Below, piece by piece: positions 1 to 64,000 of a stretch of 64,000 nt of DNA. The notes below the pieces were generated by a model. It did no database searches. It was not told where the DNA came from and saw only the letters and a list, made by a program, of their open reading frames with translations. A program made the translations under genes and the position numbers. Source of the stretch: Acidimicrobiales bacterium. Its GTDB lineage: Bacteria; Actinomycetota; Acidimicrobiia; Acidimicrobiales; GCA-2861595. The stretch spans positions 39,824 to 103,823 of the forward strand of contig DATLCN010000035.1 in the NCBI GenBank assembly GCA_035526335.1, in the 5' to 3' direction. Every line of letters begins with the position of its first letter. Within the stretch, counting starts at the first letter, position 1.

Positions 1-2
1 AG

Positions 3-206
3 AACATCCGCCTGCCGAGCGAGGTCCGCCCCACGACGATGTTCCGCCAGCGGATCAACGACGCCTACAACACCGACTACATCGAGGAGCACAATCTCGG
101 CGTCGTCTCGTTCCGCGGCACGAGCGTCCGGCACTCCTTCCACACGCCGAAAGGGAAGAAATCCGAGCGCACGTGGGACTTCGCCAACGCCCGCTACTGG
201 GAGTGA
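3..206 (+). CDS. 3' end of an unidentified protein-coding gene (5' part outside window)
   Basis: Frame is open from the window edge to TGA 204-206. Third codon positions are almost all G/C, as in the confident genes here. The tail '...FRGTSVRHSFHTPKGKKSERTWDFANARYWE' is not recognised. Confidence 0.5.
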   Translation, partial: NIRLPSEVRPTTMFRQRINDAYNTDYIEEHNLGVVSFRGTSVRHSFHTPKGKKSERTWDFANARYWE

Positions 207-285
207 AGGGGTTCCGCCCTGCCCCGCAGCGATCTCAGGACCAGAACGGGGCACCGTCGGCGGTTCGACGTGCCGGCCGCTGGCG

Positions 286-1488
286 TCACAACGGGATCCG
301 GATGGCGACGATGGCGATGTCGTCGCGGGGGTCGCCGGCCTGGAACTTCATGACTTCGTCGAGCACGTCTTGGGCGAGCATCGCCGCCGACCGGGCGGAG
401 CCCCGGATGGCTGTCGCCAGCTTCTCCTCGCCGAAGAAGTGCTTGCCGTGCCGGCCTTCGGTGACGCCGTCGGTGTAGAGGAGCATGCTGGCCCCGGACT
501 CCAGGAGCACCTCGGTGTCGGCGAACTCGGGAGACGGCAGAACACCCAGCAGTGGTCCAAAGGTTCCGATAGGCACCGCCGGCTCCCGCTGCCGCCACAA
601 GAGCGGAAGCGGGTGCCCTGCGCAGCCGACCGTGGCTGTCCAGGCGCTGCCGGAGTGGCGCAGGCGCAGGAGGGTGACGGTGCAGAACCGGTCGGTCTCG
701 TGGTGCAGCAGCACCATATTCAAAGTTGCGAGGATGTCTGCGGGCCGGCGCTGGTGGACGGCGGCGGCTCGGATGGTGTGGCGGGCCAGGGCGGTGACCC
801 CGGCGGCCTCCACGCCTTTGCCGCAGACGTCGCCGATGGCCACCACCCAGTCTCCCGAGCCGATCTCGAAGATGTCGTAGAAATCGCCGCCCACCTCGTC
901 GCCGCTGCCCGCGGGGCGGTAGACCGCGGCGATGTCCAGTCCCTCGATGGTGGGCGGCGTCGGGGGGATCAGGGTCTGCTGCAGCGTGCGTGCCAGCAGC
1001 GTGGCCCGGGCTTCGGAGGCCTCGGCACGTTCCTTGGAGCGAAGGAGCTCGCGCTCGTACTCCCGGCGCTCGGTGGCGTCGAACACCGCGGTTCGCACCA
1101 CCACCGGCGAGCCGCTGTCGTCGCGCTCGAGGATCGAGTTCACGAGCACCGGCAGCCGTTTTCCGTCGGTGCGCACGATGTCGAGCGCGATCTCCCGGGC
1201 GCTGCCCTGCATCTGCAGCATCGGCGCGTAGTGCGTCTCGTGGTAGATCCGGCCGCCGGGGGTCAGGAGGTCCGTGAATCGGCGCCGCCCGACGAGCTGT
1301 TCGCGGGAGTACCCCGTGAGGGTGAGCATGGTCTGGTTGACCTTGACGATCGTGCCGTCGGGCTTTGTGGACAGGTAGCCGCAGGGTGCCCGCTCGTAGA
1401 GAGCGGTGGGATCGTCGTCGAGAAGCGCGCTGTAGAACGCGTCGACCGCCTTGTCGCTGCTCATCTCGACCGACGGCCTGTCAGCCAT
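286..1488 (-). CDS. PAS-domain SpoIIE/PP2C-type serine phosphatase (RsbP-like)
   Basis: 400-aa ORF with an N-terminal PAS-like region, a coiled-coil linker, and a C-terminal PP2C/SpoIIE region with 'GDVCGKG' and 'LLYTDGVTEG'. It overlaps the upstream hydrolase gene by 8 nt. Confidence 0.9.
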   Translation of the reverse strand: MADRPSVEMSSDKAVDAFYSALLDDDPTALYERAPCGYLSTKPDGTIVKVNQTMLTLTGYSREQLVGRRRFTDLLTPGGRIYHETHYAPMLQMQGSAREIALDIVRTDGKRLPVLVNSILERDDSGSPVVVRTAVFDATERREYERELLRSKERAEASEARATLLARTLQQTLIPPTPPTIEGLDIAAVYRPAGSGDEVGGDFYDIFEIGSGDWVVAIGDVCGKGVEAAGVTALARHTIRAAAVHQRRPADILATLNMVLLHHETDRFCTVTLLRLRHSGSAWTATVGCAGHPLPLLWRQREPAVPIGTFGPLLGVLPSPEFADTEVLLESGASMLLYTDGVTEGRHGKHFFGEEKLATAIRGSARSAAMLAQDVLDEVMKFQAGDPRDDIAIVAIRIPL

Positions 1489-2278
1489 GCACGAATGCAG
1501 CGATCACCTCGAACGTCTCGCCGGGCGCGCTGAGGTTCGGGCAGTGCCCGGTGGCATCGAGCATCACCAGCTTCGCGTGGGGGATCGTGTCACGGACGAA
1601 CTGGCCGACGGCTACAGGTGCGATGGCGTCGTTGGTGCACTGCAGCACGAGCGTGGGAGTTGACACCTTGGCGAGGTCGGCACGATTGTCCGACAGGAAT
1701 GTGACCCTGGCGAACTGGCGGGCGATCTCCGGGTCGCTCCGACAGAAGCTGGCGGCGAGTTCCTCACTCAGCTCGGGCCGCTCGGGATTCCCCATGATCA
1801 CCGGCGCGATGGCACTTGACCATCCCAGGTAGTTGCTGTCCAGCGAGTCGAGCAGCTCTTCGATGTCGTCCTTGGTGAAGCCGCCGGCGTAGGCACCGTC
1901 GTCGATGTAGCGGGGCGACGGGCTCACGAGCACGAGCTTGGAGAAGAGGTCCGGCTCGTCGATCGCCGCGAGCACGCCCATCATCGACGACACGGAATGG
2001 CCGACGAAGATGACGTCGCCGAGGTCGAGCTCGTGGCAGATGTCGACCACGTCCTGGGCGTAGGCATCGAGTGAGGTGTAGCGGTCCGGGTCATACGACG
2101 ACGTGTCGGAACCTCCGGCGCCCACGTGGTCGAACAGCACGACCTTGAAGTCGGGTTCGAAGCGCGGCGCCACGAAGCGCCACATGTTCTGGTCGCACCC
2201 GAAGCCATGGGCGAACAACATGGCCTGGCCGTCCGGCTGCCCGGAGATTGCCACGTTGTGACGCTCTGCGACACCCAT
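1481..2278 (-). CDS. alpha/beta hydrolase of the RsbQ / D14 / KAI2 clade
   Basis: 265-aa ORF with 'FAHGFGCDQNMW', nucleophile elbow 'VGHSVSSMMG' and C-terminal 'ATGHCPNLSAP' (Ser-Asp-His type). Confidence 0.88.
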   Translation of the reverse strand: MGVAERHNVAISGQPDGQAMLFAHGFGCDQNMWRFVAPRFEPDFKVVLFDHVGAGGSDTSSYDPDRYTSLDAYAQDVVDICHELDLGDVIFVGHSVSSMMGVLAAIDEPDLFSKLVLVSPSPRYIDDGAYAGGFTKDDIEELLDSLDSNYLGWSSAIAPVIMGNPERPELSEELAASFCRSDPEIARQFARVTFLSDNRADLAKVSTPTLVLQCTNDAIAPVAVGQFVRDTIPHAKLVMLDATGHCPNLSAPGETFEVIAAFVHG

Positions 2279-2484
2279 GGCGCGAGGCTATGGTCGCCCG
2301 CCCGGGGCCACCGACTCGATTCTCGATTGAACCAGGCGATCTCCCCATCGCGCGAGCTCGTGCTCTCGGCGTCCGCGGTACTGGTCAAGCCGGTGGCCAT
2401 CGACGCCCTCGCCGACATCTCGACCATTTTGGCCTGCCTTGGACCGTCGTCCCATCTGACCGCCCTGAGAGTCGAGGCGCTGCC

Positions 2485-2742
2485 CTAAGACCGGCGGTCC
2501 GCTCTGGGGGTCGCTGCGGTGCTGTCGCGGCCGAGGGTCGTGATGGCGAGGCGCAACGAAGTGTCGGCGCCGTGGTGGACGACGCTGGTATGGGCTGGAG
2601 GCTGCTGGTGCGGGATGTGCTGGCCGAGATGGTGGAGCGCGATCTGCAGGGTCAACCGGCTGCCACCGGCGCTGGCCATCAGTTCCTCGGCGGCGTCATG
2701 CGCGTCCACCCCCCGGTGGGCGAGGATGACGGCCCGCTTCAT
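2485..2742 (-). CDS. small hypothetical protein (about 85 aa), uncertain
   Basis: Part of ORF 2485..2931(-). From ATG 2742 ('MKRAVILAHRG...') third-position G/C is high, whereas upstream of it the frame looks less coding. No family recognised. Confidence 0.3.
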   Translation of the reverse strand: MKRAVILAHRGVDAHDAAEELMASAGGSRLTLQIALHHLGQHIPHQQPPAHTSVVHHGADTSLRLAITTLGRDSTAATPRADRRS

Positions 2743-3080
2743 CACGACATCACCCCGGTGGCTGATTGGTGTACGTGTCACCGGCACCGCGAACGGGGCT
2801 TCCTGCGCTCGGTGGTGGCGATGTTGGATCTCATCCGGCGACCTCCTGCTCGGCTCCGATGAGGAATCCGCCGACTGCGCAAATGGAGAAAACTTCCGCC
2901 AGAGGGTACCGCCTCCCCAACCGGTTTGCAATGCCTGAAGACGTGACTGATGGCGCCGACGAAGACGCCTTCCACAGCGGCGCTGTCCACCGTCATCAGG
3001 TTCGGCCGGTCGTACATCGCCTCCAGCTCGGAGGCGGAGGGGTCGAGGGTGCCGGCGCCGGTGCGGCTGAACGTGCCGGC

Positions 3081-3569
3081 TCAGGCCTTCTTCTCCTCCT
3101 CCGGCTCCCGCTCCTTGCGGCGCACTAGGAAGCTGGCGAGGGAGAGCAGCAAAACGACGCCCCCGAGCACCGACACCTCGGTCATCGCGTCGGTGAAGGC
3201 GTCCCCCTCGTCACCCCGCGCGTGCTGGCTCGCCAGCGTCACCAGGACGATCTCCTTGATGGAGGCGATGATGCCGACGATGAGGAAGGGCTCGGCCACC
3301 AGCTTCTTCTCGGTCATGGTGGCGCGGATTCCGGCCAGCAGTTCGAGGAGAATGAAGGCGAGCAGCAGTCCGTCGAGCGCCTCGGCCACGGCGGTACGCG
3401 CGCCGTCGTCGGTGTCGAGCAACAGGTGGTAGCAGACCATGACTATCACGGCCACTGCCCCTAAGATGAGAAGGGCTCCGGCCGCCGCGTAGACGACGTT
3501 CTCGGCGAAACGGAGCGCGCGGTCGGCCGGTTCTGCGACCGGTTCCCCAGGCTTGGTGCCGGGGGTCAT
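3081..3569 (-). CDS. psiE: PsiE-family (phosphate-starvation-inducible E-like) membrane protein
   Basis: 162 aa with four hydrophobic helices. Motifs 'LLLAFILLELL' and 'EPFLIVGIIASIKEIV' are typical of PsiE. ATGA overlap with the upstream PPOX gene. Confidence 0.78.
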   Translation of the reverse strand: MTPGTKPGEPVAEPADRALRFAENVVYAAAGALLILGAVAVIVMVCYHLLLDTDDGARTAVAEALDGLLLAFILLELLAGIRATMTEKKLVAEPFLIVGIIASIKEIVLVTLASQHARGDEGDAFTDAMTEVSVLGGVVLLLSLASFLVRRKEREPEEEKKA

Positions 3570-3991
3570 CCGACCCAGGGGCCGACGCCGCCGATGCGCT
3601 CGACCTCGACCCGCATGACGACACCGGGAGGCGGATCGTCGAAGGGCGGGAACTTGGTCCCCAACTCGACGTAGGAGTGGGCCAGGCGCTGGAGCAGTTG
3701 CGCCCCCCCGCCCTCGGTGATCCGAGCCCGGCCGTGTACGACGAGGTACTCCATCAGGCCGATCTCGTTGCGCCGGGTTCCCTCCATCGACATCGCCACC
3801 CTCGGGTCACGCCGAACGTTGCGGAGCTTCTTCCAGTTCCCGAGGTGACCCGAAACGATCTCGCCGTCCTCGATGCCGACCCAGACGACGGTGACGTGGG
3901 GGCTGCCGTCGTCGTCGAGGGTGACCATGTGGGCCAGGGGAGCGGACGCAATGAACTCCACGGCCGCTTGGGGAAGTTCCACCGGCGCCAC
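3566..3991 (-). CDS. PPOX-class (pyridoxamine 5'-phosphate oxidase-like), probably F420-dependent oxidoreductase
   Basis: 141 aa with 'LAHMVTLDDDGSPHVTVVWVG...KKLRNVRRDPRVAMS', characteristic of the split-barrel PPOX family. Confidence 0.85.
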   Translation of the reverse strand: MAPVELPQAAVEFIASAPLAHMVTLDDDGSPHVTVVWVGIEDGEIVSGHLGNWKKLRNVRRDPRVAMSMEGTRRNEIGLMEYLVVHGRARITEGGGAQLLQRLAHSYVELGTKFPPFDDPPPGVVMRVEVERIGGVGPWVG

Positions 3992-4133
3992 GCTATCGCC
4001 GCCCCCGCACCACCTACCCTCGTCGCGGAATGCGATCAGGAGGGGGCTACGGGTGGCATCACCGGCTGGGCAGGGACCCGGACGCGGTGGCGGGCAAGTC
4101 CCTCGACCGCGCTCTGCTGCGAGGGGTGTTCAA

Positions 4134-4174
4134 ATTAAAAAATCCGGGCCGTCTACCGGGTCGCGGCAGGCCGG
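4134..4174 (-). terminator. candidate intrinsic terminator downstream of vapBC
   Basis: On the minus strand an imperfect GC stem (4144-4174) is followed by a U-tract (complement of 'AAATTAAAAAAT', 4134-4142). This is one of very few A/T runs in the window. It lies about 50 nt after the vapC stop. Confidence 0.35.
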
Positions 4175-4221
4175 CTACGCCGATCGACCATTCGTTTCCG
4201 GTTCAGGTCTCCACGGGTGGA

Positions 4222-4608
4222 TCAGGCACCCCCGACGCGAACGTCGTTGACGGTGTGCCGAGCGAGGGCACGCAGGTCTCGAAGGTCCCCGGTGAGCACC
4301 GTCGCTCCGCCCACTGCGTCGGCGAGAGCAACAACGATGGCGTCGACCGCCGACGGCTTGCGGACGCCGACTACCGCCGTCCGCAGCGCCGCGCCTTTGC
4401 GTGCGAGGTTTTCGTCGGTGGAGAGCACCTCGCAGGTGCGTAGGAGGCGGTTTTCGTGGAAGTCTCGGCGGTGGTCGCCCGTGAGGGCTTCGGTCAGCAC
4501 CACCGCCGGTACGAGCGCCGGCCACTCGCCCCTGCGTCGCAGCTCCTCCAGACGGGCTCGGTTCTCGGCCAGCAGGGACAGCCCGCCGGAGTCGAGGACC
4601 AAGGTCAC
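4222..4608 (-). CDS. vapC: PIN-domain toxin (VapC family)
   Basis: 128 aa with 'LVLDSGGLSLL' at the N-terminus and 'ATVLTGDLRDL' near the C-terminus. GTGA overlap with the upstream antitoxin. Confidence 0.85.
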   Translation of the reverse strand: MTLVLDSGGLSLLAENRARLEELRRRGEWPALVPAVVLTEALTGDHRRDFHENRLLRTCEVLSTDENLARKGAALRTAVVGVRKPSAVDAIVVALADAVGGATVLTGDLRDLRALARHTVNDVRVGGA

Positions 4609-4862
4609 GCTGAGCGGCGGTTCTGCTTGGTCACAAACAGCTTGTCCGCCCAGGCCGTCGCCTCCGTCCGCTGCGCCTCGTTCGTGGGCCCAAGCTCGGT
4701 CTCGAGCTCAGCCAGGTAGGTATCGAGCTCGGCGATCTTGGCCAGTCGGCCCAGCTCGGTTGAGACGGCCCGCTGGGCGAGCTGGGAGATATTCAGCCCA
4801 GCGCCCCGCGCTTGGTGGTAGAGGTCGTCCGGGATGGTGATGTTGACGCGGGCCATGCGCAT
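4605..4862 (-). CDS. vapB: ribbon-helix-helix / CcdA-like antitoxin partner of VapC
   Basis: 'M(R)MARVNITIPDDLYHQARGAGLNISQLAQRAV...'. The ORF track extends to 4943, but ATG 4862 or 4856 gives the typical antitoxin N-terminus. Confidence 0.75.
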   Translation of the reverse strand: MRMARVNITIPDDLYHQARGAGLNISQLAQRAVSTELGRLAKIAELDTYLAELETELGPTNEAQRTEATAWADKLFVTKQNRRSA

Positions 4863-5240
4863 AGAATACACATCATGAGGGCGGGACTGGAGGCTCGTCC
4901 GGGCGTGCCGCCCAAAATCGCCCGGGCCGCTCCGACGTGCCATTCACCGACCGGGAGGTGAGCGGCATTCGCTACGGGGCGGGCTGCAGACGGGCTACCG
5001 GCGCGGGCTGGGCTGCGGCTCGCGCCACTAAGTAACTCGGGTCCCTGAGCGGGGCACCGACGGCGGCCCTGGGCCGACCACGAGCGACCAGAAATGGAAC
5101 CCGACCGCACGCCCGTGACCGCCATGACACGCCGAATCGAACATCAATTTGTGGCCTGTTTGTGGCCTGCGCGTGGCCTGACCCGCTCACGAGGCCCCGT
5201 CGGCCGCCCGCTCACCCGGTCTGACCAGCACATTTCCAAG

Positions 5241-5312
5241 CGCCCTCGGCAGGACTCGAACCTGCGCCACCGGCTCCGGAGGCCGGTGCTCTATCCGCTG
5301 AGCTACGAGGGC
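5241..5312 (-). tRNA. tRNA-Arg (anticodon CCG)
   Basis: The reverse complement reads GCCCTCG-TA-GCTC-AGCGGATA-GAGC-A-CCGGC-CTCCGGA-GCCGG-TGGC-GCAGG-TTCGAGT-CCTGC-CGAGGGC-G. This is a full cloverleaf with anticodon loop CT-CCG-GA. CCA is not encoded. Confidence 0.95.
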
Positions 5313-5637
5313 ATCTGCACTGCTGACCAGCGGGTCCCACCTGAGGACCCGCTCCCTTGCTGCTCAAACGCAACCTGGGGTGCCAATTCCGCCACGACGA
5401 TGGATACGGCGATCGCCAACCCGTTGAGGTGGGCACGGCGCATCCTACCGGCGTCTGCCCAATCCAATGCGCCAGCAGTCATTGACTAGTCATCGAGGCC
5501 GGTGTACAACTGGTCGAAGCAGGTGTCGCACCAACGGTTCCATTTGAGCGGGTTCGTCCGGTTCGGTCGTAACAGCGGAGCGCCTTGCCTGCATACGTGG
5601 ATCGAAACGTTCGATCCCAATTTCTCTAGGGGGGAAG

Positions 5638-6786
5638 ATGAAACACTTCAGAAGCCTTCGGCGCTTCATCGCCATTCTCGCGGCCGTGCTGTTGCCGGCT
5701 GCGCTCTTCGCCGGCACGCCGGCCTCGGCAGATAGGCGAGCGTCGGATACGGCTCCATCTGGCCACTTCAGCTGCCGCGCCAGCGTGGCCCGCGTGGAAC
5801 CGGACGGCGTCATCGGGTTTCTGCCCACCATCGAGCCCTTCGTCGCCAACAAGCCCAACGACCCCTGCGTGACCGAGGCCGACCAGAACCTCCTGAACAC
5901 GGTGGGCAAGATCATCGATCATGTCGCCCTCGGAGTTGACGTCAAGATCGTGTATGCCGACACCGTCAACCTCCCGGGCAAGAAGGCCGTGGCGGAAGCC
6001 GGCGTGGCCAAGGTCAGGATCGTGGTGCTGAACGCGCTCGGCTTGCACACCACCATCGAGGTGGAGGTCCTCACCTCGGAGGCGAGGGCCCTCTGCATCC
6101 CGAATTCCAACGTGCCCAACCTGCGTGGAAGGTCCACGGTCGTGGGCCTTCGCATCGACGGGCTCGACGTCGAGGTGCCACGCGGCGAGCGCAGCATCAA
6201 CATCCCGTTCGTGGGCACGCTGTACCTCAACAAGACCATCACCGGTAACAACGAAGTGGCGCAGCGGGCCCTGTGGCTCGACACCTCCATCGTCGGTGAC
6301 GTGATCGTGGCGGAGTCGATCGCCGACTTCGGGGGCACACCCTGTCCCGGAACGATCGTCAAGCCCCCCAAGCGGATCCACGGTTGGATGACCGGTGGAG
6401 GCAAGGTGGCCGGCTCCAACGTCACCCATGGGGCCCGGCTTGAGTGCGAGGAGCTGGACGGCCCGAACAACCTTCAGGTCAACTGGCAGGGCAACGGCTT
6501 CCATCTGCTGTCGGTTGCCGGTTCGGGTTGCGCCGAGACGGCTCTGAACCAGGAGAAGCCCGACGCCAATTTCGACACCCTCACCGGAAATGGTGAAGGC
6601 AGGTGCCAGGACGGGTCGGTCACCACGGCGAAGTGGACGCTCACCGACGGCGGCGAGCCCGGTACGGCTGATTCATTCGAGATCACGATCCCGAATCCGG
6701 ATCTGGGCAACCAGAGTTCCAGCTGCGCCGTTCACGTCTCGGGTCTCCTCGACCGCGGCAACCATCAGGCGCACGGCCGCATCTAG
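5638..6786 (+). CDS. secreted hypothetical protein (signal peptide; C-terminal region resembles 'post-COAP-1'-type domains)
   Basis: 382 aa. N-terminal 'MKHFRSLRRFIAILAAVLLPAALFAGTPASA'. C-terminal 'TDGGEPGTADSFEITI...SGLLDRGNHQAH'. The gene is visibly less GC-rich than its neighbours. Confidence 0.75.
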   Translation: MKHFRSLRRFIAILAAVLLPAALFAGTPASADRRASDTAPSGHFSCRASVARVEPDGVIGFLPTIEPFVANKPNDPCVTEADQNLLNTVGKIIDHVALGVDVKIVYADTVNLPGKKAVAEAGVAKVRIVVLNALGLHTTIEVEVLTSEARALCIPNSNVPNLRGRSTVVGLRIDGLDVEVPRGERSINIPFVGTLYLNKTITGNNEVAQRALWLDTSIVGDVIVAESIADFGGTPCPGTIVKPPKRIHGWMTGGGKVAGSNVTHGARLECEELDGPNNLQVNWQGNGFHLLSVAGSGCAETALNQEKPDANFDTLTGNGEGRCQDGSVTTAKWTLTDGGEPGTADSFEITIPNPDLGNQSSSCAVHVSGLLDRGNHQAHGRI

Positions 6787-6928
6787 CGGGAGGCCACAAC
6801 CCTGGCGCCAGCTCCGGACCCGTTCCATGGTGCGGAGCTGTCGCCTTCGGGTTGGTGAGGATGTGGCCCGATCCTGCACCCCGCTGGATCTGCGTGCTCT
6901 GGGCCGCCTTGGGTCAGCGTACGATGAC

Positions 6929-7306
6929 ATGATGCCGGCGAGGGTGTTGGTCGTCGATGACGATCCGGTGATCCAGAACCTTCTTCGCGTCAACTTCGAG
7001 ATGGAGGGCTACGAGGTGATCATGGCCGGCGACGGCGTGGACGGTCTCGAGCGGGCCCGGGAGGATGGTCCCGACATCGTCGTGTGCGACATCATGATGC
7101 CCCGCATGGACGGGCTCACCGTCGCCCGGGAGCTGAAGGCCGATCCCGCCACTGCGGCCATCCCGATCCTGCTCCTTTCGGCCAAGGCCCAGCAGGCCGA
7201 CGTGCGGGCGGGGGAGGAGGCCGGTGCCGACGACTACATCACCAAGCCTTTCGACCCGCTCACCCTGCTCGAGCGAGTCGCCGCTCTCCTGGCCACCCGG
7301 CTCTAG
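6929..7306 (+). CDS. stand-alone response-regulator receiver domain (CheY-like)
   Basis: 'MMPARVLVVDDDPVI...DIVVCDIMMPRMDG...ILLLSAKA...DDYITKPF'. Start trimmed from the track ORF (6590) to ATG 6929. Confidence 0.87.
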   Translation: MMPARVLVVDDDPVIQNLLRVNFEMEGYEVIMAGDGVDGLERAREDGPDIVVCDIMMPRMDGLTVARELKADPATAAIPILLLSAKAQQADVRAGEEAGADDYITKPFDPLTLLERVAALLATRL

Positions 7307-7325
7307 CTCGAAGCACCCGCGCCGG

Positions 7326-9083
7326 TCACATCCGGTCCGGAGCCTCGATGCCGAGGAAATCCAGGCCGCGGGCCAGGATCCTCGCCGTGACGTCGCACAG
7401 CGCCAGCCGCGAGCTCCGCTGCTCGTCGGAGTCGGCGCGGAGGATCGGGCAGTGCTCGTAGAAGGTGGTGAAGGCGCTGGCCAGTTCGAACAGGTAGGTA
7501 CACAGCCGGTGGGGTTGGAGCAGGGCGGCTGACTGCTGTACCGCGCTGTCGAAGGAAAGGAGCTGCAGCGCAAGCGCCCGCTCGGTGGGTTCGGCAATGA
7601 CCACGGCGCCGGCACCCACGCCCGCGCCCTCCTCGCCGGCCCGCCGGAAGATGGAGCGGATCCGGGCCCGGGCGTACTGGAGGTACGGGGCGGTGTTGCC
7701 GTCGAACGACAGCATCCGGTCCCAGTCGAAGGCGTAATCCCTGAGCCGGTCGCTGGACAGGTCGGCGTACTTCAGGGCACCGATGCCCACCGCCTGTGCC
7801 ACGGCTTCGCGCTCGGCGACGTCCAGCTCCCGGCCGTTCTCGGTGACCACCACCCTGGCCCGCTCCACCGCCTCCTCGACCAGGTCCACCAGCTTGACCG
7901 TCCCACCGGTGCGGGTCTTGAACGGTCGCCCGTCGGGACCCAGCACCGTTCCGAAGGCGACGTGCTCGGCCCGCCGGCCCTCACCCAACCACCCGGCCTG
8001 CCCGGCCACGGCGAAGACCATGGCGAAGTGCTGGCTCTGGCGGGCGTCGACGACGTAGACGATGCGCTGAGCATCGAGGTCGCGTACCCGGAACCGCAGG
8101 CCGGTCAGGTCGGTGGCGTCGTACCCGTAGCCGCCGTCGCTCTTGCGCACGATGAGGGGAAGCGGCTGGCCCTCCCGACCTACGAACCCCGGCGGAAAGG
8201 CACACAGGGCTCCCTGGTCGACGACCAGAAGCCCCGAGGCCTGCAACTCCTCGACCGTCTCGTCCAGGAGAGAGTTGTAGAAGCTCTCACCCCTGATGTC
8301 CTCCGGTGAGAGGCGCACGCCGAGGCGTCGGTAGACAGCCTCGAAGTGGCGTTGAGATTCGGCGACCAGGGCGCGCCACAGCGCCAGCGTCGGCTCGTCA
8401 CCGCCCTGCAGCGTCACCACCCTGGCCCGTGCCCGCTCGGCGAAAGCGGGATCGGCCTCGAACTTCGCCCGGGCATCCTGGTAGAAGGCGTCGAGGTCAC
8501 CGATGGAGGGACTGGGAGCGCCGGCCTCGGTTCCGAGGTCGGCCAGGTGCTCGATGAGCATGCCGAACGGCGTGCCCCAGTCGCCCAGGTGGTTCTGGCG
8601 TATCACTCGGTGGCCGACGGCGCCGAGCGTGCGCACCAGAGCGTCGCCGATCACCGTGCTCCGGAGGTGCCCGACGTGCATCTCCTTGGCCACGTTCGGG
8701 CCCGAGTAGTCGACGATTACCGTCTCGGGAGTCCCAGCACGGACCAGACCGAGATCGTCGTCCCCGGCCACAGCGGCCACGGCGGCGGCAAGATGGTCGG
8801 GACGCATGGTCAGGTTGATGAAGCCGGGCCCGGCCACCTCGACCTTGTCGCACTGGTCGTCCACCTCGAGCACCTCGACGATGGCCTGGGCGACATCGCG
8901 CGGGCTGCGCCCGACTAAACGGGCCATACCCATGGCTATATTGGCCTGGTAGTCGCCGAACTGCGCCTGCTGCGAGCGCCGGAGCTGGGGATCGGTGGCC
9001 GCGTACTCGGGTCCGAAAGCCCGGGTGATGGCGGTGGCGAACGGGGCCAGGAGAGTGCGCAGAGGGTCGGCCATTTGCATCAT
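7326..9083 (-). CDS. argS: arginine--tRNA ligase
   Basis: 585 aa. It has a class-I 'HVGH' ('EMHVGHLRS') and the C-terminal anticodon-binding region 'YLQYARARI'. Confidence 0.97.
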   Translation of the reverse strand: MMQMADPLRTLLAPFATAITRAFGPEYAATDPQLRRSQQAQFGDYQANIAMGMARLVGRSPRDVAQAIVEVLEVDDQCDKVEVAGPGFINLTMRPDHLAAAVAAVAGDDDLGLVRAGTPETVIVDYSGPNVAKEMHVGHLRSTVIGDALVRTLGAVGHRVIRQNHLGDWGTPFGMLIEHLADLGTEAGAPSPSIGDLDAFYQDARAKFEADPAFAERARARVVTLQGGDEPTLALWRALVAESQRHFEAVYRRLGVRLSPEDIRGESFYNSLLDETVEELQASGLLVVDQGALCAFPPGFVGREGQPLPLIVRKSDGGYGYDATDLTGLRFRVRDLDAQRIVYVVDARQSQHFAMVFAVAGQAGWLGEGRRAEHVAFGTVLGPDGRPFKTRTGGTVKLVDLVEEAVERARVVVTENGRELDVAEREAVAQAVGIGALKYADLSSDRLRDYAFDWDRMLSFDGNTAPYLQYARARIRSIFRRAGEEGAGVGAGAVVIAEPTERALALQLLSFDSAVQQSAALLQPHRLCTYLFELASAFTTFYEHCPILRADSDEQRSSRLALCDVTARILARGLDFLGIEAPDRM

Positions 9084-9189
9084 CGTCGGGGCTGGAGGGC
9101 GGTAGCGTCAAAAGATCCCGCCGCTTCCTCCCCACCTTCTACCGCTGACCGCCGTCACCGGACCCGGCGGCCGCCTCTCGATCGGCGGA

Positions 9190-10407
9190 GTGGACGTACT
9201 CGACCTGGCCGAGGAACACGGCACGCCGTTGTTCGTCTACGACGAGGAGCACCTGCGCCGGCGGTGCCGGGAAGCTGTCGCCGCCTTCGGTGCCGGCGTG
9301 GCCTACGCGTCCAAGGCCTTCCTCTGCCGCGCCATGGCTTCGTTGGTCGCGGAGGAGGGGATGTGCATCGACGTCTCCACCGCCGGCGAGCTCCACGTGG
9401 CCCTCTCCGCCGGCACTCCACCCGACCGGATCGTGCTCCACGGCAACAACAAGTCCGAAGTGGAGCTGGCCCGTGCCCTGGAGGTGGGGGTGGGTCGGAT
9501 CGTCGTGGACTCCTTCGACGAGATCGACCTCCTCCACAAGCTGGCCGGTGGGCAGGCCCAGACCAGCACCTCCCAGCGGCGAGCGCAGGTGCTCGTGCGG
9601 GTCACGCCAGGCGTCGAGGCCCACACCCACGAGTACGTCATGACCGGCCAGGAGGACACCAAGTTCGGGTTCAGCATCGCCAGTGGCGCGGCGGCCCTAG
9701 CCGTGGCCGCCCTCGCTTCGTCCGTCGACGTCGAGCTGGTGGGCATCCACGCCCACATAGGCAGCCAGGTCTTCGCCCTCGCCTCGTTCGTGAAGGCGGT
9801 GGAGGTTCTGGCGCCCTTCTTCGTCCCCCTCGGGCTGCCCGAGCTGTGCGTGGGCGGCGGCCTGGGTGTGGCCTACGTGGAGGGCGAGGAGGCGCCCACG
9901 ATCACGCAGTGGGCGCAGACGGTGCACTCCGCCTGCGCCGCCGCCGGCATCCCTTCGGGGGTCCGGGTGACGGCAGAGCCGGGGCGGGCCATCGCCGCCG
10001 CCGCCGGTCTCACGCTCTACCGGGTGGGCACGATCAAACGCCTGCCGGGCGTGCGCACCTACGTGGCCGTCGACGGCGGGATGAGCGACAACCCCAGGCC
10101 CGTTCTCTACGGCAGCGGCTACGAAGCCTTCCTGCCGAGGGCCACCCCCGCGGAGAGACCGCTGCGCGCCACGGTGGTGGGAAAGCACTGCGAGTCCGGC
10201 GACCTTTTGGTGCGCGACGCGTTCCTGCCGGAGGACGTGGTCGTGGGTGACCTGCTGGCCACTCCGGTGGCCGGTGCCTACGGCCATTCGATGGCGTCCA
10301 ACTACAACAAGGTGACCCGCCCACCGGTTCTGTTCCTCGCCGGCGGAGAGGCGCGGGTGGTGGTCCGGCGGGAGACACTGGACGATCTGTTGCGCCTCGA
10401 CCAGTAG
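9190..10407 (+). CDS. lysA: diaminopimelate decarboxylase (true start probably upstream of 9190)
   Basis: '...EHGTPLFVYDEEHLRRRC...' and 'VAVDGGMSDNPRP...CESGD'. See the finding on its start codon. Confidence 0.95.
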   Translation: MDVLDLAEEHGTPLFVYDEEHLRRRCREAVAAFGAGVAYASKAFLCRAMASLVAEEGMCIDVSTAGELHVALSAGTPPDRIVLHGNNKSEVELARALEVGVGRIVVDSFDEIDLLHKLAGGQAQTSTSQRRAQVLVRVTPGVEAHTHEYVMTGQEDTKFGFSIASGAAALAVAALASSVDVELVGIHAHIGSQVFALASFVKAVEVLAPFFVPLGLPELCVGGGLGVAYVEGEEAPTITQWAQTVHSACAAAGIPSGVRVTAEPGRAIAAAAGLTLYRVGTIKRLPGVRTYVAVDGGMSDNPRPVLYGSGYEAFLPRATPAERPLRATVVGKHCESGDLLVRDAFLPEDVVVGDLLATPVAGAYGHSMASNYNKVTRPPVLFLAGGEARVVVRRETLDDLLRLDQ

Positions 10408-10421
10408 CGCCGCGGTTACCT

Positions 10422-11717
10422 TTGCCCATGGACGCGGTGCGGGTCGGGGTGCTCGGGTGCGGCAACGTCGGAGGCGCGCTGGTCCGGCTGCTGACGGCGG
10501 ACGCCGCCGGCATCGCCGATCGCACCGGTGTGCGGCTGGAGTTGACGCGGGTCGCGGTGCGCGACCCCTCCAGGCCGCGGAGCGTCCACGTGCCCGCCGG
10601 CTGTCTGACCGGCGACGCCGCCGGCCTGGTCACCGATCCCGAGGTCGACGTGGTGGTGGAGCTGATCGGCGGTATCGAGCCGGCCCGCGGCCTGGTGCGC
10701 ACCGCCCTGCAGGCGGGAAAGCCGGTGATCACGGCCAACAAGGAGCTGCTGGCCCATGCCGGCGCCGAGCTGTTCGAGGTGGCGTCGAGGGCGAGGGTGG
10801 ACCTGCTCTACGAGGCGGCGGTGGCCGGAGGTATCCCCCTCATCCGCCCCCTGCGGGAGTCGCTGGCGGGTGAGCGGATCACCCGCGTCATGGGGATCGT
10901 CAACGGCACCACCAACTACATACTCACCCGCATGGCCGAGGAGGGGGCCTCCTACGCCGACGCGCTGGCCGAGGCCCAGGAGCTGGGGTACGCCGAGAGC
11001 GATCCCACCGCCGACGTCGAGGGGTACGACGCCGCGGCCAAGGCCGCCATCCTGGCCACCATCGCCTTCGGTGGTCTGGTCGTCGCCGGCGACGTCTCCC
11101 GGGAGGGGATCACCGGGATAACCGCGGCCGACATCGCCTTCGCCAGCCGGCTCGGCTACGTGGTCAAGCTGCTGGCGGTGGCCGAGCGGGCCGACAAGGA
11201 CGACGACGAGGTGGCGGTCCGAGTGCACCCGGCCATGGTTCCGGCCACCCATCCGCTGGCGGCGGTGCGAGGGTCGTTCAACGCCGTGTTCATCGAGGGT
11301 GACGCCGTCGGTGAGCTGATGCTCTACGGCCGCGGCGCCGGCGGGATGCCGACCGCCAGCGCCGTGCTCGGCGATCTCATCGACGCCGCCCACAACCTGC
11401 GCACCGGCGGCAGCGGTCGCACCACCACCATGGCTCCCGCCACCATCAGGCCCATGGCCGAGTTGTGCTCGCAGTACTACCTGAACATGGAGGTGGTCGA
11501 CCGGCCCGGTGTCCTCGCCGCCGTCTCCACGGTCACGGCCGAGCACGGGGTGTCGCTGGCGTCCTTCGAGCAGGAGGGTCTGGGTGACGACGCCCGGATG
11601 GTGTTCATCACCCACAAGGCCAGGGAGCGCGACATCCAGGACACGCTCGAGGACCTGCGGGGGCTCGACGTGGTGAAGCGGGTCGGCAGCCTCCTGCGGG
11701 TGATCGGCCCGGAATGA
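10422..11717 (+). CDS. hom: homoserine dehydrogenase
   Basis: 431 aa with '[14 protein letters not shown]', 'ITANKELLA' and a C-terminal ACT domain. Confidence 0.95.
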
Positions 11718-11724
11718 GCCGGGG

Positions 11725-12771
11725 ATGACGATGAAGGCGTGGCGGGGCGTCATCGAGGAGTACAGGGACTTTCTGCCCGTCTCGCAGGGCACGCCCGTGG
11801 TCACCCTGCAGGAGGGCGCAACGCCACTGTTGCCGGCCCCCCGTCTGTCCGAGCGCCTCGGTGCCCAGGTGTGGCTCAAGTACGAGGGCCTGAACCCGAC
11901 CGGCTCGTTCAAGGACCGGGGAATGACGCTGGCCATCTCCAAGGCGCGAGAGGAGGGGGCGGAGGCCGTGGTGTGCGCCTCCACCGGCAACACCTCCGCG
12001 TCGGCGGCCGCCTATGCCGCCCGTGCCGGGCTCACGTGCGGAGTGATCATCCCCGCCGGCCACATCGCCCTGGGGAAGCTGGCCCAGGCCCTCGTCCACG
12101 GTGCGAGGGTCCTGCAGATCAGGGGCAACTTCGACCACGCCCTGAACATCGTGCGCGAGTTGGGGGACCGGTCGCCGGTCACGGTCGTCAACTCGATCAA
12201 CCGCTACCGCATCGAGGGTCAGAAGACCGGCGCCTTCGAGGTCGTCGACGCCCTCGGCGAAGCGCCCGACGTCCACTGCATCCCCGTCGGCAACGCCGGC
12301 AACATCTGTGCCTACTGGAAGGGCTACCTCGAGTACCGGGAGGCGGGCCGCTCGTCCAAGCTGCCGGCCATGATGGGGTTCCAGGCCGCCGGCGCCGCCC
12401 CCATAGTCTCCGGCCACCCGATCGAGAACCCCGAGACCATCGCCACCGCCATCCGCATCGGCAACCCCGCCTCCTGGTACGGCGCCACCTCGGCGGCGAG
12501 CGAGTCCGGTGGCGCCATCAGCGCAGTGACCGACGAGGAGATCCTGGCTGCCTACCGGTTCCTGGCCACAGAGGAGTCGGTGTTCTGCGAGCCGGCCTCC
12601 GCCGCCTCGGTGGCCGGTCTGATGAAGGTCGGGGTGCCGCAGGGTTCGACCGTGGTGTGCGTTCTCACCGGGCACGGCCTGAAGGACCCCGACGTCGCCA
12701 TCAGCCAGATCGCCGTGCCCACCCCGGTGGACGCCGACTACGACGCCATCCGCAAGGAGCTCGGCCTCTGA
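11725..12771 (+). CDS. thrC: threonine synthase
   Basis: 348 aa with '[14 protein letters not shown]...[10 protein letters not shown]' and '[12 protein letters not shown]' (PLP lysine). Confidence 0.96.
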
Positions 12772-12790
12772 ATCTCCGAGTCTCCGCGTT

Positions 12791-14236
12791 TTGATCCGAG
12801 GGGGGCGGCGTACAGTAGGAGGGTCACGTCCCCTCGCCGATAGGTCCCATGTGCGGATCCTCGTGCTGGTCGACGGCGAGCACTACCCCTCCGTGGTGAG
12901 GGCCGCCATCGACCGCCTCCCGTCTCTTTTTCCCGGCACCGAGGTGGTTGCCGCCGCGCTGCTCGGCGGTTCCGAGAAGCTGAGCGGGACCGGCGCAACC
13001 GAGGAGCTGGAGGCCCAGTTGGGACTACCAGTCGTGACCGGCGCCGATGCCGACCAGGCCCTCGTCGCCGGTCTGGCCGCGACCCGGCCCGATCTGGTCT
13101 ACGACCTGTCCGACGAACCGGTGCTGGACGCCCGCAGCCGTCTGCGGCTCGTGGCCCGTGTGCTCGCCGCCGGTGTGTCCTACGAGGGTGCGGACTTCCG
13201 CTTCGACCCGCCGCCCCGCCCGCGTGTCGCCACCAAGCCTGCGCTGGCCGTGATCGGCACCGGAAAGAGGACGGGGAAGACGGCCGTGACCGCGCATCTG
13301 GCGCGGCTCCTGCGCCACCGGGGGACTGCTCCTGTCGTGGTCGCCATGGGCCGGGGTGGGCCCGCCACGCCGGAGATGGTCGACCCTGCCACCTTCGACC
13401 TGACACCCGAAGGGCTGGTGGCGCTGGCCGAGAGCGGTCGCCACGCGGCCAGCGACCACCTGGAGGACGCGGTGATGTCCGGAGCCGTGGCCATAGGCAC
13501 CCGCCGCTGCGGCGGGGGCATGGCCGGCGCTCCCGCCGACGACACCTTCGCCGACGGCGTCCGGATGGCCAACGACCGCCCCGAGCCGTTCCTGCTTTTG
13601 GAGGGCAGCGGCCAGGCCATCCCTCCGGTGGAGGCCGACGCCACCGTGCTGGTGATACCCGGGTCGGCCGATCCGGAACTGGTCGCCGGCTACCTGGGCG
13701 CCTATCGCCTGTTGCTCGCGGACCTCATCGTGATTACGATGGCGGTGACGTCGTTGGCGGCCTCGGTACCCCGCGCCAACTTCGAGCGGGATGTCCAACG
13801 GCTGTTGCAAGGAGCAGCGGCCAGGACCTGCCCCACGGTACGGGTCACGCTCCGGCCAACCCCCCTCTCTCCGATTTCCGGTCGACGTGTCTTCTACGCC
13901 ACAACTGCCCCCGCCTCCGCTAGAGCCCACCTGGCGGCGCACCTCGAGCACGAACATGGAGCGAAAGTCACGGGCATCTCCCATAATCTCGCCAACCGCC
14001 CCCTCCTTCTCGCCGATCTCGAGGCGGCCACGGGTGCCGACGTCCTCGTCGTGGAGTTGAAGGCCGCCGGTGTGGATCTGGCTGCCAGGTACGCCCTCGA
14101 GAGGGGCATCGAGGTCGTGTTCTGCGACAACCGCGTCGAGACTCTCGGCGGTGACGGCACTTTCGACGAGTTGAGCCTGGCCACAGCCGACCTGGCCGCG
14201 GATCGTTTCCGTCGGCGCACGGTGGCCAGACGATGA
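12791..14236 (+). CDS. cyclic 2,3-diphosphoglycerate synthetase-family protein
   Basis: 'VRILVLVDGEHYPSVV' at the N-terminus and the P-loop-like 'AVIGTGKRTGKTAVTAHLA'. The likelier start may be GTG 12851. ATGA overlap with the next gene. Confidence 0.78.
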   Translation: MIRGGRRTVGGSRPLADRSHVRILVLVDGEHYPSVVRAAIDRLPSLFPGTEVVAAALLGGSEKLSGTGATEELEAQLGLPVVTGADADQALVAGLAATRPDLVYDLSDEPVLDARSRLRLVARVLAAGVSYEGADFRFDPPPRPRVATKPALAVIGTGKRTGKTAVTAHLARLLRHRGTAPVVVAMGRGGPATPEMVDPATFDLTPEGLVALAESGRHAASDHLEDAVMSGAVAIGTRRCGGGMAGAPADDTFADGVRMANDRPEPFLLLEGSGQAIPPVEADATVLVIPGSADPELVAGYLGAYRLLLADLIVITMAVTSLAASVPRANFERDVQRLLQGAAARTCPTVRVTLRPTPLSPISGRRVFYATTAPASARAHLAAHLEHEHGAKVTGISHNLANRPLLLADLEAATGADVLVVELKAAGVDLAARYALERGIEVVFCDNRVETLGGDGTFDELSLATADLAADRFRRRTVARR

Positions 14237-15240
14237 CCGGACCGGGGGTTTCGCCCCACGCCGGCCCCCGCTACGTCGTCATCGACGACAAGGACTACGA
14301 GCTGCCCTACTCCAAGGGCCTGATGGCGTCCCGGATCATGGCCACCGGACTGGCGCCGGCCCGCGCCTTCCACGTGGCCGAGATCGTCGAAGCCCGGTTG
14401 TCGGCACAGTCCGACGGCGGCATCACCCTGCGGGAACTCAACGAGATGGTGCTGGAGGTGCTCACCGAGGAGGTGGGCGAGCGCTACGCGGCGTCGTTCG
14501 CCAAGTGGCAGCTGGTGGCGCAGCTCGACATCCCACTGGTCGTGCTCATCGGGGGTGCCACCGGGGTCGGTAAGTCCACGATCGCCACCATGCTGGCCAG
14601 CCGTCTCGGGATGACGCGTGTGATCCCCACCGACGCCATCCGCGAGGTGATGCGGTCGATGATCACCGAAGGCCTGATGCCCACGCTCCACACCTCGTCC
14701 TTCGACGCCGCGCGCCTTCTGCGCTATCCGGTCCCGCGCGGCGCCGACCCCACCATCATCGGCTTCCGGGAGCAGGCGGTCGCCGTGGCCGTCGGTATCG
14801 ACGCCCTCATAGCGCGGGCGGCCGACGAGGGAACCGACCTCATCCTCGAGGGTGCCCACCTCGTGCCGGGCTTCGTCGACGAGGCCCGGTTCAAGGGCCG
14901 GGCCGTGGTGGTGCCGCTGGTGGTGACGGTGGACGACGAGGAGCTGCACCGGAGTCACTTCCTCATCCGGGCCCACGAGGTCCGCAGCCGCCCGTCGGAC
15001 AGGTACCTCGACGCGTTCGACAACATCCGCAAGCAGCAGAAGTACGTAAAATCCATGGCGCTCGAGCACGGGATCCCCGTGGTTCCCTCGTACAGCCTCG
15101 ACGCCGCGCTGTCCCAGGTCGTCGACCTGGTCGTCGATCAGGCCTTCGAGGCCGTCCCGAAAACCAATCCCGAGCCGGTCGGCGCGCCGGCTCCCGACCA
15201 GTCCCCCTTCCCCGGCGGACGCAAGAGAGGTGCACCATGA
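14233..15240 (+). CDS. 2-phosphoglycerate kinase-family protein (COG2074-like)
   Basis: 335 aa with 'LPYSKGLMASRIMATGL' (ATP-cone-like N-terminus), the Walker A motif 'LIGGATGVGKSTIA', and 'IPTDAIREVMRSM...LHTSSFDA'. ATGA overlap with rho. Confidence 0.85.
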   Translation: MTGPGVSPHAGPRYVVIDDKDYELPYSKGLMASRIMATGLAPARAFHVAEIVEARLSAQSDGGITLRELNEMVLEVLTEEVGERYAASFAKWQLVAQLDIPLVVLIGGATGVGKSTIATMLASRLGMTRVIPTDAIREVMRSMITEGLMPTLHTSSFDAARLLRYPVPRGADPTIIGFREQAVAVAVGIDALIARAADEGTDLILEGAHLVPGFVDEARFKGRAVVVPLVVTVDDEELHRSHFLIRAHEVRSRPSDRYLDAFDNIRKQQKYVKSMALEHGIPVVPSYSLDAALSQVVDLVVDQAFEAVPKTNPEPVGAPAPDQSPFPGGRKRGAP

Positions 15241-17117
15241 GCGGAGAGCAGCAGCTCGAGCGCTCGGTACTGGAAGCCAAGGAGCGTGAGGAGCTTCAGG
15301 CCATCGCCGAAGCCCTCGGCGTCAAGCCGGCCTCCCGAGCCAGCAAGGCCACCCTGGTGGGCCAGATCCTGAAGGCGACGGGGGTGGAGGAACCGGCCAA
15401 CGGAAGCGCCGCGGCTCCGGCCCGACGTGGCCGGCGCCCGCGAACCACCACCACCGTTGCCGGCGCAGACGACGGCTCGACGGAGCATCCGTCCTCGCCG
15501 GACTCTCCGCTCGAGACCTGGCCCGGCGGTGCCGGCGAGGTGGCGGGCGATCCCGAGAGCCAGCTCATCGTCGAGTCCGACGATGGCCAGGATCAGGACG
15601 ACGCCGGTGCCGGAGGCAAGGGCGCGGCAGAGGGATCCACGAACCCCGCGCCCGCCGGAGCCGCTGAAGCCAACGGCGCCCATGGCCCGGCTGGCGAAGG
15701 CTCTCCCGTCGGCCAGCAGGCCGAGCGCACCACGTCGGCACCGGCGTACCGCACGAACCCGCAACGGGACAACAACCACGGGGCCGAGCGGGCGGTGCAG
15801 CGGTCGTGGGAGCCCGGCGGAGGCGGCCAGGGCCCGGGCCAGGGCCAGGGCACACCGGAGTCAGCCAACCGCCGGCGCCGCCGGCGGGGACGCGAGCGCG
15901 ACCAGCGCACCGAGCGGCCCGACCAGCGCTCCGAGCGCGACCTCCAGGGTTCGCCCCAGGACCAGCAGTTCCAGGGTGAGCCCGTGCCGGTATCGGGCCT
16001 GCTCGACCTCAACGACCAGGGTTACGGCTTCCTGCGGGCCCGGGGCTACCTGCCCAGCCCGGACGATGCCTACGTGTCGATCAGCCAGGTGCGTCGTTTC
16101 GCACTCCGCAATGGCGATCACATCGAGGGTGCCTGCCGCCCCGCGGGCAGCACCGAGAAGTACCCGGCCCTCCTACGCATCGACACGGTGAGCGGCCTCA
16201 CCCCCGAGGAGGCCCGCACACGTGCCCGCTTCGAGGACCTGACGCCGCTGTTCCCGGACCAGAAGCTGCGCCTGGAGATCCCGGGCGACAACGCCAACAT
16301 GGTGTCACGGATCGTCGACCTCATCTCGCCGATCGGCAAGGGCCAGCGTGGGTTGATCGTGTCGCCCCCGAAGGCGGGCAAGACGACGGTGCTCAAGCAG
16401 ATCGCCCACTCGATCGAGGTCAACAATCCCGATGTCCACCTCATGGTCCTGCTCGTGGACGAGCGACCGGAGGAGGTGACCGACATGCGCCGGTCGGTCA
16501 AGGGCGAGGTCATGGCCTCCACCTTCGACCGTCCGGCGGAGGAGCACACCGCCCTGGCCGAGCTGGCCATCGACCGGGCCCGCCGCCTGGCCGAGCTGGG
16601 CCGGGACGTGGTGATCGTCCTCGACGGCATCACCCGGTTGGCCCGCGCCTACAACCTGGCGGCGCCGGCAACCGGCCGCATCATGGCCGGCGGCATCGAC
16701 ACCGGGGCCCTCTACCCGCCCAAGAAGTTCTTCGGGGCGGCCCGCAACCTGGAGGAGGGGGGATCCCTCACCATCCTGGCCACGGCCCTGGTGGAGACCA
16801 ACAACCGCATGGACGAGGTCATCTTCGAGGAGTTCAAGGGCACCGGCAACATGGAGCTGCGCCTCGACCGCAAGCTGGCCGAGCGGCGGATCTACCCGGC
16901 CATCGACGTCAACGCCAGCTCCACCCGTCACGAGGAGCTGCTCTTCGAGCGCAACCAGCTCCAGCAGGTGTGGAAGCTGCGCCGGGTCCTGAACGCGCTG
17001 GCCAGCGAGGGAAGCGCGGCGAGCAGTCTGGAGTTGTTGATGGACAAGATCAAGGCCACCAGGAGCAACGACGAGTTCCTGTCCGAGATCGCCAAGGGAC
17101 CGGCGGCCGGCGTGTGA
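15237..17117 (+). CDS. rho: transcription termination factor Rho with a long low-complexity N-terminal insertion
   Basis: 626 aa. The N-terminal '[18 protein letters not shown]' is followed by about 200 aa of R/G/P/Q-rich sequence. Then come the RNA-binding and ATPase core ('SPPKAGKTT', 'LVDERPEEV'). Confidence 0.97.
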
Positions 17118-17147
17118 ACCCTGGCGGCCGGTAACCTCGGGGGCGAC

Positions 17148-17369
17148 ATGAAGACCGACATCCATCCTGACTACGTCGAAGCCAAGGTGAAGTGCTCCTG
17201 CGGGAACACCTTCACCACCCATTCCACCAAGGCCGACCTGCACATCGAGCTCTGCAACGAGTGCCACCCCTTCTACACCGGTAAGCAGAAGTTGGTCGAC
17301 ACCGGCGGCCGCGTCGAGCGCTTCGAGAAGCGCTACGGCAAGCGGCCGTCGAAGAAGCCGGCCGAGTAG
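17148..17369 (+). CDS. rpmE: 50S ribosomal protein L31 (Zn-ribbon type)
   Basis: '[22 protein letters not shown]...[13 protein letters not shown]'. Confidence 0.97.
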
Positions 17370-17448
17370 CGCCCACTCGGGTCATCCGGCGCCGGCCATC
17401 GACTCCGCCCGCCGCCAAGGCCTCTACGCGGCCAAGCTGCGGGCCCTT

Positions 17449-18387
17449 GTGGCCGAGAACTTTTCGGCCTCCGACGCCACGGGCGCCGCCGCCGCCACCT
17501 TCCCGGGTGGTGCCGCCCTCCGCCGCGGGTCCACCGGGTGGGTACTGGTCGAGGATCTCCCGGAGCGGGCGCTCGGTGGGGCTCTGGTCTGGGCGGCAAG
17601 GAGCGACCTCGAGGAACTGCACGTGCTCACGGGGAGCAAGGACGCCGCCGGCGTCCTTGCCCGCCGCGCCGGCGCCTTCCGCCGCCCGCCTCGGGTCTGG
17701 TTGACCCATGGCCGCACCGTGAGCCCGGCCGTCGCAGCGTCCCTTCCCGCTCTACGGCAGCCTGCCGGCGCCGATCTGGCCGTCGCCGCCATGTTCGCCG
17801 CTGCGGGGGCCGAGGCGGTAGTCGAACACGGCGTGCTCGTGGCCGAGGTTTTGGGCCTGGAGGTGGGGCGGGTCGTGGAGGGACGCCTGGACGTGGGCGT
17901 CGGCAAGCACGACCGGGAGGCGCAACGGCTGGTGCACGGGGACCGGCCCCCCGAAGAATCCCTGTTGGCAGCGGTGGCGGCCGTTCGAGAGGTGCGCCGA
18001 CCCGACGCCCCGGTCCACGAGATGAACCGCCTGGCCCAGGAGCGATGGCTCCGGTCGGTGGTGATGGCCAACCCGACGCTGGTCGGGGCCGCGTTCCTCG
18101 CACCCTTGCCGGACCCGGTACGCCGGGAGGGCCTGCGCAGGCCGGCGCCGGCGCCGTCCGCCGGCGTTGACGCCCGAGGCCGCCCCCTCGTCGTGGTGTG
18201 CTCGACGGGTATCGACCTGGACCTCGTTCCCACCGCGGCGGACGCCCGCCTCGGCCATGACCCCACCGCCCGGCTCATCATCGTCGTCCCCGAGGCCGAC
18301 GACCATCCGGTGACACGTGACCTGGCCGCCGCGCTCGTCGATCCCGCCGAGGTGGTCGCCATGCCGGGCGACTGGCGCCGCACGTAG
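17449..18387 (+). CDS. hypothetical protein (no family recognised)
   Basis: 312-aa ORF with high third-position G/C in this frame. The overlapping minus-strand ORFs are S/R/A-rich shadow frames. Confidence 0.65.
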   Translation: MAENFSASDATGAAAATFPGGAALRRGSTGWVLVEDLPERALGGALVWAARSDLEELHVLTGSKDAAGVLARRAGAFRRPPRVWLTHGRTVSPAVAASLPALRQPAGADLAVAAMFAAAGAEAVVEHGVLVAEVLGLEVGRVVEGRLDVGVGKHDREAQRLVHGDRPPEESLLAAVAAVREVRRPDAPVHEMNRLAQERWLRSVVMANPTLVGAAFLAPLPDPVRREGLRRPAPAPSAGVDARGRPLVVVCSTGIDLDLVPTAADARLGHDPTARLIIVVPEADDHPVTRDLAAALVDPAEVVAMPGDWRRT

Positions 18388-18396
18388 CCTTGACGG

Positions 18397-19458
18397 GTGC
18401 TCGAGCGATTGGCCGGACTGGAGGAGGAGTACGCCCGGCTGAGCGAGCGGATGAACGACCCGGCGGTGCTCACCGACCAGCATGCGCTGCGCGACACCGG
18501 CCGGCGCCTCAAGGAGCTGGAGCCCATCGTGGCCGCCTTCCGCTCCTACCGGGAGGCCACTGGGAACCTGGCCGCCGGCCGGGAGATGCTCGAGGATGCC
18601 ACCGGCTCGGACCGTGAGCCGCTCGTCGCCGAGGTGGCCGACCTCACCTGCACGATCGCCCGGCTGGAGTCGGAGCTCGAGGTTCTCCTCCTGCCCAAGG
18701 GCGAGAACGACGACCGCAACGTCATCGTCGAGATCCGGGGCGCCGAAGGGGGCGAGGAGGCCAACCTCTTCGCCAAGGACCTGTTCGACATGTACCTGCG
18801 CTACGCCGACAAGATGGGCTGGAAGCACGAGATGCTCGGCGCCGATCCCTCGGACAAAGGTGGGTTCAACGAGGTCAGTTTCCTGGTGAAGGGCGATGGA
18901 GTCTGGAGCCATCTGAAGCACGAGGGGGGTCCCCACCGGGTTCAGCGGGTTCCGGTCACGGAGTCGCAGGGCCGCATCCACACCAGCTCGGCCACCGTCA
19001 CCGTCCTCCCCGAGGCCGAAGAGCTCGACGTACACCTCGATCCCAACGATCTGAAGATCGACGTCTACCGCTCCACCGGTCCCGGGGGCCAGTCGGTCAA
19101 CACCACGGACTCGGCGGTGCGCATCACCCACCTGCCCACCGGGATCGTCGTGGCCATGCAGGACGAGAAGAGCCAGATCCAGAACCGGGCCAAGGCTCTG
19201 CAGGTGCTCCGCTCCCGCCTCCTCAAGGCTGAGCAGGACCGTCAGGCCGAGGAGGCCTCCGCCCAGCGCAAGAGCCAGGTGGGCGGGGGCGGGCGCTCGG
19301 AGAAGATCCGCACGTACAACTTCAAGGAGAACCGGGTGACCGACCACAGGATCGGCCTCACCCTGCACAAGCTCGACAAGGTGCTAATGGGTGAGCTCGA
19401 CGACCTGGTGGACGCGCTTCTCGCCGAGGAGCGGACCCGTCAGTTGCGTGGGGAGTGA
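18397..19458 (+). CDS. prfA: peptide chain release factor 1
   Basis: 353 aa with 'RVPVTESQGR' (PxT) and 'STGPGGQSVNTTDSAVRITHLPTG' (GGQ). Confidence 0.97.
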   Translation: MLERLAGLEEEYARLSERMNDPAVLTDQHALRDTGRRLKELEPIVAAFRSYREATGNLAAGREMLEDATGSDREPLVAEVADLTCTIARLESELEVLLLPKGENDDRNVIVEIRGAEGGEEANLFAKDLFDMYLRYADKMGWKHEMLGADPSDKGGFNEVSFLVKGDGVWSHLKHEGGPHRVQRVPVTESQGRIHTSSATVTVLPEAEELDVHLDPNDLKIDVYRSTGPGGQSVNTTDSAVRITHLPTGIVVAMQDEKSQIQNRAKALQVLRSRLLKAEQDRQAEEASAQRKSQVGGGGRSEKIRTYNFKENRVTDHRIGLTLHKLDKVLMGELDDLVDALLAEERTRQLRGE

Positions 19459-20342
19459 CGGCGGTGGCCACCGAGATCGGCGCCGGCACCGCGACGGTGC
19501 GCTGGCGGGGGCTGCTGGCCGAGGCGGCAGCCCGCCTGGGGTCGGCCGTCGATGCCCGCCGGATACTGGAGCGGGCCTCGGGAATTGAAGGTGCCGAGCT
19601 CCACCTCGGGCTCGACGAACCCGTGACGGTCCGCACCGCGGCCCATTTCGAGGCGATGGTGCAGCGACGGGAGGCGGGTGAGCCGCTGCAGTACGTGATC
19701 GGCTCGTGGGGCTTCCGGTCGATCGACGTCTTCGTCGACCGCCGGGTGCTCGTTCCCCGGCCGGAGACGGAGGCGGTGGTCGAAGTGGCCCTGGCCGAGC
19801 TGCGGCGGTTGGGCGCCGGCCGCCACCCGACGGTGGTGGACCTGGGCACCGGCTCGGGGGCCATCGCCCTTTCGATCGCGAGTGAGGTTGCCGGCGCCGA
19901 CGTTTGGGCGACGGATCGTTCCGCCGACGCGCTGGCCGTCGCGCGGGCCAATCTGGCCGGTCTGGGCCGCGCCGGCACCCGGGTGCGTCTCGTCGAGGGC
20001 TCGTGGTTCAGCGCCCTCCCTCCGATCCTGAGGGGCCGGGTCCACCTCATCGTGTCCAACCCTCCCTACGTGGGGGAGAGCGAGGTGCCCGACCTTCCTC
20101 CGGAGGTGGCCCGCTGGGAGCCCCGCTCCGCCCTGGTCGGCGGGCCCACCGGCCTCGAGCAGGTCGAGGCGGTCATCGAAGGGGCGCCGCCATGGCTGTC
20201 CAGGCCGGGCTCACTGGTCGTGGAGATCGCCCCCCACCAGGCCTCTGCCGCCGTGAGCCGCGCCCTGGGCGCCGGCTTCTCCGAAGCCGGAGTCCAGCCC
20301 GACCTCGCCGGCCGCCTCCGAGCCCTCGTCGCCCGGATCTGA
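19455..20342 (+). CDS. prmC: release-factor glutamine N5-methyltransferase
   Basis: 295 aa with 'VVDLGTGSGAIAL' and 'IVSNPPYV'. GTGA overlap with prfA. Confidence 0.92.
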   Translation: MTAVATEIGAGTATVRWRGLLAEAAARLGSAVDARRILERASGIEGAELHLGLDEPVTVRTAAHFEAMVQRREAGEPLQYVIGSWGFRSIDVFVDRRVLVPRPETEAVVEVALAELRRLGAGRHPTVVDLGTGSGAIALSIASEVAGADVWATDRSADALAVARANLAGLGRAGTRVRLVEGSWFSALPPILRGRVHLIVSNPPYVGESEVPDLPPEVARWEPRSALVGGPTGLEQVEAVIEGAPPWLSRPGSLVVEIAPHQASAAVSRALGAGFSEAGVQPDLAGRLRALVARI

Positions 20343-20354
20343 GCAGATATCGGC

Positions 20355-20984
20355 GTGGCCATGCTGCCCGCCTCGGGCGACCCGCCGGCGGCCGAGCTCG
20401 TGCTCGAGGCCGTCGCGGCCCTGCACGCCGGCCAGATCGTGGCCGTCCCCACCGACACGGTCTACGGCCTGGCGGTGGATCCCTTCCGCGCCGGCGCCGC
20501 TGAGCGCCTCTTCGCGCTCAAGCGCCGGCCTCGTGAGGTGGACCTGCCGGTGCTGGTGGCGGACGAGCGGCAGGCGCTGTCGCTGACGGTGGCGGTGCCA
20601 GACGTCGCCCGCCGGCTCATGGGGCTGTACTGGCCAGGCGCGCTCACGCTCGTGCTCCCCCGCAACCCTGGTGTGGCCGCCGACCTGGGCACGGACGACG
20701 TCACCATCGGCCTGCGCTGCCCAGCTCACCTCGTTCCGCTGGCCCTCTGTGCCGCCGCCGGTCCCCTCGCCACCACCAGCGCCAACCTCCACGGCGAGCC
20801 CACCCTGTGCACCGCGGCCGAGGTCATCGCCACTTTCGGGGACTCCGTCAAGCTCGTCCTCGACGGCGGGACCTGCGCCGGCACACCCTCCACCGTGGTC
20901 GACTGCACCGGCGAAGTCCCCAAGCTCCTCCGCCGAGGCCGTATCCCGTGGGCCGAGATAGTCGCCGCCCTCCTCCAGACCTAG
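20355..20984 (+). CDS. tsaC: L-threonylcarbamoyladenylate synthase (TsaC/YwlC/Sua5 family)
   Basis: 209 aa with 'VAVPTDTVYGLAVD', 'LKRRP' and 'TTSANLHGEP'. Confidence 0.9.
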   Translation: MAMLPASGDPPAAELVLEAVAALHAGQIVAVPTDTVYGLAVDPFRAGAAERLFALKRRPREVDLPVLVADERQALSLTVAVPDVARRLMGLYWPGALTLVLPRNPGVAADLGTDDVTIGLRCPAHLVPLALCAAAGPLATTSANLHGEPTLCTAAEVIATFGDSVKLVLDGGTCAGTPSTVVDCTGEVPKLLRRGRIPWAEIVAALLQT

Positions 20985-21598
20985 CTCCCACAACCCAGCT
21001 ACGAAGTCTTGCGCCCGCCAAACTGGCCACCGCCTTTAGACTCGCCGGCATCGACATCCTCGTCATCTGCACCGGGAACATCTGCCGCTCGCCCATGGCC
21101 GAGGCCTTTCTGCAGCGCCGGCTGGACGGCATCGGCGAAGAGGCGAGGGTTCACAGCGCCGGTCTCCTCAGCGCCGGCAACCCCGCCAGCGCCGAAGGGG
21201 TGGAGATCCTGGCCGCGATGGGCGTGGACAAGTCGGCCCACCGCAGCCGGCGCATGTCCGAGGACCTTTTGGCGCCGGCTGATCTCGTCCTGGGCATGGC
21301 CCGGGAGCACGTCCGTGAGGCGGTGTCGACGGTGCCGGACGCATGGCCCCGCACCTTCACGTTGAAGGAGCTGGTGCGCCGCGGAGAGGAGCTCGGGGGC
21401 CGGGCTCGGGGGCAGGGCTTCGAGGACTGGCTGGCCAAGCTTCACGTCGGGCGCAGCCGAAACGATCTACTCGGGTACTCAGCCGCCGACGATGTGGCCG
21501 ACCCGATCGGGCGGGGCGCCAACTTCTACAGAGGAACGGCCGAGGAGCTCGACGACCTGGCCCGCCGGCTCGTCGAACTGGGCTGGGGAGGTCACTGA
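20948..21598 (+). CDS. low-molecular-weight protein (Tyr/Arg) phosphatase, YwlE-like; start codon uncertain
   Basis: '[19 protein letters not shown]' (CX5R P-loop) and 'VADPIG'. The only canonical in-frame start upstream of the P-loop is GTG 20948, inside tsaC. Confidence 0.85.
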
Positions 21599-21601
21599 AT
21601 C

Positions 21602-22045
21602 GTGCGCGTCGCCATCGGTGCCGACCACGCCGGATACCCGCTCAAGTGCCACCTCGTCGCCACGCTGGAGAAGCTGGGCCACGAGGTGGACGACCACGGA
21701 ACCGACAGCGGGGAGTCGGTCGACTATCCCGAGATCTGTGCCGGCGTGGGCCTGGCGGTGGCAGAGGGCAGAGCCGACAGGGGGATCGTCCTGGGAGGCA
21801 GCGGCCAGGGCGAGCAGCTGGCGGCCAACAAGGTGCGGGGAGTGAGGGCGGCGCTGTGCAACGACCTGTACACGGCAAGGCTGTCCCGCGAGCACAACGA
21901 CGCCAACGTGCTGTCCATGGGCGGCCGGATTTTGGGTACCGGCCTGGCCGACGAAATCGTCACGCTGTGGCTCGCAACCGGGTTCGAGGGCGGCCGCCAC
22001 GCCAAGCGGGTCGAGCAGATCACCGCCATCGAGGCCCGTCAGTGA
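21602..22045 (+). CDS. rpiB: ribose-5-phosphate isomerase B
   Basis: 147 aa with '[15 protein letters not shown]' and '[17 protein letters not shown]'. Confidence 0.93.
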
Positions 22046-23301
22046 CCGGTATCCCTCTGAGCCAGGTCGATCCCGAGATCGCCGGCATCCTCGGCCGTGA
22101 ACGGGAGCGTCAGAACACCACCCTCCAGCTCATCGCCTCGGAGAACTTCACCTCGCCGGCGGTGATGGAGGCCACCGGGTCCGTCCTCACCAACAAGTAC
22201 GCCGAGGGCTATCCCGGCAGGAGGTATTACGGCGGCAACGAAGTGGTCGACGAGGCGGAGGATCTGGCCAGGGAGCGGTGCAAGGCTCTCTTCGGCGCAG
22301 AGCACGCCAACGTCCAACCGCACTCCGGCGCCAACGCCAACATGGCGATGTACCTGGCGCTGCTCGAGCCGGGCGACACCGTCATCGGCATGCGACTCGA
22401 TCAGGGCGGTCATCTCACCCACGGCTCACCGGTGAACATGAGCGGCCGCCTCTACAACTTCGTTTCCTACGGCGTGAGGGAGGACGACGAGCGACTCGAC
22501 CTCGACCAGATCCGGGATCTGGCCCGTGAGCACCGCCCGAAGATGATCGTGGCCGGGGCCACCGCCTACTCCCGGCTGATCGATCCGGCGCCGTTCCGCC
22601 TGATCGCCGACGAGGTGGGGGCCCTGTTCGTGTTCGACGCGGCCCACGTCGCGGGGTTGATCGCCGGCGGCGTCCACCCCGACCCCGTTCCCCTGGCCGA
22701 CGTCGTCACCTTCACGACCCACAAGACGCTCCGTGGACCACGGGGGGGCTGCATCGTCACCACCACCGAGCGCGGTGCGGCCGTCGACAAGGCGGTGTTC
22801 CCCGGCCTGCAGGGCGGACCGCTCGAGCACGTCATCGCGGCCAAGGCGGTGGCCTTCAAGGAGGCGGCGGAGCCTGATTTCCGCAGCTACGCGGCTCAGG
22901 TCGTGGCCAACGCCAGAGCCATGGTCGAGGCACTCACCGCCGAGGGTTTCCGCATCGTGTCGGGCGGTACCGACAACCACCTCATGCTGGTCGACCTCCG
23001 GCCCTTCGATGCCGAGCTCACCGGCAAGGAGGCCCAGATCGTCCTCGATCGGGCGGGCATCACCCTCAACAAGAACCAGATCCCCGGTGACCCCCGCTCG
23101 CCGTTCGTCACCAGTGGTGTGCGGATCGGCACCCCCGCCGTCACCACCGCCGGCATGACCGAGCCGGAGATGGCGACGGTGGCCTCCCTCATCGGCCGCG
23201 CCCTGCGAAAGCGGGGGGAGGAGGCCGAACTGGTCGCGGTGCGCGAGGAGGTCGGCGTCCTCTGCTCGAAGTTCACGCCCTACCCCCCGCCGGGGGGATA
23301 G
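22042..23301 (+). CDS. glyA: serine hydroxymethyltransferase
   Basis: '[17 protein letters not shown]', '[13 protein letters not shown]' and '[12 protein letters not shown]'. Start set at GTG 22042 (GTGA overlap with rpiB) instead of the track's 21343. Confidence 0.97.
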
Positions 23302-23306
23302 GCGCC

Positions 23307-24518
23307 GTGGGCGGGTACGCGGTCGTCCTCGGGGTGGCGGCTGTCACCACCTACCTTCTCGGCTTCCTCGTTCGCCGGGTGGCGGTCAGGGTGGGCGCGG
23401 TGGTCCTGCCCGACGAGCGGCGGGTCCACGCCCTGCCCACGCCCACCGCCGGCGGCGCCGCCATGTTCGGGGCCCTGCTCCTGGCCATGTTCGTGGCCTC
23501 CCAGCTCCCGCAGTTCCGGCCGGTGTTCGAAGGATCCTCCGAGCCTCTGGGGATAGTGCTGGCCGCCGGCGTGATCTTCATCGTCGGCCTGGTCGACGAC
23601 GTCCGCGACGTCTCGGCGCCGGCCAAGCTGGCGGGCCAGGTGTTGGCCGGCAGCGTCCTGTCCTTCCTCGGCGTGACCATGCTGTACTTCCGGGTCCCTT
23701 TCCTGGACATCGTCTCCATCTCGCCGGACCTGGCCCCGCTGCTCACCGTCCTCTGGGTGGCGGCCATCGCCAACGCCATCAACCTGGTCGACGGCCTCGA
23801 CGGGCTCGCCGCCGGCGTGGTCGCCATCGCCGCCGCCGCCTTCTTCGTCTACGCCGACAGGCTCTTCAAGGCCGGCCTGCTCGGCGGTGACAACCTGGGT
23901 CCCCTGGTGGCGGTCATCGCCTGCGGCGTCTGCCTGGGGTTCCTTCCGCACAACTTCCACCCCGCCCGCATCTTCATGGGAGACGCCGGCGCCATGCTCC
24001 TGGGGCTGCTCATGGCCAGCTCCACCATGGTGGTGGGAGGCCGGACGGCCGACCAGTTCAGCGGCCAGACCTACTTTTTCTTCGCGCCCATGTTCATCCC
24101 CTTGTTCGTGCTGGGTGTGCCCATACTCGACACCGCCTTCGCCATCGTCCGCCGGTCGGTCAGGAGGACGAGTCTGTCCACGCCCGACAAGGAGCACCTT
24201 CACCACCGGCTCATGCGCCTGGGGCACGGTCACCGGCGCTCGGTGGTGATCCTCTGGTCCTGGACCGCCATCCTGTCCGGGCTCGTGCTGTTTCCGACCT
24301 TCACCAACGAGGGCAACGCCGTCATTCCCTTCGCCGTCGCCGGCCTGGTCGTGGCGCTCTACACCCTCTTCCACCCCGGGGTCCGGCAGAAGGCCGAGAC
24401 GGAGGCCGAGGCCCGCGTGTTGCAGGACGAGCTGGGGGCCGTGGGTGGCGACCCCGACGCCGCGCTGGCCGACATCGTGGCCATGGAGGAGCGCCGACGC
24501 ACCGCCGGCGGCGCGTGA
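23307..24518 (+). CDS. wecA: undecaprenyl-phosphate GlcNAc-1-phosphate transferase (WecA/Rfe, MraY family)
   Basis: 403-aa polytopic membrane protein with 'NAINLVDGLDGLA' and 'IFMGDAGAMLLG'. Confidence 0.9.
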   Translation: MGGYAVVLGVAAVTTYLLGFLVRRVAVRVGAVVLPDERRVHALPTPTAGGAAMFGALLLAMFVASQLPQFRPVFEGSSEPLGIVLAAGVIFIVGLVDDVRDVSAPAKLAGQVLAGSVLSFLGVTMLYFRVPFLDIVSISPDLAPLLTVLWVAAIANAINLVDGLDGLAAGVVAIAAAAFFVYADRLFKAGLLGGDNLGPLVAVIACGVCLGFLPHNFHPARIFMGDAGAMLLGLLMASSTMVVGGRTADQFSGQTYFFFAPMFIPLFVLGVPILDTAFAIVRRSVRRTSLSTPDKEHLHHRLMRLGHGHRRSVVILWSWTAILSGLVLFPTFTNEGNAVIPFAVAGLVVALYTLFHPGVRQKAETEAEARVLQDELGAVGGDPDAALADIVAMEERRRTAGGA

Positions 24519-24577
24519 ACTTGCGGGTTTCTGTGCCGCCCCTTTAGATTCCGCTCGACGGAACAGGGGCAAGAGGC

Positions 24578-24850
24578 TTGGATCTTCGCGACAAACGCGA
24601 GCTGTACAACGGGTTCGGGGACACACTGGCCAGGGCGGTCGAGTTCGTGGTGACTCCGATGCTGTTCGGCTTCGGTGGGCATCTGCTGGATGGCTGGTTC
24701 GGCACCGGTGTGGTGCTGACGGCGCTATTGGCTGCCCTCGCTCTGGCCGGTACGACCATCGGGATGTATTACGGCTACGAGGTGGCGATGAAGGCCCACG
24801 AGGCGAATTCGCCGTGGGCCAAAAGAGCACCGAGGGGCTCGGCCAGTTGA
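24578..24850 (+). CDS. AtpZ/AtpI-family small membrane protein
   Basis: 90 aa with 'GFGGHLLDGWFGTG' and two TM helices. It sits immediately upstream of the atp operon. Confidence 0.75.
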   Translation: MDLRDKRELYNGFGDTLARAVEFVVTPMLFGFGGHLLDGWFGTGVVLTALLAALALAGTTIGMYYGYEVAMKAHEANSPWAKRAPRGSAS

Positions 24851-25290
24851 CGACCACCACTGAGGCGATACCCGAAGTGGAGAAGATGGTGGTGGCCGAC
24901 ATGGCCCGCCGGTCTCTTCCCGTGGCGCCGGTCCTGCTCCTCGCCGGCGCCGTCTTCTGGGGCCTCGCCGGCCTCCTCTCCTCCGCGTATGGGTTCGCCA
25001 TCGCCCTCGCCAACCTCGCTCTCTCGGCCGCCCTCCTCAGCTGGGCCGCCCGGCGGGGGCTCTCCTTTCTGATGGCCACCGCCCTCGGTGGATACCTGCT
25101 CCGGCTCGGTCTTCTCACCGTCGCGGTTCAGGGTGTCCGTCACAGCTCATGGGTGGAGATGGTTCCGCTCGGAGTCACGATCCTGATCACCCATCTCGGT
25201 CTCCTCTGGTGGGAGACGAAACACCTGTCCATGTCCCTGGCCTTTCCCGGCCTCAAGCCGTCACCGGCGCCGGCCGCGCCGGGGAGCTGA
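24847..25290 (+). CDS. atpI: ATP synthase protein I-like membrane protein
   Basis: A hydrophobic four-helix protein directly before atpB. The start could be TTG 24847 (TTGA overlap), GTG 24877 or ATG 24886. Confidence 0.62.
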   Translation: MTTTTEAIPEVEKMVVADMARRSLPVAPVLLLAGAVFWGLAGLLSSAYGFAIALANLALSAALLSWAARRGLSFLMATALGGYLLRLGLLTVAVQGVRHSSWVEMVPLGVTILITHLGLLWWETKHLSMSLAFPGLKPSPAPAAPGS

Positions 25291-25295
25291 ACCAC

Positions 25296-26328
<1,033 letters not shown>

Positions 26329-26338
26329 GGGGCCGGCC

Positions 26339-27022
26339 ATGCGCATCCGAGCGCTCACCGCCGCCGTCATGTTCGCCGTCCTCAGCGTCTTCGCCTTCGG
26401 CCGGGTTGCGGTGGCCCAGGAGGGGCCGCCCCAGGAGGGGCAAGAGGAGTCAAAGGCGACCCACGCCGGCGAGGAGTGCATCGAGATCCTGGAGAAGGGC
26501 GGCAAGGCCGAGGAGTGCCACGACGCGCCCAGCCCGATCATCCCGGAGACCAAGGAGATCGTCTGGGGTTCGATCTCCTTTCTCGCCTTGCTGTTCCTGA
26601 TGAGCAAGTTCGCCTACCCGGCGCTCAAGAAGAGCATGGACGCCCGCACCGCGAAGATCCGCGGCAACCTCGACGACGCCGAGCGGGTGAAGGCGGAAGC
26701 GGCCAAAGTGCTGGAGGACTACAAGCGCCAGCTGGCCGACGCCCGCAACGAGTCGAACCGCATCATCGAGGAGGCCCGCCAGACGGCCGACCAGCTGCGC
26801 CGCGACCTGATGCAGCGGGCCGAGGCCGAGGTGGCCGAGCTGCGCCAGAAGACCCGCGACGACATCAGCGCCGCTCAGGAGCGCGCCATGGCCGACCTGC
26901 AGTCCCGCGTCGGTGACATGGCCATCGAGCTGGCCGGGAAGGTGGTCGAGGCCAACCTCGACCGCGACGCCAACATTCGCCTCATCGACAGCTACATCGC
27001 CCAGGTGGGCAGCAGCTCCTGA
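26339..27022 (+). CDS. atpF: F0F1 ATP synthase subunit b with an N-terminal extension
   Basis: 227 aa. The canonical b begins near 'IVWGSISFLALLFLMSKFAYPAL' and is preceded by about 66 extra residues. An SD-like GAGGGG lies upstream of ATG 26339. Confidence 0.9.
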   Translation: MRIRALTAAVMFAVLSVFAFGRVAVAQEGPPQEGQEESKATHAGEECIEILEKGGKAEECHDAPSPIIPETKEIVWGSISFLALLFLMSKFAYPALKKSMDARTAKIRGNLDDAERVKAEAAKVLEDYKRQLADARNESNRIIEEARQTADQLRRDLMQRAEAEVAELRQKTRDDISAAQERAMADLQSRVGDMAIELAGKVVEANLDRDANIRLIDSYIAQVGSSS

Positions 27023-27052
27023 TGGGCACCTTCTCGTGATGAGCACGGTCAC

Positions 27053-27583
27053 ATGAGCACCAACACTCGCGTGCACGCCTACGCCTCGGCGTTGTTCGAG
27101 GTGGCCCGGGCCGAGGGTGCCCTCGACACCGTGGAGGAGGAGCTGTTCCGCGTCGCCCGCACCTTCGAGGGCAGCGACGAGCTGCGTTCCACCCTGACCG
27201 ACCAGGCCATCCCCGTGGAGATGCGCCAGGGCATCGTCGAGCAGCTGCTCGGCGACCGGGCCTCGCCCGTCACCACCTCGCTCGTCTCCTTCGTCGTGGG
27301 CGCCGGCCGCGCCCGCGACCTGCCCGCCATAATCGACCGGCTGGTGGAAGAGGCGGCCGATCAGCGGGACGAGGTCGTGGCCGAGGTGCGCTCCGCCGTC
27401 CCCCTCGACGTTGAGCAGAAAACCCGCCTGGCCGCCGCCCTCTCGGAGGCCACCAAGAAGAAGGTGAGCGTCAAGGTCATCGAGGACCCCAGTGTCCTCG
27501 GCGGCCTCATCGCCACCATCGGCGACACCGTCATCGACGGCTCCATTCGCCACCGTCTCGACCAGATGAAGGAATCACTGTGA
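27053..27583 (+). CDS. atpH: F0F1 ATP synthase subunit delta
   Basis: 176 aa, OSCP-like, with '[20 protein letters not shown]'. Confidence 0.9.
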
Positions 27584-29268
27584 GTCCTGAAGGAAACGGC
27601 TTCTCGATCAACCCCGACGACATCGCCGCCGCCCTGCGGGACCAGCTGGCGGGGTACACCCCGGAGATGACCGCGGCCCAGGTGGGGCGCATCATCGAGG
27701 TGGGCGACGGGATCGCCCGGGTCTCGGGCCTGCCCAACGCCGCGGTGAACGAGCTGCTCGAGTTCGAGGGCGGCGCCGTCGGCCTGGCCCTCAACCTCGA
27801 CGAGGAGTCCATCGGCGCCGTCATCCTCGGCGACGTGGAGCACATCCAGGAAGGCCAGTCGGTCAAGGCCACCGGGCGGATCCTGTCGGTCCCCGTAGGC
27901 GACAGCCTGCTGGGGCGGGTTGTCAATGCCCTGGGCGAGCCCATCGACGGCAAGGGCGACCTCAACTCCACCGAGACCCGCCGCCTCGAAGTCCAGGCCC
28001 CCGGCATCACCGGGCGCAAGCCGGTGCACGAGCCGCTCCAGACCGGCATCAAGGCCATCGACTCGATGACGCCGATCGGCCGGGGCCAGCGCGAGCTGAT
28101 CATCGGCGACCGCAAGACGGGCAAGACCAGCGTCGCCCTCGACACCATCATCAACCAGAAGGGCCTGGGGGTGAAGTGCATCTACGTGGCCATCGGCCAG
28201 AAGGGATCCACCGTCGCCCAGACCGTGGCCACCCTCGAGCAGTTCGGCGCCCTGGACTACACGGTGGTCGTGGTGGCGCCGGCGTCGGACCCCGCTCCCT
28301 ACAAGTACCTCGCCCCTTACGCCGGCTGCGCCATCGGCCAGCACTGGATGGACAACGGCGAGCACGCCCTCATCGTGTACGACGACCTGTCGAAGCAGGC
28401 CGAGGCCTACCGCCAGCTCGCCCTCCTCCTGCGCCGCCCGCCGGGCCGCGAGGCTTATCCCGGCGACGTGTTCTACCTCCACAGCCGCCTGCTGGAGCGG
28501 GCGGCCAAGCTCAACGAGAAGCTGGGCCTGGGTTCGCTCACCGCCCTGCCCATCATCGAGACCAAGGCGGGCGACGTGTCGGCCTACATCCCCACCAACG
28601 TGATCTCCATCACCGACGGCCAGATCTACCTGGAGACCGACCTGTTCAACGCCGGCGTGCGCCCGGCCATGAACGTAGGCATCTCGGTGTCCCGCGTGGG
28701 CAGCGCCGCCCAGGTGAAGGCCATGAAGGGTGTGGCCGGCACGCTCAAGACGGACCTGGCCCAGTTCCGCGAGCTGGAGGCCTTCGCCACCTTCGGCTCC
28801 GAGCTGGACAAGGTGTCGCAGGGCTACCTCGACCGCGGCTACCGGCTCACCGAGCTGCTCAAGCAGCCGCTGAACTCGCCCCTCGCCATCGAGGAGCAGG
28901 TGGTGTCCATCTACGCCGGCACCGGCGGCTTCCTCGACCCCATTCCGGTCACCGACGTGCGCCGCTTCGAGACCGAGGTGCTCGAGTACATGCGCACCCG
29001 CCACGCCGACCTCATGAAGACCATCAAGGAGAGCGGCAAGCTCCCCGACGACGACGCCCTCAAGACCGCGTTGGAGGGTTTCGCCGAGCAGTTCCAGCCC
29101 ACCGACTCCTCCTCGTCGGACGACGCCGGACCGCCGGAGAAGACGGATACGAAGACGGACACGAAGACGGACACGAAGACGGACACGAAGGCGGAGAAGG
29201 ACACGAACGACGGCGACGAGGCGGAGAAGAAGGACGCCGGCCCGCCTGCCGGGGACGGGGACGAGTGA
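27580..29268 (+). CDS. atpA: F0F1 ATP synthase subunit alpha with an acidic repeat-containing C-terminal extension
   Basis: 562 aa with 'GDRKTGKTS' (Walker A) and '[42 protein letters not shown]'. Confidence 0.98.
29140..29199 (+). repeat. 12-nt tandem repeat (AAGACGGAYACG x4 plus one degenerate unit) inside the atpA 3' end
   Basis: Units at 29140, 29152, 29164 and 29176 are identical except for one T/C difference. Unit 5 (29188) is degenerate. They encode (KTDT)4. Confidence 0.9.
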
Positions 29269-29431
29269 CGGCGCCGGGCGGGGTTGGGGCCTTGGGTACG
29301 CCAGTGACGGCACCGGGCGGGGATGGGCCCCCCATCTCGGGGAGGACGGCGGCCCCGGGTACGCCAGTGACGGCACCGGGCGGGGATGGGGACCCCGCCT
29401 CGGGGAGGAGGACGGGGTTGGGGCCCCGTCC
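29265..29431 (+). repeat. GC-rich direct/tandem repeat array filling the atpA-atpG spacer, ending in a strong hairpin
   Basis: The core GTGACGGCRCCGGGCGGGGWTGGGG occurs at 29265, 29304 and 29367. A 63-nt tandem unit spans 29304-29366 and 29367-29429. The hairpin GGACGGGG/CCCCGTCC is at 29410-29431. Confidence 0.85.
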
Positions 29432-29447
29432 GGGGAAAACAACATAG

Positions 29448-31882
<2,435 letters not shown>

Positions 31883-31887
31883 CCGGC

Positions 31888-32325
31888 GTGGCCCTGGAAG
31901 TGGAGCTGGTCTCGCCCGAACGCATCCTTTTCTCCGGCGAGGCCGAGATGGTCGTGTGCCGCACCTCGGACGGCGAGATCGCCTTCCTCACCGGCCACGC
32001 CCCGTTCCTCGGCGCCCTGGGTATCGGCATCGTGAGGGTCCACCAGTCCGGCGGCGACGTCCTGAGAGCGGCGGTGCACGCCGGCTTCGTACAGGTGAAG
32101 GACAACAAGGTGATCGTCCTGTCCGACGTGGCCGAGCTGCCCGACCAGATCGACGCCGCCCGGGCCCGCCAGTCCCTGGAGGACGCCCAGCGCAAGCTGT
32201 CCGCCGGCGGGGGTGCGGGCGCCGGCGAGGACGGCGACGACGCCGAGGAGGAGGCCAACGCCCAGCTCCAGCGGGCCCAGGTCCGCCTCGATCTCGCCGG
32301 CCAGGCCGAGCCCGCGCGCCACTGA
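31888..32325 (+). CDS. atpC: F0F1 ATP synthase subunit epsilon
   Basis: 145 aa. It has the N-terminal beta-sandwich 'LEVELVSPERILFSGEAEMVV' and a C-terminal helical region. Confidence 0.93.
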   Translation: MALEVELVSPERILFSGEAEMVVCRTSDGEIAFLTGHAPFLGALGIGIVRVHQSGGDVLRAAVHAGFVQVKDNKVIVLSDVAELPDQIDAARARQSLEDAQRKLSAGGGAGAGEDGDDAEEEANAQLQRAQVRLDLAGQAEPARH

Positions 32326-32725
32326 CCTGGGACGACCTCGCGAGGGAGCTGCGGGCCCACTCGGAAGGGCTGGGTACCGGCGCCACCAACGAGGAGATCA
32401 TCGACGCGAGAGCCACGCCCCCGTCATGGCCGGCCAGGCCGAGCCGCCTCCTCTCGGCCGGACGTTGCTTCGCCGCCGGGCCGGCCACGGTGCGGCGGTG
32501 GGGTTCGTGGACCGGCTACGCCAGCTCCCCAACGTGGAGGTCTGCCATGTCGACGACTCTTAGGAGGAGGAGGCGTGGCGGTGGCTTCGACGCCACGACG
32601 AACGGGAGAACTCGTTCGTCGACGCGACCAGCTTCGTTGTGATGCGCAAGCGCCGGCTCAGGCAAGCCCTCGCCTTCGACGGTGACTTCACGGCCGCCGG
32701 CTTCGTCGAGGTGCGGCCGGCTTGA
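32326..32725 (+). pseudogene. decayed PIN-domain (VapC-like) toxin remnant
   Basis: Frame 2 reads '...TLLRRRAGHGAAVGFVDRLRQLPNVEVCHVDDS', then TAG (32561-32563), then 'EEEAWRWLRRHDERENSFVDATSFVVMRKRRLRQALAFDGDFTAAGFVEV'. The second half looks like a PIN C-terminus. No N-terminal Asp strand is present, and a frame change is likely near 32420. Confidence 0.5.
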
Positions 32726-32799
32726 CGACGAGAGGCGGCGCCCACCGCGCCGATCGTCGTGGCTGCGCTCATGGGCAGAAATAGAGCAACATAGAGCCT

Positions 32800-33993
32800 A
32801 TGTCCTCCCCCGCATCCGTTCAGAGCCCTGATCCGACCGCTACCCGCTGGCTGGCGATGGGGCAGTCCGCAGATCCCGATGCCAGCAAGGCGGGGGCCGA
32901 AGCGGCCCGCAAGGCCCTCACCAACGAGGACCCGCGCCTCATGCTGGTGTTCTGCTCGGAGGCCTACGACCTCAAGGCGCTCCTCGCCGGGATCAATGGC
33001 GAATCGGGTGGAGTCCCCTTGATCGGCTGTTCCACCGCCGGCGAGATCGCCACATCGGGCCCCACCGACGCCAGCGTCGTGGTCGTCGCTTTCGGCGGCC
33101 CCGGATTCTTTGTAGCCACCGGGTTCGGTCTCACCTCCGGCGGCCTGCGGGAAGCGGCGGCCGAGGCCGCGGCCTGTGCCGCGGAGACCGGGGACAGCGC
33201 CCACCGCGTCCTTCTCGTGCTGAGCGACGGCCTCGGCGGTGACCAGATGGAGGTGGTTCGGGGCGCCTACAGCGTGGTCGGCACCGAGGTCCCCCTCGTC
33301 GGTGGTTGCGCCGGCGACGACCTGAAGATGAAGAGCACGTACCAGTTGGTGGGCGACCAGGTCCTCGAGGGCGCGGTGGTCTGCGCCGCCCTCGGATCGG
33401 ATGCCCCGATGGGTATCGGCGTGCAGCACGGCTGGCGCAAGGTGGGCGAGCCGATGCTGGTCACCTCCAGCGGTGCCAACCGCGTCCACACTCTCGACGA
33501 CCAGGCCGCCCTCGACGTGTACCTCCAGCGTCTCAATGCCCCGGCCGAGGCGGCCAACGATCCCGCCGCCTTCACCCGCTTCGCCCTCACCCATCCCCTC
33601 GGGCTCAGCCGGCGCAGCGGGGAAGAGGTTCGCTTCGTCGCCGAAGCGAACTTCGAGGACCGCTCCATCGGCTGCATCGCCGAGGTCCCCCAGGGTGGGC
33701 TGGCGTGGATGATGGAGGGCGATGACGACTCCGTGCTGGCGGCCACCGATGTGGCCTGCAACGACGCCCTTGCCGCTCTCGGAGGCAGTCGGCCACTCGG
33801 CCTCGTGGCCTTCGACTGCATCGCCCGACGAGGAGTGCTGGGCGACGAGGGAATCAGCCGTGAGGTCGAGCGCATCGCCACCCATGCCGGCGGGGCGCCG
33901 GTGGCCGGCTTCTACACTTACGGTGAGATCGCCCGGACGAAGGGGATGAGCGGGTTCCACAACCAGACTCTCGTCGTGCTCGCACTGGGGTGA
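32800..33993 (+). CDS. FIST-domain signal-transduction protein
   Basis: 397 aa with 'LMLVFCSEAYDLKALLAGI...GVPLIGCSTAGEI' (FIST_N) and a 'FDCIARRGVLG...GFYTYGEI' C-terminal FIST_C pattern. Confidence 0.88.
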   Translation: MSSPASVQSPDPTATRWLAMGQSADPDASKAGAEAARKALTNEDPRLMLVFCSEAYDLKALLAGINGESGGVPLIGCSTAGEIATSGPTDASVVVVAFGGPGFFVATGFGLTSGGLREAAAEAAACAAETGDSAHRVLLVLSDGLGGDQMEVVRGAYSVVGTEVPLVGGCAGDDLKMKSTYQLVGDQVLEGAVVCAALGSDAPMGIGVQHGWRKVGEPMLVTSSGANRVHTLDDQAALDVYLQRLNAPAEAANDPAAFTRFALTHPLGLSRRSGEEVRFVAEANFEDRSIGCIAEVPQGGLAWMMEGDDDSVLAATDVACNDALAALGGSRPLGLVAFDCIARRGVLGDEGISREVERIATHAGGAPVAGFYTYGEIARTKGMSGFHNQTLVVLALG

Positions 33994-33999
33994 CCTGAG

Positions 34000-36924
34000 G
34001 TGGTCTCCTCGACTGCCGGCCCCGCCCAGCAACTGGCAGAGGTACTGGCCGTGCTGGCGTCGTCGCAGGGCGAGGACACGGCGGCGCAGCGTGGGCTGGA
34101 GCGGATCGCCGAATGCTTCGACGCGGAGGTGGGCGCACTGGTCAACGCCAAGGCGATAGCCGCGGTGATCGGCTTCCCGGTTGGAAAGGTGCCGACTGCG
34201 GAGCTGCTCGAGGCCGCTGCCGGGCAGCGTCAGCACCTGGACCTGCCCGGTGCGGGCGAGGGCACGGTGGTCACCGTTCCGGTGGAGAGGGAGACCGACA
34301 GCTCGATCGTCCTGGTGCGCTCCGGCGGCCAGGACTTCGATCCGGAGGAGGTGAGCCTCCTGCGGGGCATGGCCAAGGTGCTGGCCCTCGCCCTGCGGAT
34401 GCTGCGCATGGTGGACACCATCCAGCAGAGCGAGGAGCACTCCCGGGCCATCCTCCGTTTTGCCGACGACGCCTTCATCTCCATGGACTCCGACGGGCGG
34501 GTCACGGCCTGGAACGAGAAGGCGATGAAGACGTTCGGTTGGTCCGAGAGCGAGGCCATCGGGAGCGAAATGGCGGAGCTGGTCGTACCTCCCCGACACC
34601 GTCGTGCCCACCGGGAGGGATTGTCCCGCTTCCTCGCCACCGGCGAGGGCCCCGTCCTCAACCAGCGCATCGAGACCACGGCGTGGCGGGAGGACGGCAT
34701 CGAGATCCCCGTCGAGATGGCCATCTGGCCCGTGTCCTCGAACGGGACGTGGACCTTCAGCGCCTTCGTCCGCGACATCTCGGAACGTCGCCGGGCCGAG
34801 GAGGCTTTGAGAAGGAACGAGCGGCGTCTGGCCGACGCCCAGGAGATCGCCCGCCTGGGCAGTTGGGAATGGACCACATCCCAGAACAGCATGTCGTGGT
34901 CGGACCAGCTTTACAGCGTCTTCGGCCGCCCGGCGGGGACCGTCGCTTCACTGGAGGACTTCATCTCGTCGGTCCATTCCGAGGACCGTGAGCTGGTCGA
35001 CCAGGCCCTCCGCACCGCCTCGGAGTCTGCCGAGCGATTCGAGCTCGAATGCCGTGTCGCTCTGCCGGAAGAGGCGGAGCGTGTTGTCCACGTGCGGGGC
35101 GAGCCCGTCCTCGATGGCGGGGGGCTGTTGGTCGGGTTCCGCGGGACGGGCCAGGACGTCACCGAGATCACGCGTGCCGAGCGGGAGACCGATCGTCTGG
35201 CCACCGAGCTTCGTCTGCTGCTCGAGTCAGCGGCCGAGGGGATATGGGGGGTGGACGTCGAGGGCTCCTTCACCTTCATCAACCGGGCGGCGGCACAGAT
35301 GTTCGGGTGGGCGCCCGAGGAGATGATCGGCAAGAACGCCCACCTCATGGTGCACCACAGCCGCCCGGATGGCAGTGCCTACCCAGCCGAGGACTGCCCC
35401 ACCTTCCGCTCGTTCCGGTCCGGCGAGGGCCACCGGATCGACGGGGAGGTGCTGTGGCGCCGGGACGGCACTGCGTTCCCCACTTCCTATGCCTCGTTCC
35501 CGATCGAGCACGACGGAGTCCTCCAGGGGGCCGTCATCACGTGCTCGGACATAACCGAGAGGCAGAAGGCGGCCGACGCCCTGAGCGAGGCCAACCTGCG
35601 CCTCCAACAGCTCGCCAGCAGCGATGCGCTCACCGGCCTGCCGAACCGCGCCCTGTTCTCCGATCGTCTGGATCAGGCTCTGGCTCTGGCCCGCCGCGAG
35701 CAGCGGGAGGTCGCGGTGCTGTTCATCGACCTCGACCGCTTCAAGGACGTCAACGACAGCCTGGGCCACCACACCGGTGACGATCTGCTGGTGGAGGTCT
35801 CCCACCGTCTGACCGACGCGTTGCGCGACAGCGACACCGTGGCCCGGCTCGGTGGCGACGAGTTCGCCGTCCTGCTGGGCGGGACGGCGTCCCCCGAGGA
35901 GGCAGCGGCGGCGGCCGAGCGGATCCTGACGTCGTTCCGGCGACCCTTCACCATCGGAGGGGTCGAGTTCATGGTCAGCGCCAGCGTCGGAGTGGCTCTC
36001 TGGCCGGAGGACTGCCGCTCCAAGGCCGAGCTGCTCCAGCACGCCGACGTCGCCATGTACCGGTCCAAGGCGGCGGGCGGCAACCGCTTCGAGATGTTCC
36101 AGCCGGCCATGACCGTGGCCGCCCGGGACCGCCTGACCGTGGAGCGCGAGATGCGGCTTGCCCTCGAAGCGGGGCGGTTCTTCCTCCGTTACCACCCGCA
36201 GGTCGAGCTGGCCACCGGAGCCGTGGTGGGGGTGGAGGCGCTGGTGCGCTGGGAGCATCCGCGGCGGGGCGAGGTGATGCCGCTCGAGTTCATCGAGCTG
36301 GCCGAGGAGACCGGCCTGATAGTTCCCATCGGTGCCTGGGTGCTCATGGAGGCCTGCCGCCAGGCCGCCCGTTGGCGGGTCGAGCTGGCGGAGAGGGCCC
36401 CTCTGCGGATGGCCGTCAACGTCTCCCCGCGGCAGCTGGCCAACGCCGACTTCGTGGCCCAGGTGGAAGACAGTCTGGCGGGAACGGGCCTTGCTGCCAC
36501 CGATCTCGAGTTGGAGATCACCGAGAGCACCCTCATCAGCGAGACCGGCCCCGCCGCCGGCACCTTGAAGACCTTGCGCCAGCTCGGGATAAGCGTAGCC
36601 ATCGACGACTTCGGCAGCGGCTACTCGTCCTTGGGCCACCTGCGGCGCTTTCCGGTGGATCGCCTGAAGCTCGACATGTCCTTCGTCGCCGGCCTGGGGC
36701 GCCCCAAGACCTGTGACGGTCGTCATGACGAGACGGCTCTCGTGGCTGCCGCCGTCGACCTGGCTCACGCCCTGGGCATCCAGGCCCTGGCCGAGGGCGT
36801 GGAGACCGAGGATCAACGCCTGGCTCTGGTCGCCATCGGCGCCGAGGAGGCCCAGGGCTACTTGTGGACCCGTCCGCTACGCAGCGACGAGTTCACGGAA
36901 TGGTTGGGTGCTCAGGCGACCTGA
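34000..36924 (+). CDS. multi-PAS GGDEF-EAL protein (c-di-GMP cyclase/phosphodiesterase)
   Basis: 974 aa. An N-terminal GAF-like region is followed by three PAS/PAC repeats. It has 'RLGGDEFAVLL' (intact GGDEF), 'VGVEALVRW' (EAL) and 'DDFGSGYSSL'. Confidence 0.93.
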   Translation: MVSSTAGPAQQLAEVLAVLASSQGEDTAAQRGLERIAECFDAEVGALVNAKAIAAVIGFPVGKVPTAELLEAAAGQRQHLDLPGAGEGTVVTVPVERETDSSIVLVRSGGQDFDPEEVSLLRGMAKVLALALRMLRMVDTIQQSEEHSRAILRFADDAFISMDSDGRVTAWNEKAMKTFGWSESEAIGSEMAELVVPPRHRRAHREGLSRFLATGEGPVLNQRIETTAWREDGIEIPVEMAIWPVSSNGTWTFSAFVRDISERRRAEEALRRNERRLADAQEIARLGSWEWTTSQNSMSWSDQLYSVFGRPAGTVASLEDFISSVHSEDRELVDQALRTASESAERFELECRVALPEEAERVVHVRGEPVLDGGGLLVGFRGTGQDVTEITRAERETDRLATELRLLLESAAEGIWGVDVEGSFTFINRAAAQMFGWAPEEMIGKNAHLMVHHSRPDGSAYPAEDCPTFRSFRSGEGHRIDGEVLWRRDGTAFPTSYASFPIEHDGVLQGAVITCSDITERQKAADALSEANLRLQQLASSDALTGLPNRALFSDRLDQALALARREQREVAVLFIDLDRFKDVNDSLGHHTGDDLLVEVSHRLTDALRDSDTVARLGGDEFAVLLGGTASPEEAAAAAERILTSFRRPFTIGGVEFMVSASVGVALWPEDCRSKAELLQHADVAMYRSKAAGGNRFEMFQPAMTVAARDRLTVEREMRLALEAGRFFLRYHPQVELATGAVVGVEALVRWEHPRRGEVMPLEFIELAEETGLIVPIGAWVLMEACRQAARWRVELAERAPLRMAVNVSPRQLANADFVAQVEDSLAGTGLAATDLELEITESTLISETGPAAGTLKTLRQLGISVAIDDFGSGYSSLGHLRRFPVDRLKLDMSFVAGLGRPKTCDGRHDETALVAAAVDLAHALGIQALAEGVETEDQRLALVAIGAEEAQGYLWTRPLRSDEFTEWLGAQAT

Positions 36925-36979
36925 CCGTCCGGCCACCTCCTTGGCGACGGTCCCCGCCTCGACTCCGTAGGCTCCAGCG

Positions 36980-37723
36980 GTGCTCGGGCTGCCGGATTCG
37001 ATACGGGGTTGCTTGTTCGACCTCGATGGAGTTCTGACCCAGACGGCCACGGTGCACGCCACCGCTTGGAAGGAGATGTTCGACGCCTTCCTCGAGCAGT
37101 ACGCCGCTGCCACCGGTGATCCTTTCGTGGCCTTCGACCCGGTCCGGGACTATGGGGCCTACGTCGACGGGATGCCCCGGGCCGACGGTGTGCGGAAGCT
37201 CCTTGCCTCCAGGGGGATCGGCCTCCCGGAGGGGTCTCCCGGCGATCCGCCCGAGGCGGAGACCGTCGCCGGCCTTGGGAACCGCAAGAACGAGCTCGTG
37301 CTGAAGCTCATCGAGGAGCGGGGCGTCACCGTCTTCGACGGCTCTGTCCGGTATGTGCGTGCCGTTCGTGGTGCCGGCCTGTCGGCAGGCGTGGTGTCCT
37401 CCAGCGCCAACACGGTCTCGATCCTGGAGTCGGCGGGTCTCACCGAGCTGTTCGACGTTCGGATAGACGGGGTGGTGGCTGCGGAGCGGGGGCTGCCGGG
37501 CAAGCCCAGCCCCGACACCTTCCTCGCCGGCGCCGAGGCTCTGGGCCTGGAGCCCGAGGAGGCAGCGGTGTTCGAGGACGCCCTCGCCGGCGTAGAGGCG
37601 GGTGTGGCCGGCGGGTTCGGCTTCGTCGTGGGGGTCGACCGGATCGACCAGGCCACCGCCCTCCGTGAGCGGGGCGCCGACATCGTGGTCTGCGACCTGG
37701 CCGAGCTCCTGGACGGCCAGTGA
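36980..37723 (+). CDS. beta-phosphoglucomutase-family HAD hydrolase
   Basis: 247 aa with 'CLFDLDGVLTQT' (DxD), 'SSSAN' and 'VFEDALAGVEAG'. GTGA-type overlap with the GH65 gene. Confidence 0.88.
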   Translation: MLGLPDSIRGCLFDLDGVLTQTATVHATAWKEMFDAFLEQYAAATGDPFVAFDPVRDYGAYVDGMPRADGVRKLLASRGIGLPEGSPGDPPEAETVAGLGNRKNELVLKLIEERGVTVFDGSVRYVRAVRGAGLSAGVVSSSANTVSILESAGLTELFDVRIDGVVAAERGLPGKPSPDTFLAGAEALGLEPEEAAVFEDALAGVEAGVAGGFGFVVGVDRIDQATALRERGADIVVCDLAELLDGQ

Positions 37724-40083
37724 CGGCTTACCCGGCGTTCGAACCCGAACCCTGGTGCGTGCGGGAAACCGCCCTGGACCTCGAGACGCTGGCTCAGGCC
37801 GAGTCCATATTCGCCTTGGCCAACGGGCATCTCGGGCTGCGGGGCAACTTCGACGAGGGCGAGCCCTACGGCCTACCCGGCACATACCTGAACGGCCTGT
37901 ACGAGCTGCGTCCGTTGCCTTATGCCGAGGGCGGCTACGGGTACCCCGAGTCCGGCCAGGCCATCGTGAACGTGACCGACGGCAAGCTGATGCGGCTGCT
38001 CGTCGACGACGAGCCCTTCGACGTGCGCTACGGGCGGCTCCGCGCCCACGAGCGGGTGCTCGACATGCAGGCCGGCACGCTCACCCGCGACGTCGACTGG
38101 GTGTCGCCGGCCGGCCAGGCGGCGCGGATCCGTTCCGTCCGCCTCGTCTCGTTCTCCCAGCGGGCCGTAGCCGCCATCAGCTACGAGGTGGAGGCAGTCG
38201 ACGACGCCGCCCGCGTCGTGGTGCAGTCCGAGCTGGTGGCCAACGAGCCGCTGCCCGTGTCGGGCGACGATCCCCGGGCGGCGGCGGCACTGGCCTCGCC
38301 GCTCGTCTCGGAGGACCACGGCTGCCACGGGCCCGCCGGCGTCGAGCTGGTCCACCAGATGGCGGCCAGCGGACTGCGTCTCGCGGCGGCCATGGACCAT
38401 CTCGTTGCCGGCCCGCCGGGGACGGTGGTGAACGCCGAGTCCGAGCCCGACACCGGCCGCGTCACCGTCACCACGGTGCTCGAACCCGGGCAACGGCTGC
38501 GCATCGTCAAGCTGCTGGCTTACGGATGGTCGAGCCTGCGCTCGCGGCGGGCGCTGCGGGACCAGGTGGTGGCCGCGCTCACCGCAGCTCGCCACTCCGG
38601 ATGGGAGGGGCTCCTCGACGAGCAGCGCCGGTACCTGGACGATTTCTGGAACCGCGCCGGCGTGGAGGTGGAAGGCGACCCCGAGATCGAGCAGTCTGCC
38701 CGCTTCGCCGTGTTCCAGGTGCTCCAGGCCGGCGCCCGGGCCGAGGGACGGGCCATCCCGGCCAAGGGGCTCACCGGCACGGGCTACGACGGCCACGCCT
38801 TCTGGGACAGCGAGACCTTCGTGCTCCCGGTGCTCACCCACACCTTCCCCAAGGCGGCGGCCGACGCTCTGCGCTGGCGCCACTCCACCCTGCCGGTGGC
38901 GAGGGAACGGGCCCGGACCCTCGGCCACCGGGGAGCCGTGTTCCCGTGGCGGACGATCGCCGGGGAGGAGTGCTCGGGGTACTGGCCGGCCGGCACAGCC
39001 GCCTTCCACGTGAACGCCGACATCGCCGACGCCGTCGTCCGCTACGTGGACGCCACGGGGGACGAGGAGTTCGAGGCGGAGATCGGCGTGGACATCCTCG
39101 TGGAGACGGCCCGTCTCTGGTCCTCCCTCGGCCACCACGACGGCGGGGGCCGGTTCCGCCTGCCCGGCGTCACCGGGCCCGACGAGTACAGCGCCATCGC
39201 CGACGACAACGTTTTCACCAACCTCATGGCCCAGCAGAACTTCCTGGCCGCGGCCGACGCCACGCAGCGCCATGGCCAGAGAGCGACCGAGCTGGGGGTC
39301 GAGCCGCACGAGGTCGAGGCTTGGCGGAGCGCCGCCTCGTCGATGTACGTCCCCTACGACGAGCGCTTGGGCGTCCACCCCCAATCCAACTGCTTCACCG
39401 GCCACGACGTGTGGGACTTCGAGGCGACGAGGGCCGATCAGTACCCGCTGTTCCTGCACTTCCCGTACTTCGACCTGTACCGCAAGCAGGTGGTGAAGCA
39501 GGCCGACCTGGTGCTGGCCATGCACCTTCGCGGTGACGCCTTCACCCACGAGGAGAAGTGCCGCAACTTCGCCTATTACGAGCCGCTCACCGTCCGGGAC
39601 TCGTCGCTGTCGGCTCCCACCCAGGCGGTGATGGCGGCCGAGACCGGCCATCTCGAGCTGGCCTACGACTACCTGCGGGAGTCGCTCCTGGTCGACCTGA
39701 AGGACCTGCACGACAACGCCGGCAACGGCCTCCACCTCGCCGCCCTGGCCGGCGGCTGGTCTGCACTGGTGGCCGGTTTCGGCGGGTTCCGGGCCCGCAA
39801 CGGGGCCGTTTCGTTCGCACCCCGCCTGCCGGCGGCCATCACGCGCCTCGTGTTCCACCTGCAGTACCGGGACCGGTGCCTGCAGGTGGTGGTCACGCCC
39901 GAAGAGGCGAGCTACGTGCTCCAATCAGGCGAGCCCATCGAGGTCACGCACCACGGCGAGCCGCTGAAGGTGACGATGAAGGACCCGGTAAGCCTCCCCA
40001 TACCCGGGCTCTCGCCGATCACCCGCCCGGCCCATCCCCCCGGCCGGGCCCCGGCCCGCCGCCACCTCACTGCCGACGAGTAG
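37720..40083 (+). CDS. glycoside hydrolase family 65 disaccharide phosphorylase (maltose/trehalose/kojibiose-type)
   Basis: 787 aa with 'ESIFALANGHLGLRGNFDEG', 'GLTGTGYDGHAFWDSE' and 'DNAGNGLHLAALAGGW'. Confidence 0.92.
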   Translation: MTAYPAFEPEPWCVRETALDLETLAQAESIFALANGHLGLRGNFDEGEPYGLPGTYLNGLYELRPLPYAEGGYGYPESGQAIVNVTDGKLMRLLVDDEPFDVRYGRLRAHERVLDMQAGTLTRDVDWVSPAGQAARIRSVRLVSFSQRAVAAISYEVEAVDDAARVVVQSELVANEPLPVSGDDPRAAAALASPLVSEDHGCHGPAGVELVHQMAASGLRLAAAMDHLVAGPPGTVVNAESEPDTGRVTVTTVLEPGQRLRIVKLLAYGWSSLRSRRALRDQVVAALTAARHSGWEGLLDEQRRYLDDFWNRAGVEVEGDPEIEQSARFAVFQVLQAGARAEGRAIPAKGLTGTGYDGHAFWDSETFVLPVLTHTFPKAAADALRWRHSTLPVARERARTLGHRGAVFPWRTIAGEECSGYWPAGTAAFHVNADIADAVVRYVDATGDEEFEAEIGVDILVETARLWSSLGHHDGGGRFRLPGVTGPDEYSAIADDNVFTNLMAQQNFLAAADATQRHGQRATELGVEPHEVEAWRSAASSMYVPYDERLGVHPQSNCFTGHDVWDFEATRADQYPLFLHFPYFDLYRKQVVKQADLVLAMHLRGDAFTHEEKCRNFAYYEPLTVRDSSLSAPTQAVMAAETGHLELAYDYLRESLLVDLKDLHDNAGNGLHLAALAGGWSALVAGFGGFRARNGAVSFAPRLPAAITRLVFHLQYRDRCLQVVVTPEEASYVLQSGEPIEVTHHGEPLKVTMKDPVSLPIPGLSPITRPAHPPGRAPARRHLTADE

Positions 40084-40179
40084 TCGGTTCTCCACACGCT
40101 GAACCTTTCGGTCCACAGCCTTTACCCCCTTGCGTTCCACAGGCCGACGGGCAGAAGGTGGGGGGAAGGAGGCGAATGC

Positions 40180-40362
40180 ATGGACGTTCACTCGAAAGCT
40201 GTGGCCGAGGAGCTGCGCCGCCGGCACCTTGGCCGCCCGGAGCTGCTCAACTCGCTGGAAGACTCCGGCCGCTCCACGTGGCTGCCAGGGGAGCTGGAAA
40301 AGGTGCCCTCGTCGTTGTTGGTGCTGGCGGCGGTGTCGCTGGCCCGCCCGGAGGACCCCTGA
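40180..40362 (+). CDS. small hypothetical protein (60 aa)
   Basis: A near-perfect SD 'GGAAGGAGG' lies 8-9 nt upstream of ATG 40180. Third-position G/C is high throughout. No family recognised. Confidence 0.45.
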   Translation: MDVHSKAVAEELRRRHLGRPELLNSLEDSGRSTWLPGELEKVPSSLLVLAAVSLARPEDP

Positions 40363-40416
40363 CCTGCAGTCTGTGCCCGCCGGCCGGCGACACAAACCGC
40401 GTGCGAAGGTGCAGGA

Positions 40417-40935
40417 ATGGCCAAATGCCGTCTGGGTGTCGCCCTCCTGCTGCCCCCCGACCTCGCCGCCGAGGTGGACGGCCTACGCCGTGGGCTCGGC
40501 GACGGCGCCCTGGCCCGGATACCTCCCCACATCACCCTGGTCCCGCCGGTCAACGTGAGGGAGGGCCAGCTCGATGAGGCCTTCGCCATCCTCCGCCGTG
40601 CCGCGGCCACCACGGCTCCCCTTGCCGTCAAGGTGGGCCCGCCGGCCACTTTCGTCCCCGACAACCCGGTGGTGTACCTGCAGGTCGGAGGCGACCTCGC
40701 CCCCCTGCGCACGCTGCGTGATGCGGTCTTCCTGGAGCCGTTGGACCGGCCACTGACCTGGCCCTGGGTGCCGCACGTCACCATCGCCGACGATGCCGCG
40801 CCGGGGCGCATCCGCGCCGCCTTGGTCGCGCTGCAGGACTATGTGGTCGAAGCGACCTTCGACAGCGTGCACCTGCTGCGGGAGAAACCCGGCCGAATCT
40901 GGGAGCCCGTGGCCAACGCCCTCTTCACCCGCTGA
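40417..40935 (+). CDS. 2H phosphoesterase / 2'-5' RNA ligase (LigT-like) family protein
   Basis: 172 aa with two HxT motifs: 'PPHITLVPP' and 'VPHVTIADD'. Confidence 0.85.
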   Translation: MAKCRLGVALLLPPDLAAEVDGLRRGLGDGALARIPPHITLVPPVNVREGQLDEAFAILRRAAATTAPLAVKVGPPATFVPDNPVVYLQVGGDLAPLRTLRDAVFLEPLDRPLTWPWVPHVTIADDAAPGRIRAALVALQDYVVEATFDSVHLLREKPGRIWEPVANALFTR

Positions 40936-41055
40936 CTGCGGGATCGTTGTGCTGTGGCCATCCAACTGAGGACTCCGACCTCCGCGGACGAGTTCCCCGC
41001 GCTCTGCCTGGAAGCGGTCGAGAGGAACGTGGTCACCCTCGACGGTGACTCAGAC

Positions 41056-41574
41056 TCAGATGGTGAAGCGAAAACGGGTGACGTCGTCGGGGAAATCGAA
41101 CCATGCGACGGCCTTCGTTGGCGTGAACACCAGCAGTCCGCCGGCGCCAGGTCCCTCCCAGGCGTCGGGTCCCGGCTTGTAGCCCCGCTCGCTGTACTTG
41201 TCGGCGAACGCCGCCGACAGCCGGGCGCCGAACTCGAGGCCCGGGGGAGCGGCCGGCGTGGATGTGCCGTCGACGATCACCGCCTTCCAGCCGTCTTCGA
41301 GGTGGAGGGAGCACGACGGGTTCTCGCCCAGGTTGCGGACGTGCACCGTGGTGGGTGCCCCGTCGTACCAGAGACGGCCGTCGACCCACACGCCCCAGCG
41401 GGGGACCACGTGGGGCCTGCCGTCGCGACGGGTCGTCGCCAACCAGTACTGCGGCGACGCCACCAGTTGCGCTTCGACGAACGGCCACTCCAACAGCCCG
41501 TCCGTGGTTGTCGGTACCCCGTAGCCGTCTGGCATCTGTGGCCGATCACGGAGTGGTGGCCTCGGGTTGTCCAC
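41056..41574 (-). CDS. pyridoxamine 5'-phosphate oxidase-family protein
   Basis: 172 aa with 'YWLATTRRDGRPHVVPRWGVWVDGRLWYDG...VRNLGENPSCSLHL'. Confidence 0.85.
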   Translation of the reverse strand: MDNPRPPLRDRPQMPDGYGVPTTTDGLLEWPFVEAQLVASPQYWLATTRRDGRPHVVPRWGVWVDGRLWYDGAPTTVHVRNLGENPSCSLHLEDGWKAVIVDGTSTPAAPPGLEFGARLSAAFADKYSERGYKPGPDAWEGPGAGGLLVFTPTKAVAWFDFPDDVTRFRFTI

Positions 41575-41732
41575 GCCTCTCTGCTACCACATCGCCCGAT
41601 TCGATCATGGCTTGAACCCTGGGAAGTCAGAGGTCGATGGCGTGGATCAGAATGATCTCGATGCTGACAAGGCTGATTCAGCTGCTGACGATCCGCGAAT
41701 CGGGGGCGTGGTCCCCCGATCACAGCGATCCT

Positions 41733-41752
41733 CGCGATTCCGCGGAATCGCG
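41733..41752. promoter_or_regulatory. perfect 20-bp palindrome CGCGATTCCG|CGGAATCGCG (candidate operator or terminator stem)
   Basis: Self-complementary over all 20 positions. It lies in the 340-nt spacer downstream of glpX and upstream of the PPOX gene. Confidence 0.3.
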
Positions 41753-41914
41753 GATGGCGTCGGTCGAACACACCGATCCGGGACCGCGGATGTCGTCGGC
41801 CGGGCGCCACCGAGCATCCCGCGGAGAGCGGCGGCCGATCGACGCCTGAGTGAGAGGGGTTGATCCCGATGGCGGACGAGACAGCCGAGAGTCAGCCGGC
41901 CCCGGGCTGCCCGT

Positions 41915-42910
41915 CTAGAACTCGATCGAGCTGAACTCGCCCAGCTTGGATAGCTGGTGCTGGGCCCGGATGTGGCGCACGGTGCCCGACTTCGAGCGCA
42001 TGACCAGCGACTCGGTGGTGGCGTGGTCGTGGGCGTAGTGGACACCCTTGAGCATCTCGCCGTCGGTGATGCCGGTGGCGGCGAAGAAGCAGTTGTTGCC
42101 CCGGACGAGGTCGTTGGTCATGAGCACGGCCTCGAGGTCGTCGCCGGCCTCGAGGGCCGCCTGGCGCTGCTCGTCGGTGAGGGGCCACAGCCGGCCCTGC
42201 AGCTCGCCACCCATGCACTTGAGGGCGGCGGCGGCGATGACTCCTTCGGGCGTGCCGCCGATGCCGAACAGTATGTCGGCTCCGGTGTCCGGCCAGGCCG
42301 TGGACATGGCGCCGGCGACGTCACCGTCGGGGATGAGGCGGATGCGGGCGCCGGCGGCGCGGACCTCCTTGATGAGATCGTCGTGGCGGGGACGGTTGAG
42401 GATGACGGTGGTCATGTCCCGCACCTTCTTGCCCAGGGCCTTGGCCGCGGAATTGAGGTTGTCGGTGGCCGACGCGTTCACGTCGACCGAGCCGGCGGCT
42501 TGGGGGCCGACGGCGACCTTCTTCATGTAGAAGCAGGCGCCGGGATCGAACATGGCGCCCCGCTCGGACACGGCCAGCACCGACAGGGCGTTGCCCAGGC
42601 CGAGGGAGGTGAGCGTGGTGCCCTCCACCGGGTCCACGGCGATGTCGACCTCGGGCGGCGTGCCGTTGCCGATGCGCTCGCCGTTGTAGAGCATGGGAGC
42701 CTCGTCCTTCTCGCCCTCGCCGATGACCACCAGGCCGTCCATCGAGACGGTCTGCATCACCACCCGCATGGCGTCGACCGCGGCCCCGTCGGCCTTCTCC
42801 TTCTCGCCTCTCCCCATCCACCGCGCGGCTGCGAGGGCCGCGGCTTCGGTCACCCGCACCAGTTCCATTCCCAGGTTGCGGTCAGGGGCCTGCTTTTCGG
42901 CTGCGCACAT
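41915..42910 (-). CDS. glpX: class II fructose-1,6-bisphosphatase
   Basis: 331 aa with '[33 protein letters not shown]' and '[13 protein letters not shown]'. Confidence 0.95.
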
Positions 42911-42969
42911 GCGGCGAGGCTAGCCGTTTCCGCCACTGGGCCACGGGGGGCGGCAGGTACCGTCCGGGG

Positions 42970-43668
42970 GTGCTGCTGGCCGAGATCGAGATCCGCCACT
43001 CCCGCGCCATAGCACCGACGCGGCGGGTGGCTCTCGGGGAGCTCTACCTGCCGACAGACCCTGCCCCTGGCTTCGGTGGGCTGCTGCTGGCAGGCATCGT
43101 GGGGAGCCTGGCCAACACTCTCGAAGACGAGGTGCGCGACGAGCTGGACCGCCTCTTGTGGGACGTCGAGCACCGCGACCGGGTGGCCCAGCCCCGCCTC
43201 CGCCACCGCTTCCAGGAGGACGTGGTGGGCCTCGACCGCAGCCGCCACAAGCTGGTGGGAGTCGACGGGGACATCACCCTGGAGCTGGACGGGCATGGCG
43301 CGCCCCTGCCGCAGATCCTGGGGGCGCTGTACGCCGCCGGCAAGCTCTCGCTCACCGTCCGCGCCTCGGTGTTCCGCCTCCTGCGCCGGGCCACCCGTTG
43401 GGAGGGCGCGGCCGACGAGCGTCTCGTGCTCTACCTGACCAACGACGAGGCGGCCATGCGGTCGTGGCAGGCGCCGGGCGACGAGCGCTGGGCTCTGGAG
43501 GTGCTCGGCTTCGAGCCGGACGACGAGCCGCCCCGCGGCGAGATCCTGGCCCGGTTCCGGGTGCTGGTTCGGGATGCCCATCCCGACCACGGCGGCGAGT
43601 CCGAAGGCGCCGGCACCCGCATCCACGAGCTGAGCGAGGCCAAGCGCATCCTCCTGGCCGGCGCGTGA
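42970..43668 (+). CDS. protein with a C-terminal J domain and an unrecognised N-terminal domain
   Basis: 232 aa. The C-terminal 'ALEVLGFEPDDEPPRGEILARFRVLVRDAHPDHGG' contains the HPD tripeptide. Confidence 0.75.
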   Translation: MLLAEIEIRHSRAIAPTRRVALGELYLPTDPAPGFGGLLLAGIVGSLANTLEDEVRDELDRLLWDVEHRDRVAQPRLRHRFQEDVVGLDRSRHKLVGVDGDITLELDGHGAPLPQILGALYAAGKLSLTVRASVFRLLRRATRWEGAADERLVLYLTNDEAAMRSWQAPGDERWALEVLGFEPDDEPPRGEILARFRVLVRDAHPDHGGESEGAGTRIHELSEAKRILLAGA

Positions 43669-43741
43669 GCGACGCGGCCGGTCCCGCCGCCGCAGTCCGA
43701 GGCGGGCACACAGCCGGCCTCGGTCCCGGCCAGCTCCCCGA

Positions 43742-44407
43742 GTGGCGGTGCGGCCGATGACCACGGCCCGCTTCGGTCTCCTCCTCACTCCTGGCGCCGG
43801 CGCCGGCCGTGACCAGCCCTCGTTGGTGGCCATAGAGGAGGCGGTGACGCCGCACGGCGTGGCCGTCGAGCGCATGGACTTCCCGTACCGGTTGGCAGGC
43901 CGGCGGGCGCCGGACAAGCCGGCGGTGCTCCTCGCCGCCGTTGTCGAAGGCGCGGCCCGACTGGCTGCTGCCACCGGCCTGCCACCGGAGCGTGCAGCCC
44001 TTGGCGGCCGCTCCATGGGGGGGCGCATCTGCTCCATGGCGGCGGCCGAGGGACTGGCCTGCGCCGGCCTGGTTCTCGTCTCCTATCCGCTGCACCCCGC
44101 GGGCCATTCCCACCCGCCTGAAGGCTTTGTGAGCAAAAATCGTTCTATAGCAACGGTTTCTGCTCACAAAGGTCCGCCCCGCGCGGATCGACCGAGTCGC
44201 GCCGAGCATTTTCCGCGGATCAACGTCCCCTGCCTCTTCGTGTCCGGCACCCGCGACGCCTTCGCCACGCCGGCGGAGCTGGAGAAGGCCACGGCCCTCA
44301 TCCCCGGCGAGGTCACCCACGTGTGGCTGGAGGGTGGCGACCACGGCCTGCGCCGGCGCGACGCCGACGTAGCCGCGGCCGCATCCGACTGGCTGCTCGC
44401 CCTCTGA
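43742..44407 (+). CDS. alpha/beta hydrolase (KANL3/Tex30-like, dienelactone-hydrolase-like fold) carrying an internal insertion
   Basis: 221 aa with 'LLLTPGAGAGRD', 'LGGRSMGGR' and 'CLFVSGTRDAFA...GGDHGL'. Confidence 0.8.
   Translation: MAVRPMTTARFGLLLTPGAGAGRDQPSLVAIEEAVTPHGVAVERMDFPYRLAGRRAPDKPAVLLAAVVEGAARLAAATGLPPERAALGGRSMGGRICSMAAAEGLACAGLVLVSYPLHPAGHSHPPEGFVSKNRSIATVSAHKGPPRADRPSRAEHFPRINVPCLFVSGTRDAFATPAELEKATALIPGEVTHVWLEGGDHGLRRRDADVAAAASDWLLAL
44125..44171. repeat. A/T-rich 47-nt near-perfect palindrome embedded in-frame in the hydrolase gene
   Basis: Perfect 11-bp arms CTTTGTGAGCA / TGCTCACAAAG (44125-44135 / 44161-44171). The 25-nt centre is itself largely self-complementary. 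I count 19 G+C of 47 nt. Confidence 0.9.
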
Positions 44408-44453
44408 ACCCAGGGGTCCGGGAGCAGTGGTTCGGTCGTGGTAGCATCGTGGT

Positions 44454-44687
44454 ATGAGGACTACCATTGACAAGGCTGGGCGGGTGGTCATCCCGCGGGC
44501 TCTTCGGGACGAGGTGGGCCTCCGACCGGGTGAGGTCGAACTGACGCGGGACGGCGCGGGTCTACGGATCGAGCCCGTGGCGGGGGAGGGCCTGGCAGAG
44601 GAGCAGGGCTTGTTGGTAATTGCCGCCGGCGGGCCGGCCATGACCGACCGCGAGGTACAGGCGCTACGCGATGCCGTCCAGCGGTGA
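44454..44687 (+). CDS. vapB: AbrB/MazE/SpoVT-type antitoxin (VapB)
   Basis: 77 aa with 'MRTTIDKAGRVVIPRALRDEVGLRPG'. Confidence 0.87.
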   Translation: MRTTIDKAGRVVIPRALRDEVGLRPGEVELTRDGAGLRIEPVAGEGLAEEQGLLVIAAGGPAMTDREVQALRDAVQR

Positions 44688-45102
44688 ATCCTCCCGGGTG
44701 ACGTTGATCGACACCAGCGTCGCAGTCACCTTGGCGGTCGCCGACCACGAGTCCCACGGCGCCACGATGGACGCCGTCGGCGGCCGGACCATCGGGCTCG
44801 CCGGCCACGCCTGGTTCGAGACCTTCTCGGTTCTCACTCGCCTGCCACCACCGGCACGCCGGCGCCCGAGCGAGGTGGCGAGATTGCTGGCTCACAACTT
44901 TCCGCAGTCGAGGTTCCTGGACGTCAAGGGCCAGCAGGGGGTCACCACCCGGCTGGCGGAGCTGGGCATCGCCGGCGGCTCCGTTTACGACGCCCTCATC
45001 GGCGCGGCCGCTCGCCACCACGGCCTCCCTCTTCTCACCCGTGACCGGCGCGCCGTCGACACCTACCGCACCATGGGCGTCGACTTCGAAGTTCTGCCTT
45101 AG
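44671..45102 (+). CDS. vapC: PIN-domain toxin (VapC family)
   Basis: 'VTLIDTSVAVTL' and 'YDALIGAAARHHGLPLLTRDRRA'. The start is ATG 44671 (overlapping vapB) or GTG 44698. Confidence 0.88.
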   Translation: MPSSGESSRVTLIDTSVAVTLAVADHESHGATMDAVGGRTIGLAGHAWFETFSVLTRLPPPARRRPSEVARLLAHNFPQSRFLDVKGQQGVTTRLAELGIAGGSVYDALIGAAARHHGLPLLTRDRRAVDTYRTMGVDFEVLP

Positions 45103-45208
45103 TGCAGCCCTACGGAACTACGGACACGTTTGTGGCAATGGCTCCCAGCGTGCCGCGACGGCTCCGATGCTGCATCAGCAAACGTGTCCGTATCCACCGG
45201 GCTGCACT
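45101..45208. terminator. long imperfect inverted repeat between convergent vapC and MFS genes (candidate bidirectional terminator or structured RNA)
   Basis: Outer arms AGTGCAGCCC / GGGCTGCACT (45101-45110 / 45199-45208). Inner arms CGGACACGTTTG / CAAACGTGTCCG (45121-45132 / 45179-45190). Both pairs are perfect. The arms touch both stop codons. No clear U-tract. Confidence 0.4.
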
Positions 45209-46965
45209 TAGTGATCTCGTGGATTGAGCTCCGCCGTTGGTCGATGTAATGGAGCATCCTCGGGGTTGAGATCCTCCAGCTCACGGTGGGCTGTCTCGGG
45301 ATAGGCGACGAGGACCAGGACGGCGAGCACGGCCGGTCCGATGGCGAGGACGGCCAGGGCCGGGCCCAGGCTGCCCAACTGGGTCGACAGGTAGCCGGCG
45401 GCCAGCAGTCCGAGAACCCCGCCGCACCGGCCGAGGGTGGTGATGATCCCGTTGGCCTTCCCCCGCATCGCGGTGGGGAAGAGCTCCGGCCCGTAAACGC
45501 CGAGGGCGGGGACAGTGGCGGCGCCGACCACCGACCCAAGCGCCGACCATGCCCACACCGGCCAGCCGTGAGTCGAGTACGAGAAGACCGTCGACCCGAC
45601 ACCGCCTACCACGGCCACCGCGCCCACCAGGCGCCGGCCCCGCTCGGCCAGACGCCCACCCAACACCACCCCGATGGCGCCGGGGATTCCCGTGAGGATG
45701 GTGAACATCGAGATGTCGCCAGCCGAGAAGCCTCGCTCGGTGCGCAGGTACTCATTGCCGAACTGCGAGGCCGGCGCGAAGAAAAGGTTGAGAAGGAAGG
45801 CGGACGCAGCCAACAACCAAAACCGCCCGGCATGACGCCGCTTCGCCGCGGCGATCGGATCCGGACCAAAAGCGGGCGGTGCCGGGCCGGTCTGCGTCGG
45901 GGCCGCGTCCAGGCCAAGAGCGGACGGCGCCGGACGGGGATGGGGCCGGCGCCCCGGCGAGGGGGACGGGGCTGGGGCCCCGTCCGGGTGAAGGGCATAG
46001 GCGCGGAAGCGCCGGCTTTCGGGAAGGCGCCGGGCCACAGATACGACGACGGGGACGCCAACCAGGGCGGCGGCGAAGAGGAAGCGCCACGCATCCAGGC
46101 CGGCATCTGCGAAGCGCAGGAGGAGCACGCACACGCCGGCGCCGAAGCCGGCCGACATGCCGAGCAGCGAGACGGCGTAGGCCCGGGAGCCGGCCGCCAT
46201 CTCCTCGGCGGCGACGATGGCCAGCATGATGGCGGCGGCCGTCACGAACCCGCGGGCCACCACCTGGCTGCCGGCGAGATATGGCAACGAAGGCACCAGA
46301 GCGCCGGTGGCGGTGACCACGCAGCCGAGCCCGGCCGTCCAGAGCAGCACCGAGCGCCGGCCCCGCCGGTCGGCCAGCCACACCAGGCCCACGGCGATGA
46401 CCACGTCCGCTCTCACAGAGGCCAGCGCCACCGACTGGGATCCCTTGTCGGCGCCGAACTCCCGAGCGGCGAAGGTGATGGTCTGGGTCAGGATCGTCCC
46501 GAGGTAGCCCGTGACCATCGACAGCAGGCACAGCGCGGCCAGGGCGACGGCGCCCTCCTGGCTGATCCGCTCGGGCGGGCTCCACCACGGCCACCCTCGC
46601 CGAGGCTCCAAGCCGGCGAGGCGGCGCCGCACCGCCCACCGGAACATCCAGCCGAACCAGGGGATGTCCAGCTCGTACTCCACCGTCTGGCGCACCCGGC
46701 GCCGCCTGTCGCTACCGCCGGCGCCTCCGGTGCCGGCTTGTCGCTCCCCGACACGCTCCACGTCATCGCCAGCGGATCGCCCGGCGGCACCTTCGCAACT
46801 CCCGCCGGCGGATCGCCCAGTTACGCCATCGCCAACGTCGCCCTCATCGGCTGGCGCCCCCAGGATCTCCACGCGCCGGCGGTAGTGCCGGAACGGTCCC
46901 TCCAGCGCGCTGAAGATCCCGTCACCGGCCGCCCGCTCGAGCACCAGCCCGTCGCGGGGCGCCAT
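45208..46965 (-). CDS. MFS transporter with an extra N-terminal cytoplasmic region
   Basis: Twelve predicted TM segments, with 'LADRRGRR' in loop 2-3. The track ORF runs to 47097 and overlaps the M20 gene. ATG 46965 ('MAPRDG...') avoids that overlap. Confidence 0.85.
   Translation of the reverse strand: MAPRDGLVLERAAGDGIFSALEGPFRHYRRRVEILGAPADEGDVGDGVTGRSAGGSCEGAAGRSAGDDVERVGERQAGTGGAGGSDRRRRVRQTVEYELDIPWFGWMFRWAVRRRLAGLEPRRGWPWWSPPERISQEGAVALAALCLLSMVTGYLGTILTQTITFAAREFGADKGSQSVALASVRADVVIAVGLVWLADRRGRRSVLLWTAGLGCVVTATGALVPSLPYLAGSQVVARGFVTAAAIMLAIVAAEEMAAGSRAYAVSLLGMSAGFGAGVCVLLLRFADAGLDAWRFLFAAALVGVPVVVSVARRLPESRRFRAYALHPDGAPAPSPSPGRRPHPRPAPSALGLDAAPTQTGPAPPAFGPDPIAAAKRRHAGRFWLLAASAFLLNLFFAPASQFGNEYLRTERGFSAGDISMFTILTGIPGAIGVVLGGRLAERGRRLVGAVAVVGGVGSTVFSYSTHGWPVWAWSALGSVVGAATVPALGVYGPELFPTAMRGKANGIITTLGRCGGVLGLLAAGYLSTQLGSLGPALAVLAIGPAVLAVLVLVAYPETAHRELEDLNPEDAPLHRPTAELNPRDH
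45919..46000. repeat. copy of the atpA-atpG spacer repeat family inside the MFS coding sequence
   Basis: Aligns by eye with 29367-29447, including the hairpin GGACGGGG-CTGGGG-CCCCGTCC at 45964-45985 and the trailing CATAG. Confidence 0.75.
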
Positions 46966-47015
46966 GATCCGCTCCACAGAGGCGGCGTCGAACGCCCCCT
47001 CCGAGACGGCCTTCG

Positions 47016-48179
47016 TCACAAAGCCGAAGCGGTGAAGGTGGCGAAGAGCTCGGCGTACACGGCGGCGGCGTCGATCAGACGGGTGACCGACACCCATTCA
47101 TCGTTGACGTGCGCCTGGGAGACCTCGCCGGGCCCGCAAACCACGGCGGGGATCCCGGCCTGGTTGCGCACGAAACGGGCGTCGGTGGTGAAGCCCATTC
47201 CGATCACGGGCGCCTCCGCGCCAAGAGTGGCGGCAATGGCCGCCTGGACCTGCCCCACGAAACCGTGTGAGGGGTCGAGCTCGGAGGCCTCGCCGTAGAC
47301 GCTCACCTCCAGCTCGTAGCGGAGGTCGGCGTCGTCGACCGAATCGATGAGCTTCCTCAGGCCGGCCTCGACCTCCGCTTGGTCGACACCGGGCAGCAGC
47401 CGGCGGTCGACGGTGATGGTGCAGCGCTCGGCGACGGTGTTGTGGCCGGAGCCGCCCTCGATGACGCCCACGTTGCATGTCGGTGATCCGAGCAGGGGAT
47501 GGGCCGCCGCCCCGAAGTCGGCGGCGTGGAGAGCCAGGACCACCTTGGCCGCCACCTCGATGGCCGAGACGCCCCGGCGGGGATCGCTGCCGTGGGCCGG
47601 GCGGCCGAAGACGGTGACGTCGGCGACCATCAGGCCGCGCTCGGCCACACAGACGGCCATCCCCGTCGGCTCGGGGACGAGGCACGCGTCGCCGTGCACC
47701 AAGCCCGCCTCCACCAGTGCCCGGGTACCCAGCCCCCCGCCGCGTTCCTCATCGGCCACCAGGTGGAACACCACGTCACATGAGGGCTGGCGCCCCGCCC
47801 GCCGTAGGACATGCAGTGCCTCCACCGCTGAGGCGATCCCTCCTTTCATGTCTGCCATCCCCCGGCCGTAGAGGCGGTCGCCGTCGAGGCGGCCGGCGAA
47901 GGGATCGCAGGTCCACCCGGCCTCGTCCACGGGCACGACGTCGAGGTGGCCGTTGACGATCAGCACCGGCCTGCTTCCGTCCGCCGCTCCGATGGTGGCG
48001 GCCAACGACGTACGGCCGGGCGCCGGCTCCACCTCGTGGAACGAGGGGTCGAACGGCTCCAGCATCCGTCTGGCCACATCGAGAGCCGCCCGCTCGTTGC
48101 CCGGCGGGTTCTGCGTGTCCACCGCCACCAGAGCCCGGGCACACGCCACGAGGGCCTCGGCATCGACGTGACGGCGCAT
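47016..48179 (-). CDS. M20-family metallopeptidase (ArgE/DapE/CPG2-like deacylase)
   Basis: 387 aa with 'LIVNGHLDVVPV', 'GRGMADMKGG' and 'HLVADEERGG'. Confidence 0.9.
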   Translation of the reverse strand: MRRHVDAEALVACARALVAVDTQNPPGNERAALDVARRMLEPFDPSFHEVEPAPGRTSLAATIGAADGSRPVLIVNGHLDVVPVDEAGWTCDPFAGRLDGDRLYGRGMADMKGGIASAVEALHVLRRAGRQPSCDVVFHLVADEERGGGLGTRALVEAGLVHGDACLVPEPTGMAVCVAERGLMVADVTVFGRPAHGSDPRRGVSAIEVAAKVVLALHAADFGAAAHPLLGSPTCNVGVIEGGSGHNTVAERCTITVDRRLLPGVDQAEVEAGLRKLIDSVDDADLRYELEVSVYGEASELDPSHGFVGQVQAAIAATLGAEAPVIGMGFTTDARFVRNQAGIPAVVCGPGEVSQAHVNDEWVSVTRLIDAAAVYAELFATFTASAL

Positions 48180-48202
48180 GGGCTCCCGACGATACTGAGG
48201 GG

Positions 48203-49456
48203 GTGAGCCGATTCGTGGTGCGACCGGGCGCGCCTCTCTCGGGCTCGGTCCGGGTGGGTGGAGCGAAGAACTCGGTCCTCAAGCTGCTGGGGGCCACCCT
48301 GCTGGCCGAGGGGACCCACGTCCTGCACAACGTGCCCCGGATCGCCGACGTCGAGACGATGTGCGACCTGCTCGCCTCCATGGGTGTCGAGGTGGAGCGC
48401 CAGGACGACACGCTGTGGGTCCACCGCCCTGCTGTGATCGTTCCCGAGGCTCCCTACGAGCTGGTGGAGCGGATGCGGGCTTCGATCGTCGTGCTCGGGC
48501 CGCTGCTGGCGCGGGTGGGTAGGGCCCGGGTGTCGCTGCCCGGAGGTGACGACTTCGGCACCCGCCCCGTCGATGACCACCTGACCGGGCTCGAGCGCCT
48601 GGGGGCCACCTTCGAGCTGACCCACGGGGTGATCGACGGCCGCGCCGACCGGCTCCTCGGGAACCGGATCATGCTCGAGGTGCCCAGTCACACCGCCACC
48701 GACACCCTGCTCATGGCCGCCGTGCTGGCCAAGGGGACCACCGTCATCGAGAACGCGGCCCGGGAGCCGGAGGTGGCCGATCTGGCCGCCTTCCTCAACC
48801 GGATGGGGGCGCAGGTGGTGGGCGCCGGCAGCTCCACGATCGTGGTGGAGGGGGTGGAGGAGCTCACGCCGGTCGAGCACGACGTCATCCCCGACCGGGT
48901 GGAGGCGGCGACCTTCCTCGCGGCCCTCGGCGTCGCCGGCGGTGAGATCACCCTTGCCGGCGCCCGTGCCGACCACATGGACATGCTCATCGCCAAACTG
49001 GGCGAGATGGGCATGCGGATCTCGCCCACCAGCGACGGCCTGTGGGCGTCGGCGCCCAGGCGACTCCGTTCGGTGGACGTGTCCACCCTCCCGTACCCGG
49101 GCGTGGCCACCGACTACATGCCGCTGCTGGTGGCCATGCTCGCCGTGGCCGAGGGCGTGGGGATCGTGACCGAGAACCTCTACGGAGCCAACCGCTTCAC
49201 CTACGTGGCGGAGCTGGTGCGGATGGGGGCCGACGTGCGGGTGCAGGGGCACCATGCGGTGGTGCGGGGGGTGGAACGGCTCTCAGCGGCTCCGGTCAAG
49301 GCTCCCGACCTGAGGGCAGGAGCAGCGCTGGTGCTCGCCGCACTGGCCGCAGACGGCGAGACCGTGGTCAGCGACGGCTACCACCTCGAGCGGGGCTACG
49401 AGGGCCTGGCCGAGAAGCTGGCGGCCCTGGGAGCAGACGTCACCCACCACCCCTAG
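48203..49456 (+). CDS. murA: UDP-N-acetylglucosamine 1-carboxyvinyltransferase
   Basis: 417 aa with 'VRVGGAKNSVLKLL', 'LPGGDDFGTRPVD' (Asp replaces the Cys that fosfomycin targets) and 'GYHLERGYE'. Confidence 0.97.
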   Translation: MSRFVVRPGAPLSGSVRVGGAKNSVLKLLGATLLAEGTHVLHNVPRIADVETMCDLLASMGVEVERQDDTLWVHRPAVIVPEAPYELVERMRASIVVLGPLLARVGRARVSLPGGDDFGTRPVDDHLTGLERLGATFELTHGVIDGRADRLLGNRIMLEVPSHTATDTLLMAAVLAKGTTVIENAAREPEVADLAAFLNRMGAQVVGAGSSTIVVEGVEELTPVEHDVIPDRVEAATFLAALGVAGGEITLAGARADHMDMLIAKLGEMGMRISPTSDGLWASAPRRLRSVDVSTLPYPGVATDYMPLLVAMLAVAEGVGIVTENLYGANRFTYVAELVRMGADVRVQGHHAVVRGVERLSAAPVKAPDLRAGAALVLAALAADGETVVSDGYHLERGYEGLAEKLAALGADVTHHP

Positions 49457-49503
49457 AGAAGCGGGGAATCCGAGCCCGCGGGTCCCGGTTGTACCTTGGT
49501 GCC

Positions 49504-49821
49504 ATGCAAGCCGCACTGCTCGAGGCCGTAGAAGCCATCCGTCCAGCCCTCCAGGTCGACGGCGGTGACATGAACGTCCTTCGCCTCGACGAGGAGACCG
49601 GCGTGGTGGACATCGAGCTGGTCGGCGCCTGCGACGGCTGCCCGATGTCGTCCATGACCCTGAAAGCCGGCATCGAGCGCATCCTGAAGGACCGTGTCCC
49701 GGGCCTCAACGAGGTGCGGGCCAAGGGCATCGACTTCGACACGCTGGACGACGATGTCCCGGCGATGGGAACGCCCGTCGCCGTGGACCCCCTGGCCGGG
49801 GGATCCGCCAGCTTCAGCTGA
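49504..49821 (+). CDS. NifU-C-terminal-domain (Nfu-type) Fe-S cluster carrier
   Basis: 'IRPALQVDGGDMNVLRLDEETGVVDIELVGACDGCPMSSMTLK'. Start trimmed to ATG 49504. Confidence 0.88.
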   Translation: MQAALLEAVEAIRPALQVDGGDMNVLRLDEETGVVDIELVGACDGCPMSSMTLKAGIERILKDRVPGLNEVRAKGIDFDTLDDDVPAMGTPVAVDPLAGGSASFS

Positions 49822-49919
49822 AGCTCAGTCGGCGCTCAAGCGGGACCGGGAGAGGCCCACCAAGCCGAGTCCCATAAGCGTCGTGCCGACGAGCTACCCG
49901 CAGCCCCTGGTGCACCGCA

Positions 49920-52451
49920 CTAGGCCCAGGCCACGCAGCCCATCTCCGCCGCTCCGGCCAGATCCGGGTGGGCGGGCACGATGCGCAGGGCGTAGCCGTA
50001 GCGGCCGGCGTGGTCGCAGGAGAAGTGGCCGACGTACCGGAAGCGGCCAAGCTCCTCACCGGGGCCGGACGGCTCCATGTTGATCACTTTGGGCGAGGTG
50101 ATCTCGTCGTTGGGGCCGACCGTCCCGTGCAGCAGCTGGACGGCCACATCGTCGGCACCCAGTGGCCCCAGGGCCACCGTGGCGGTCACGGTTCGTTCGC
50201 CGCCGAGATCGGCGGGCGCCGCCTCGCTCTCCACCGAGTCGATGTGGATGTGGGCCCAGGATGAGAGCACCCGGGCCTTCCACACCGTCAGGGCGCGGGC
50301 TCGGGCGTAGCCGTCGCTGCTGAGGGCGTCGGCTCGCACGGACAGGGGCTCGTAGAGCTGTTCGACGTAGTCGCGCACCATCCGAGACGCGACCACCCGA
50401 GGCCCGAGCGACGTGAGGGAAGCCTTGATCCGCTTCACCCACCGGCGCGGCACCGGCCCCTCCACCCGCTCGTAGAAGAGCGGGACGATCTGGTGCTCGA
50501 GGATCTCGTAGAGGCTGTCGGCCTCCACCTGGTCCCGCCGGGCGAGGTCGTCGTAGGTCTCGGCCGAGGTGATGCCCCAGCCGTTCTCGCCGTCGAACAT
50601 CTCCGCCCACCAACCGTCGAGGACCGAGCAGTTGAGTGCCCCGTTGAGAGCGGCCTTCTCGCCACTCGTCCCGCACGCTTCGAAGGGCCGGCGGGGGGTG
50701 TTGAGCCAGACGTCGGAGCCCTGGTAGAGCAGGCTGGCCACGGCTATGTCGTAGTCTTCCACGAAGGCGATGCGGTGGCGCACCTCCGGGTCGCGGGAGA
50801 ACTGCACGATCTGGCGGATCATCTCCTTGCCGATGTCGTCGGCGGGATGGGCCTTACCGGCGAACACCAGCTGCACGGGGTGATCGGTGGAAAGAAGAAG
50901 CGACTTCAGCCGCTCCGGCTGGGACAGCAGAAGCGTGCCCCGCTTGTAGGAGGCGAAGCGCCGGGCGAACCCGATGGTAAGCGCACGAGGGTCGAGGACC
51001 TCGTCGCACCAGCCGGCATCAGAAGCGCTGATGCCCCTTGCCACGGCTGCGTTCCTCAGACGGTCGCGGACGAAAGCCACCAGCCGGTCTCGGCCCTGCT
51101 CGCGCACCCTCCACAACTCGTCCTCCCGAACGTCGCCCACGCGGGCCCACGCCGTCTCGTCGGCTTCATGCCAGGCCGGCACGATCGACCGGCTGAGCAG
51201 ATCGTCCATCTCGGGCGAGGTCCAGGTGTGAGCGTGGACACCGTTGGTCACCGAGCGGATCGGAAGCTCGTCGGCGGGAATGTTCGGCCAGAGCCCCTGG
51301 AACATCGTCCGGCTCACCTCGCCGTGGAGCTTCGACACGCCGTTGGCCATGCCTGCCAGCCGCAGTCCCATGACCGCCATGTTGAACGGCGCGTCGTCGG
51401 GCTCGCCGGGAAGATGACCCAGGTCCATGAGGCGGTCCATGTCGACGCGGCACTCATCGACCCAACCTTTGAAGTACCTCGCCATCAGATCCCGGGGGAA
51501 GCGGTCGATGCCGGCGGGCACTGGCGTGTGGGTGGTGAAGATGGTGGCGGCCCGCACCGCCTCCACCGCCTCGTCGAAGTTCATCCCCCCGTCCACGATG
51601 AGCCGGCGGATCCGCTCGAGGCCGAGGAAGCCGGCGTGGCCCTCGTTGGTGTGGAACACCTGCGTCGCCTCGCCCACGGCGTGGAGGAGCCGGACACCGC
51701 CGATGCCCAGGAGTATCTCCTGGCGGATCCGGTGCTCGCCGCCCCCGCCGTACAGGCGGTCGGTGACCAGCCGGCCCTCGGGGCCATTGTCGTCCACATC
51801 GGCATCGAGCAGGTAGAGGCGGACCCGCCCGACGTCGGCCCGCCATATCTGCGCGGTGAGACCCACGCCGGCCAGGTCGATGCTCACCCGTGCCCCCTCC
51901 ACCAGCTTGAGGGCCATGGCGTGAGGATCGAGGACGGGATAGCGCTCCTGCTGCCAACCGTCGGCGTTCAGGTCCTGCCGGAAGTAGCCCTGGCGGTAGA
52001 ACAGGCCCACGCCGACGAGGGGGACGCCGAGACCGCTGGCCGCCTTGAGATGGTCACCGGCCAGCACGCCGAGCCCGCCGGAGTACTGGGGCAGCGCCTC
52101 GGAGATGCCGAACTCGGGGGAGAAGTAGGCCACGGAGCGCAGCCCGCTGCCCGACCGGCCCTGGAACCAGCGGGGCGTGGCGAGGTAGCGCTGCAGGTCG
52201 TCGTGGACCTCGCCGAGGAACGTCATGAACGCCGGCTCCTTGGCCAGCGCGTCGAACCGTTCCCGGTGGACGACCCCGAGTAGGCGCACCGGATCGTGGC
52301 GGACCTGGTCCCACAACCGCGGGTCGATCCAGCGGAACAGATCGCGGGTGCGGCCGTCCCAGGACCACCGCAGGTTCATGGCCAGCTCCTGGAGGGGCGC
52401 CAGCGCCTCGGGTAGTCGGGCACGGACGGTGAAGCTGCGGAGCGCCTTCAT
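49920..52451 (-). CDS. glgP: alpha-glucan phosphorylase (GlgP, actinobacterial/archaeal type)
   Basis: 843 aa with 'AYFSPEFGISEALPQYSGGLGVLAGDHLKAAS' and 'SGEKAALNG'. Confidence 0.95.
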   Translation of the reverse strand: MKALRSFTVRARLPEALAPLQELAMNLRWSWDGRTRDLFRWIDPRLWDQVRHDPVRLLGVVHRERFDALAKEPAFMTFLGEVHDDLQRYLATPRWFQGRSGSGLRSVAYFSPEFGISEALPQYSGGLGVLAGDHLKAASGLGVPLVGVGLFYRQGYFRQDLNADGWQQERYPVLDPHAMALKLVEGARVSIDLAGVGLTAQIWRADVGRVRLYLLDADVDDNGPEGRLVTDRLYGGGGEHRIRQEILLGIGGVRLLHAVGEATQVFHTNEGHAGFLGLERIRRLIVDGGMNFDEAVEAVRAATIFTTHTPVPAGIDRFPRDLMARYFKGWVDECRVDMDRLMDLGHLPGEPDDAPFNMAVMGLRLAGMANGVSKLHGEVSRTMFQGLWPNIPADELPIRSVTNGVHAHTWTSPEMDDLLSRSIVPAWHEADETAWARVGDVREDELWRVREQGRDRLVAFVRDRLRNAAVARGISASDAGWCDEVLDPRALTIGFARRFASYKRGTLLLSQPERLKSLLLSTDHPVQLVFAGKAHPADDIGKEMIRQIVQFSRDPEVRHRIAFVEDYDIAVASLLYQGSDVWLNTPRRPFEACGTSGEKAALNGALNCSVLDGWWAEMFDGENGWGITSAETYDDLARRDQVEADSLYEILEHQIVPLFYERVEGPVPRRWVKRIKASLTSLGPRVVASRMVRDYVEQLYEPLSVRADALSSDGYARARALTVWKARVLSSWAHIHIDSVESEAAPADLGGERTVTATVALGPLGADDVAVQLLHGTVGPNDEITSPKVINMEPSGPGEELGRFRYVGHFSCDHAGRYGYALRIVPAHPDLAGAAEMGCVAWA

Positions 52452-52800
52452 CTCGTCACGATACCGGCCGGGCGAATGGATCCCGGCCTTAGTGCAGCAC
52501 CGACCGTGCGCTTCTCTCGACCCTCTTCGGCACTATCGACTTCTGGGTCATCCACCCAAGGAAGCGACCTCGCTCTTCAGACCCCGCCGCGCAGCCCGGG
52601 AGCATCCAACCCCTGACGCCCGGGTCCGGAACCCGGCCATTTCGCCGATGATCCAAAACCGTGGCCGGCGGGGCAGTGACGCCGCTGGAGACGAGCGTCT
52701 CGCTCACCCGTTCGAGTAACCGAGCGGCCCGCGGCCCGAACGCCGGACCGAAGTGATGATGGAGGTTTCCTTACTGTCCGCAGAGTGGTAGGCCAGAGGG

Positions 52801-54734
52801 GTGAGCCTCGGCAGGATCATCGTGGACGACGTGCGCCCCAGTGCGCCTCGTGGTTATCCGGCCAAGGCGGTGGTGGGGCAGTCGGTGCGGGTCTCGGCCG
52901 ACATCTACAAGGACGGCCACGACATCCTTGCCGCCCGCGTTCGGTGGGGACCGGTGTTGCCGTCGGGGGATGCAAAGACCAATACCGCCGCCATGGCCAA
53001 ACTGGACAACGACCGGTGGGAGGCGGTCATAGAGCCCGATGCCCTGGGCCGTCACGAGCTGGTGATCGAGGGCTGGACCGACGCGTACACCACCTGGCGC
53101 CACAAGGTCACCACCAAGCTGGCGGCCGGCCAGGACATCTTCGTGGAGATGGAGGAGGGTGCCCGGATCCTCGAGAGCCGTGCCGCTACCGCCGGCCGGG
53201 AGGACAAGGCGTTCCTGCGGGACCTGGCCGCGACCATGAGGACCGGGGATCAACCTCCGGCCGCACGGCTCGCTCCCGTCGTCACCGACCGGGTGGCCGA
53301 TCTGCTCGCCGGCCCGGAGGGGGCGGCCGATCTCACCGCCGGCGTGCCGGTGCCGCTGTGGGTGGACCGTGAAAGGGCGCTTTTCGGGGCCTGGTACGAG
53401 CTGTTCCCCCGCGCCTACGGCGGTTTCGCGGGCACCGCCGAGCGACTACCCGCGGTCGCCGCCATGGGCTTCGACGTCGTCTATCTGCCGCCCATCCATC
53501 CCATCGGCAGGGCCCACCGCAAGGGGCCGAACAACGCCACGGGCGCATCCCCCGACGATCCCGGCAGCCCCTGGGCCATCGGCGGACCAGAAGGCGGGCA
53601 CACCGCCATCCATCCTGAGCTGGGCTCCTTCACGGACTTCGAGGCGCTGGTGGAGAGGGCGCGTTCCCTGGGCATGGAGATCGCCCTCGACTACGCCCTC
53701 CAGTGCTCGCCCGACCACCCGTGGGTCTCCGACCATCCCGAGTGGTTCCACCACCGCCCCGACGGTTCCATCGCCTATGCCGAGAACCCGCCGAAGAAGT
53801 ACCAGGACATCTACCCCGTCAACTTCTGGCCCGAGCAGGAGGTCGACCGCCAGGCGCTCTGGGACGCCTGCGCCGAGATCCTGGACTTCTGGATCGGCCA
53901 AGGCGTTCGCATCTTCCGGGTCGACAATCCCCACACCAAGCCGGTCGCCTTCTGGGAGTGGCTGATCCCGCGGGTGCAGGCCGAACATGCCGATGTGCTC
54001 TTCCTCGCGGAGGCCTTCACCCGGCCGAAGGTGATGGCCAAGCTGGCCGAGGTCGGCTTCACCCAGAGCTACACCTACTTCACCTGGCGGACCGCGGCCC
54101 ACGAGCTCCAGGACTACCTGGAGGAGCTGGCCCATGGCCCGCTGGCCGACTACATGCGGCCCAACTTCTGGCCCAACACCCCCGACATCCTCTCGGGGCC
54201 GTTGCGCGACGGACCGCCGGCGGCTTTCAAGCAGCGACTGGTTCTCGCCGCCACCATGACCCCCTCCTACGGGATCTACAGCGGCTACGAGCTGTGCGAG
54301 AACGCGCCGGCGTCGGAGACCAACGAGGAGTACCACCGCTCCGAGAAGTACGAGATCAAGGATCGGGACTGGGACCAGCCGGACTCGCTGGCGCCCTTCG
54401 TCACCGTCGTCAACGACGTCCGCCGCCGTCACCCTGCGCTGCAGATGCTGCGCAGCATCGCTTTCCACGCCAGCGCCAACCCGTCCATCATCGCCTACTC
54501 CAAGCACACCGACGACCGCTCCGACGTCGTTCTGACGGTCGTGAACCTGGACCCCTTCGCCGCCCAGGAGACGACCCTCGACCTGAACCTCGGTCTGCTG
54601 GGTCTCCCGTGGGACAGCCCCTACGACGCATACGACGAACTGGCGGGACAGGCCCACCGTTGGAGCGGGTCGCACCCCTACGTCCGCCTCGACCCCGACC
54701 AGGCGGCCCACGTCTTCCATCTACGCCGTATCCG

Positions 54735-54738
<4 letters not shown>
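52801..54738 (+). CDS. glgE: alpha-1,4-glucan:maltose-1-phosphate maltosyltransferase
   Basis: 645 aa with '[38 protein letters not shown]' and '[10 protein letters not shown]'. Confidence 0.95.
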
Positions 54739-56416
<1,678 letters not shown>

Positions 56417-56420
<4 letters not shown>

Positions 56421-57703
56421 CCCTAACTGCCGGCGTCGAGCCGCTCCTGGCGCCCTACCTCGGCCGGCAGCGCTGGTTCGCGGGGGAGGAGCCCTCAGGG
56501 GTGGAGATCGTGGCCAGCGAGGAGCTGGAGGAGGGCCTCCTCTGGTTGCTGGCGGATGCCGGCGGGGCCGTCTACCAGGTGCTCGTCGGAACCAGGGGAG
56601 CCGAGGACCAGCGGGAGTTCCTGCACGGCCACGACGTGCAGGTGCTCGGTGTGGTCGACGGGCGCGTGGCTTTCGACGCCCTGCTCGACCCCGACTACGC
56701 GAGGTCGGTGCTGGCCCGGGTGTGCCCCGACCATGAGGGCAAGCTGATGCGGCCCATGGGCGCCGAGCAGTCGAACAGCTCGCTGGTGTTCGACGACACG
56801 GTTGTGCTCAAGCTGTTCCGCCGCCTTCACCACGGGCCCAACCCCGACGTGGAGATCACCACCGCCCTGGCCGCCGCCGGCTTCGCCCATGTGGCCGAGC
56901 CCTTCGGCCTGTGGCGCCGGGACGACCTCGACCTCGCTGTCGCCACCCGCTATCTTGCCGGCGGTTCCGAGGGCTGGGCCCTGGCCCAGACGTCGCTGCG
57001 CGACCTGTACGCGACCAACTGCGAGGATCCGGCCCAGTGCGGGGGGGACTTCGCGGCGGAGGCGAGCCGTCTCGGCACCATGACGGCATCGATGCACCTG
57101 GCTCTGGCCGAGCGGTTCGGCACCGCGCGAGGCGACCATGTGGCGTGGGCCGGCGGCCTGGAAGCTCAGCTGTCACAGCTGGCCGACGGCGACTTCGATC
57201 CGGCGCCGGCCAAGGACTTCGTCGAGCGTCTGCGGGCCGCGACCGATGCCGGCCGCGCCATCCGCGTGCACGGCGACTACCACCTCGGCCAGGTCATGCG
57301 CACAGACACCGGCTGGTTCGTCCTGGACTTCGAGGGCGAGCCGGCGCGGCCCCTCGAAGAGCGGCGCCTGAGCACCTCCCCCATGAAGGACGTGGGTGGG
57401 ATGCTCCGATCGTTCCACTATGCCGCCCAGGTCGCGCTCACCGAGCGGGACGTGATCGAACACGACGACCTCCTGCCCCACGCAGTGGCGTGGGAGCGGC
57501 GGAACCAGGGTGCCTTCCTGGCCGGCTACTTCGGGACCCCGGGCATCGACGCCCTCCTGCCGGAGGGCCCCGACCAGCGTGATCTGGTGCTGGCCGCGTT
57601 CGAGCTGGACAAGGCGGTCTACGAGGTCCTCTACGAGCGAGCGTACCGTCCCGATCTGGTCCATATCCCGCTCGGAGCCATCTCCAGGGTCCTCCGGGGG
57701 TAG
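56417..57703 (+). CDS. pep2: maltokinase (Pep2/Mak)
   Basis: '[14 protein letters not shown]' and the kinase core '[12 protein letters not shown]...VLDFEGEP'. GTG 56417 overlaps the treS stop. Confidence 0.9.
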
Positions 57704-57712
57704 AAGAGTCAG

Positions 57713-59923
57713 ATGCCCACCAGCTCACCCCGTCGCAGCGACAACTCCGCCGCCGACATCGCCCGCCTCGTCGAAGGCTCCCATGGCGACCCTCACCACG
57801 TCCTCGGCGTGCACGACGGGGTGGTGCGGGCCTACCGCCCGGGCGCCCGGGCCATGCGGGTCGTGCCCGCCGGCGGGGAGCCCATCCCCATGAGCAAGGT
57901 GCACGATGCCGGCGTGTTCGAAGCCAAGGTGCCGCCCCACCTGCTCCCCGACGATGCCGGCTACCGCCTGGAGGCCGACTATCCCGACGGGAGCTTCTCC
58001 TGGGAGGACCCCTACCGCTTCTGGCCGACCCTCGGTGACGTCGACCTGCACCTGCTCGGCGAGGGCCGGCACCGCCGTCTCTGGCGCGTGCTCGGCGCCC
58101 ATCTGCGCACCCACCAGGGCGTGCAGGGCACCTCGTTCGCGGTGTGGGCGCCCAGTGCCCGGTCCGTGCGGGTGGTCGGTGACTTCAACTTCTGGGACGG
58201 CCGGATGCACCCCATGCGCTCTCTCGGCTCGTCGGGGATCTGGGAGCTGTTCGTTCCGGGCGTGGGCGCCGGCGCCGTCTACAAGTACGAGATCCTCACC
58301 GGGGCGGGCCACCTGACCAAGAAGGCCGATCCGGTGGCGTTCACCGCCGAGCTGCCTCCCGGCACCTCAAGTGTGGTCAGCTCCTCGTCGCACCGGTGGG
58401 GCGACGAGCCATGGATGGCCGCCCGGGAGACGAAGCCGGCGCTGGCACACCCCATGTCGGTCTACGAGCTCCACCTGGGATCGTGGCGTCGCAACCCCGA
58501 GGATGGTCACCGGCCCCTCACATACCGGGAGCTGGCCGAGCAACTGCCGGGCTACGTCGCCGACCTCGGCTTCACCCACGTGGAGCTGATGCCCGTGGCG
58601 GAACATCCCTTCGGGCCCTCGTGGGGCTACCAGATCTCGTCCTACTTCGCCCCCACCAGCCGCTACGGCCCGCCCGACGACCTCCGGATCCTCGTAGACG
58701 CCCTGCACCAGGCCGGTATCGGGGTGGTGATCGACTGGGTGCCGGCGCACTTCCCCCGTGACGACTGGGCGCTGGCCCGCTTCGACGGGACCGCCCTCTA
58801 CGAGCACGAGGATCCGCGCAAGGGCTCACACCCGGACTGGGGCACCCTGGTGTTCAACTATGGGCGCAACGAAGTCCGGAACTTCCTCATCGCCAATGCC
58901 CTCTACTGGCTGGAGGAGTACCACATCGACGGGCTGCGGGTGGATGCCGTGGCGTCGATGCTGTACCTCGATTACTCCCGCGAGGAGGGGGAGTGGATCG
59001 CCAACGAATTCGGCGGGCGGGAGAACCTCGAGGCCGTCGCCTTCCTCAAGGAGCTCAACGAGGTGGTCTACGCCGAACACCCGGGCGCCGTCACCGTGGC
59101 CGAGGAGTCCACCGCCTGGCCGGCGGTGTCGCGGCCCACCTACCTGGGCGGTCTGGGCTTCGGGTTCAAGTGGAACATGGGCTGGATGCACGACACCCTC
59201 GACTACTTCGCCAAGGACCCGATCCATCGCCGCTACCACCACCACGAGCTGACCTTCGGTCTGCTGTACGCCTTCAGCGAGAACTTCATCCTGCCTCTGA
59301 GCCACGACGAGGTCGTGCACGGCAAGGGTTCGCTGTTGGGGAAGATGCCCGGCGACCGCTGGCAGCGCCTGGCCAACCTCCGTTGCCTTCTTGCCTGGAT
59401 GTGGGCCCATCCCGGCAAGCAGCTGCTCTTCATGGGCGGCGAGATCGGCCAGGAGCGCGAGTGGCGCCACGACGACAGCATCGACTGGCACCTGCTCGAC
59501 GACCCCGGGCACCGCGGCATCCAGGACCTGGTCCGCCGCTTGAACGAGGCTTATAAGGCACACCCCGCCCTGTGGCAGCGCGACTCGGTACCCGAGGGCT
59601 TCCAATGGATCGACGCCAGCGACGTCGAAGGCAACGTTCTCTCGTTCCTCCGCCTGTCGGCTGACGGCAGCCCCCTGGCCTGCGTGGCCAACCTGTCCCC
59701 GGTGCCCCGCGAGGGCTATCGCATCGGGCTTCCCAGCGCCGGCGCGTGGCGGGAGGTGCTCAACACCGACGCCCTCGGTTTCGGCGGCAGCGGCGTGGGT
59801 GCCGGCGGCGAGGTCCAGGCCATGGAGCACCCCGCGCACGGGCTCCCGTGCTCGGTGGCGCTCACGTTGCCGCCCCTGGCGGTGCTCTGGCTGGCCCCGG
59901 CGGCCGGGCCTGCGCTTCCATAG
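57713..59923 (+). CDS. glgB: 1,4-alpha-glucan branching enzyme
   Basis: 736 aa with '[12 protein letters not shown]', '[13 protein letters not shown]' and '[11 protein letters not shown]'. Confidence 0.97.
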
Positions 59924-59929
59924 AGAGCC

Positions 59930-62239
59930 TTGGCTCCCGAGCTCGCCGTACACGGCCACTTCTACCAACCCCCGAGGGAGAACCCGTGGACCGAGGAGGT
60001 GGCGCGCGAGACGTCGGCCGCGCCCTTCCACGACTGGAACGAGCGGATCGCAGCCGAGGCCTACCGGCCGAACGCCGCCGCCCGCATCCTCGACGACGCC
60101 GGCCGGGTGGTCGCCATCGTCAACAACTACGAGCGACTCTCCTTCGACGCCGGGCCCACCCTCATGGCGTGGTTGGAGCGTCACGAACCTGACGTATACG
60201 CCGCCATCATCGCCGCCGACGCCCGAGGTGGGGGCGCCATGGCCCAGGCCCACGGCCACATCATCCTGCCGCTGGCTTCTCCTCGGGACGTGCGCACCCA
60301 GATCCGCTGGGGACTGGCGGACTTCGTCTACCGGTTCCGCCGGCCGGCGGACGGCATGTGGCTGCCCGAGACGGCGGTGAACGACGACGTGCTAGCCGTC
60401 CTCGCCGAGGAGGGTGTCGCCTTCACCATCCTGGCTGCCCACCAGGCGGCGACCCAGCTGCAACCCATCGACACCAGCCGGGCCTACCGCTGGACCCATC
60501 CCGACGGCTCCGGCAGGTCGGTCGCGCTGATCTTCTACGACGGCGGGCTCTCCCACGCTCTGGCCTTCGAACTGGCGGGGTTGTCCAGCCGGGCCTTCCT
60601 CGACAGGGTCACCGACGGCCACTCCGGCCTCGTCACGGTGGCGGCCGATGGGGAGACATTCGGGCACCACCAGCGCTGGGGAGAGCGCTTCCTGGCCCAC
60701 TCCCTCGCCGTGGAGGCGCCCCGGCACGGGGTCGAGGTCGTCAACGTCGCCCGGTACCTGGCCGCCCACCCGCCTGGAAGACCGGCCTCGGTGCGGGAGA
60801 GCAGCTGGTCGTGTGCCCATGGCGTGGGCCGGTGGCGGGAGGACTGCGGATGCTCCACGGGCGCCCGGCCGGGCTGGGACCAGCGGTGGCGGACACCGCT
60901 GCGAGCGGCACTCGACGGGCTCCGCGACCACGCCGCCGCCGTCTTCGAACGACGGGGGACATCGGTGCTGGCCGATCCCTGGGCGGCCCGCGACCGCTAC
61001 GTCGACGTACTTCTCGGGGCCCGGACCCCCGAGGAGTTCGCCGCCGCCCACGTCACCGGAGACCCCGTGGTGGCGTTCAGCCTGCTCGAGGCACAGCGCC
61101 ACGCCATGGCCATGTACACCTCGTGCGGGTGGTTCTTCAACGACCTGGCGGGGCTGGAGACGGTGCAGGTGCTGCGCTACGCGGCGCGGGTGATGGACCT
61201 CCTCCGGGAGCTCGACGAGGATCCCGGCGAGGTCGCCTTCCTCGAGGTGCTGGACAAGGCGGAGAGCAACGTCGCCGAGGAGGGCGCCGGCCGGGATGTC
61301 TGGGCCAACCACGTGGTGCCGGCGCGGGTGGATGCCCACCGGGCGGTGGCGCACCTGGCCCTGGTCGACCTGCTCGAAGGTCGCCGCCCCGCAGGTGAGG
61401 CCGGGGCCTTCGAGGTGCACGCGGTGGAGCACTTCCGGGCCGACCGCGGCGCGGTGGCTCTCTCCTCGGGCCACGTGGCGCTCACCCATCGGCGGACCGG
61501 CCGGCGGACTGAGCACCTGTGGGCCGCGCTCCACCTCGGTGGACTCGAGGTGGTCGGCTCCACCCGCACATTCGACTCCGGATCGGAGGAGGCCGGCGAA
61601 GCTCTGCACACCCTCCGCCGCGCCTTCGACGACGGCGCTCCGGTCACCACGCTCCTGCGCATGGTCGGGGGGCTGGGGCCCCGCGAGTTCGACCTCCGGT
61701 CCGCCCTCCCCGACGCGGCCGAGCGGCTGGTGGAGAACGCCGCGGCCGCGCTGTCCGACCGGTTCGCGGCGGCCTACGAGCGCCTCGTGGACGACCACTG
61801 GCACATTCTCAAGGCCTTCGCCTCAGCCGGCCACCCCATTCCCCCCGAGCTGCGGGCCCCCGCCGAGCTGGTGCTGGCCCGCCGTCTCGAGGCGGAGATC
61901 CTCGCTCAGCACGGCTCGCTGGAGGCCGGCGCCTACAACGCGGCCCGGCGCATCGCGCAGGAGGCAACGGCCAGTGGCTTCGCCGTCGACACACCCAGAG
62001 TGCGGGAGGCCATCAGCCGCCTTCTCCTGGCCGCGGTGAGCCGGGCCGTCGACGGCGCCGGCGTGGACGAGGCCATCGCCGTGCTCCGCCTGGCCCGGGA
62101 GCTCCGAGTCGCCGTGCCCGTCGAGCGACCCCAGGAGCTGGTCCACGCGGCCCTGACCGGCGACGAGGCCGGCGTGGACGTGAACCAACGCAAGGGCCTC
62201 CGTCCGTTGGCCACGGCACTCAACCTCGCCGTCGACTAG
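59930..62239 (+). CDS. GH57-family glycoside hydrolase with a DUF3536-type C-terminal region
   Basis: 769 aa with 'VHGHFYQPPRENPW', 'NYERLSFDAGPTLMAWL' and 'MWLPETAV'. Confidence 0.88.
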   Translation: MAPELAVHGHFYQPPRENPWTEEVARETSAAPFHDWNERIAAEAYRPNAAARILDDAGRVVAIVNNYERLSFDAGPTLMAWLERHEPDVYAAIIAADARGGGAMAQAHGHIILPLASPRDVRTQIRWGLADFVYRFRRPADGMWLPETAVNDDVLAVLAEEGVAFTILAAHQAATQLQPIDTSRAYRWTHPDGSGRSVALIFYDGGLSHALAFELAGLSSRAFLDRVTDGHSGLVTVAADGETFGHHQRWGERFLAHSLAVEAPRHGVEVVNVARYLAAHPPGRPASVRESSWSCAHGVGRWREDCGCSTGARPGWDQRWRTPLRAALDGLRDHAAAVFERRGTSVLADPWAARDRYVDVLLGARTPEEFAAAHVTGDPVVAFSLLEAQRHAMAMYTSCGWFFNDLAGLETVQVLRYAARVMDLLRELDEDPGEVAFLEVLDKAESNVAEEGAGRDVWANHVVPARVDAHRAVAHLALVDLLEGRRPAGEAGAFEVHAVEHFRADRGAVALSSGHVALTHRRTGRRTEHLWAALHLGGLEVVGSTRTFDSGSEEAGEALHTLRRAFDDGAPVTTLLRMVGGLGPREFDLRSALPDAAERLVENAAAALSDRFAAAYERLVDDHWHILKAFASAGHPIPPELRAPAELVLARRLEAEILAQHGSLEAGAYNAARRIAQEATASGFAVDTPRVREAISRLLLAAVSRAVDGAGVDEAIAVLRLARELRVAVPVERPQELVHAALTGDEAGVDVNQRKGLRPLATALNLAVD

Positions 62240-62340
62240 CCAGGCCTCTGCCCCGCGGTTACCGGGTCCTGCTCACCCGGATGTGCGATCAAGGTGCCCA
62301 CGGTAGAACTTGATCGGATCATCCCGTATGGTCCCCAGCC

Positions 62341-63627
62341 GTGGCGGCTGACGGGCACAGGGCTGTCGCCCGGTACCTGCGCCGGCAGGTCGCCCCCCAT
62401 TCGCCGTACTACCGCCGTATGTGGGGCGACGAGGAGGACGGGTCGCGGCCGAGATCGCTCGAGGATCTCTCCCGGCTTCCCCTCCTGAGGCTGTCGGAGA
62501 TCGACGATCCCGCTGAGTTCGTGCTCCGTCCCGACTGGACCAGCATCGACGCCGGCGACCAGCGCTTCGCCATGCGTCTGGCCTTAACCGGTTTCGCACG
62601 GCGCCGGCAGCGCCGGGCCGAGCGTCTGGTCGCCCACCGCTACAAGCCCGTGCACTGGACGATCGACGCCGGCACACCAGTGGGGTCGTCGTCGGCGGAT
62701 CTGGGTCGCCTGGCCCGGCTGGGCGCCCGCTGGCTGGACCTCGCCGGCGTCGGACCGGCGGACGTGCTCGTGGGGGTGTCACCACCAGGCCCGCATCTCG
62801 CCTTCTGGCAGCTGGTGACCGGTGCACGTGAAGCCGGCGTCTCCGCCGTGCATCTCCCCCCGCCGGCGGCGGCCGAGGAGGTGTCGCGGCTGTGCCCGAC
62901 CGTTCTGGCCGGGCGGCCCTTCGACCTGGCACGTCTGCTCGCATCTGCCCGCGCCGATGGCCATCGCCTCACGTCGGTGCGCACGCTCCTGGCCCTGGGC
63001 GAGCCGCTCGAAGACGGGGTGCGGGCGAAGCTGCTCCAGCTGCTGGAGCTGGCGCCGGAGGCCGCGGTGGTGGGTGCCTGGGCACCGCCAGGCGTCCGGG
63101 CCCTGTGGGGAGAGTGCCGCCAAGGATCGAGCGGCCAGCACCCCCGTGCCGGGCTGCACACGTGGCCGGACGCCGAGGTGCTCGAGGTGATTGACCCGCT
63201 GTCGGGGACCGCCGCGCCACCGGGTGCCGACGGTGAGGTGGTGTGGACGGCAGTCGGCTGGAGCGGCTCCGTCTTCGTGCGCCTCCGTACCGGCGTCTTC
63301 GCCACCATCGACACCGGCGCCTGCCCCGCCTGCCGGATGTCCGGCCCGCGCCTCTCGATCGTCTCCGACACGCCGGCCTTCCTGACCGCCCTCGACCGGC
63401 ACCCCGAGGTCATGGGCTGGCAGGCTGAGCTGCGCACGGTGGCAGGCCGCGAGGAGCTGCTCGTGTTCATGTCGTTGGCGCCGGCGGCCGCCGGCGGGGA
63501 GGGTGTCCTTCGGGAACTGGACTCGCAACTGTCGGCGACCCAGTACGTCGTGGTCGACGCACAGACCCTCGACTCCCGCATGGCCGCCCACGACGACAGG
63601 CGGGTGATCGACCTCCGCCGGCGCTGA
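62341..63627 (+). CDS. PaaK / coenzyme-F390-synthetase-like adenylate-forming-family protein, possibly degenerate
   Basis: 428 aa with 'HSPYYRRMWG...SLEDLSRLPLLRLSEI' at the N-terminus and 'ACPACRMSGPRL' plus 'DDRRVIDLRR' at the C-terminus. The expected SSGTTG-type P-loop is not evident. Confidence 0.68.
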   Translation: MAADGHRAVARYLRRQVAPHSPYYRRMWGDEEDGSRPRSLEDLSRLPLLRLSEIDDPAEFVLRPDWTSIDAGDQRFAMRLALTGFARRRQRRAERLVAHRYKPVHWTIDAGTPVGSSSADLGRLARLGARWLDLAGVGPADVLVGVSPPGPHLAFWQLVTGAREAGVSAVHLPPPAAAEEVSRLCPTVLAGRPFDLARLLASARADGHRLTSVRTLLALGEPLEDGVRAKLLQLLELAPEAAVVGAWAPPGVRALWGECRQGSSGQHPRAGLHTWPDAEVLEVIDPLSGTAAPPGADGEVVWTAVGWSGSVFVRLRTGVFATIDTGACPACRMSGPRLSIVSDTPAFLTALDRHPEVMGWQAELRTVAGREELLVFMSLAPAAAGGEGVLRELDSQLSATQYVVVDAQTLDSRMAAHDDRRVIDLRRR

Positions 63628-63751
63628 CCAGCGGTGGCGGCAGGCGGTACCTCGGCCGGAGATCACCTCCGCCTGTCGCCCCGCGCCCGCCGCCGGCACC
63701 GCGGCCCTCCTACCGCCGGCAACGGGGCCGGTCGCAGCCGCCGTAGCCTTG

Positions 63752-64000
63752 ATGACCGTGACCGTCTACCTCGACCACGCCGCAACCACGCCGCTGCGGG
63801 CAGAGGTTCTCGACGCCATGATGCCGTTCTTCACCACCGACTTCGGCAATCCCTCGGGTTCCCACGCCGTCTCCCGGGCTGCCCGCAAGGCGGTCGACGA
63901 GTCCCGTGACGTCGTCGCCGAGTGCCTGGGCTGCCAACCCGGGGAGGTCATATTCACCGGCACCGGCACCGAGGCCGACAATCTCGCCGTCACCGGCTCG
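63752..64000 (+). CDS. cysteine desulfurase (NifS/IscS family), 5' part only
   Basis: 'MTVTVYLDHAATTPLRAEVLDAMMPFFTTDFGNPSGSHAVSRAARKAVDESRDVVAECLGC...VIFTGTGTEADNLAV'. The frame runs off the window end. Confidence 0.88.
   Translation, partial: MTVTVYLDHAATTPLRAEVLDAMMPFFTTDFGNPSGSHAVSRAARKAVDESRDVVAECLGCQPGEVIFTGTGTEADNLAVTGS

Follow-up and report, generated by a model that had tools for sequence, protein, structure and literature searches.

Two adjacent genes located between thrC and rho in an Acidimicrobiales soil MAG, a bacterium of about 70% GC, probably form a vertically inherited module for cyclic 2,3-diphosphoglycerate (cDPG) that stands in its normal ancestral position; the probability of this reading is put at roughly 0.7. 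The first gene, cpgS, encodes a homologue of cDPG synthetase (cDPGS) and the second a protein of the 2-phosphoglycerate kinase (2PGK) family. Together the products would lead from 2-phosphoglycerate via 2,3-diphosphoglycerate (2,3-DPG) to cDPG. The position of the pair is an old, inherited one of its own, with a homoserine kinase gene upstream and rho downstream, and the module is often found in Acidimicrobiia and in other deep-branching Actinomycetota. The window, i.e., the whole 64-kb stretch of DNA that was analysed, deviates from most relatives only by the absence of a kinase gene between thrC and cpgS. The features of the gene cluster are:

9190..10407, + strand: lysA, diaminopimelate decarboxylase, which opens the co-oriented cluster (TIGR01048, 418 bits, cut-off 297.9)
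10422..11717, + strand: hom, homoserine dehydrogenase with an ACT domain (NF004976, 544.7 bits; Pfam Homoserine_dh, NAD_binding_3 and ACT)
11725..12771, + strand: thrC, threonine synthase (TIGR00260, 320.6 bits, cut-off 167.1)
12772..12850, no strand: 79-nt spacer between thrC and cpgS, read from the sequence; the position of thrB or HomK in relatives
12851..14236, + strand: cpgS, cDPG synthetase homologue of 461 aa (full-length match to PDB 8ORU/8ORK)
14233..15240, + strand: 2PGK-family gene, 335 aa (NF003259 match; ATGA overlaps at both ends)
15237..17117, + strand: rho, 626 aa, actinobacterial long form (TIGR00767, 574.6 bits, cut-off 509.45)
17148..17369, + strand: rpmE, ribosomal protein L31 (Pfam Ribosomal_L31, E 4e-33)

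Profile searches confirm the identity of the neighbours of the gene pair, which was first described in an earlier note on this DNA: argS, on the opposite strand, lysA, hom and thrC lie upstream of the pair, and rho, rpmE, prfA, prmC, sua5 and further genes lie downstream. Spacing is tight, with 14 nt between lysA and hom and, as read from the sequence, 30 nt between rho and rpmE. The two ATGA overlaps, at 14233-14236 and 15237-15240, are seen directly in the sequence; they link cpgS, the 2PGK gene and rho in a translational chain, as had been proposed. The rho start at ATG 15237 is right, because Rho family models align from approximately residue 10-12 of that ORF, and an SD-like AGAGAGGTG for rho is read within the 3′ end of the 2PGK gene. 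Consensus scans of positions 8900-18600 revealed no promoter-like site and no terminator-like site on the + strand. An Rfam scan of the cluster and of the 2PGK-rho spacers of relatives gave no hits, and promoter and terminator scans of those spacers were likewise negative. The backbone has the same order and orientation as the actinobacterial lysA-hom-thrC-thrB-rho-rpmE-prfA cluster (Rv1293-Rv1299 in M. tuberculosis). In deep-branching Actinomycetota, unlike in that type of cluster, the kinase gene is followed by cpgS and 2PGK, with or without metallophosphoesterase and transaldolase genes, and only then by rho; the window in addition lacks the kinase gene.

The cpgS gene had been described as a 481-aa ORF that begins with TTG (12791-14236) and displays the motifs LVDGEHYP and GTGKRTGKTAV. 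The ORF and both motifs are present, but the start is almost certainly GTG at 12851, since the homologues and an identical NCBI protein (HUR18324.1; P0001, 461 aa) begin at MRILVLVDGEHYP. The family assignment is borne out by a full-length match to the solved enzyme of Methanothermus fervidus: in a phmmer search against PDB 8ORU/8ORK (E 8.8e-97), residues 2-455 align with residues 5-457 of the chain at 39% identity. The alignment spans the N-terminal domain, and the Pfam N-terminal dimerisation domain PF27272 (CpgS_N) is precomputed for this protein and for all 120 homologues listed.

The residues of the M. fervidus synthetase that contact 2,3-DPG, Mg2+ and ADP are E45, K46, K145, R146, K149, T150, D208, P335, T353, E404 and K406; E45 and K46 are supplied by the partner subunit, K145 and R146 touch the substrate, and E305 is an adenosine contact (PMC10690619). 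Eleven of these 12 published ligand residues are kept in the window protein. Apart from E305, 10 of the 11 are invariant in an alignment that comprises 63 bacterial sequences, with the window protein among them, and 19 archaeal ones, and the sole exception is T353, which is Ala in one bacterial sequence. The equivalent of E305 is not kept, and is Val or Thr in the window depending on a one-residue numbering offset in the 8ORU/8ORK alignment. The Walker A motif GTGKRTGKT occupies residues 136-144, with K139, R140, K143 and T144 invariant in all 82 sequences. Judged from these sequence features, the product of cpgS is most likely a cDPG synthetase that would carry out an ATP-dependent cyclisation of 2,3-DPG.

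The second ORF, of 335 aa (14233-15240), is present as first reported, with GGATGVGKSTIA, IPTDAIREVMR and LHTSSF. Its placement in the 2PGK family (COG2074) agrees with an alignment over the whole archaeal model NF003259 (E 1.7e-85; residues 15-307 against 6-295 of 306). However, the scores are below both NCBIfam 2PGK equivalog cut-offs (287.1 bits against 343 for NF003259, and 295.9 against 603 for NF008994), and therefore only family-level membership is assigned. The protein has a Walker A motif, GGATGVGKST, and its AF2 model (pLDDT 74.6) displays a P-loop NMP/gluconate-kinase fold that matches adenylate, UMP/CMP and gluconate kinases with a Foldseek probability of 1.00. Residues 16-90, modelled as a beta-hairpin and helices, show a weak similarity to the Pfam ATP-cone (E 7.4e-4; 20.5 bits, cut-off 25.8). 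All 73 of the 73 near-invariant positions, i.e., those conserved in at least 93% of the family, are retained, and the 2PGK sequences of loci devoid of a homoserine kinase gene have no substitution common to them alone. It should be noted that the family extends beyond kinases of 2-phosphoglycerate, as the mevalonate-3-phosphate 5-kinase (NF008996), named for a different substrate, is a P-loop kinase of the same family. The window protein scores 84 bits against that model (cut-off 250), compared with 287-296 bits against the 2PGK models, and it is paired with a cDPG synthetase, whereas the mevalonate-3-phosphate 5-kinase is unpaired. PGAP names both window proteins (HUR18324 and HUR18325) 'hypothetical protein'.

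Relatives of the synthetase number at least 7,987 among database proteins, and at least 538 species genomes carry one. A synteny survey of 62 related bacterial loci gave the order lysA-hom-thrC-[GHMP thrB or PGM-like HomK]-cDPGS-2PGK-(tal)-rho. In every one of the loci counted (60 of 60), the synthetase gene is directly followed by 2PGK, and the two mostly overlap by 4 nt; the pair is also found in a bacterial locus outside of the thr/rho context (L073). Of 46 loci with sufficient sequence upstream, 41 have a homoserine kinase gene that separates thrC from the pair (24 a GHMP thrB, 17 a PGM-like HomK), an arrangement that spans Acidimicrobiia, Euzebyaceae, Aquicultor, MAGs labelled Coriobacteriia, and others. 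On the other side, rho is within 2.5 kb of the pair in 42 of 44 loci. Thus the pair is not peculiar to one genome, and it has a conserved slot of its own between the kinase gene and rho. The earlier proposal that it occupies the thrB slot has to be abandoned, since the kinase gene precedes the pair in these relatives and nothing was replaced.

The ATGA overlap between 2PGK and rho recurs in 12 Acidimicrobiia loci, but in other classes of Actinomycetota a transaldolase gene fills the space between the two. Of the suggested coupling to rho, the overlap is real; the adjacency of the pair and rho is probably an inherited gene order and not a functional tie, because the transaldolase gene separates them elsewhere. 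In 13 loci outside of the Acidimicrobiia, cpgS is directly preceded by a co-oriented metallophosphoesterase gene; an example from another class is positions 9087-9995 of locus L048.

O-phosphohomoserine is the substrate that threonine synthase needs, and a homoserine kinase must therefore be encoded at some place in the genome. Searches for this gene covered the 64 kb of the window within a 122.6-kb contig. HMMs made from 24 actinobacterial GHMP ThrB sequences and 21 PGM-like HomK sequences were run unfiltered against all stop-to-stop ORFs of at least 40 aa, and the best E values were 1.4 (ThrB) and 0.26 (HomK), in keeping with the earlier observation that the 64 kb are devoid of a thrB-like gene. 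Among the other window ORFs, Pfam annotation revealed no GHMP, HomK or ThrH-like candidate, neither protein of the pair matches the ThrB (TIGR00191) or HomK (TIGR02535) model, and the spacer at 12772..12850 is too short to hold a gene remnant. A conserved 312-aa ORF between rpmE and prfA was considered as a hidden kinase and rejected, as it displays no kinase motif or family match and as one related locus (L014) appears to carry both this ORF and HomK. The homoserine kinase of the window genome, whether HomK or thrB, is presumably situated elsewhere in the genome.

The gene in the thrB slot of Acidimicrobiia is a PGM-like HomK (PRK04200, 431 bits, cut-off 426), which scores 419 bits against TIGR02535, 'proposed homoserine kinase' (cut-off 446). 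Members of this family, HomK/ThrB2, which includes BT2402 of Bacteroides thetaiotaomicron, complement an E. coli thrB mutant (bioRxiv 10.1101/2024.10.14.618325). HomK fills the real thrB slot beside cpgS in 17 loci, mostly from Acidimicrobiia; it is unrelated to the 2PGK-family protein in both sequence and fold, and it is missing from the window. Among the best 120 matches listed for an Acidimicrobiia HomK query, down to 76% identity, the TPA entries HUQ63682, HEV3401485 and HEX2193162 belong to other genomes. Across relatives, thrB and HomK swap within one operon slot.

It had also been suggested that the kinase of the pair was recruited to phosphorylate homoserine. For the loci without a kinase gene, a takeover by the 2PGK-like kinase, or by the pair, would accord with the lack of ThrB, HomK and ThrH-like genes in the 64 kb, and with the closest relative of the window (L001/L004, 86% identity) and two further loci (L020 and L022), where no homoserine kinase gene is present within 10 kb. 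The 2PGK family also has a member, NF008996, that is named for another hydroxy-acid substrate, and for 8% of prototrophs thrB is reported as a gap that lacks an explanation (GapMind 2026). However, 41 of the 46 relatives have thrB or HomK in addition to the 2PGK-like kinase, which is coupled to the synthetase in every locus counted; the window protein keeps all of the conserved positions, and no substitution is specific to the loci without a homoserine kinase gene. In another locus, L003, HomK is simply 9 kb away, and the window is itself only a part of one contig of a MAG. Nothing was found that speaks for recruitment as such, and the chance of a takeover is very slim. A related proposition is that the fixed place of the pair after hom, thrC and thrB/HomK is functional, either with 2,3-bisphosphoglycerate from the 2PGK reaction, or cDPG, as the phosphoryl donor of HomK or, in the HomK-less cluster of the window, with the 2PGK-like kinase acting on homoserine. 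This too is very doubtful, since the pair is equally present beside the ATP-dependent GHMP thrB and the window 2PGK has not diverged. HomK also occurs in phyla that are not known to have the pair.

A recent horizontal insertion from a methanogen, with displacement of thrB in the window genome, might be supposed from the archaeal origin of the characterised enzymes and from the absence of a kinase gene between thrC and the pair. It is scarcely credible given the same position and gene order in several classes of Actinomycetota. A neighbour-joining tree nests the window synthetase within Acidimicrobiia and shows greater diversity among the bacterial sequences than within the one clade of Methanobacteriaceae; identity to the archaeal enzymes is no higher than 39-43%. 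In addition, the GC and GC3 contents of the pair are similar to those of the adjoining genes, and 2PGK is beside the synthetase gene, within 10 kb, in none of 19 archaeal (Methanobacteriaceae) loci. More weight is given to the possibility that the two proteins are orthologous to the archaeal enzymes but that their output is not a cDPG pool. They could supply or buffer 2,3-bisphosphoglycerate, e.g., as a primer of cofactor-dependent phosphoglycerate mutase, or make another small phospho-anhydride that a partner phosphoesterase turns over. The 2PGK scores below the equivalog cut-offs are in line with this, and the metallophosphoesterase gene 5′ of cpgS in other classes suggests a cycle of synthesis and hydrolysis and not bulk accumulation. 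Moreover, no report of cDPG or its synthetase in bacteria was found in the literature, nor any published evidence on function, and thus the earlier statement that the role of the bacterial homologues is not established holds. However, none of the residues that contact 2,3-DPG in the crystal structure varies among the bacterial proteins, a point in favour of an unchanged substrate and reaction, and if the pathway ended at 2,3-DPG there would be no use for a synthetase that consumes another ATP. An output other than cDPG is therefore considered unlikely.

A module that makes cDPG, inherited with its neighbours, is thus the preferred reading. In the proposed pathway, the 2PGK-like P-loop kinase would convert 2-phosphoglycerate and ATP to 2,3-diphosphoglycerate, and the synthetase would then close the ring by forming an intramolecular pyrophosphate at the expense of another ATP. 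The start/stop overlap may serve to keep both enzymes at matched levels. The pathway of M. fervidus (2PGK and cDPGS; PDB 8ORK, 8ORU) comprises the same two protein families: the synthetases can be aligned over their entire length and share the Walker A motif as well as the ligands of 2,3-DPG, Mg and ADP, and the window kinase aligns over the whole archaeal 2PGK model. The window pathway differs in its bacterial host and in the modest identity of its synthetase, and it is known here from sequence. It also differs in gene arrangement, since the bacterial genes form an overlapping operon whereas the Methanobacteriaceae genes are apart.

The outcome is deflationary in one respect, as there is no evidence for a new homoserine kinase or for an unusual insertion. 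According to the literature, cDPG is confined to hyperthermophilic methanogens (PMC10690619). Should the pair act as predicted, cDPG would not be methanogen-exclusive, and it would be made by many mesophilic Actinomycetota of soil and water, as represented by the species genomes counted above and by thousands of metagenomic proteins. The metallophosphoesterase encoded next to cpgS in other classes would then be a candidate cDPG hydrolase, and mesophilic, high-GC sources would become available of enzymes for a compound of biotechnological interest. The presumed role of cDPG would also move from thermoprotection to storage of phosphate, carbon or energy, or to osmotic balance; in a mesophilic soil host, a reserve of this kind or an anionic osmolyte would be more plausible than a thermoprotectant.

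The window belongs to an Acidimicrobiales metagenome-assembled genome. Its plus strand carries, in this order, lysA, hom, thrC, ORF1 (cpgS, a homologue of cyclic 2,3-diphosphoglycerate (cDPG) synthetase, cDPGS), ORF2 (2-phosphoglycerate kinase, 2PGK, family), rho, rpmE, a 312-aa ORF, prfA, prmC and sua5. They are followed by genes for an LMW phosphatase, rpiB, glyA, a GT4 transferase and the ATP synthase operon. A single tRNA gene (5241-5312, minus strand) is the only Rfam gathering-level match in the window.

Genes at the cpgS locus (window coordinates, strand, gene)
7326-9080, minus, argS
9190-10407, plus, lysA
10422-11717, plus, hom
11725-12771, plus, thrC
GTG start 12851 to stop overlap 14233-14236, plus, ORF1 (cpgS), 461 aa
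14233-15240, plus, ORF2, 335 aa
15237-17117, plus, rho

Intergenic distances from lysA to rpmE are, in order, 14, 7, 79, -4, -4 and 30 nt, and no terminator-like site was found on the plus strand of this region. The pair and rho are likely co-transcribed in this genome. The ATGA overlaps at 14233-14236 and 15237-15240 can both be read directly, and all motifs quoted in the earlier note are found in the ORF1 and ORF2 translations. ORF1 is present as described, except that its start is almost certainly GTG 12851 (461 aa) and not TTG 12791 (481 aa), because its homologues, like the deposited protein, have MRILVLVDGEHYP as their N-terminus. This deposited protein, NCBI HUR18324.1 (locus tag VMZ51_05225, 122,624-bp contig), matches ORF1 at 100% identity, and ORF2 corresponds to HUR18325.1; each carries the annotation "hypothetical protein".

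The assignment of ORF1 to the cDPG synthetase family is borne out by a full-length alignment with the crystallised Methanothermus fervidus cDPGS (8ORU/8ORK; E 8.8e-97, 39% identity) and by its ligand residues. Another solved cDPGS, 9SXB, is also matched, and PF27272 (CpgS_N) is assigned by the database's precomputed Pfam. In the M. fervidus enzyme, 2,3-DPG, Mg2+ and ADP are held by E45/K46 from the partner subunit and by K145, R146, K149, T150, D208, E305, P335, T353, E404 and K406 (PMC10690619). ORF1 keeps all of these except E305. Ten never vary across 63 bacterial and 19 archaeal sequences; T353 gives way to Ala in a single bacterial one.

ORF2 likewise belongs to the 2PGK family, with end-to-end matches to two NCBIfam 2PGK models, NF003259 and NF008994 (E 1.7e-85 and 4.7e-88), though with 287 and 296 bits it does not reach their equivalog cut-offs (343 and 603). 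On another model of this family, that for mevalonate-3-phosphate 5-kinase, it scores far lower, at 84 bits. No solved structure related by sequence was found. An AlphaFold2 model (pLDDT 74.6) predicts a P-loop NMP/gluconate-kinase-like core behind an N-terminal domain of ~95 residues, which has a weak Pfam call to ATP-cone.

One genome per species was scanned for cDPGS relatives, which are present in at least 538 genomes. ORFs of the best 80 loci (numbered L001 onward; ~60 bacterial, from Acidimicrobiia and other Actinomycetota MAGs, and 19 from Methanobacteriaceae) were searched with the window proteins, E. coli ThrB and a PGM-like protein from L002. The recurrent bacterial order is lysA-hom-thrC-[homoserine kinase]-cpgS-2PGK-rho-rpmE-prfA. 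In all 60 bacterial loci with enough sequence the 2PGK gene is immediately 3′ of cpgS, whereas no archaeal locus (0/19) has 2PGK within 10 kb; thus the tight linkage of cpgS and 2PGK in an operon is bacterial. In 42 of 44 bacterial loci rho is no more than 2.5 kb away. L025, labelled "uncultured Burkholderiales", shows the complete argS-lysA-hom-thrC-HomK-cpgS-2PGK order of the Acidimicrobiia type, and its cDPGS shares 57% identity with that of the window; this contig is probably mis-binned. One Acidimicrobiia genome (L002/L016; 11473-12249) has a 2PGK gene whose C-terminal half is degenerate; the called product is 258 aa long and matches ribosomal S15 in Pfam, and the gene is followed by PNPase, not rho. 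A rearrangement has broken the module there and left cpgS intact.

The earlier note had placed the pair in the thrB slot. However, a homoserine kinase gene lies within 4.5 kb upstream of the pair in 41 of 46 loci (24 GHMP thrB, 17 PGM-like HomK), and therefore the true thrB slot is upstream of the pair, which holds its own slot between the kinase gene and rho. GHMP thrB is found after thrC in L030-L059 and HomK in L005-L031, L053 and L080. The GHMP gene is above the TIGR00191 cut-off (231 bits vs 168). For the PGM-like gene, PRK04200 gives 431 bits (cut-off 426) and TIGR02535, "proposed homoserine kinase", gives 419 against a cut-off of 446; a non-Acidimicrobiia example passes the latter model with 569. 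Complementation of E. coli thrB by the HomK/ThrB2 family was demonstrated recently (bioRxiv 10.1101/2024.10.14.618325). The sharing of one operon position by these unrelated kinases across Actinomycetota classes is an in-place non-orthologous displacement.

The Acidimicrobiia HomK gene ends 4-111 nt 5′ of cpgS; in the window only the 79-nt spacer separates thrC from cpgS. Besides the window, four bacterial loci have no kinase within 4.5 kb. In L004, which is its closest relative (86% identity), a DUF2237 gene takes the kinase position; in L020 and L022 an ABC-2 permease is there on the opposite strand; L073 is the fourth. In L003 HomK is 9 kb upstream, beyond ABC transporter genes. Thus HomK has left the slot more than once. 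Unfiltered searches of every stop-to-stop window ORF of at least 40 aa, with HMMs from 24 actinobacterial GHMP ThrB and 21 PGM-like HomK proteins, gave best E-values of only 1.4 and 0.26, and Pfam annotation of the other ORFs yielded no homoserine kinase candidate, in agreement with the earlier statement that the 64 kb lacks a thrB-like gene. Since thrC is present, and from the pattern in relatives, we infer that the kinase is encoded elsewhere in the genome. The sole HAD hydrolase of the window was rejected as a candidate; it adjoins a GH65 phosphorylase, and beta-phosphoglucomutase is its most likely identity. These two genes, with GlgP-like, GlgE, GlgB and GH57/DUF3536 genes, belong to alpha-glucan and trehalose/maltose metabolism sets at 36971-40083 and 49920-62239; glpX is at 41915-42919, in surroundings rich in carbon-storage genes.

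Recruitment of the 2PGK-like kinase to homoserine, the more speculative reading of the earlier note, is very improbable: of the 73 alignment positions with at least 93% conservation in 60 bacterial 2PGKs, the window 2PGK retains every one, and the kinase-less loci share no special substitutions. Nor is the insertion reading supported. The same order recurs in related loci, its GC and GC3 are similar to those of neighbouring genes, and in a neighbour-joining tree the window is nested inside Acidimicrobiia, with archaeal sequences in one clade. Nothing here suggests recent insertion or substrate change.

The coupling to rho is real as an ATGA overlap, which recurs in 12 other non-redundant Acidimicrobiia loci. 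Gaps in the remaining Acidimicrobiia vary from a few to ~300 nt, and in other Actinomycetota classes the apparent ~670-nt gap, in which no Rfam elements were found, is a conserved 220-aa transaldolase/Fsa-type gene (L038 12391-13057, equivalents in ~20 loci; motifs GVTTNPSL and SPFVGRLDD; order cpgS-2PGK-tal-rho). Rho adjacency is therefore best interpreted not as a specific functional tie but as an inherited arrangement of genes that is compacted in Acidimicrobiia. Between rpmE and prfA, the 312-aa ORF (17449-18387, plus strand; GC3 0.87, Ala/Arg/Val-rich) has no Pfam/NCBIfam match or kinase motif and is kept only in a subclade (L001/L004, 1e-148; L003, L007, L014); it is a clade-specific conserved hypothetical within an otherwise universal gene run.

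The best-supported reading, given the conserved active site and invariable gene pairing, is that the pair runs the known two-step cDPG pathway (reviewed in PMC1224877 and PMC12136491). ORF2 would convert 2PG and ATP to 2,3-DPG, and ORF1 would convert 2,3-DPG and ATP to cDPG, the predicted product, with ADP and Pi. A role centred on 2,3-BPG rather than cDPG is a reasonable alternative. In 13 non-Acidimicrobiia loci a calcineurin-like metallophosphoesterase of ~290 aa, with no counterpart in the window, lies on the same strand directly 5′ of cpgS (L048 9087-9995, L030 9089-9973, L080 9055-9966 and 10 more); in L073 it is downstream of the pair. It has weak NCBIfam matches to cyclic-nucleotide phosphodiesterases. 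The protein is a candidate cDPG or 2,3-DPG hydrolase, as no gene is known to encode the methanogen hydrolase.

Methanogen cDPG is discussed as a thermoprotectant, osmolyte and phosphate/carbon reserve; in a soil bacterium that is mesophilic, service as a reserve or as an osmolyte would be more plausible. No report of cDPG, cDPGS or 2PGK in bacteria was found in the literature searched. The pair adds a new bacterial member to a known kind of pathway, and its genomic position is conserved and ordinary; the interest of the finding lies in how widespread predicted bacterial cDPG synthesis is in genomes.

Follow-up and report, generated by a model that had tools for sequence, protein, structure and literature searches.

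A dispersed two-hairpin repeat fills the atpA–atpG spacer of an Acidimicrobiales genome and may relay translation between the two genes

Results

The atpA–atpG junction and the tail of the alpha subunit

The window analysed here, a stretch of 64,000 nt from an Acidimicrobiales contig, encodes on its plus strand the alpha subunit of ATP synthase (atpA, 27580–29268, 562 aa, with its TGA stop at 29266–29268) and the gamma subunit (atpG, 29448–30443, 331 aa), separated by a spacer of 179 nt (29269–29447). Gene starts come from a custom codon-usage caller. The atpA gene was identified from the list of open reading frames and the codon-usage call, from an alignment of the C-terminus and from synteny with the atp operons of three relatives (L001–L003), whose products bear Pfam ATP-synt_ab domains. 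An exact-protein look-up of the window gamma subunit returned no record, and homologues were therefore used instead: the top ones are F0F1 ATP synthase gamma subunits from Acidimicrobiales MAGs, with 88–91% identity and the PF00231 domain.

The alpha subunit ends in a lineage-specific tail of 54 aa rich in K, T, D and E (29104–29265, plus strand), which lies outside the repeats of the spacer. Its third-codon-position G+C is about 0.93, and it contains a 12-nt tandem repeat (29139–29195), the only one that Tandem Repeats Finder reported here, the spacer array being missed by the program. C-terminal alignment placed homologous tails in L123 and L124, in which atpA overlaps atpG with no spacer between them, and none in L001, L002, L003 or L121. 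Judged from this alignment, the tail is a distinct and conserved extension of the protein, not part of the repeat element. The original prediction had allowed that the spacer could be an extension of alpha, either a relic or one accessible by frameshifting. A lineage-specific tail is indeed already in place, the window tail ends before those of L123 and L124, and six other loci have an upstream gene whose frame continues across the element up to an NTGA or TGATG junction; however, relatives lacking the spacer conserve the tail, L002 has the spacer and no tail, and the atpA frame ends cleanly at its TGA, all of which leaves this explanation scarcely credible.

One complete and two defective copies of an element

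The repeats predicted in the spacer were recovered at the same positions. The core GTGACGGCRCCGGGCGGGGWTGGG starts at 29265, 29304 and 29367, with 0 occurrences expected (100 shuffles), the two halves of a 63-nt tandem pair (29275–29337 and 29338–29400) are 81% identical, and the hairpin GGACGGGG-TTGGGG-CCCCGTCC occupies 29410–29431, 16 nt upstream of the atpG ATG, with seven G-C pairs and one A-T pair. These features resolve into three units on the plus strand. The third (29367–29447, 81 nt) is a complete element, matched by the covariance model at 29361–29436 with 76.1 bits (E about 1e-13 to 1e-15). Its hairpin 1 (29376–29403), assigned from the model alignment and its covarying columns, pairs CCGGGCGGGG with CCCCGCC(T)CGG across the loop ATGGGGA; a Shine-Dalgarno-like linker recognised by its sequence, GGAGGAGG (29404–29411), leads to hairpin 2, the hairpin at 29410–29431, the stem of which shows compensatory variants across copies (AC/GT, CT/AG, GC/GC, AT/AT and others). 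An A-rich 3' tail, GGGGAAAACAACATAG (29432–29447), closes the unit, its stop codon abutting atpG. The same tail is found in L002 (GGGGGAAACAACATAG) and L122 (GGGGAAAAAGGCATAG), and a tail ending in CATAG is also present at 45984–45995 and in L084.

The second unit (29304–29366, 63 nt) has a degenerate hairpin 1 and has lost the core of hairpin 2; its model match (29298–29360, 25.1 bits) shows 1 nt in place of 14 model positions. The first (29265–29303, 39 nt) is a fragment in which the 5' head is fused to GGGGTTGGGGCC, a sequence resembling the loop of hairpin 2, and the covariance model, run with filters off, detects only this hairpin-2-like piece (29279–29294). Taken together, the spacer holds three versions of a G-rich element with two hairpins, about 75–90 nt in length: a fragment, a copy with an internal deletion and a complete copy.

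A second copy is found elsewhere in the window (45915–45990, plus strand; covariance model, 50 bits), and the motif GGACGGGGYTGGGGCCCCGTCCGGG is common to both loci, with 0 occurrences expected by chance. This copy lies antisense and in frame within an ORF for an MFS transporter (45208–47097, minus strand; Pfam MFS_1, E = 6e-23), in the central loop of the protein: the same minus frame is coding on either side of the copy, and the coding score is about 0 over 45840–46080. Weak model matches at 34605–34680 (19 bits) and 4820–4905 (17 bits) were not accepted as copies, nor was a chance GGGGCTGGGGCCCC at 61669, within a coding region.

A dispersed family with a covarying fold

A pattern scan detected at least 117 stretches carrying the element in at least 41 species genomes, including at least 12 in one MAG (BC3.65) and at least 8 in another. 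Among the matches listed, all come from MAGs, nearly all of them of Acidimicrobiales or Acidimicrobiia, and all loci belong to Actinomycetota. With the covariance model, 166 matches reached E <= 1e-3. Arrays hold 1–6 tandem copies, with units of 72–93 nt that abut one another without unique spacers, and a CRISPR array was rejected on this account. Read 5' to 3' on the G-rich strand, the element comprises a head (ACGGC), hairpin 1 (a variable stem with a GGGG/CCCC core and the loop NNGGGG), the linker GGAGGAGG, which is kept in most copies not picked by the search pattern, hairpin 2 (NNNGGGG, loop TTGGGG, CCCCNNN) and CGGG followed by a variable A-rich tail. The loop of hairpin 2 was partly fixed by the search pattern; 122 of the 129 copies have TTGGGG there and the remaining seven CTGGGG.

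The fold check suggested at the outset gave a divided answer. Single-sequence folding energy was no better than that of shuffles (z = −0.41), while both hairpins covary, and we relied on covariation because folding energies by themselves cannot reveal structure in DNA with so high a G+C content. Across both hairpins of the aligned copies, 91.9% of the cells pair, against 79.6% in shuffles, and the covariation score is 0.336, compared with 0.136 after shuffling (0 of 500 shuffles reach the observed value) and at most 0.08 with slid partners. One hairpin-2 pair occurs as AU in 46 copies, GC in 41, CG in 32 and UA in 4. The stems include 82 G.U pairs and 6 A.C pairs, which identifies the G-rich strand as the folding strand. 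The runs of G could alternatively form a G-quadruplex acting on DNA or RNA: GGGG-N2-GGGG runs recur, 29276–29296 fits the motif of four G3+ runs with N1–7 between them, and an unpaired GGGG is nearly invariant in the loops of both hairpins. The G runs of the stems, however, covary with C runs as Watson-Crick helices, and the constancy of the hairpin-2 loop is in part set by the search pattern, so that a quadruplex element would seem highly improbable.

Among the matches listed, 31 arrays are flanked by genes that share the strand of the element and 19 by genes on the other strand, a further 16 follow convergent genes, 9 separate divergent genes and many are intragenic. Inside coding regions, copies are read in each of the three sense frames as well as antisense; the element is found in frame inside dnaE, topA, mfd, hemA, rlmN, gcvP, HerA-like and MFS genes, and Pfam domains flank the inserts in the corresponding proteins. 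All-against-all clustering of 764 flanking proteins, taken from 8-kb snippets around the arrays, revealed no recurrent transposase-like neighbour, no RAYT or IS200/IS605-type gene was seen in these snippets, and the plasmid collection contained no match to the element. At Rfam 15 gathering thresholds a tRNA was the sole match in the window, and an E-value scan of 29000–29700 returned only chance-level matches (E >= 4.5). Literature searches for repeats in Acidimicrobiia and Acidimicrobiales yielded nothing relevant to the element, and the family is apparently undescribed. The element is a small, non-autonomous, dispersed, hairpin-forming ‘selfish’ repeat and not an atp-specific regulator, and it is probably mobile.

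Filled and empty junctions

Among eight close relatives, the window counted, the atpA–atpG junction is filled in three (the window, L002 and L122) and empty, as a TAATG overlap, in five (L001, L003, L121, L123 and L124). No copy was present at 80 more distant atp loci, where spacers mostly measure −1 to 9 nt. Comparison of these junctions indicates that the TAATG overlap is likely to be the ancestral state and that the spacer element is an insertion, not an ancestral feature of the atp operon. Pairs of empty and filled sites were also found at rpiB–glyA and atpF–atpH, with TGAC and ATGA as flanking direct repeats. Flanking duplications comprise TGA, TGAC, ATGA and TGAGCAC (3–7 nt) and one of about 25 nt; their length is not constant, and neither the boundaries of the element nor the target duplication is sharply defined in the compared copies. 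A strict TGA target directly 5' of the head, counted by eye in about 8 of 129 copies, is at chance level and was discarded, and visual inspection of the aligned copies brought out no terminal inverted repeats. Several contigs terminate within a copy, for example L122, L015 and L063.

Another early suggestion was that the spacer is an RNA element that adjusts gamma translation against that of alpha (3:1). As a device dedicated to the atp operon, its hairpins would reduce gamma translation, or would stabilise or process the mRNA. The hairpins do covary, the G.U pairs favour the sense strand, the last hairpin stands just upstream of the atpG start, and both colonised atp junctions, atpA–atpG and atpF–atpH, precede a subunit which, going by the known stoichiometry, is needed in fewer copies. 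This proposal nevertheless has to accommodate the absence of the element from the five empty junctions and the 80 distant loci, together with its presence at many unrelated junctions, after convergent genes and within coding regions, in both orientations. No Rfam family matches it, the plus strand has no T-run terminator in 28900–29700, where the tail that follows hairpin 2 is A-rich, and a promoter and terminator scan gave nothing relevant on that strand; an intrinsic terminator or attenuator was thus rejected. A dedicated regulatory RNA is, on this evidence, quite improbable, though the spacer may have a side effect on gamma translation.

An open frame that links the two genes

The original prediction reported one frame open across the whole spacer, and we obtained the same 60-codon micro-ORF (29265–29447, plus strand) and the same peptide: a GTG at 29265 overlaps the atpA stop as GTGA, and a TAG at 29445–29447 abuts the atpG ATG. 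This frame is already open from 28176 (423 codons), and in DNA of 70% G+C openness alone therefore means little; since stops are rare in G-rich DNA, the information lies solely in how the two ends relate in frame.

The double coupling is genuine and recurs both in L002, whose orthologous spacer has the same GTGA...TAG|ATG design and a similar peptide, and at unrelated operon junctions that carry the element; beyond the window and L002, the design is seen at eight sites. The idea of a functional 60-residue micro-protein within the atp operon, for which this coupling and the open frame speak, fares worse. The doubt raised earlier over codon usage holds, with G+C by codon position of 0.69/0.80/0.79 in the micro-ORF against 0.67/0.43–0.45/0.93–0.96 in atpA and atpG, a non-coding profile without the third-position signature. 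Comparison with relatives, proposed as a means of separating frame conservation from structure-preserving covariation, showed covariation of the stems and a frame kept in L002, yet no ORF in five of the eight close relatives. Compensatory changes that distinguish the L002 stems from those of the window replace residues of the peptide (T/R to L/Q), so that it shifts with the stems, and at other sites the frames through hairpin 2 are shifted. A conserved small protein was rejected on these grounds, a micro-protein specific to the operon is extremely improbable, and the peptide is best seen, from its composition and its changes, as a by-product and not as a conserved protein under selection.

At twelve sites a start codon coincides with the upstream stop and a stop codon with the downstream start, so that the frames of the two ends can be compared. 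Ten of the 12 are in frame and fully open, compared with one third expected (P = 5.4e-4), and 8 of 10 remain when each of two orthologous pairs is counted once (P about 3e-3). The inserts, of 74, 77, 83, 83 and 92 nt, all have lengths congruent to 2 modulo 3, and the extra units of the window (39 and 63 nt) preserve the frame. Antisense copies show the relay at 1 of 11 spacer sites. It is not obligatory, a complete relay being absent from 9 of the 21 spacer sites with a sense-oriented copy. A built-in mini-ORF, with GGAGGAGG placed before a TTG start in the loop of hairpin 2 and a frame reaching the downstream start, fits the window and L002; it is in frame at 10 of 22 sites overall, which is not significant, and was set aside.

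The same dispersed repeat could also carry the relay frame as a functionless by-product, its insertion duplicating the NTGA overlap, the G-rich sequence remaining open by chance and atpG using a weak ribosome-binding site of its own. Such an origin would agree with the zero or one stop found in most frames across element-bearing spacers, with the sense-oriented sites that have no complete relay, and with the TGA-containing direct repeats that flank several inserts, given which the NTGA ends could result from mechanical duplication; enrichment of A, either following the start codon or preceding the stop, is moreover only marginal (P about 0.04–0.05), the baseline for A after the start already being 36%. 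It accounts poorly for the agreement in frame, for insert lengths that differ and are all 2 mod 3, for secondary duplications of 39 and 63 nt that keep the frame, and for the near absence of the design from antisense copies. In addition, in relatives with an empty site atpG overlaps atpA with no obvious Shine-Dalgarno sequence near its start, and atpG therefore probably depends on coupling. We consider a functionless relay a serious but rather unlikely alternative.

Discussion

The reading we favour, with a probability of roughly 70%, is that the spacer represents the insertion of a dispersed repeat which was then partly duplicated in place, and the open frame of which serves as a relay for ribosomes. 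The element would have entered the TAATG overlap of atpA and atpG and undergone partial duplication in situ, the resulting copies keeping one frame open across the insert, from the GTG at the atpA stop to the TAG that abuts atpG. A ribosome that ends alpha would re-initiate on the relay frame, melt the hairpins as it translates along it and terminate at the gamma start codon, so that termination–reinitiation coupling would be kept. We infer that the relay frame is translated and is important for the expression of gamma.

Comparison with known repeats

Among known repeats, the element may come closest to the mycobacterial MIRUs in its mode of working. As described in PMC12548453 (citing Supply 1997) and PMC3184786, MIRUs insert at start codons and carry a coupled internal ORF with a spacing of −4. 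By the same descriptions they are units of 40–100 bp, single or in tandem, scattered over tens of loci of one actinobacterial genome, as compared with 72–93 nt and 1–6 copies here. In common with the element they occur at junctions within operons, where MIRUs are co-oriented with the genes, and have both occupied and unoccupied sites marked by short direct repeats (tetranucleotides in MIRUs), G+C-rich internal inverted repeats and an internal ORF that overlaps the upstream stop and the downstream start, although the spacing in the window is 0 (TAG|ATG). The likeness drawn here is one of design. The hosts are Acidimicrobiia instead of Mycobacterium, and the element has a two-hairpin core with strong covariation, occurs in both orientations and is often in frame inside housekeeping genes. 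This last property recalls the Rickettsia palindromic elements (RPEs; Ogata et al. 2000, as cited in PMC3184786) and the Bordetella BRE, selfish hairpin repeats found in frame in coding and even essential genes. The present element is from another phylum, with all its loci in Actinomycetota MAGs, apparently differs in sequence, is shorter and is also common at junctions, with a coupled ORF. MITEs such as Correia/NEMIS, RUP and BOX are likewise small and non-autonomous, occupy sites that are found both empty and filled, and affect the expression of neighbours, some of them being fused to ORFs (PMC3184786). The element may differ from them in showing no terminal inverted repeats by eye and in its variable flanking duplications, of 3–7 nt and once of about 25 nt.

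REP and BIME sequences resemble the element as abundant, G+C-rich, extragenic hairpins that are often clustered, and its strand-specific, G.T-tolerant structure would fit recognition as single-stranded DNA. Its units, in contrast, are longer and have two hairpins, and no RAYT was seen near the arrays within the 8-kb snippets. Relay ORFs are not known from REPs. Ribosome-binding sites split and bridged by a hairpin also exist, for example in phage T4 gene 25. Here hairpin 2 immediately follows the linker GGAGGAGG, and many downstream genes start 5–12 nt beyond the hairpin, so that folding of hairpin 2 would give the linker and the downstream start a normal spacing. At the atp site, GGAGGAGG is 16 nt from the atpG ATG even with the hairpin folded, too distant to serve atpG directly, and this 16-nt tail is too long for bridging to act alone.

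A wider reading, which we offer tentatively and regard as doubtful, is that the family represents a highly diverse, undescribed branch of a MIRU-like superfamily of mobile hairpins across Actinomycetota that would combine four properties. Its members would target start/stop overlaps (NTGA or TAATG), bring their own translation kit in the form of a relay frame and GGAGGAGG set against a hairpin, spread by a strand-specific, hairpin-dependent step through single-stranded DNA or their own transcript, and also settle in frame within essential genes.

Implications

For annotation, the spacer should be treated as a repeat insertion, neither a new atp gene nor a riboswitch-like atp element, and such repeats explain assembly breaks in Acidimicrobiia MAGs. 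The family provides a second, independent and much richer case of what MIRUs exemplify, namely selfish DNA that would sustain the translation of an operon through a coupled relay frame, and adds to it the colonisation, in frame and in the manner of RPEs, of essential genes (such as dnaE, topA and mfd). The number of its copies with compensatory changes offers comparative power that M. tuberculosis, with some 40 MIRU loci, does not, and this could make two questions first posed by MIRUs testable: by what mechanism they move, and whether the relay is of importance. If the wider superfamily reading is true, hundreds of covarying copies could reveal both the mode of movement of MIRU-type elements and the working of relay ORFs.

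The repeat in the atpA-atpG spacer and its copies

The genes atpA (27580-29268) and atpG (29448-30443), placed by the ORF list and a codon-usage gene call, are separated by 179 nt in a window of 69.6% G+C, and the best homologues of AtpG are gamma subunits of F0F1 ATP synthases from uncultured Acidimicrobiales (88–91% identity). The original prediction described this spacer as a tandem repeat open in one frame, and its elements are all present: the repeat core, for which chance predicts no occurrence, starting at 29265, 29304 and 29367, the 63-nt tandem pair (81% identity between units), and the hairpin GGACGGGG-TTGGGG-CCCCGTCC at 29410-29431. The open frame likewise runs from GTG at 29265, overlapping the atpA stop as GTGA, to TAG at 29445-29447, abutting atpG as TAGATG, and encodes the peptide proposed; caution is needed here, as the frame is already open from 28176 onward, over 423 codons. 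The suspected non-coding character of this micro-ORF was borne out: G+C at its three codon positions amounts to 0.69/0.80/0.79, compared with 0.67/0.43–0.45/0.93–0.96 in atpA and atpG, and the frame is not gene-like.

By identity, the spacer is very probably a dispersed repeat. Its third unit (29367-29447) is a complete copy of the element, the second (29304-29366) is without the core of hairpin 2, and the first (29265-29303) is a fragment. Elsewhere in the window, the core pattern matches again at 45921-45945, and GGACGGGGYTGGGGCCCCGTCCGGG, comprising hairpin and flank, has just two occurrences, one in the atp spacer and one at 45964-45988 (0 expected by chance). In L002, a close relative, two tandem copies occupy the atpA-atpG spacer and two further copies the atpF-atpH junction; the rpiB-glyA junctions of L002 and of a second relative, L001, also carry copies. 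A degenerate pattern, scanned against one genome per species, matched at least 117 stretches in at least 41 genomes; among the matches listed, genome labels were nearly all Acidimicrobiales/Acidimicrobiia, with a few MAGs labelled Actinomycetes, Frankiaceae or Mycobacteriales. With a covariance model derived from 129 distinct copies, 166 matches reached E <= 1e-3 within the loci examined; the atp copy scored 76 bits and the second copy in the window 50 bits. What fills the spacer is a repeat widespread in Acidimicrobiia and not an atp-specific gene or regulator.

No Rfam family matched the element or the spacer, and no description of the family was found in Rfam or, in a non-exhaustive search, in the searchable literature. 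The sole Rfam match in the window at the gathering threshold is a tRNA gene at 5241-5312 (-). Several public contigs have their first or last bases inside copies (L122 1-40, L015 1-46, L063 1-43, L065 3296-3346 and L081 1781-1818), which suggests that the element breaks short-read assemblies of these MAGs.

Anatomy and structure of the element

Read 5' to 3' on its G-rich strand, the element consists of a head, ACGGC; hairpin 1, with an outer 3–4-bp helix, a variable 3-bp section, a GGGG/CCCC core and the loop NNGGGG(N); a linker, GGAGGAGG; hairpin 2, formed by NNNGGGG, the loop TTGGGG and CCCCNNN; and CGGG followed by a variable tail. Tails are of two types. The first forms a third small hairpin, GCGGCGAAGCCGCC, and is frequent in long arrays and directly past the stop of an opposite-strand gene, while the second, that of the atp copy, is A-rich and ends in ...CACAG or ...CATAG or enters the start codon directly. 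In some copies (loci L018, L098, L104 and L112), an unrelated hairpin replaces hairpin 1.

The hairpins of the element are real. The proposed structure pairs 91.9% of cells, against 79.6% in shuffles, and its covariation score of 0.336, versus 0.136 in shuffles, is reached by 0 of 500 shuffles; slid pairing partners score at most 0.08. Single pairs occur as several Watson–Crick types (e.g. AU 46, GC 41, CG 32, UA 4), and hairpin 2 shows a double compensatory change between the window and L002 atp copies (AC/GT versus CT/AG). Since G.U pairs far outnumber A.C pairs (82 versus 6), the folding strand is the G-rich one. The fold energy of the atpA-atpG spacer as a single sequence is ordinary (z = -0.41).

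Genomic context and polymorphic insertion

Among 130 arrays surveyed in the loci examined, 31 lie between two genes on the element's strand, 19 between two genes on the opposite strand, 16 after convergent genes and 9 between divergent genes; about 36 further arrays overlap a called coding region. Nine hosts of such intragenic calls were checked with Pfam, and all are real proteins. The insert is sense and in frame in eight of them, with Pfam domains intact on either side (L044, L058, L060, L067, L070, L074, L082 and L083); these hosts are DnaE (two loci, one with two inserts), TopA, Mfd, HemA, RlmN, GcvP and a HerA-like helicase, and all three sense frames are in use. The ninth host is an MFS transporter (ORF 45208-47097, -) that contains the second window copy (45915-45990, +), antisense and in frame, in its central loop (...HPDGAPAPSPSPGRRPHPRPAPSAL...). 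The orthologous MFS gene of L002 has a weak covariance-model match at 20828-20893, so the insertion may be old.

At gene junctions, the presence of the element is polymorphic among close relatives (88–91% gamma identity). The atpA-atpG junction is empty, with a TAATG overlap, in L001, L003, L121, L123 and L124, and filled in the window, L002 and L122, whose contig starts within the element. The alpha C-terminal tail, 54 K/T/D/E-rich residues in the window (29104-29265) with a 12-nt tandem repeat, GAAGACGGACAC x4.8, at 29139-29195, has homologues in L123 and L124 (L124 atpA, 564 aa), is absent from L001, L002, L003 and L121 (atpA 512–513 aa) and is not seen in L122. As the junction is filled both with this tail (window) and without it (L002), the element must have either inserted repeatedly or been cleanly lost repeatedly. 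No element copy was found in 80 more distant atp loci (47–68% gamma identity), in which most spacers measure -1 to 9 nt. The rpiB-glyA junction is empty in the window (CAGTGACC, 22040-22047) and carries an insert between TGAC flanks in L001 and L002; atpF-atpH reads TAATG in L001 and holds an insert between ATGA flanks in L002. Judged from these junction comparisons, the atp spacer element is an insertion and not an ancestral atp feature.

Several flanking sequences were also recorded. The 30-nt atpF-atpH spacer of the window (27020-27055) comprises three partial TGATGAGCAC copies (TGATGGGCAC / TGATGAGCAC / ATGAGCAC) where relatives have the overlap or two element copies, and may be a scar from element loss. 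In the atp spacer, the units have a leader, ACGCCAGTGA (29294-29303 and 29357-29366), that equals the 3' end of rpiB, CGCCAGTGA, which flanks the rpiB-glyA copy in L001 (2885-2894) and L002 (2441-2450); it looks as if the rpiB flank was copied together with the element. Tails AATGAGCACAG or AAATGAGCTCAG past hairpin 2 at unrelated loci (L054, L086 and L062) and at L002 7760-7772 match the atpH 5' end (ATGAGCAC), another hint that flanks travel with the element. In L060 (4110-4225), with a partial element upstream, a copy lies between duplicates of ~25 nt that contain the downstream gene's start (GGGCGATGAGCGACGCCACCAGGACCCTG), and tandem growth therefore proceeds by local duplication taking in host sequence. 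In more distant relatives (L161 about 315-416; L168 about 1314-1446), a different hairpin repeat with covarying arms, the loop region GGGTATCCC and the tail ...ATAGAC|ATG occupies atpA-atpG, a junction that seems to be colonised again and again.

The relay frame and its possible role

The atp spacer of L002 repeats the design of the window: GTG overlaps the atpA TGA, a single frame is open across both copies and TAG abuts ATG. The atpF-atpH insert of L002 runs ATGA...ATGA and the rpiB-glyA inserts GTGA...ATGA. Sense-oriented copies were examined at 33 sites where the downstream start is at most 40 nt away: 21 of these are spacers, six have an upstream gene whose frame continues across the element as far as a stop that overlaps the following start, and six are other, mostly intragenic, cases. 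Twelve spacers combine a start codon at the stop of the upstream gene with a stop codon at the start of the downstream gene, and the design is frame-biased: in 10 of the 12 both ends share one frame that is open throughout (P = 5.4e-4, binomial against one third), or in 8/10 with two orthologous pairs counted once (P about 3e-3). Insert lengths of 74, 77, 83, 83, 92, 155 and 170 nt are all 2 mod 3, and the extra units of the window spacer measure 39 and 63 nt. Antisense copies have a relay at only 1/11 spacer sites, so a high G+C content is not enough by itself to create one.

We put the combined reading, a dispersed repeat with a functional relay, at a probability of roughly 0.7. Ribosomes finishing alpha would restart at GTG 29265, translate through the hairpins and stop at TAG|ATG, which would keep gamma coupled to alpha; the relay peptide would have no role of its own. 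In empty-site relatives, gamma overlaps alpha and is without a close Shine–Dalgarno sequence, which fits dependence on coupling. Functional use of the relay frame is somewhat favoured. The linker GGAGGAGG is kept in most copies outside the selection of the search pattern and many downstream starts lie only 5–12 nt past hairpin 2, suggesting that at other sites a folded hairpin 2 would place this Shine–Dalgarno sequence beside the start; in the atp spacer the tail, at 16 nt, is too long for such bridging.

[quoted passage not shown] These are described as mobile and inserting at start codons, and their internal ORF is coupled at -4 spacing to the gene downstream, which likely minimises the effect on expression (as related in PMC12548453, citing Supply et al. 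1997); they also have tetranucleotide direct repeats and both empty and filled sites (PMC3184786). The in-frame inserts within genes recall the Rickettsia palindromic elements and the Bordetella repeat (PMC3184786). No partner gene was found flanking the arrays in the loci examined. The strand-specific structure, together with copies lying both ways round relative to genes, suggests that the hairpins serve the element's propagation and not host mRNAs. The doubly coupled micro-ORF of the original prediction is a real arrangement but not an atp-specific gene, and it is probably what lets the operon tolerate the element.
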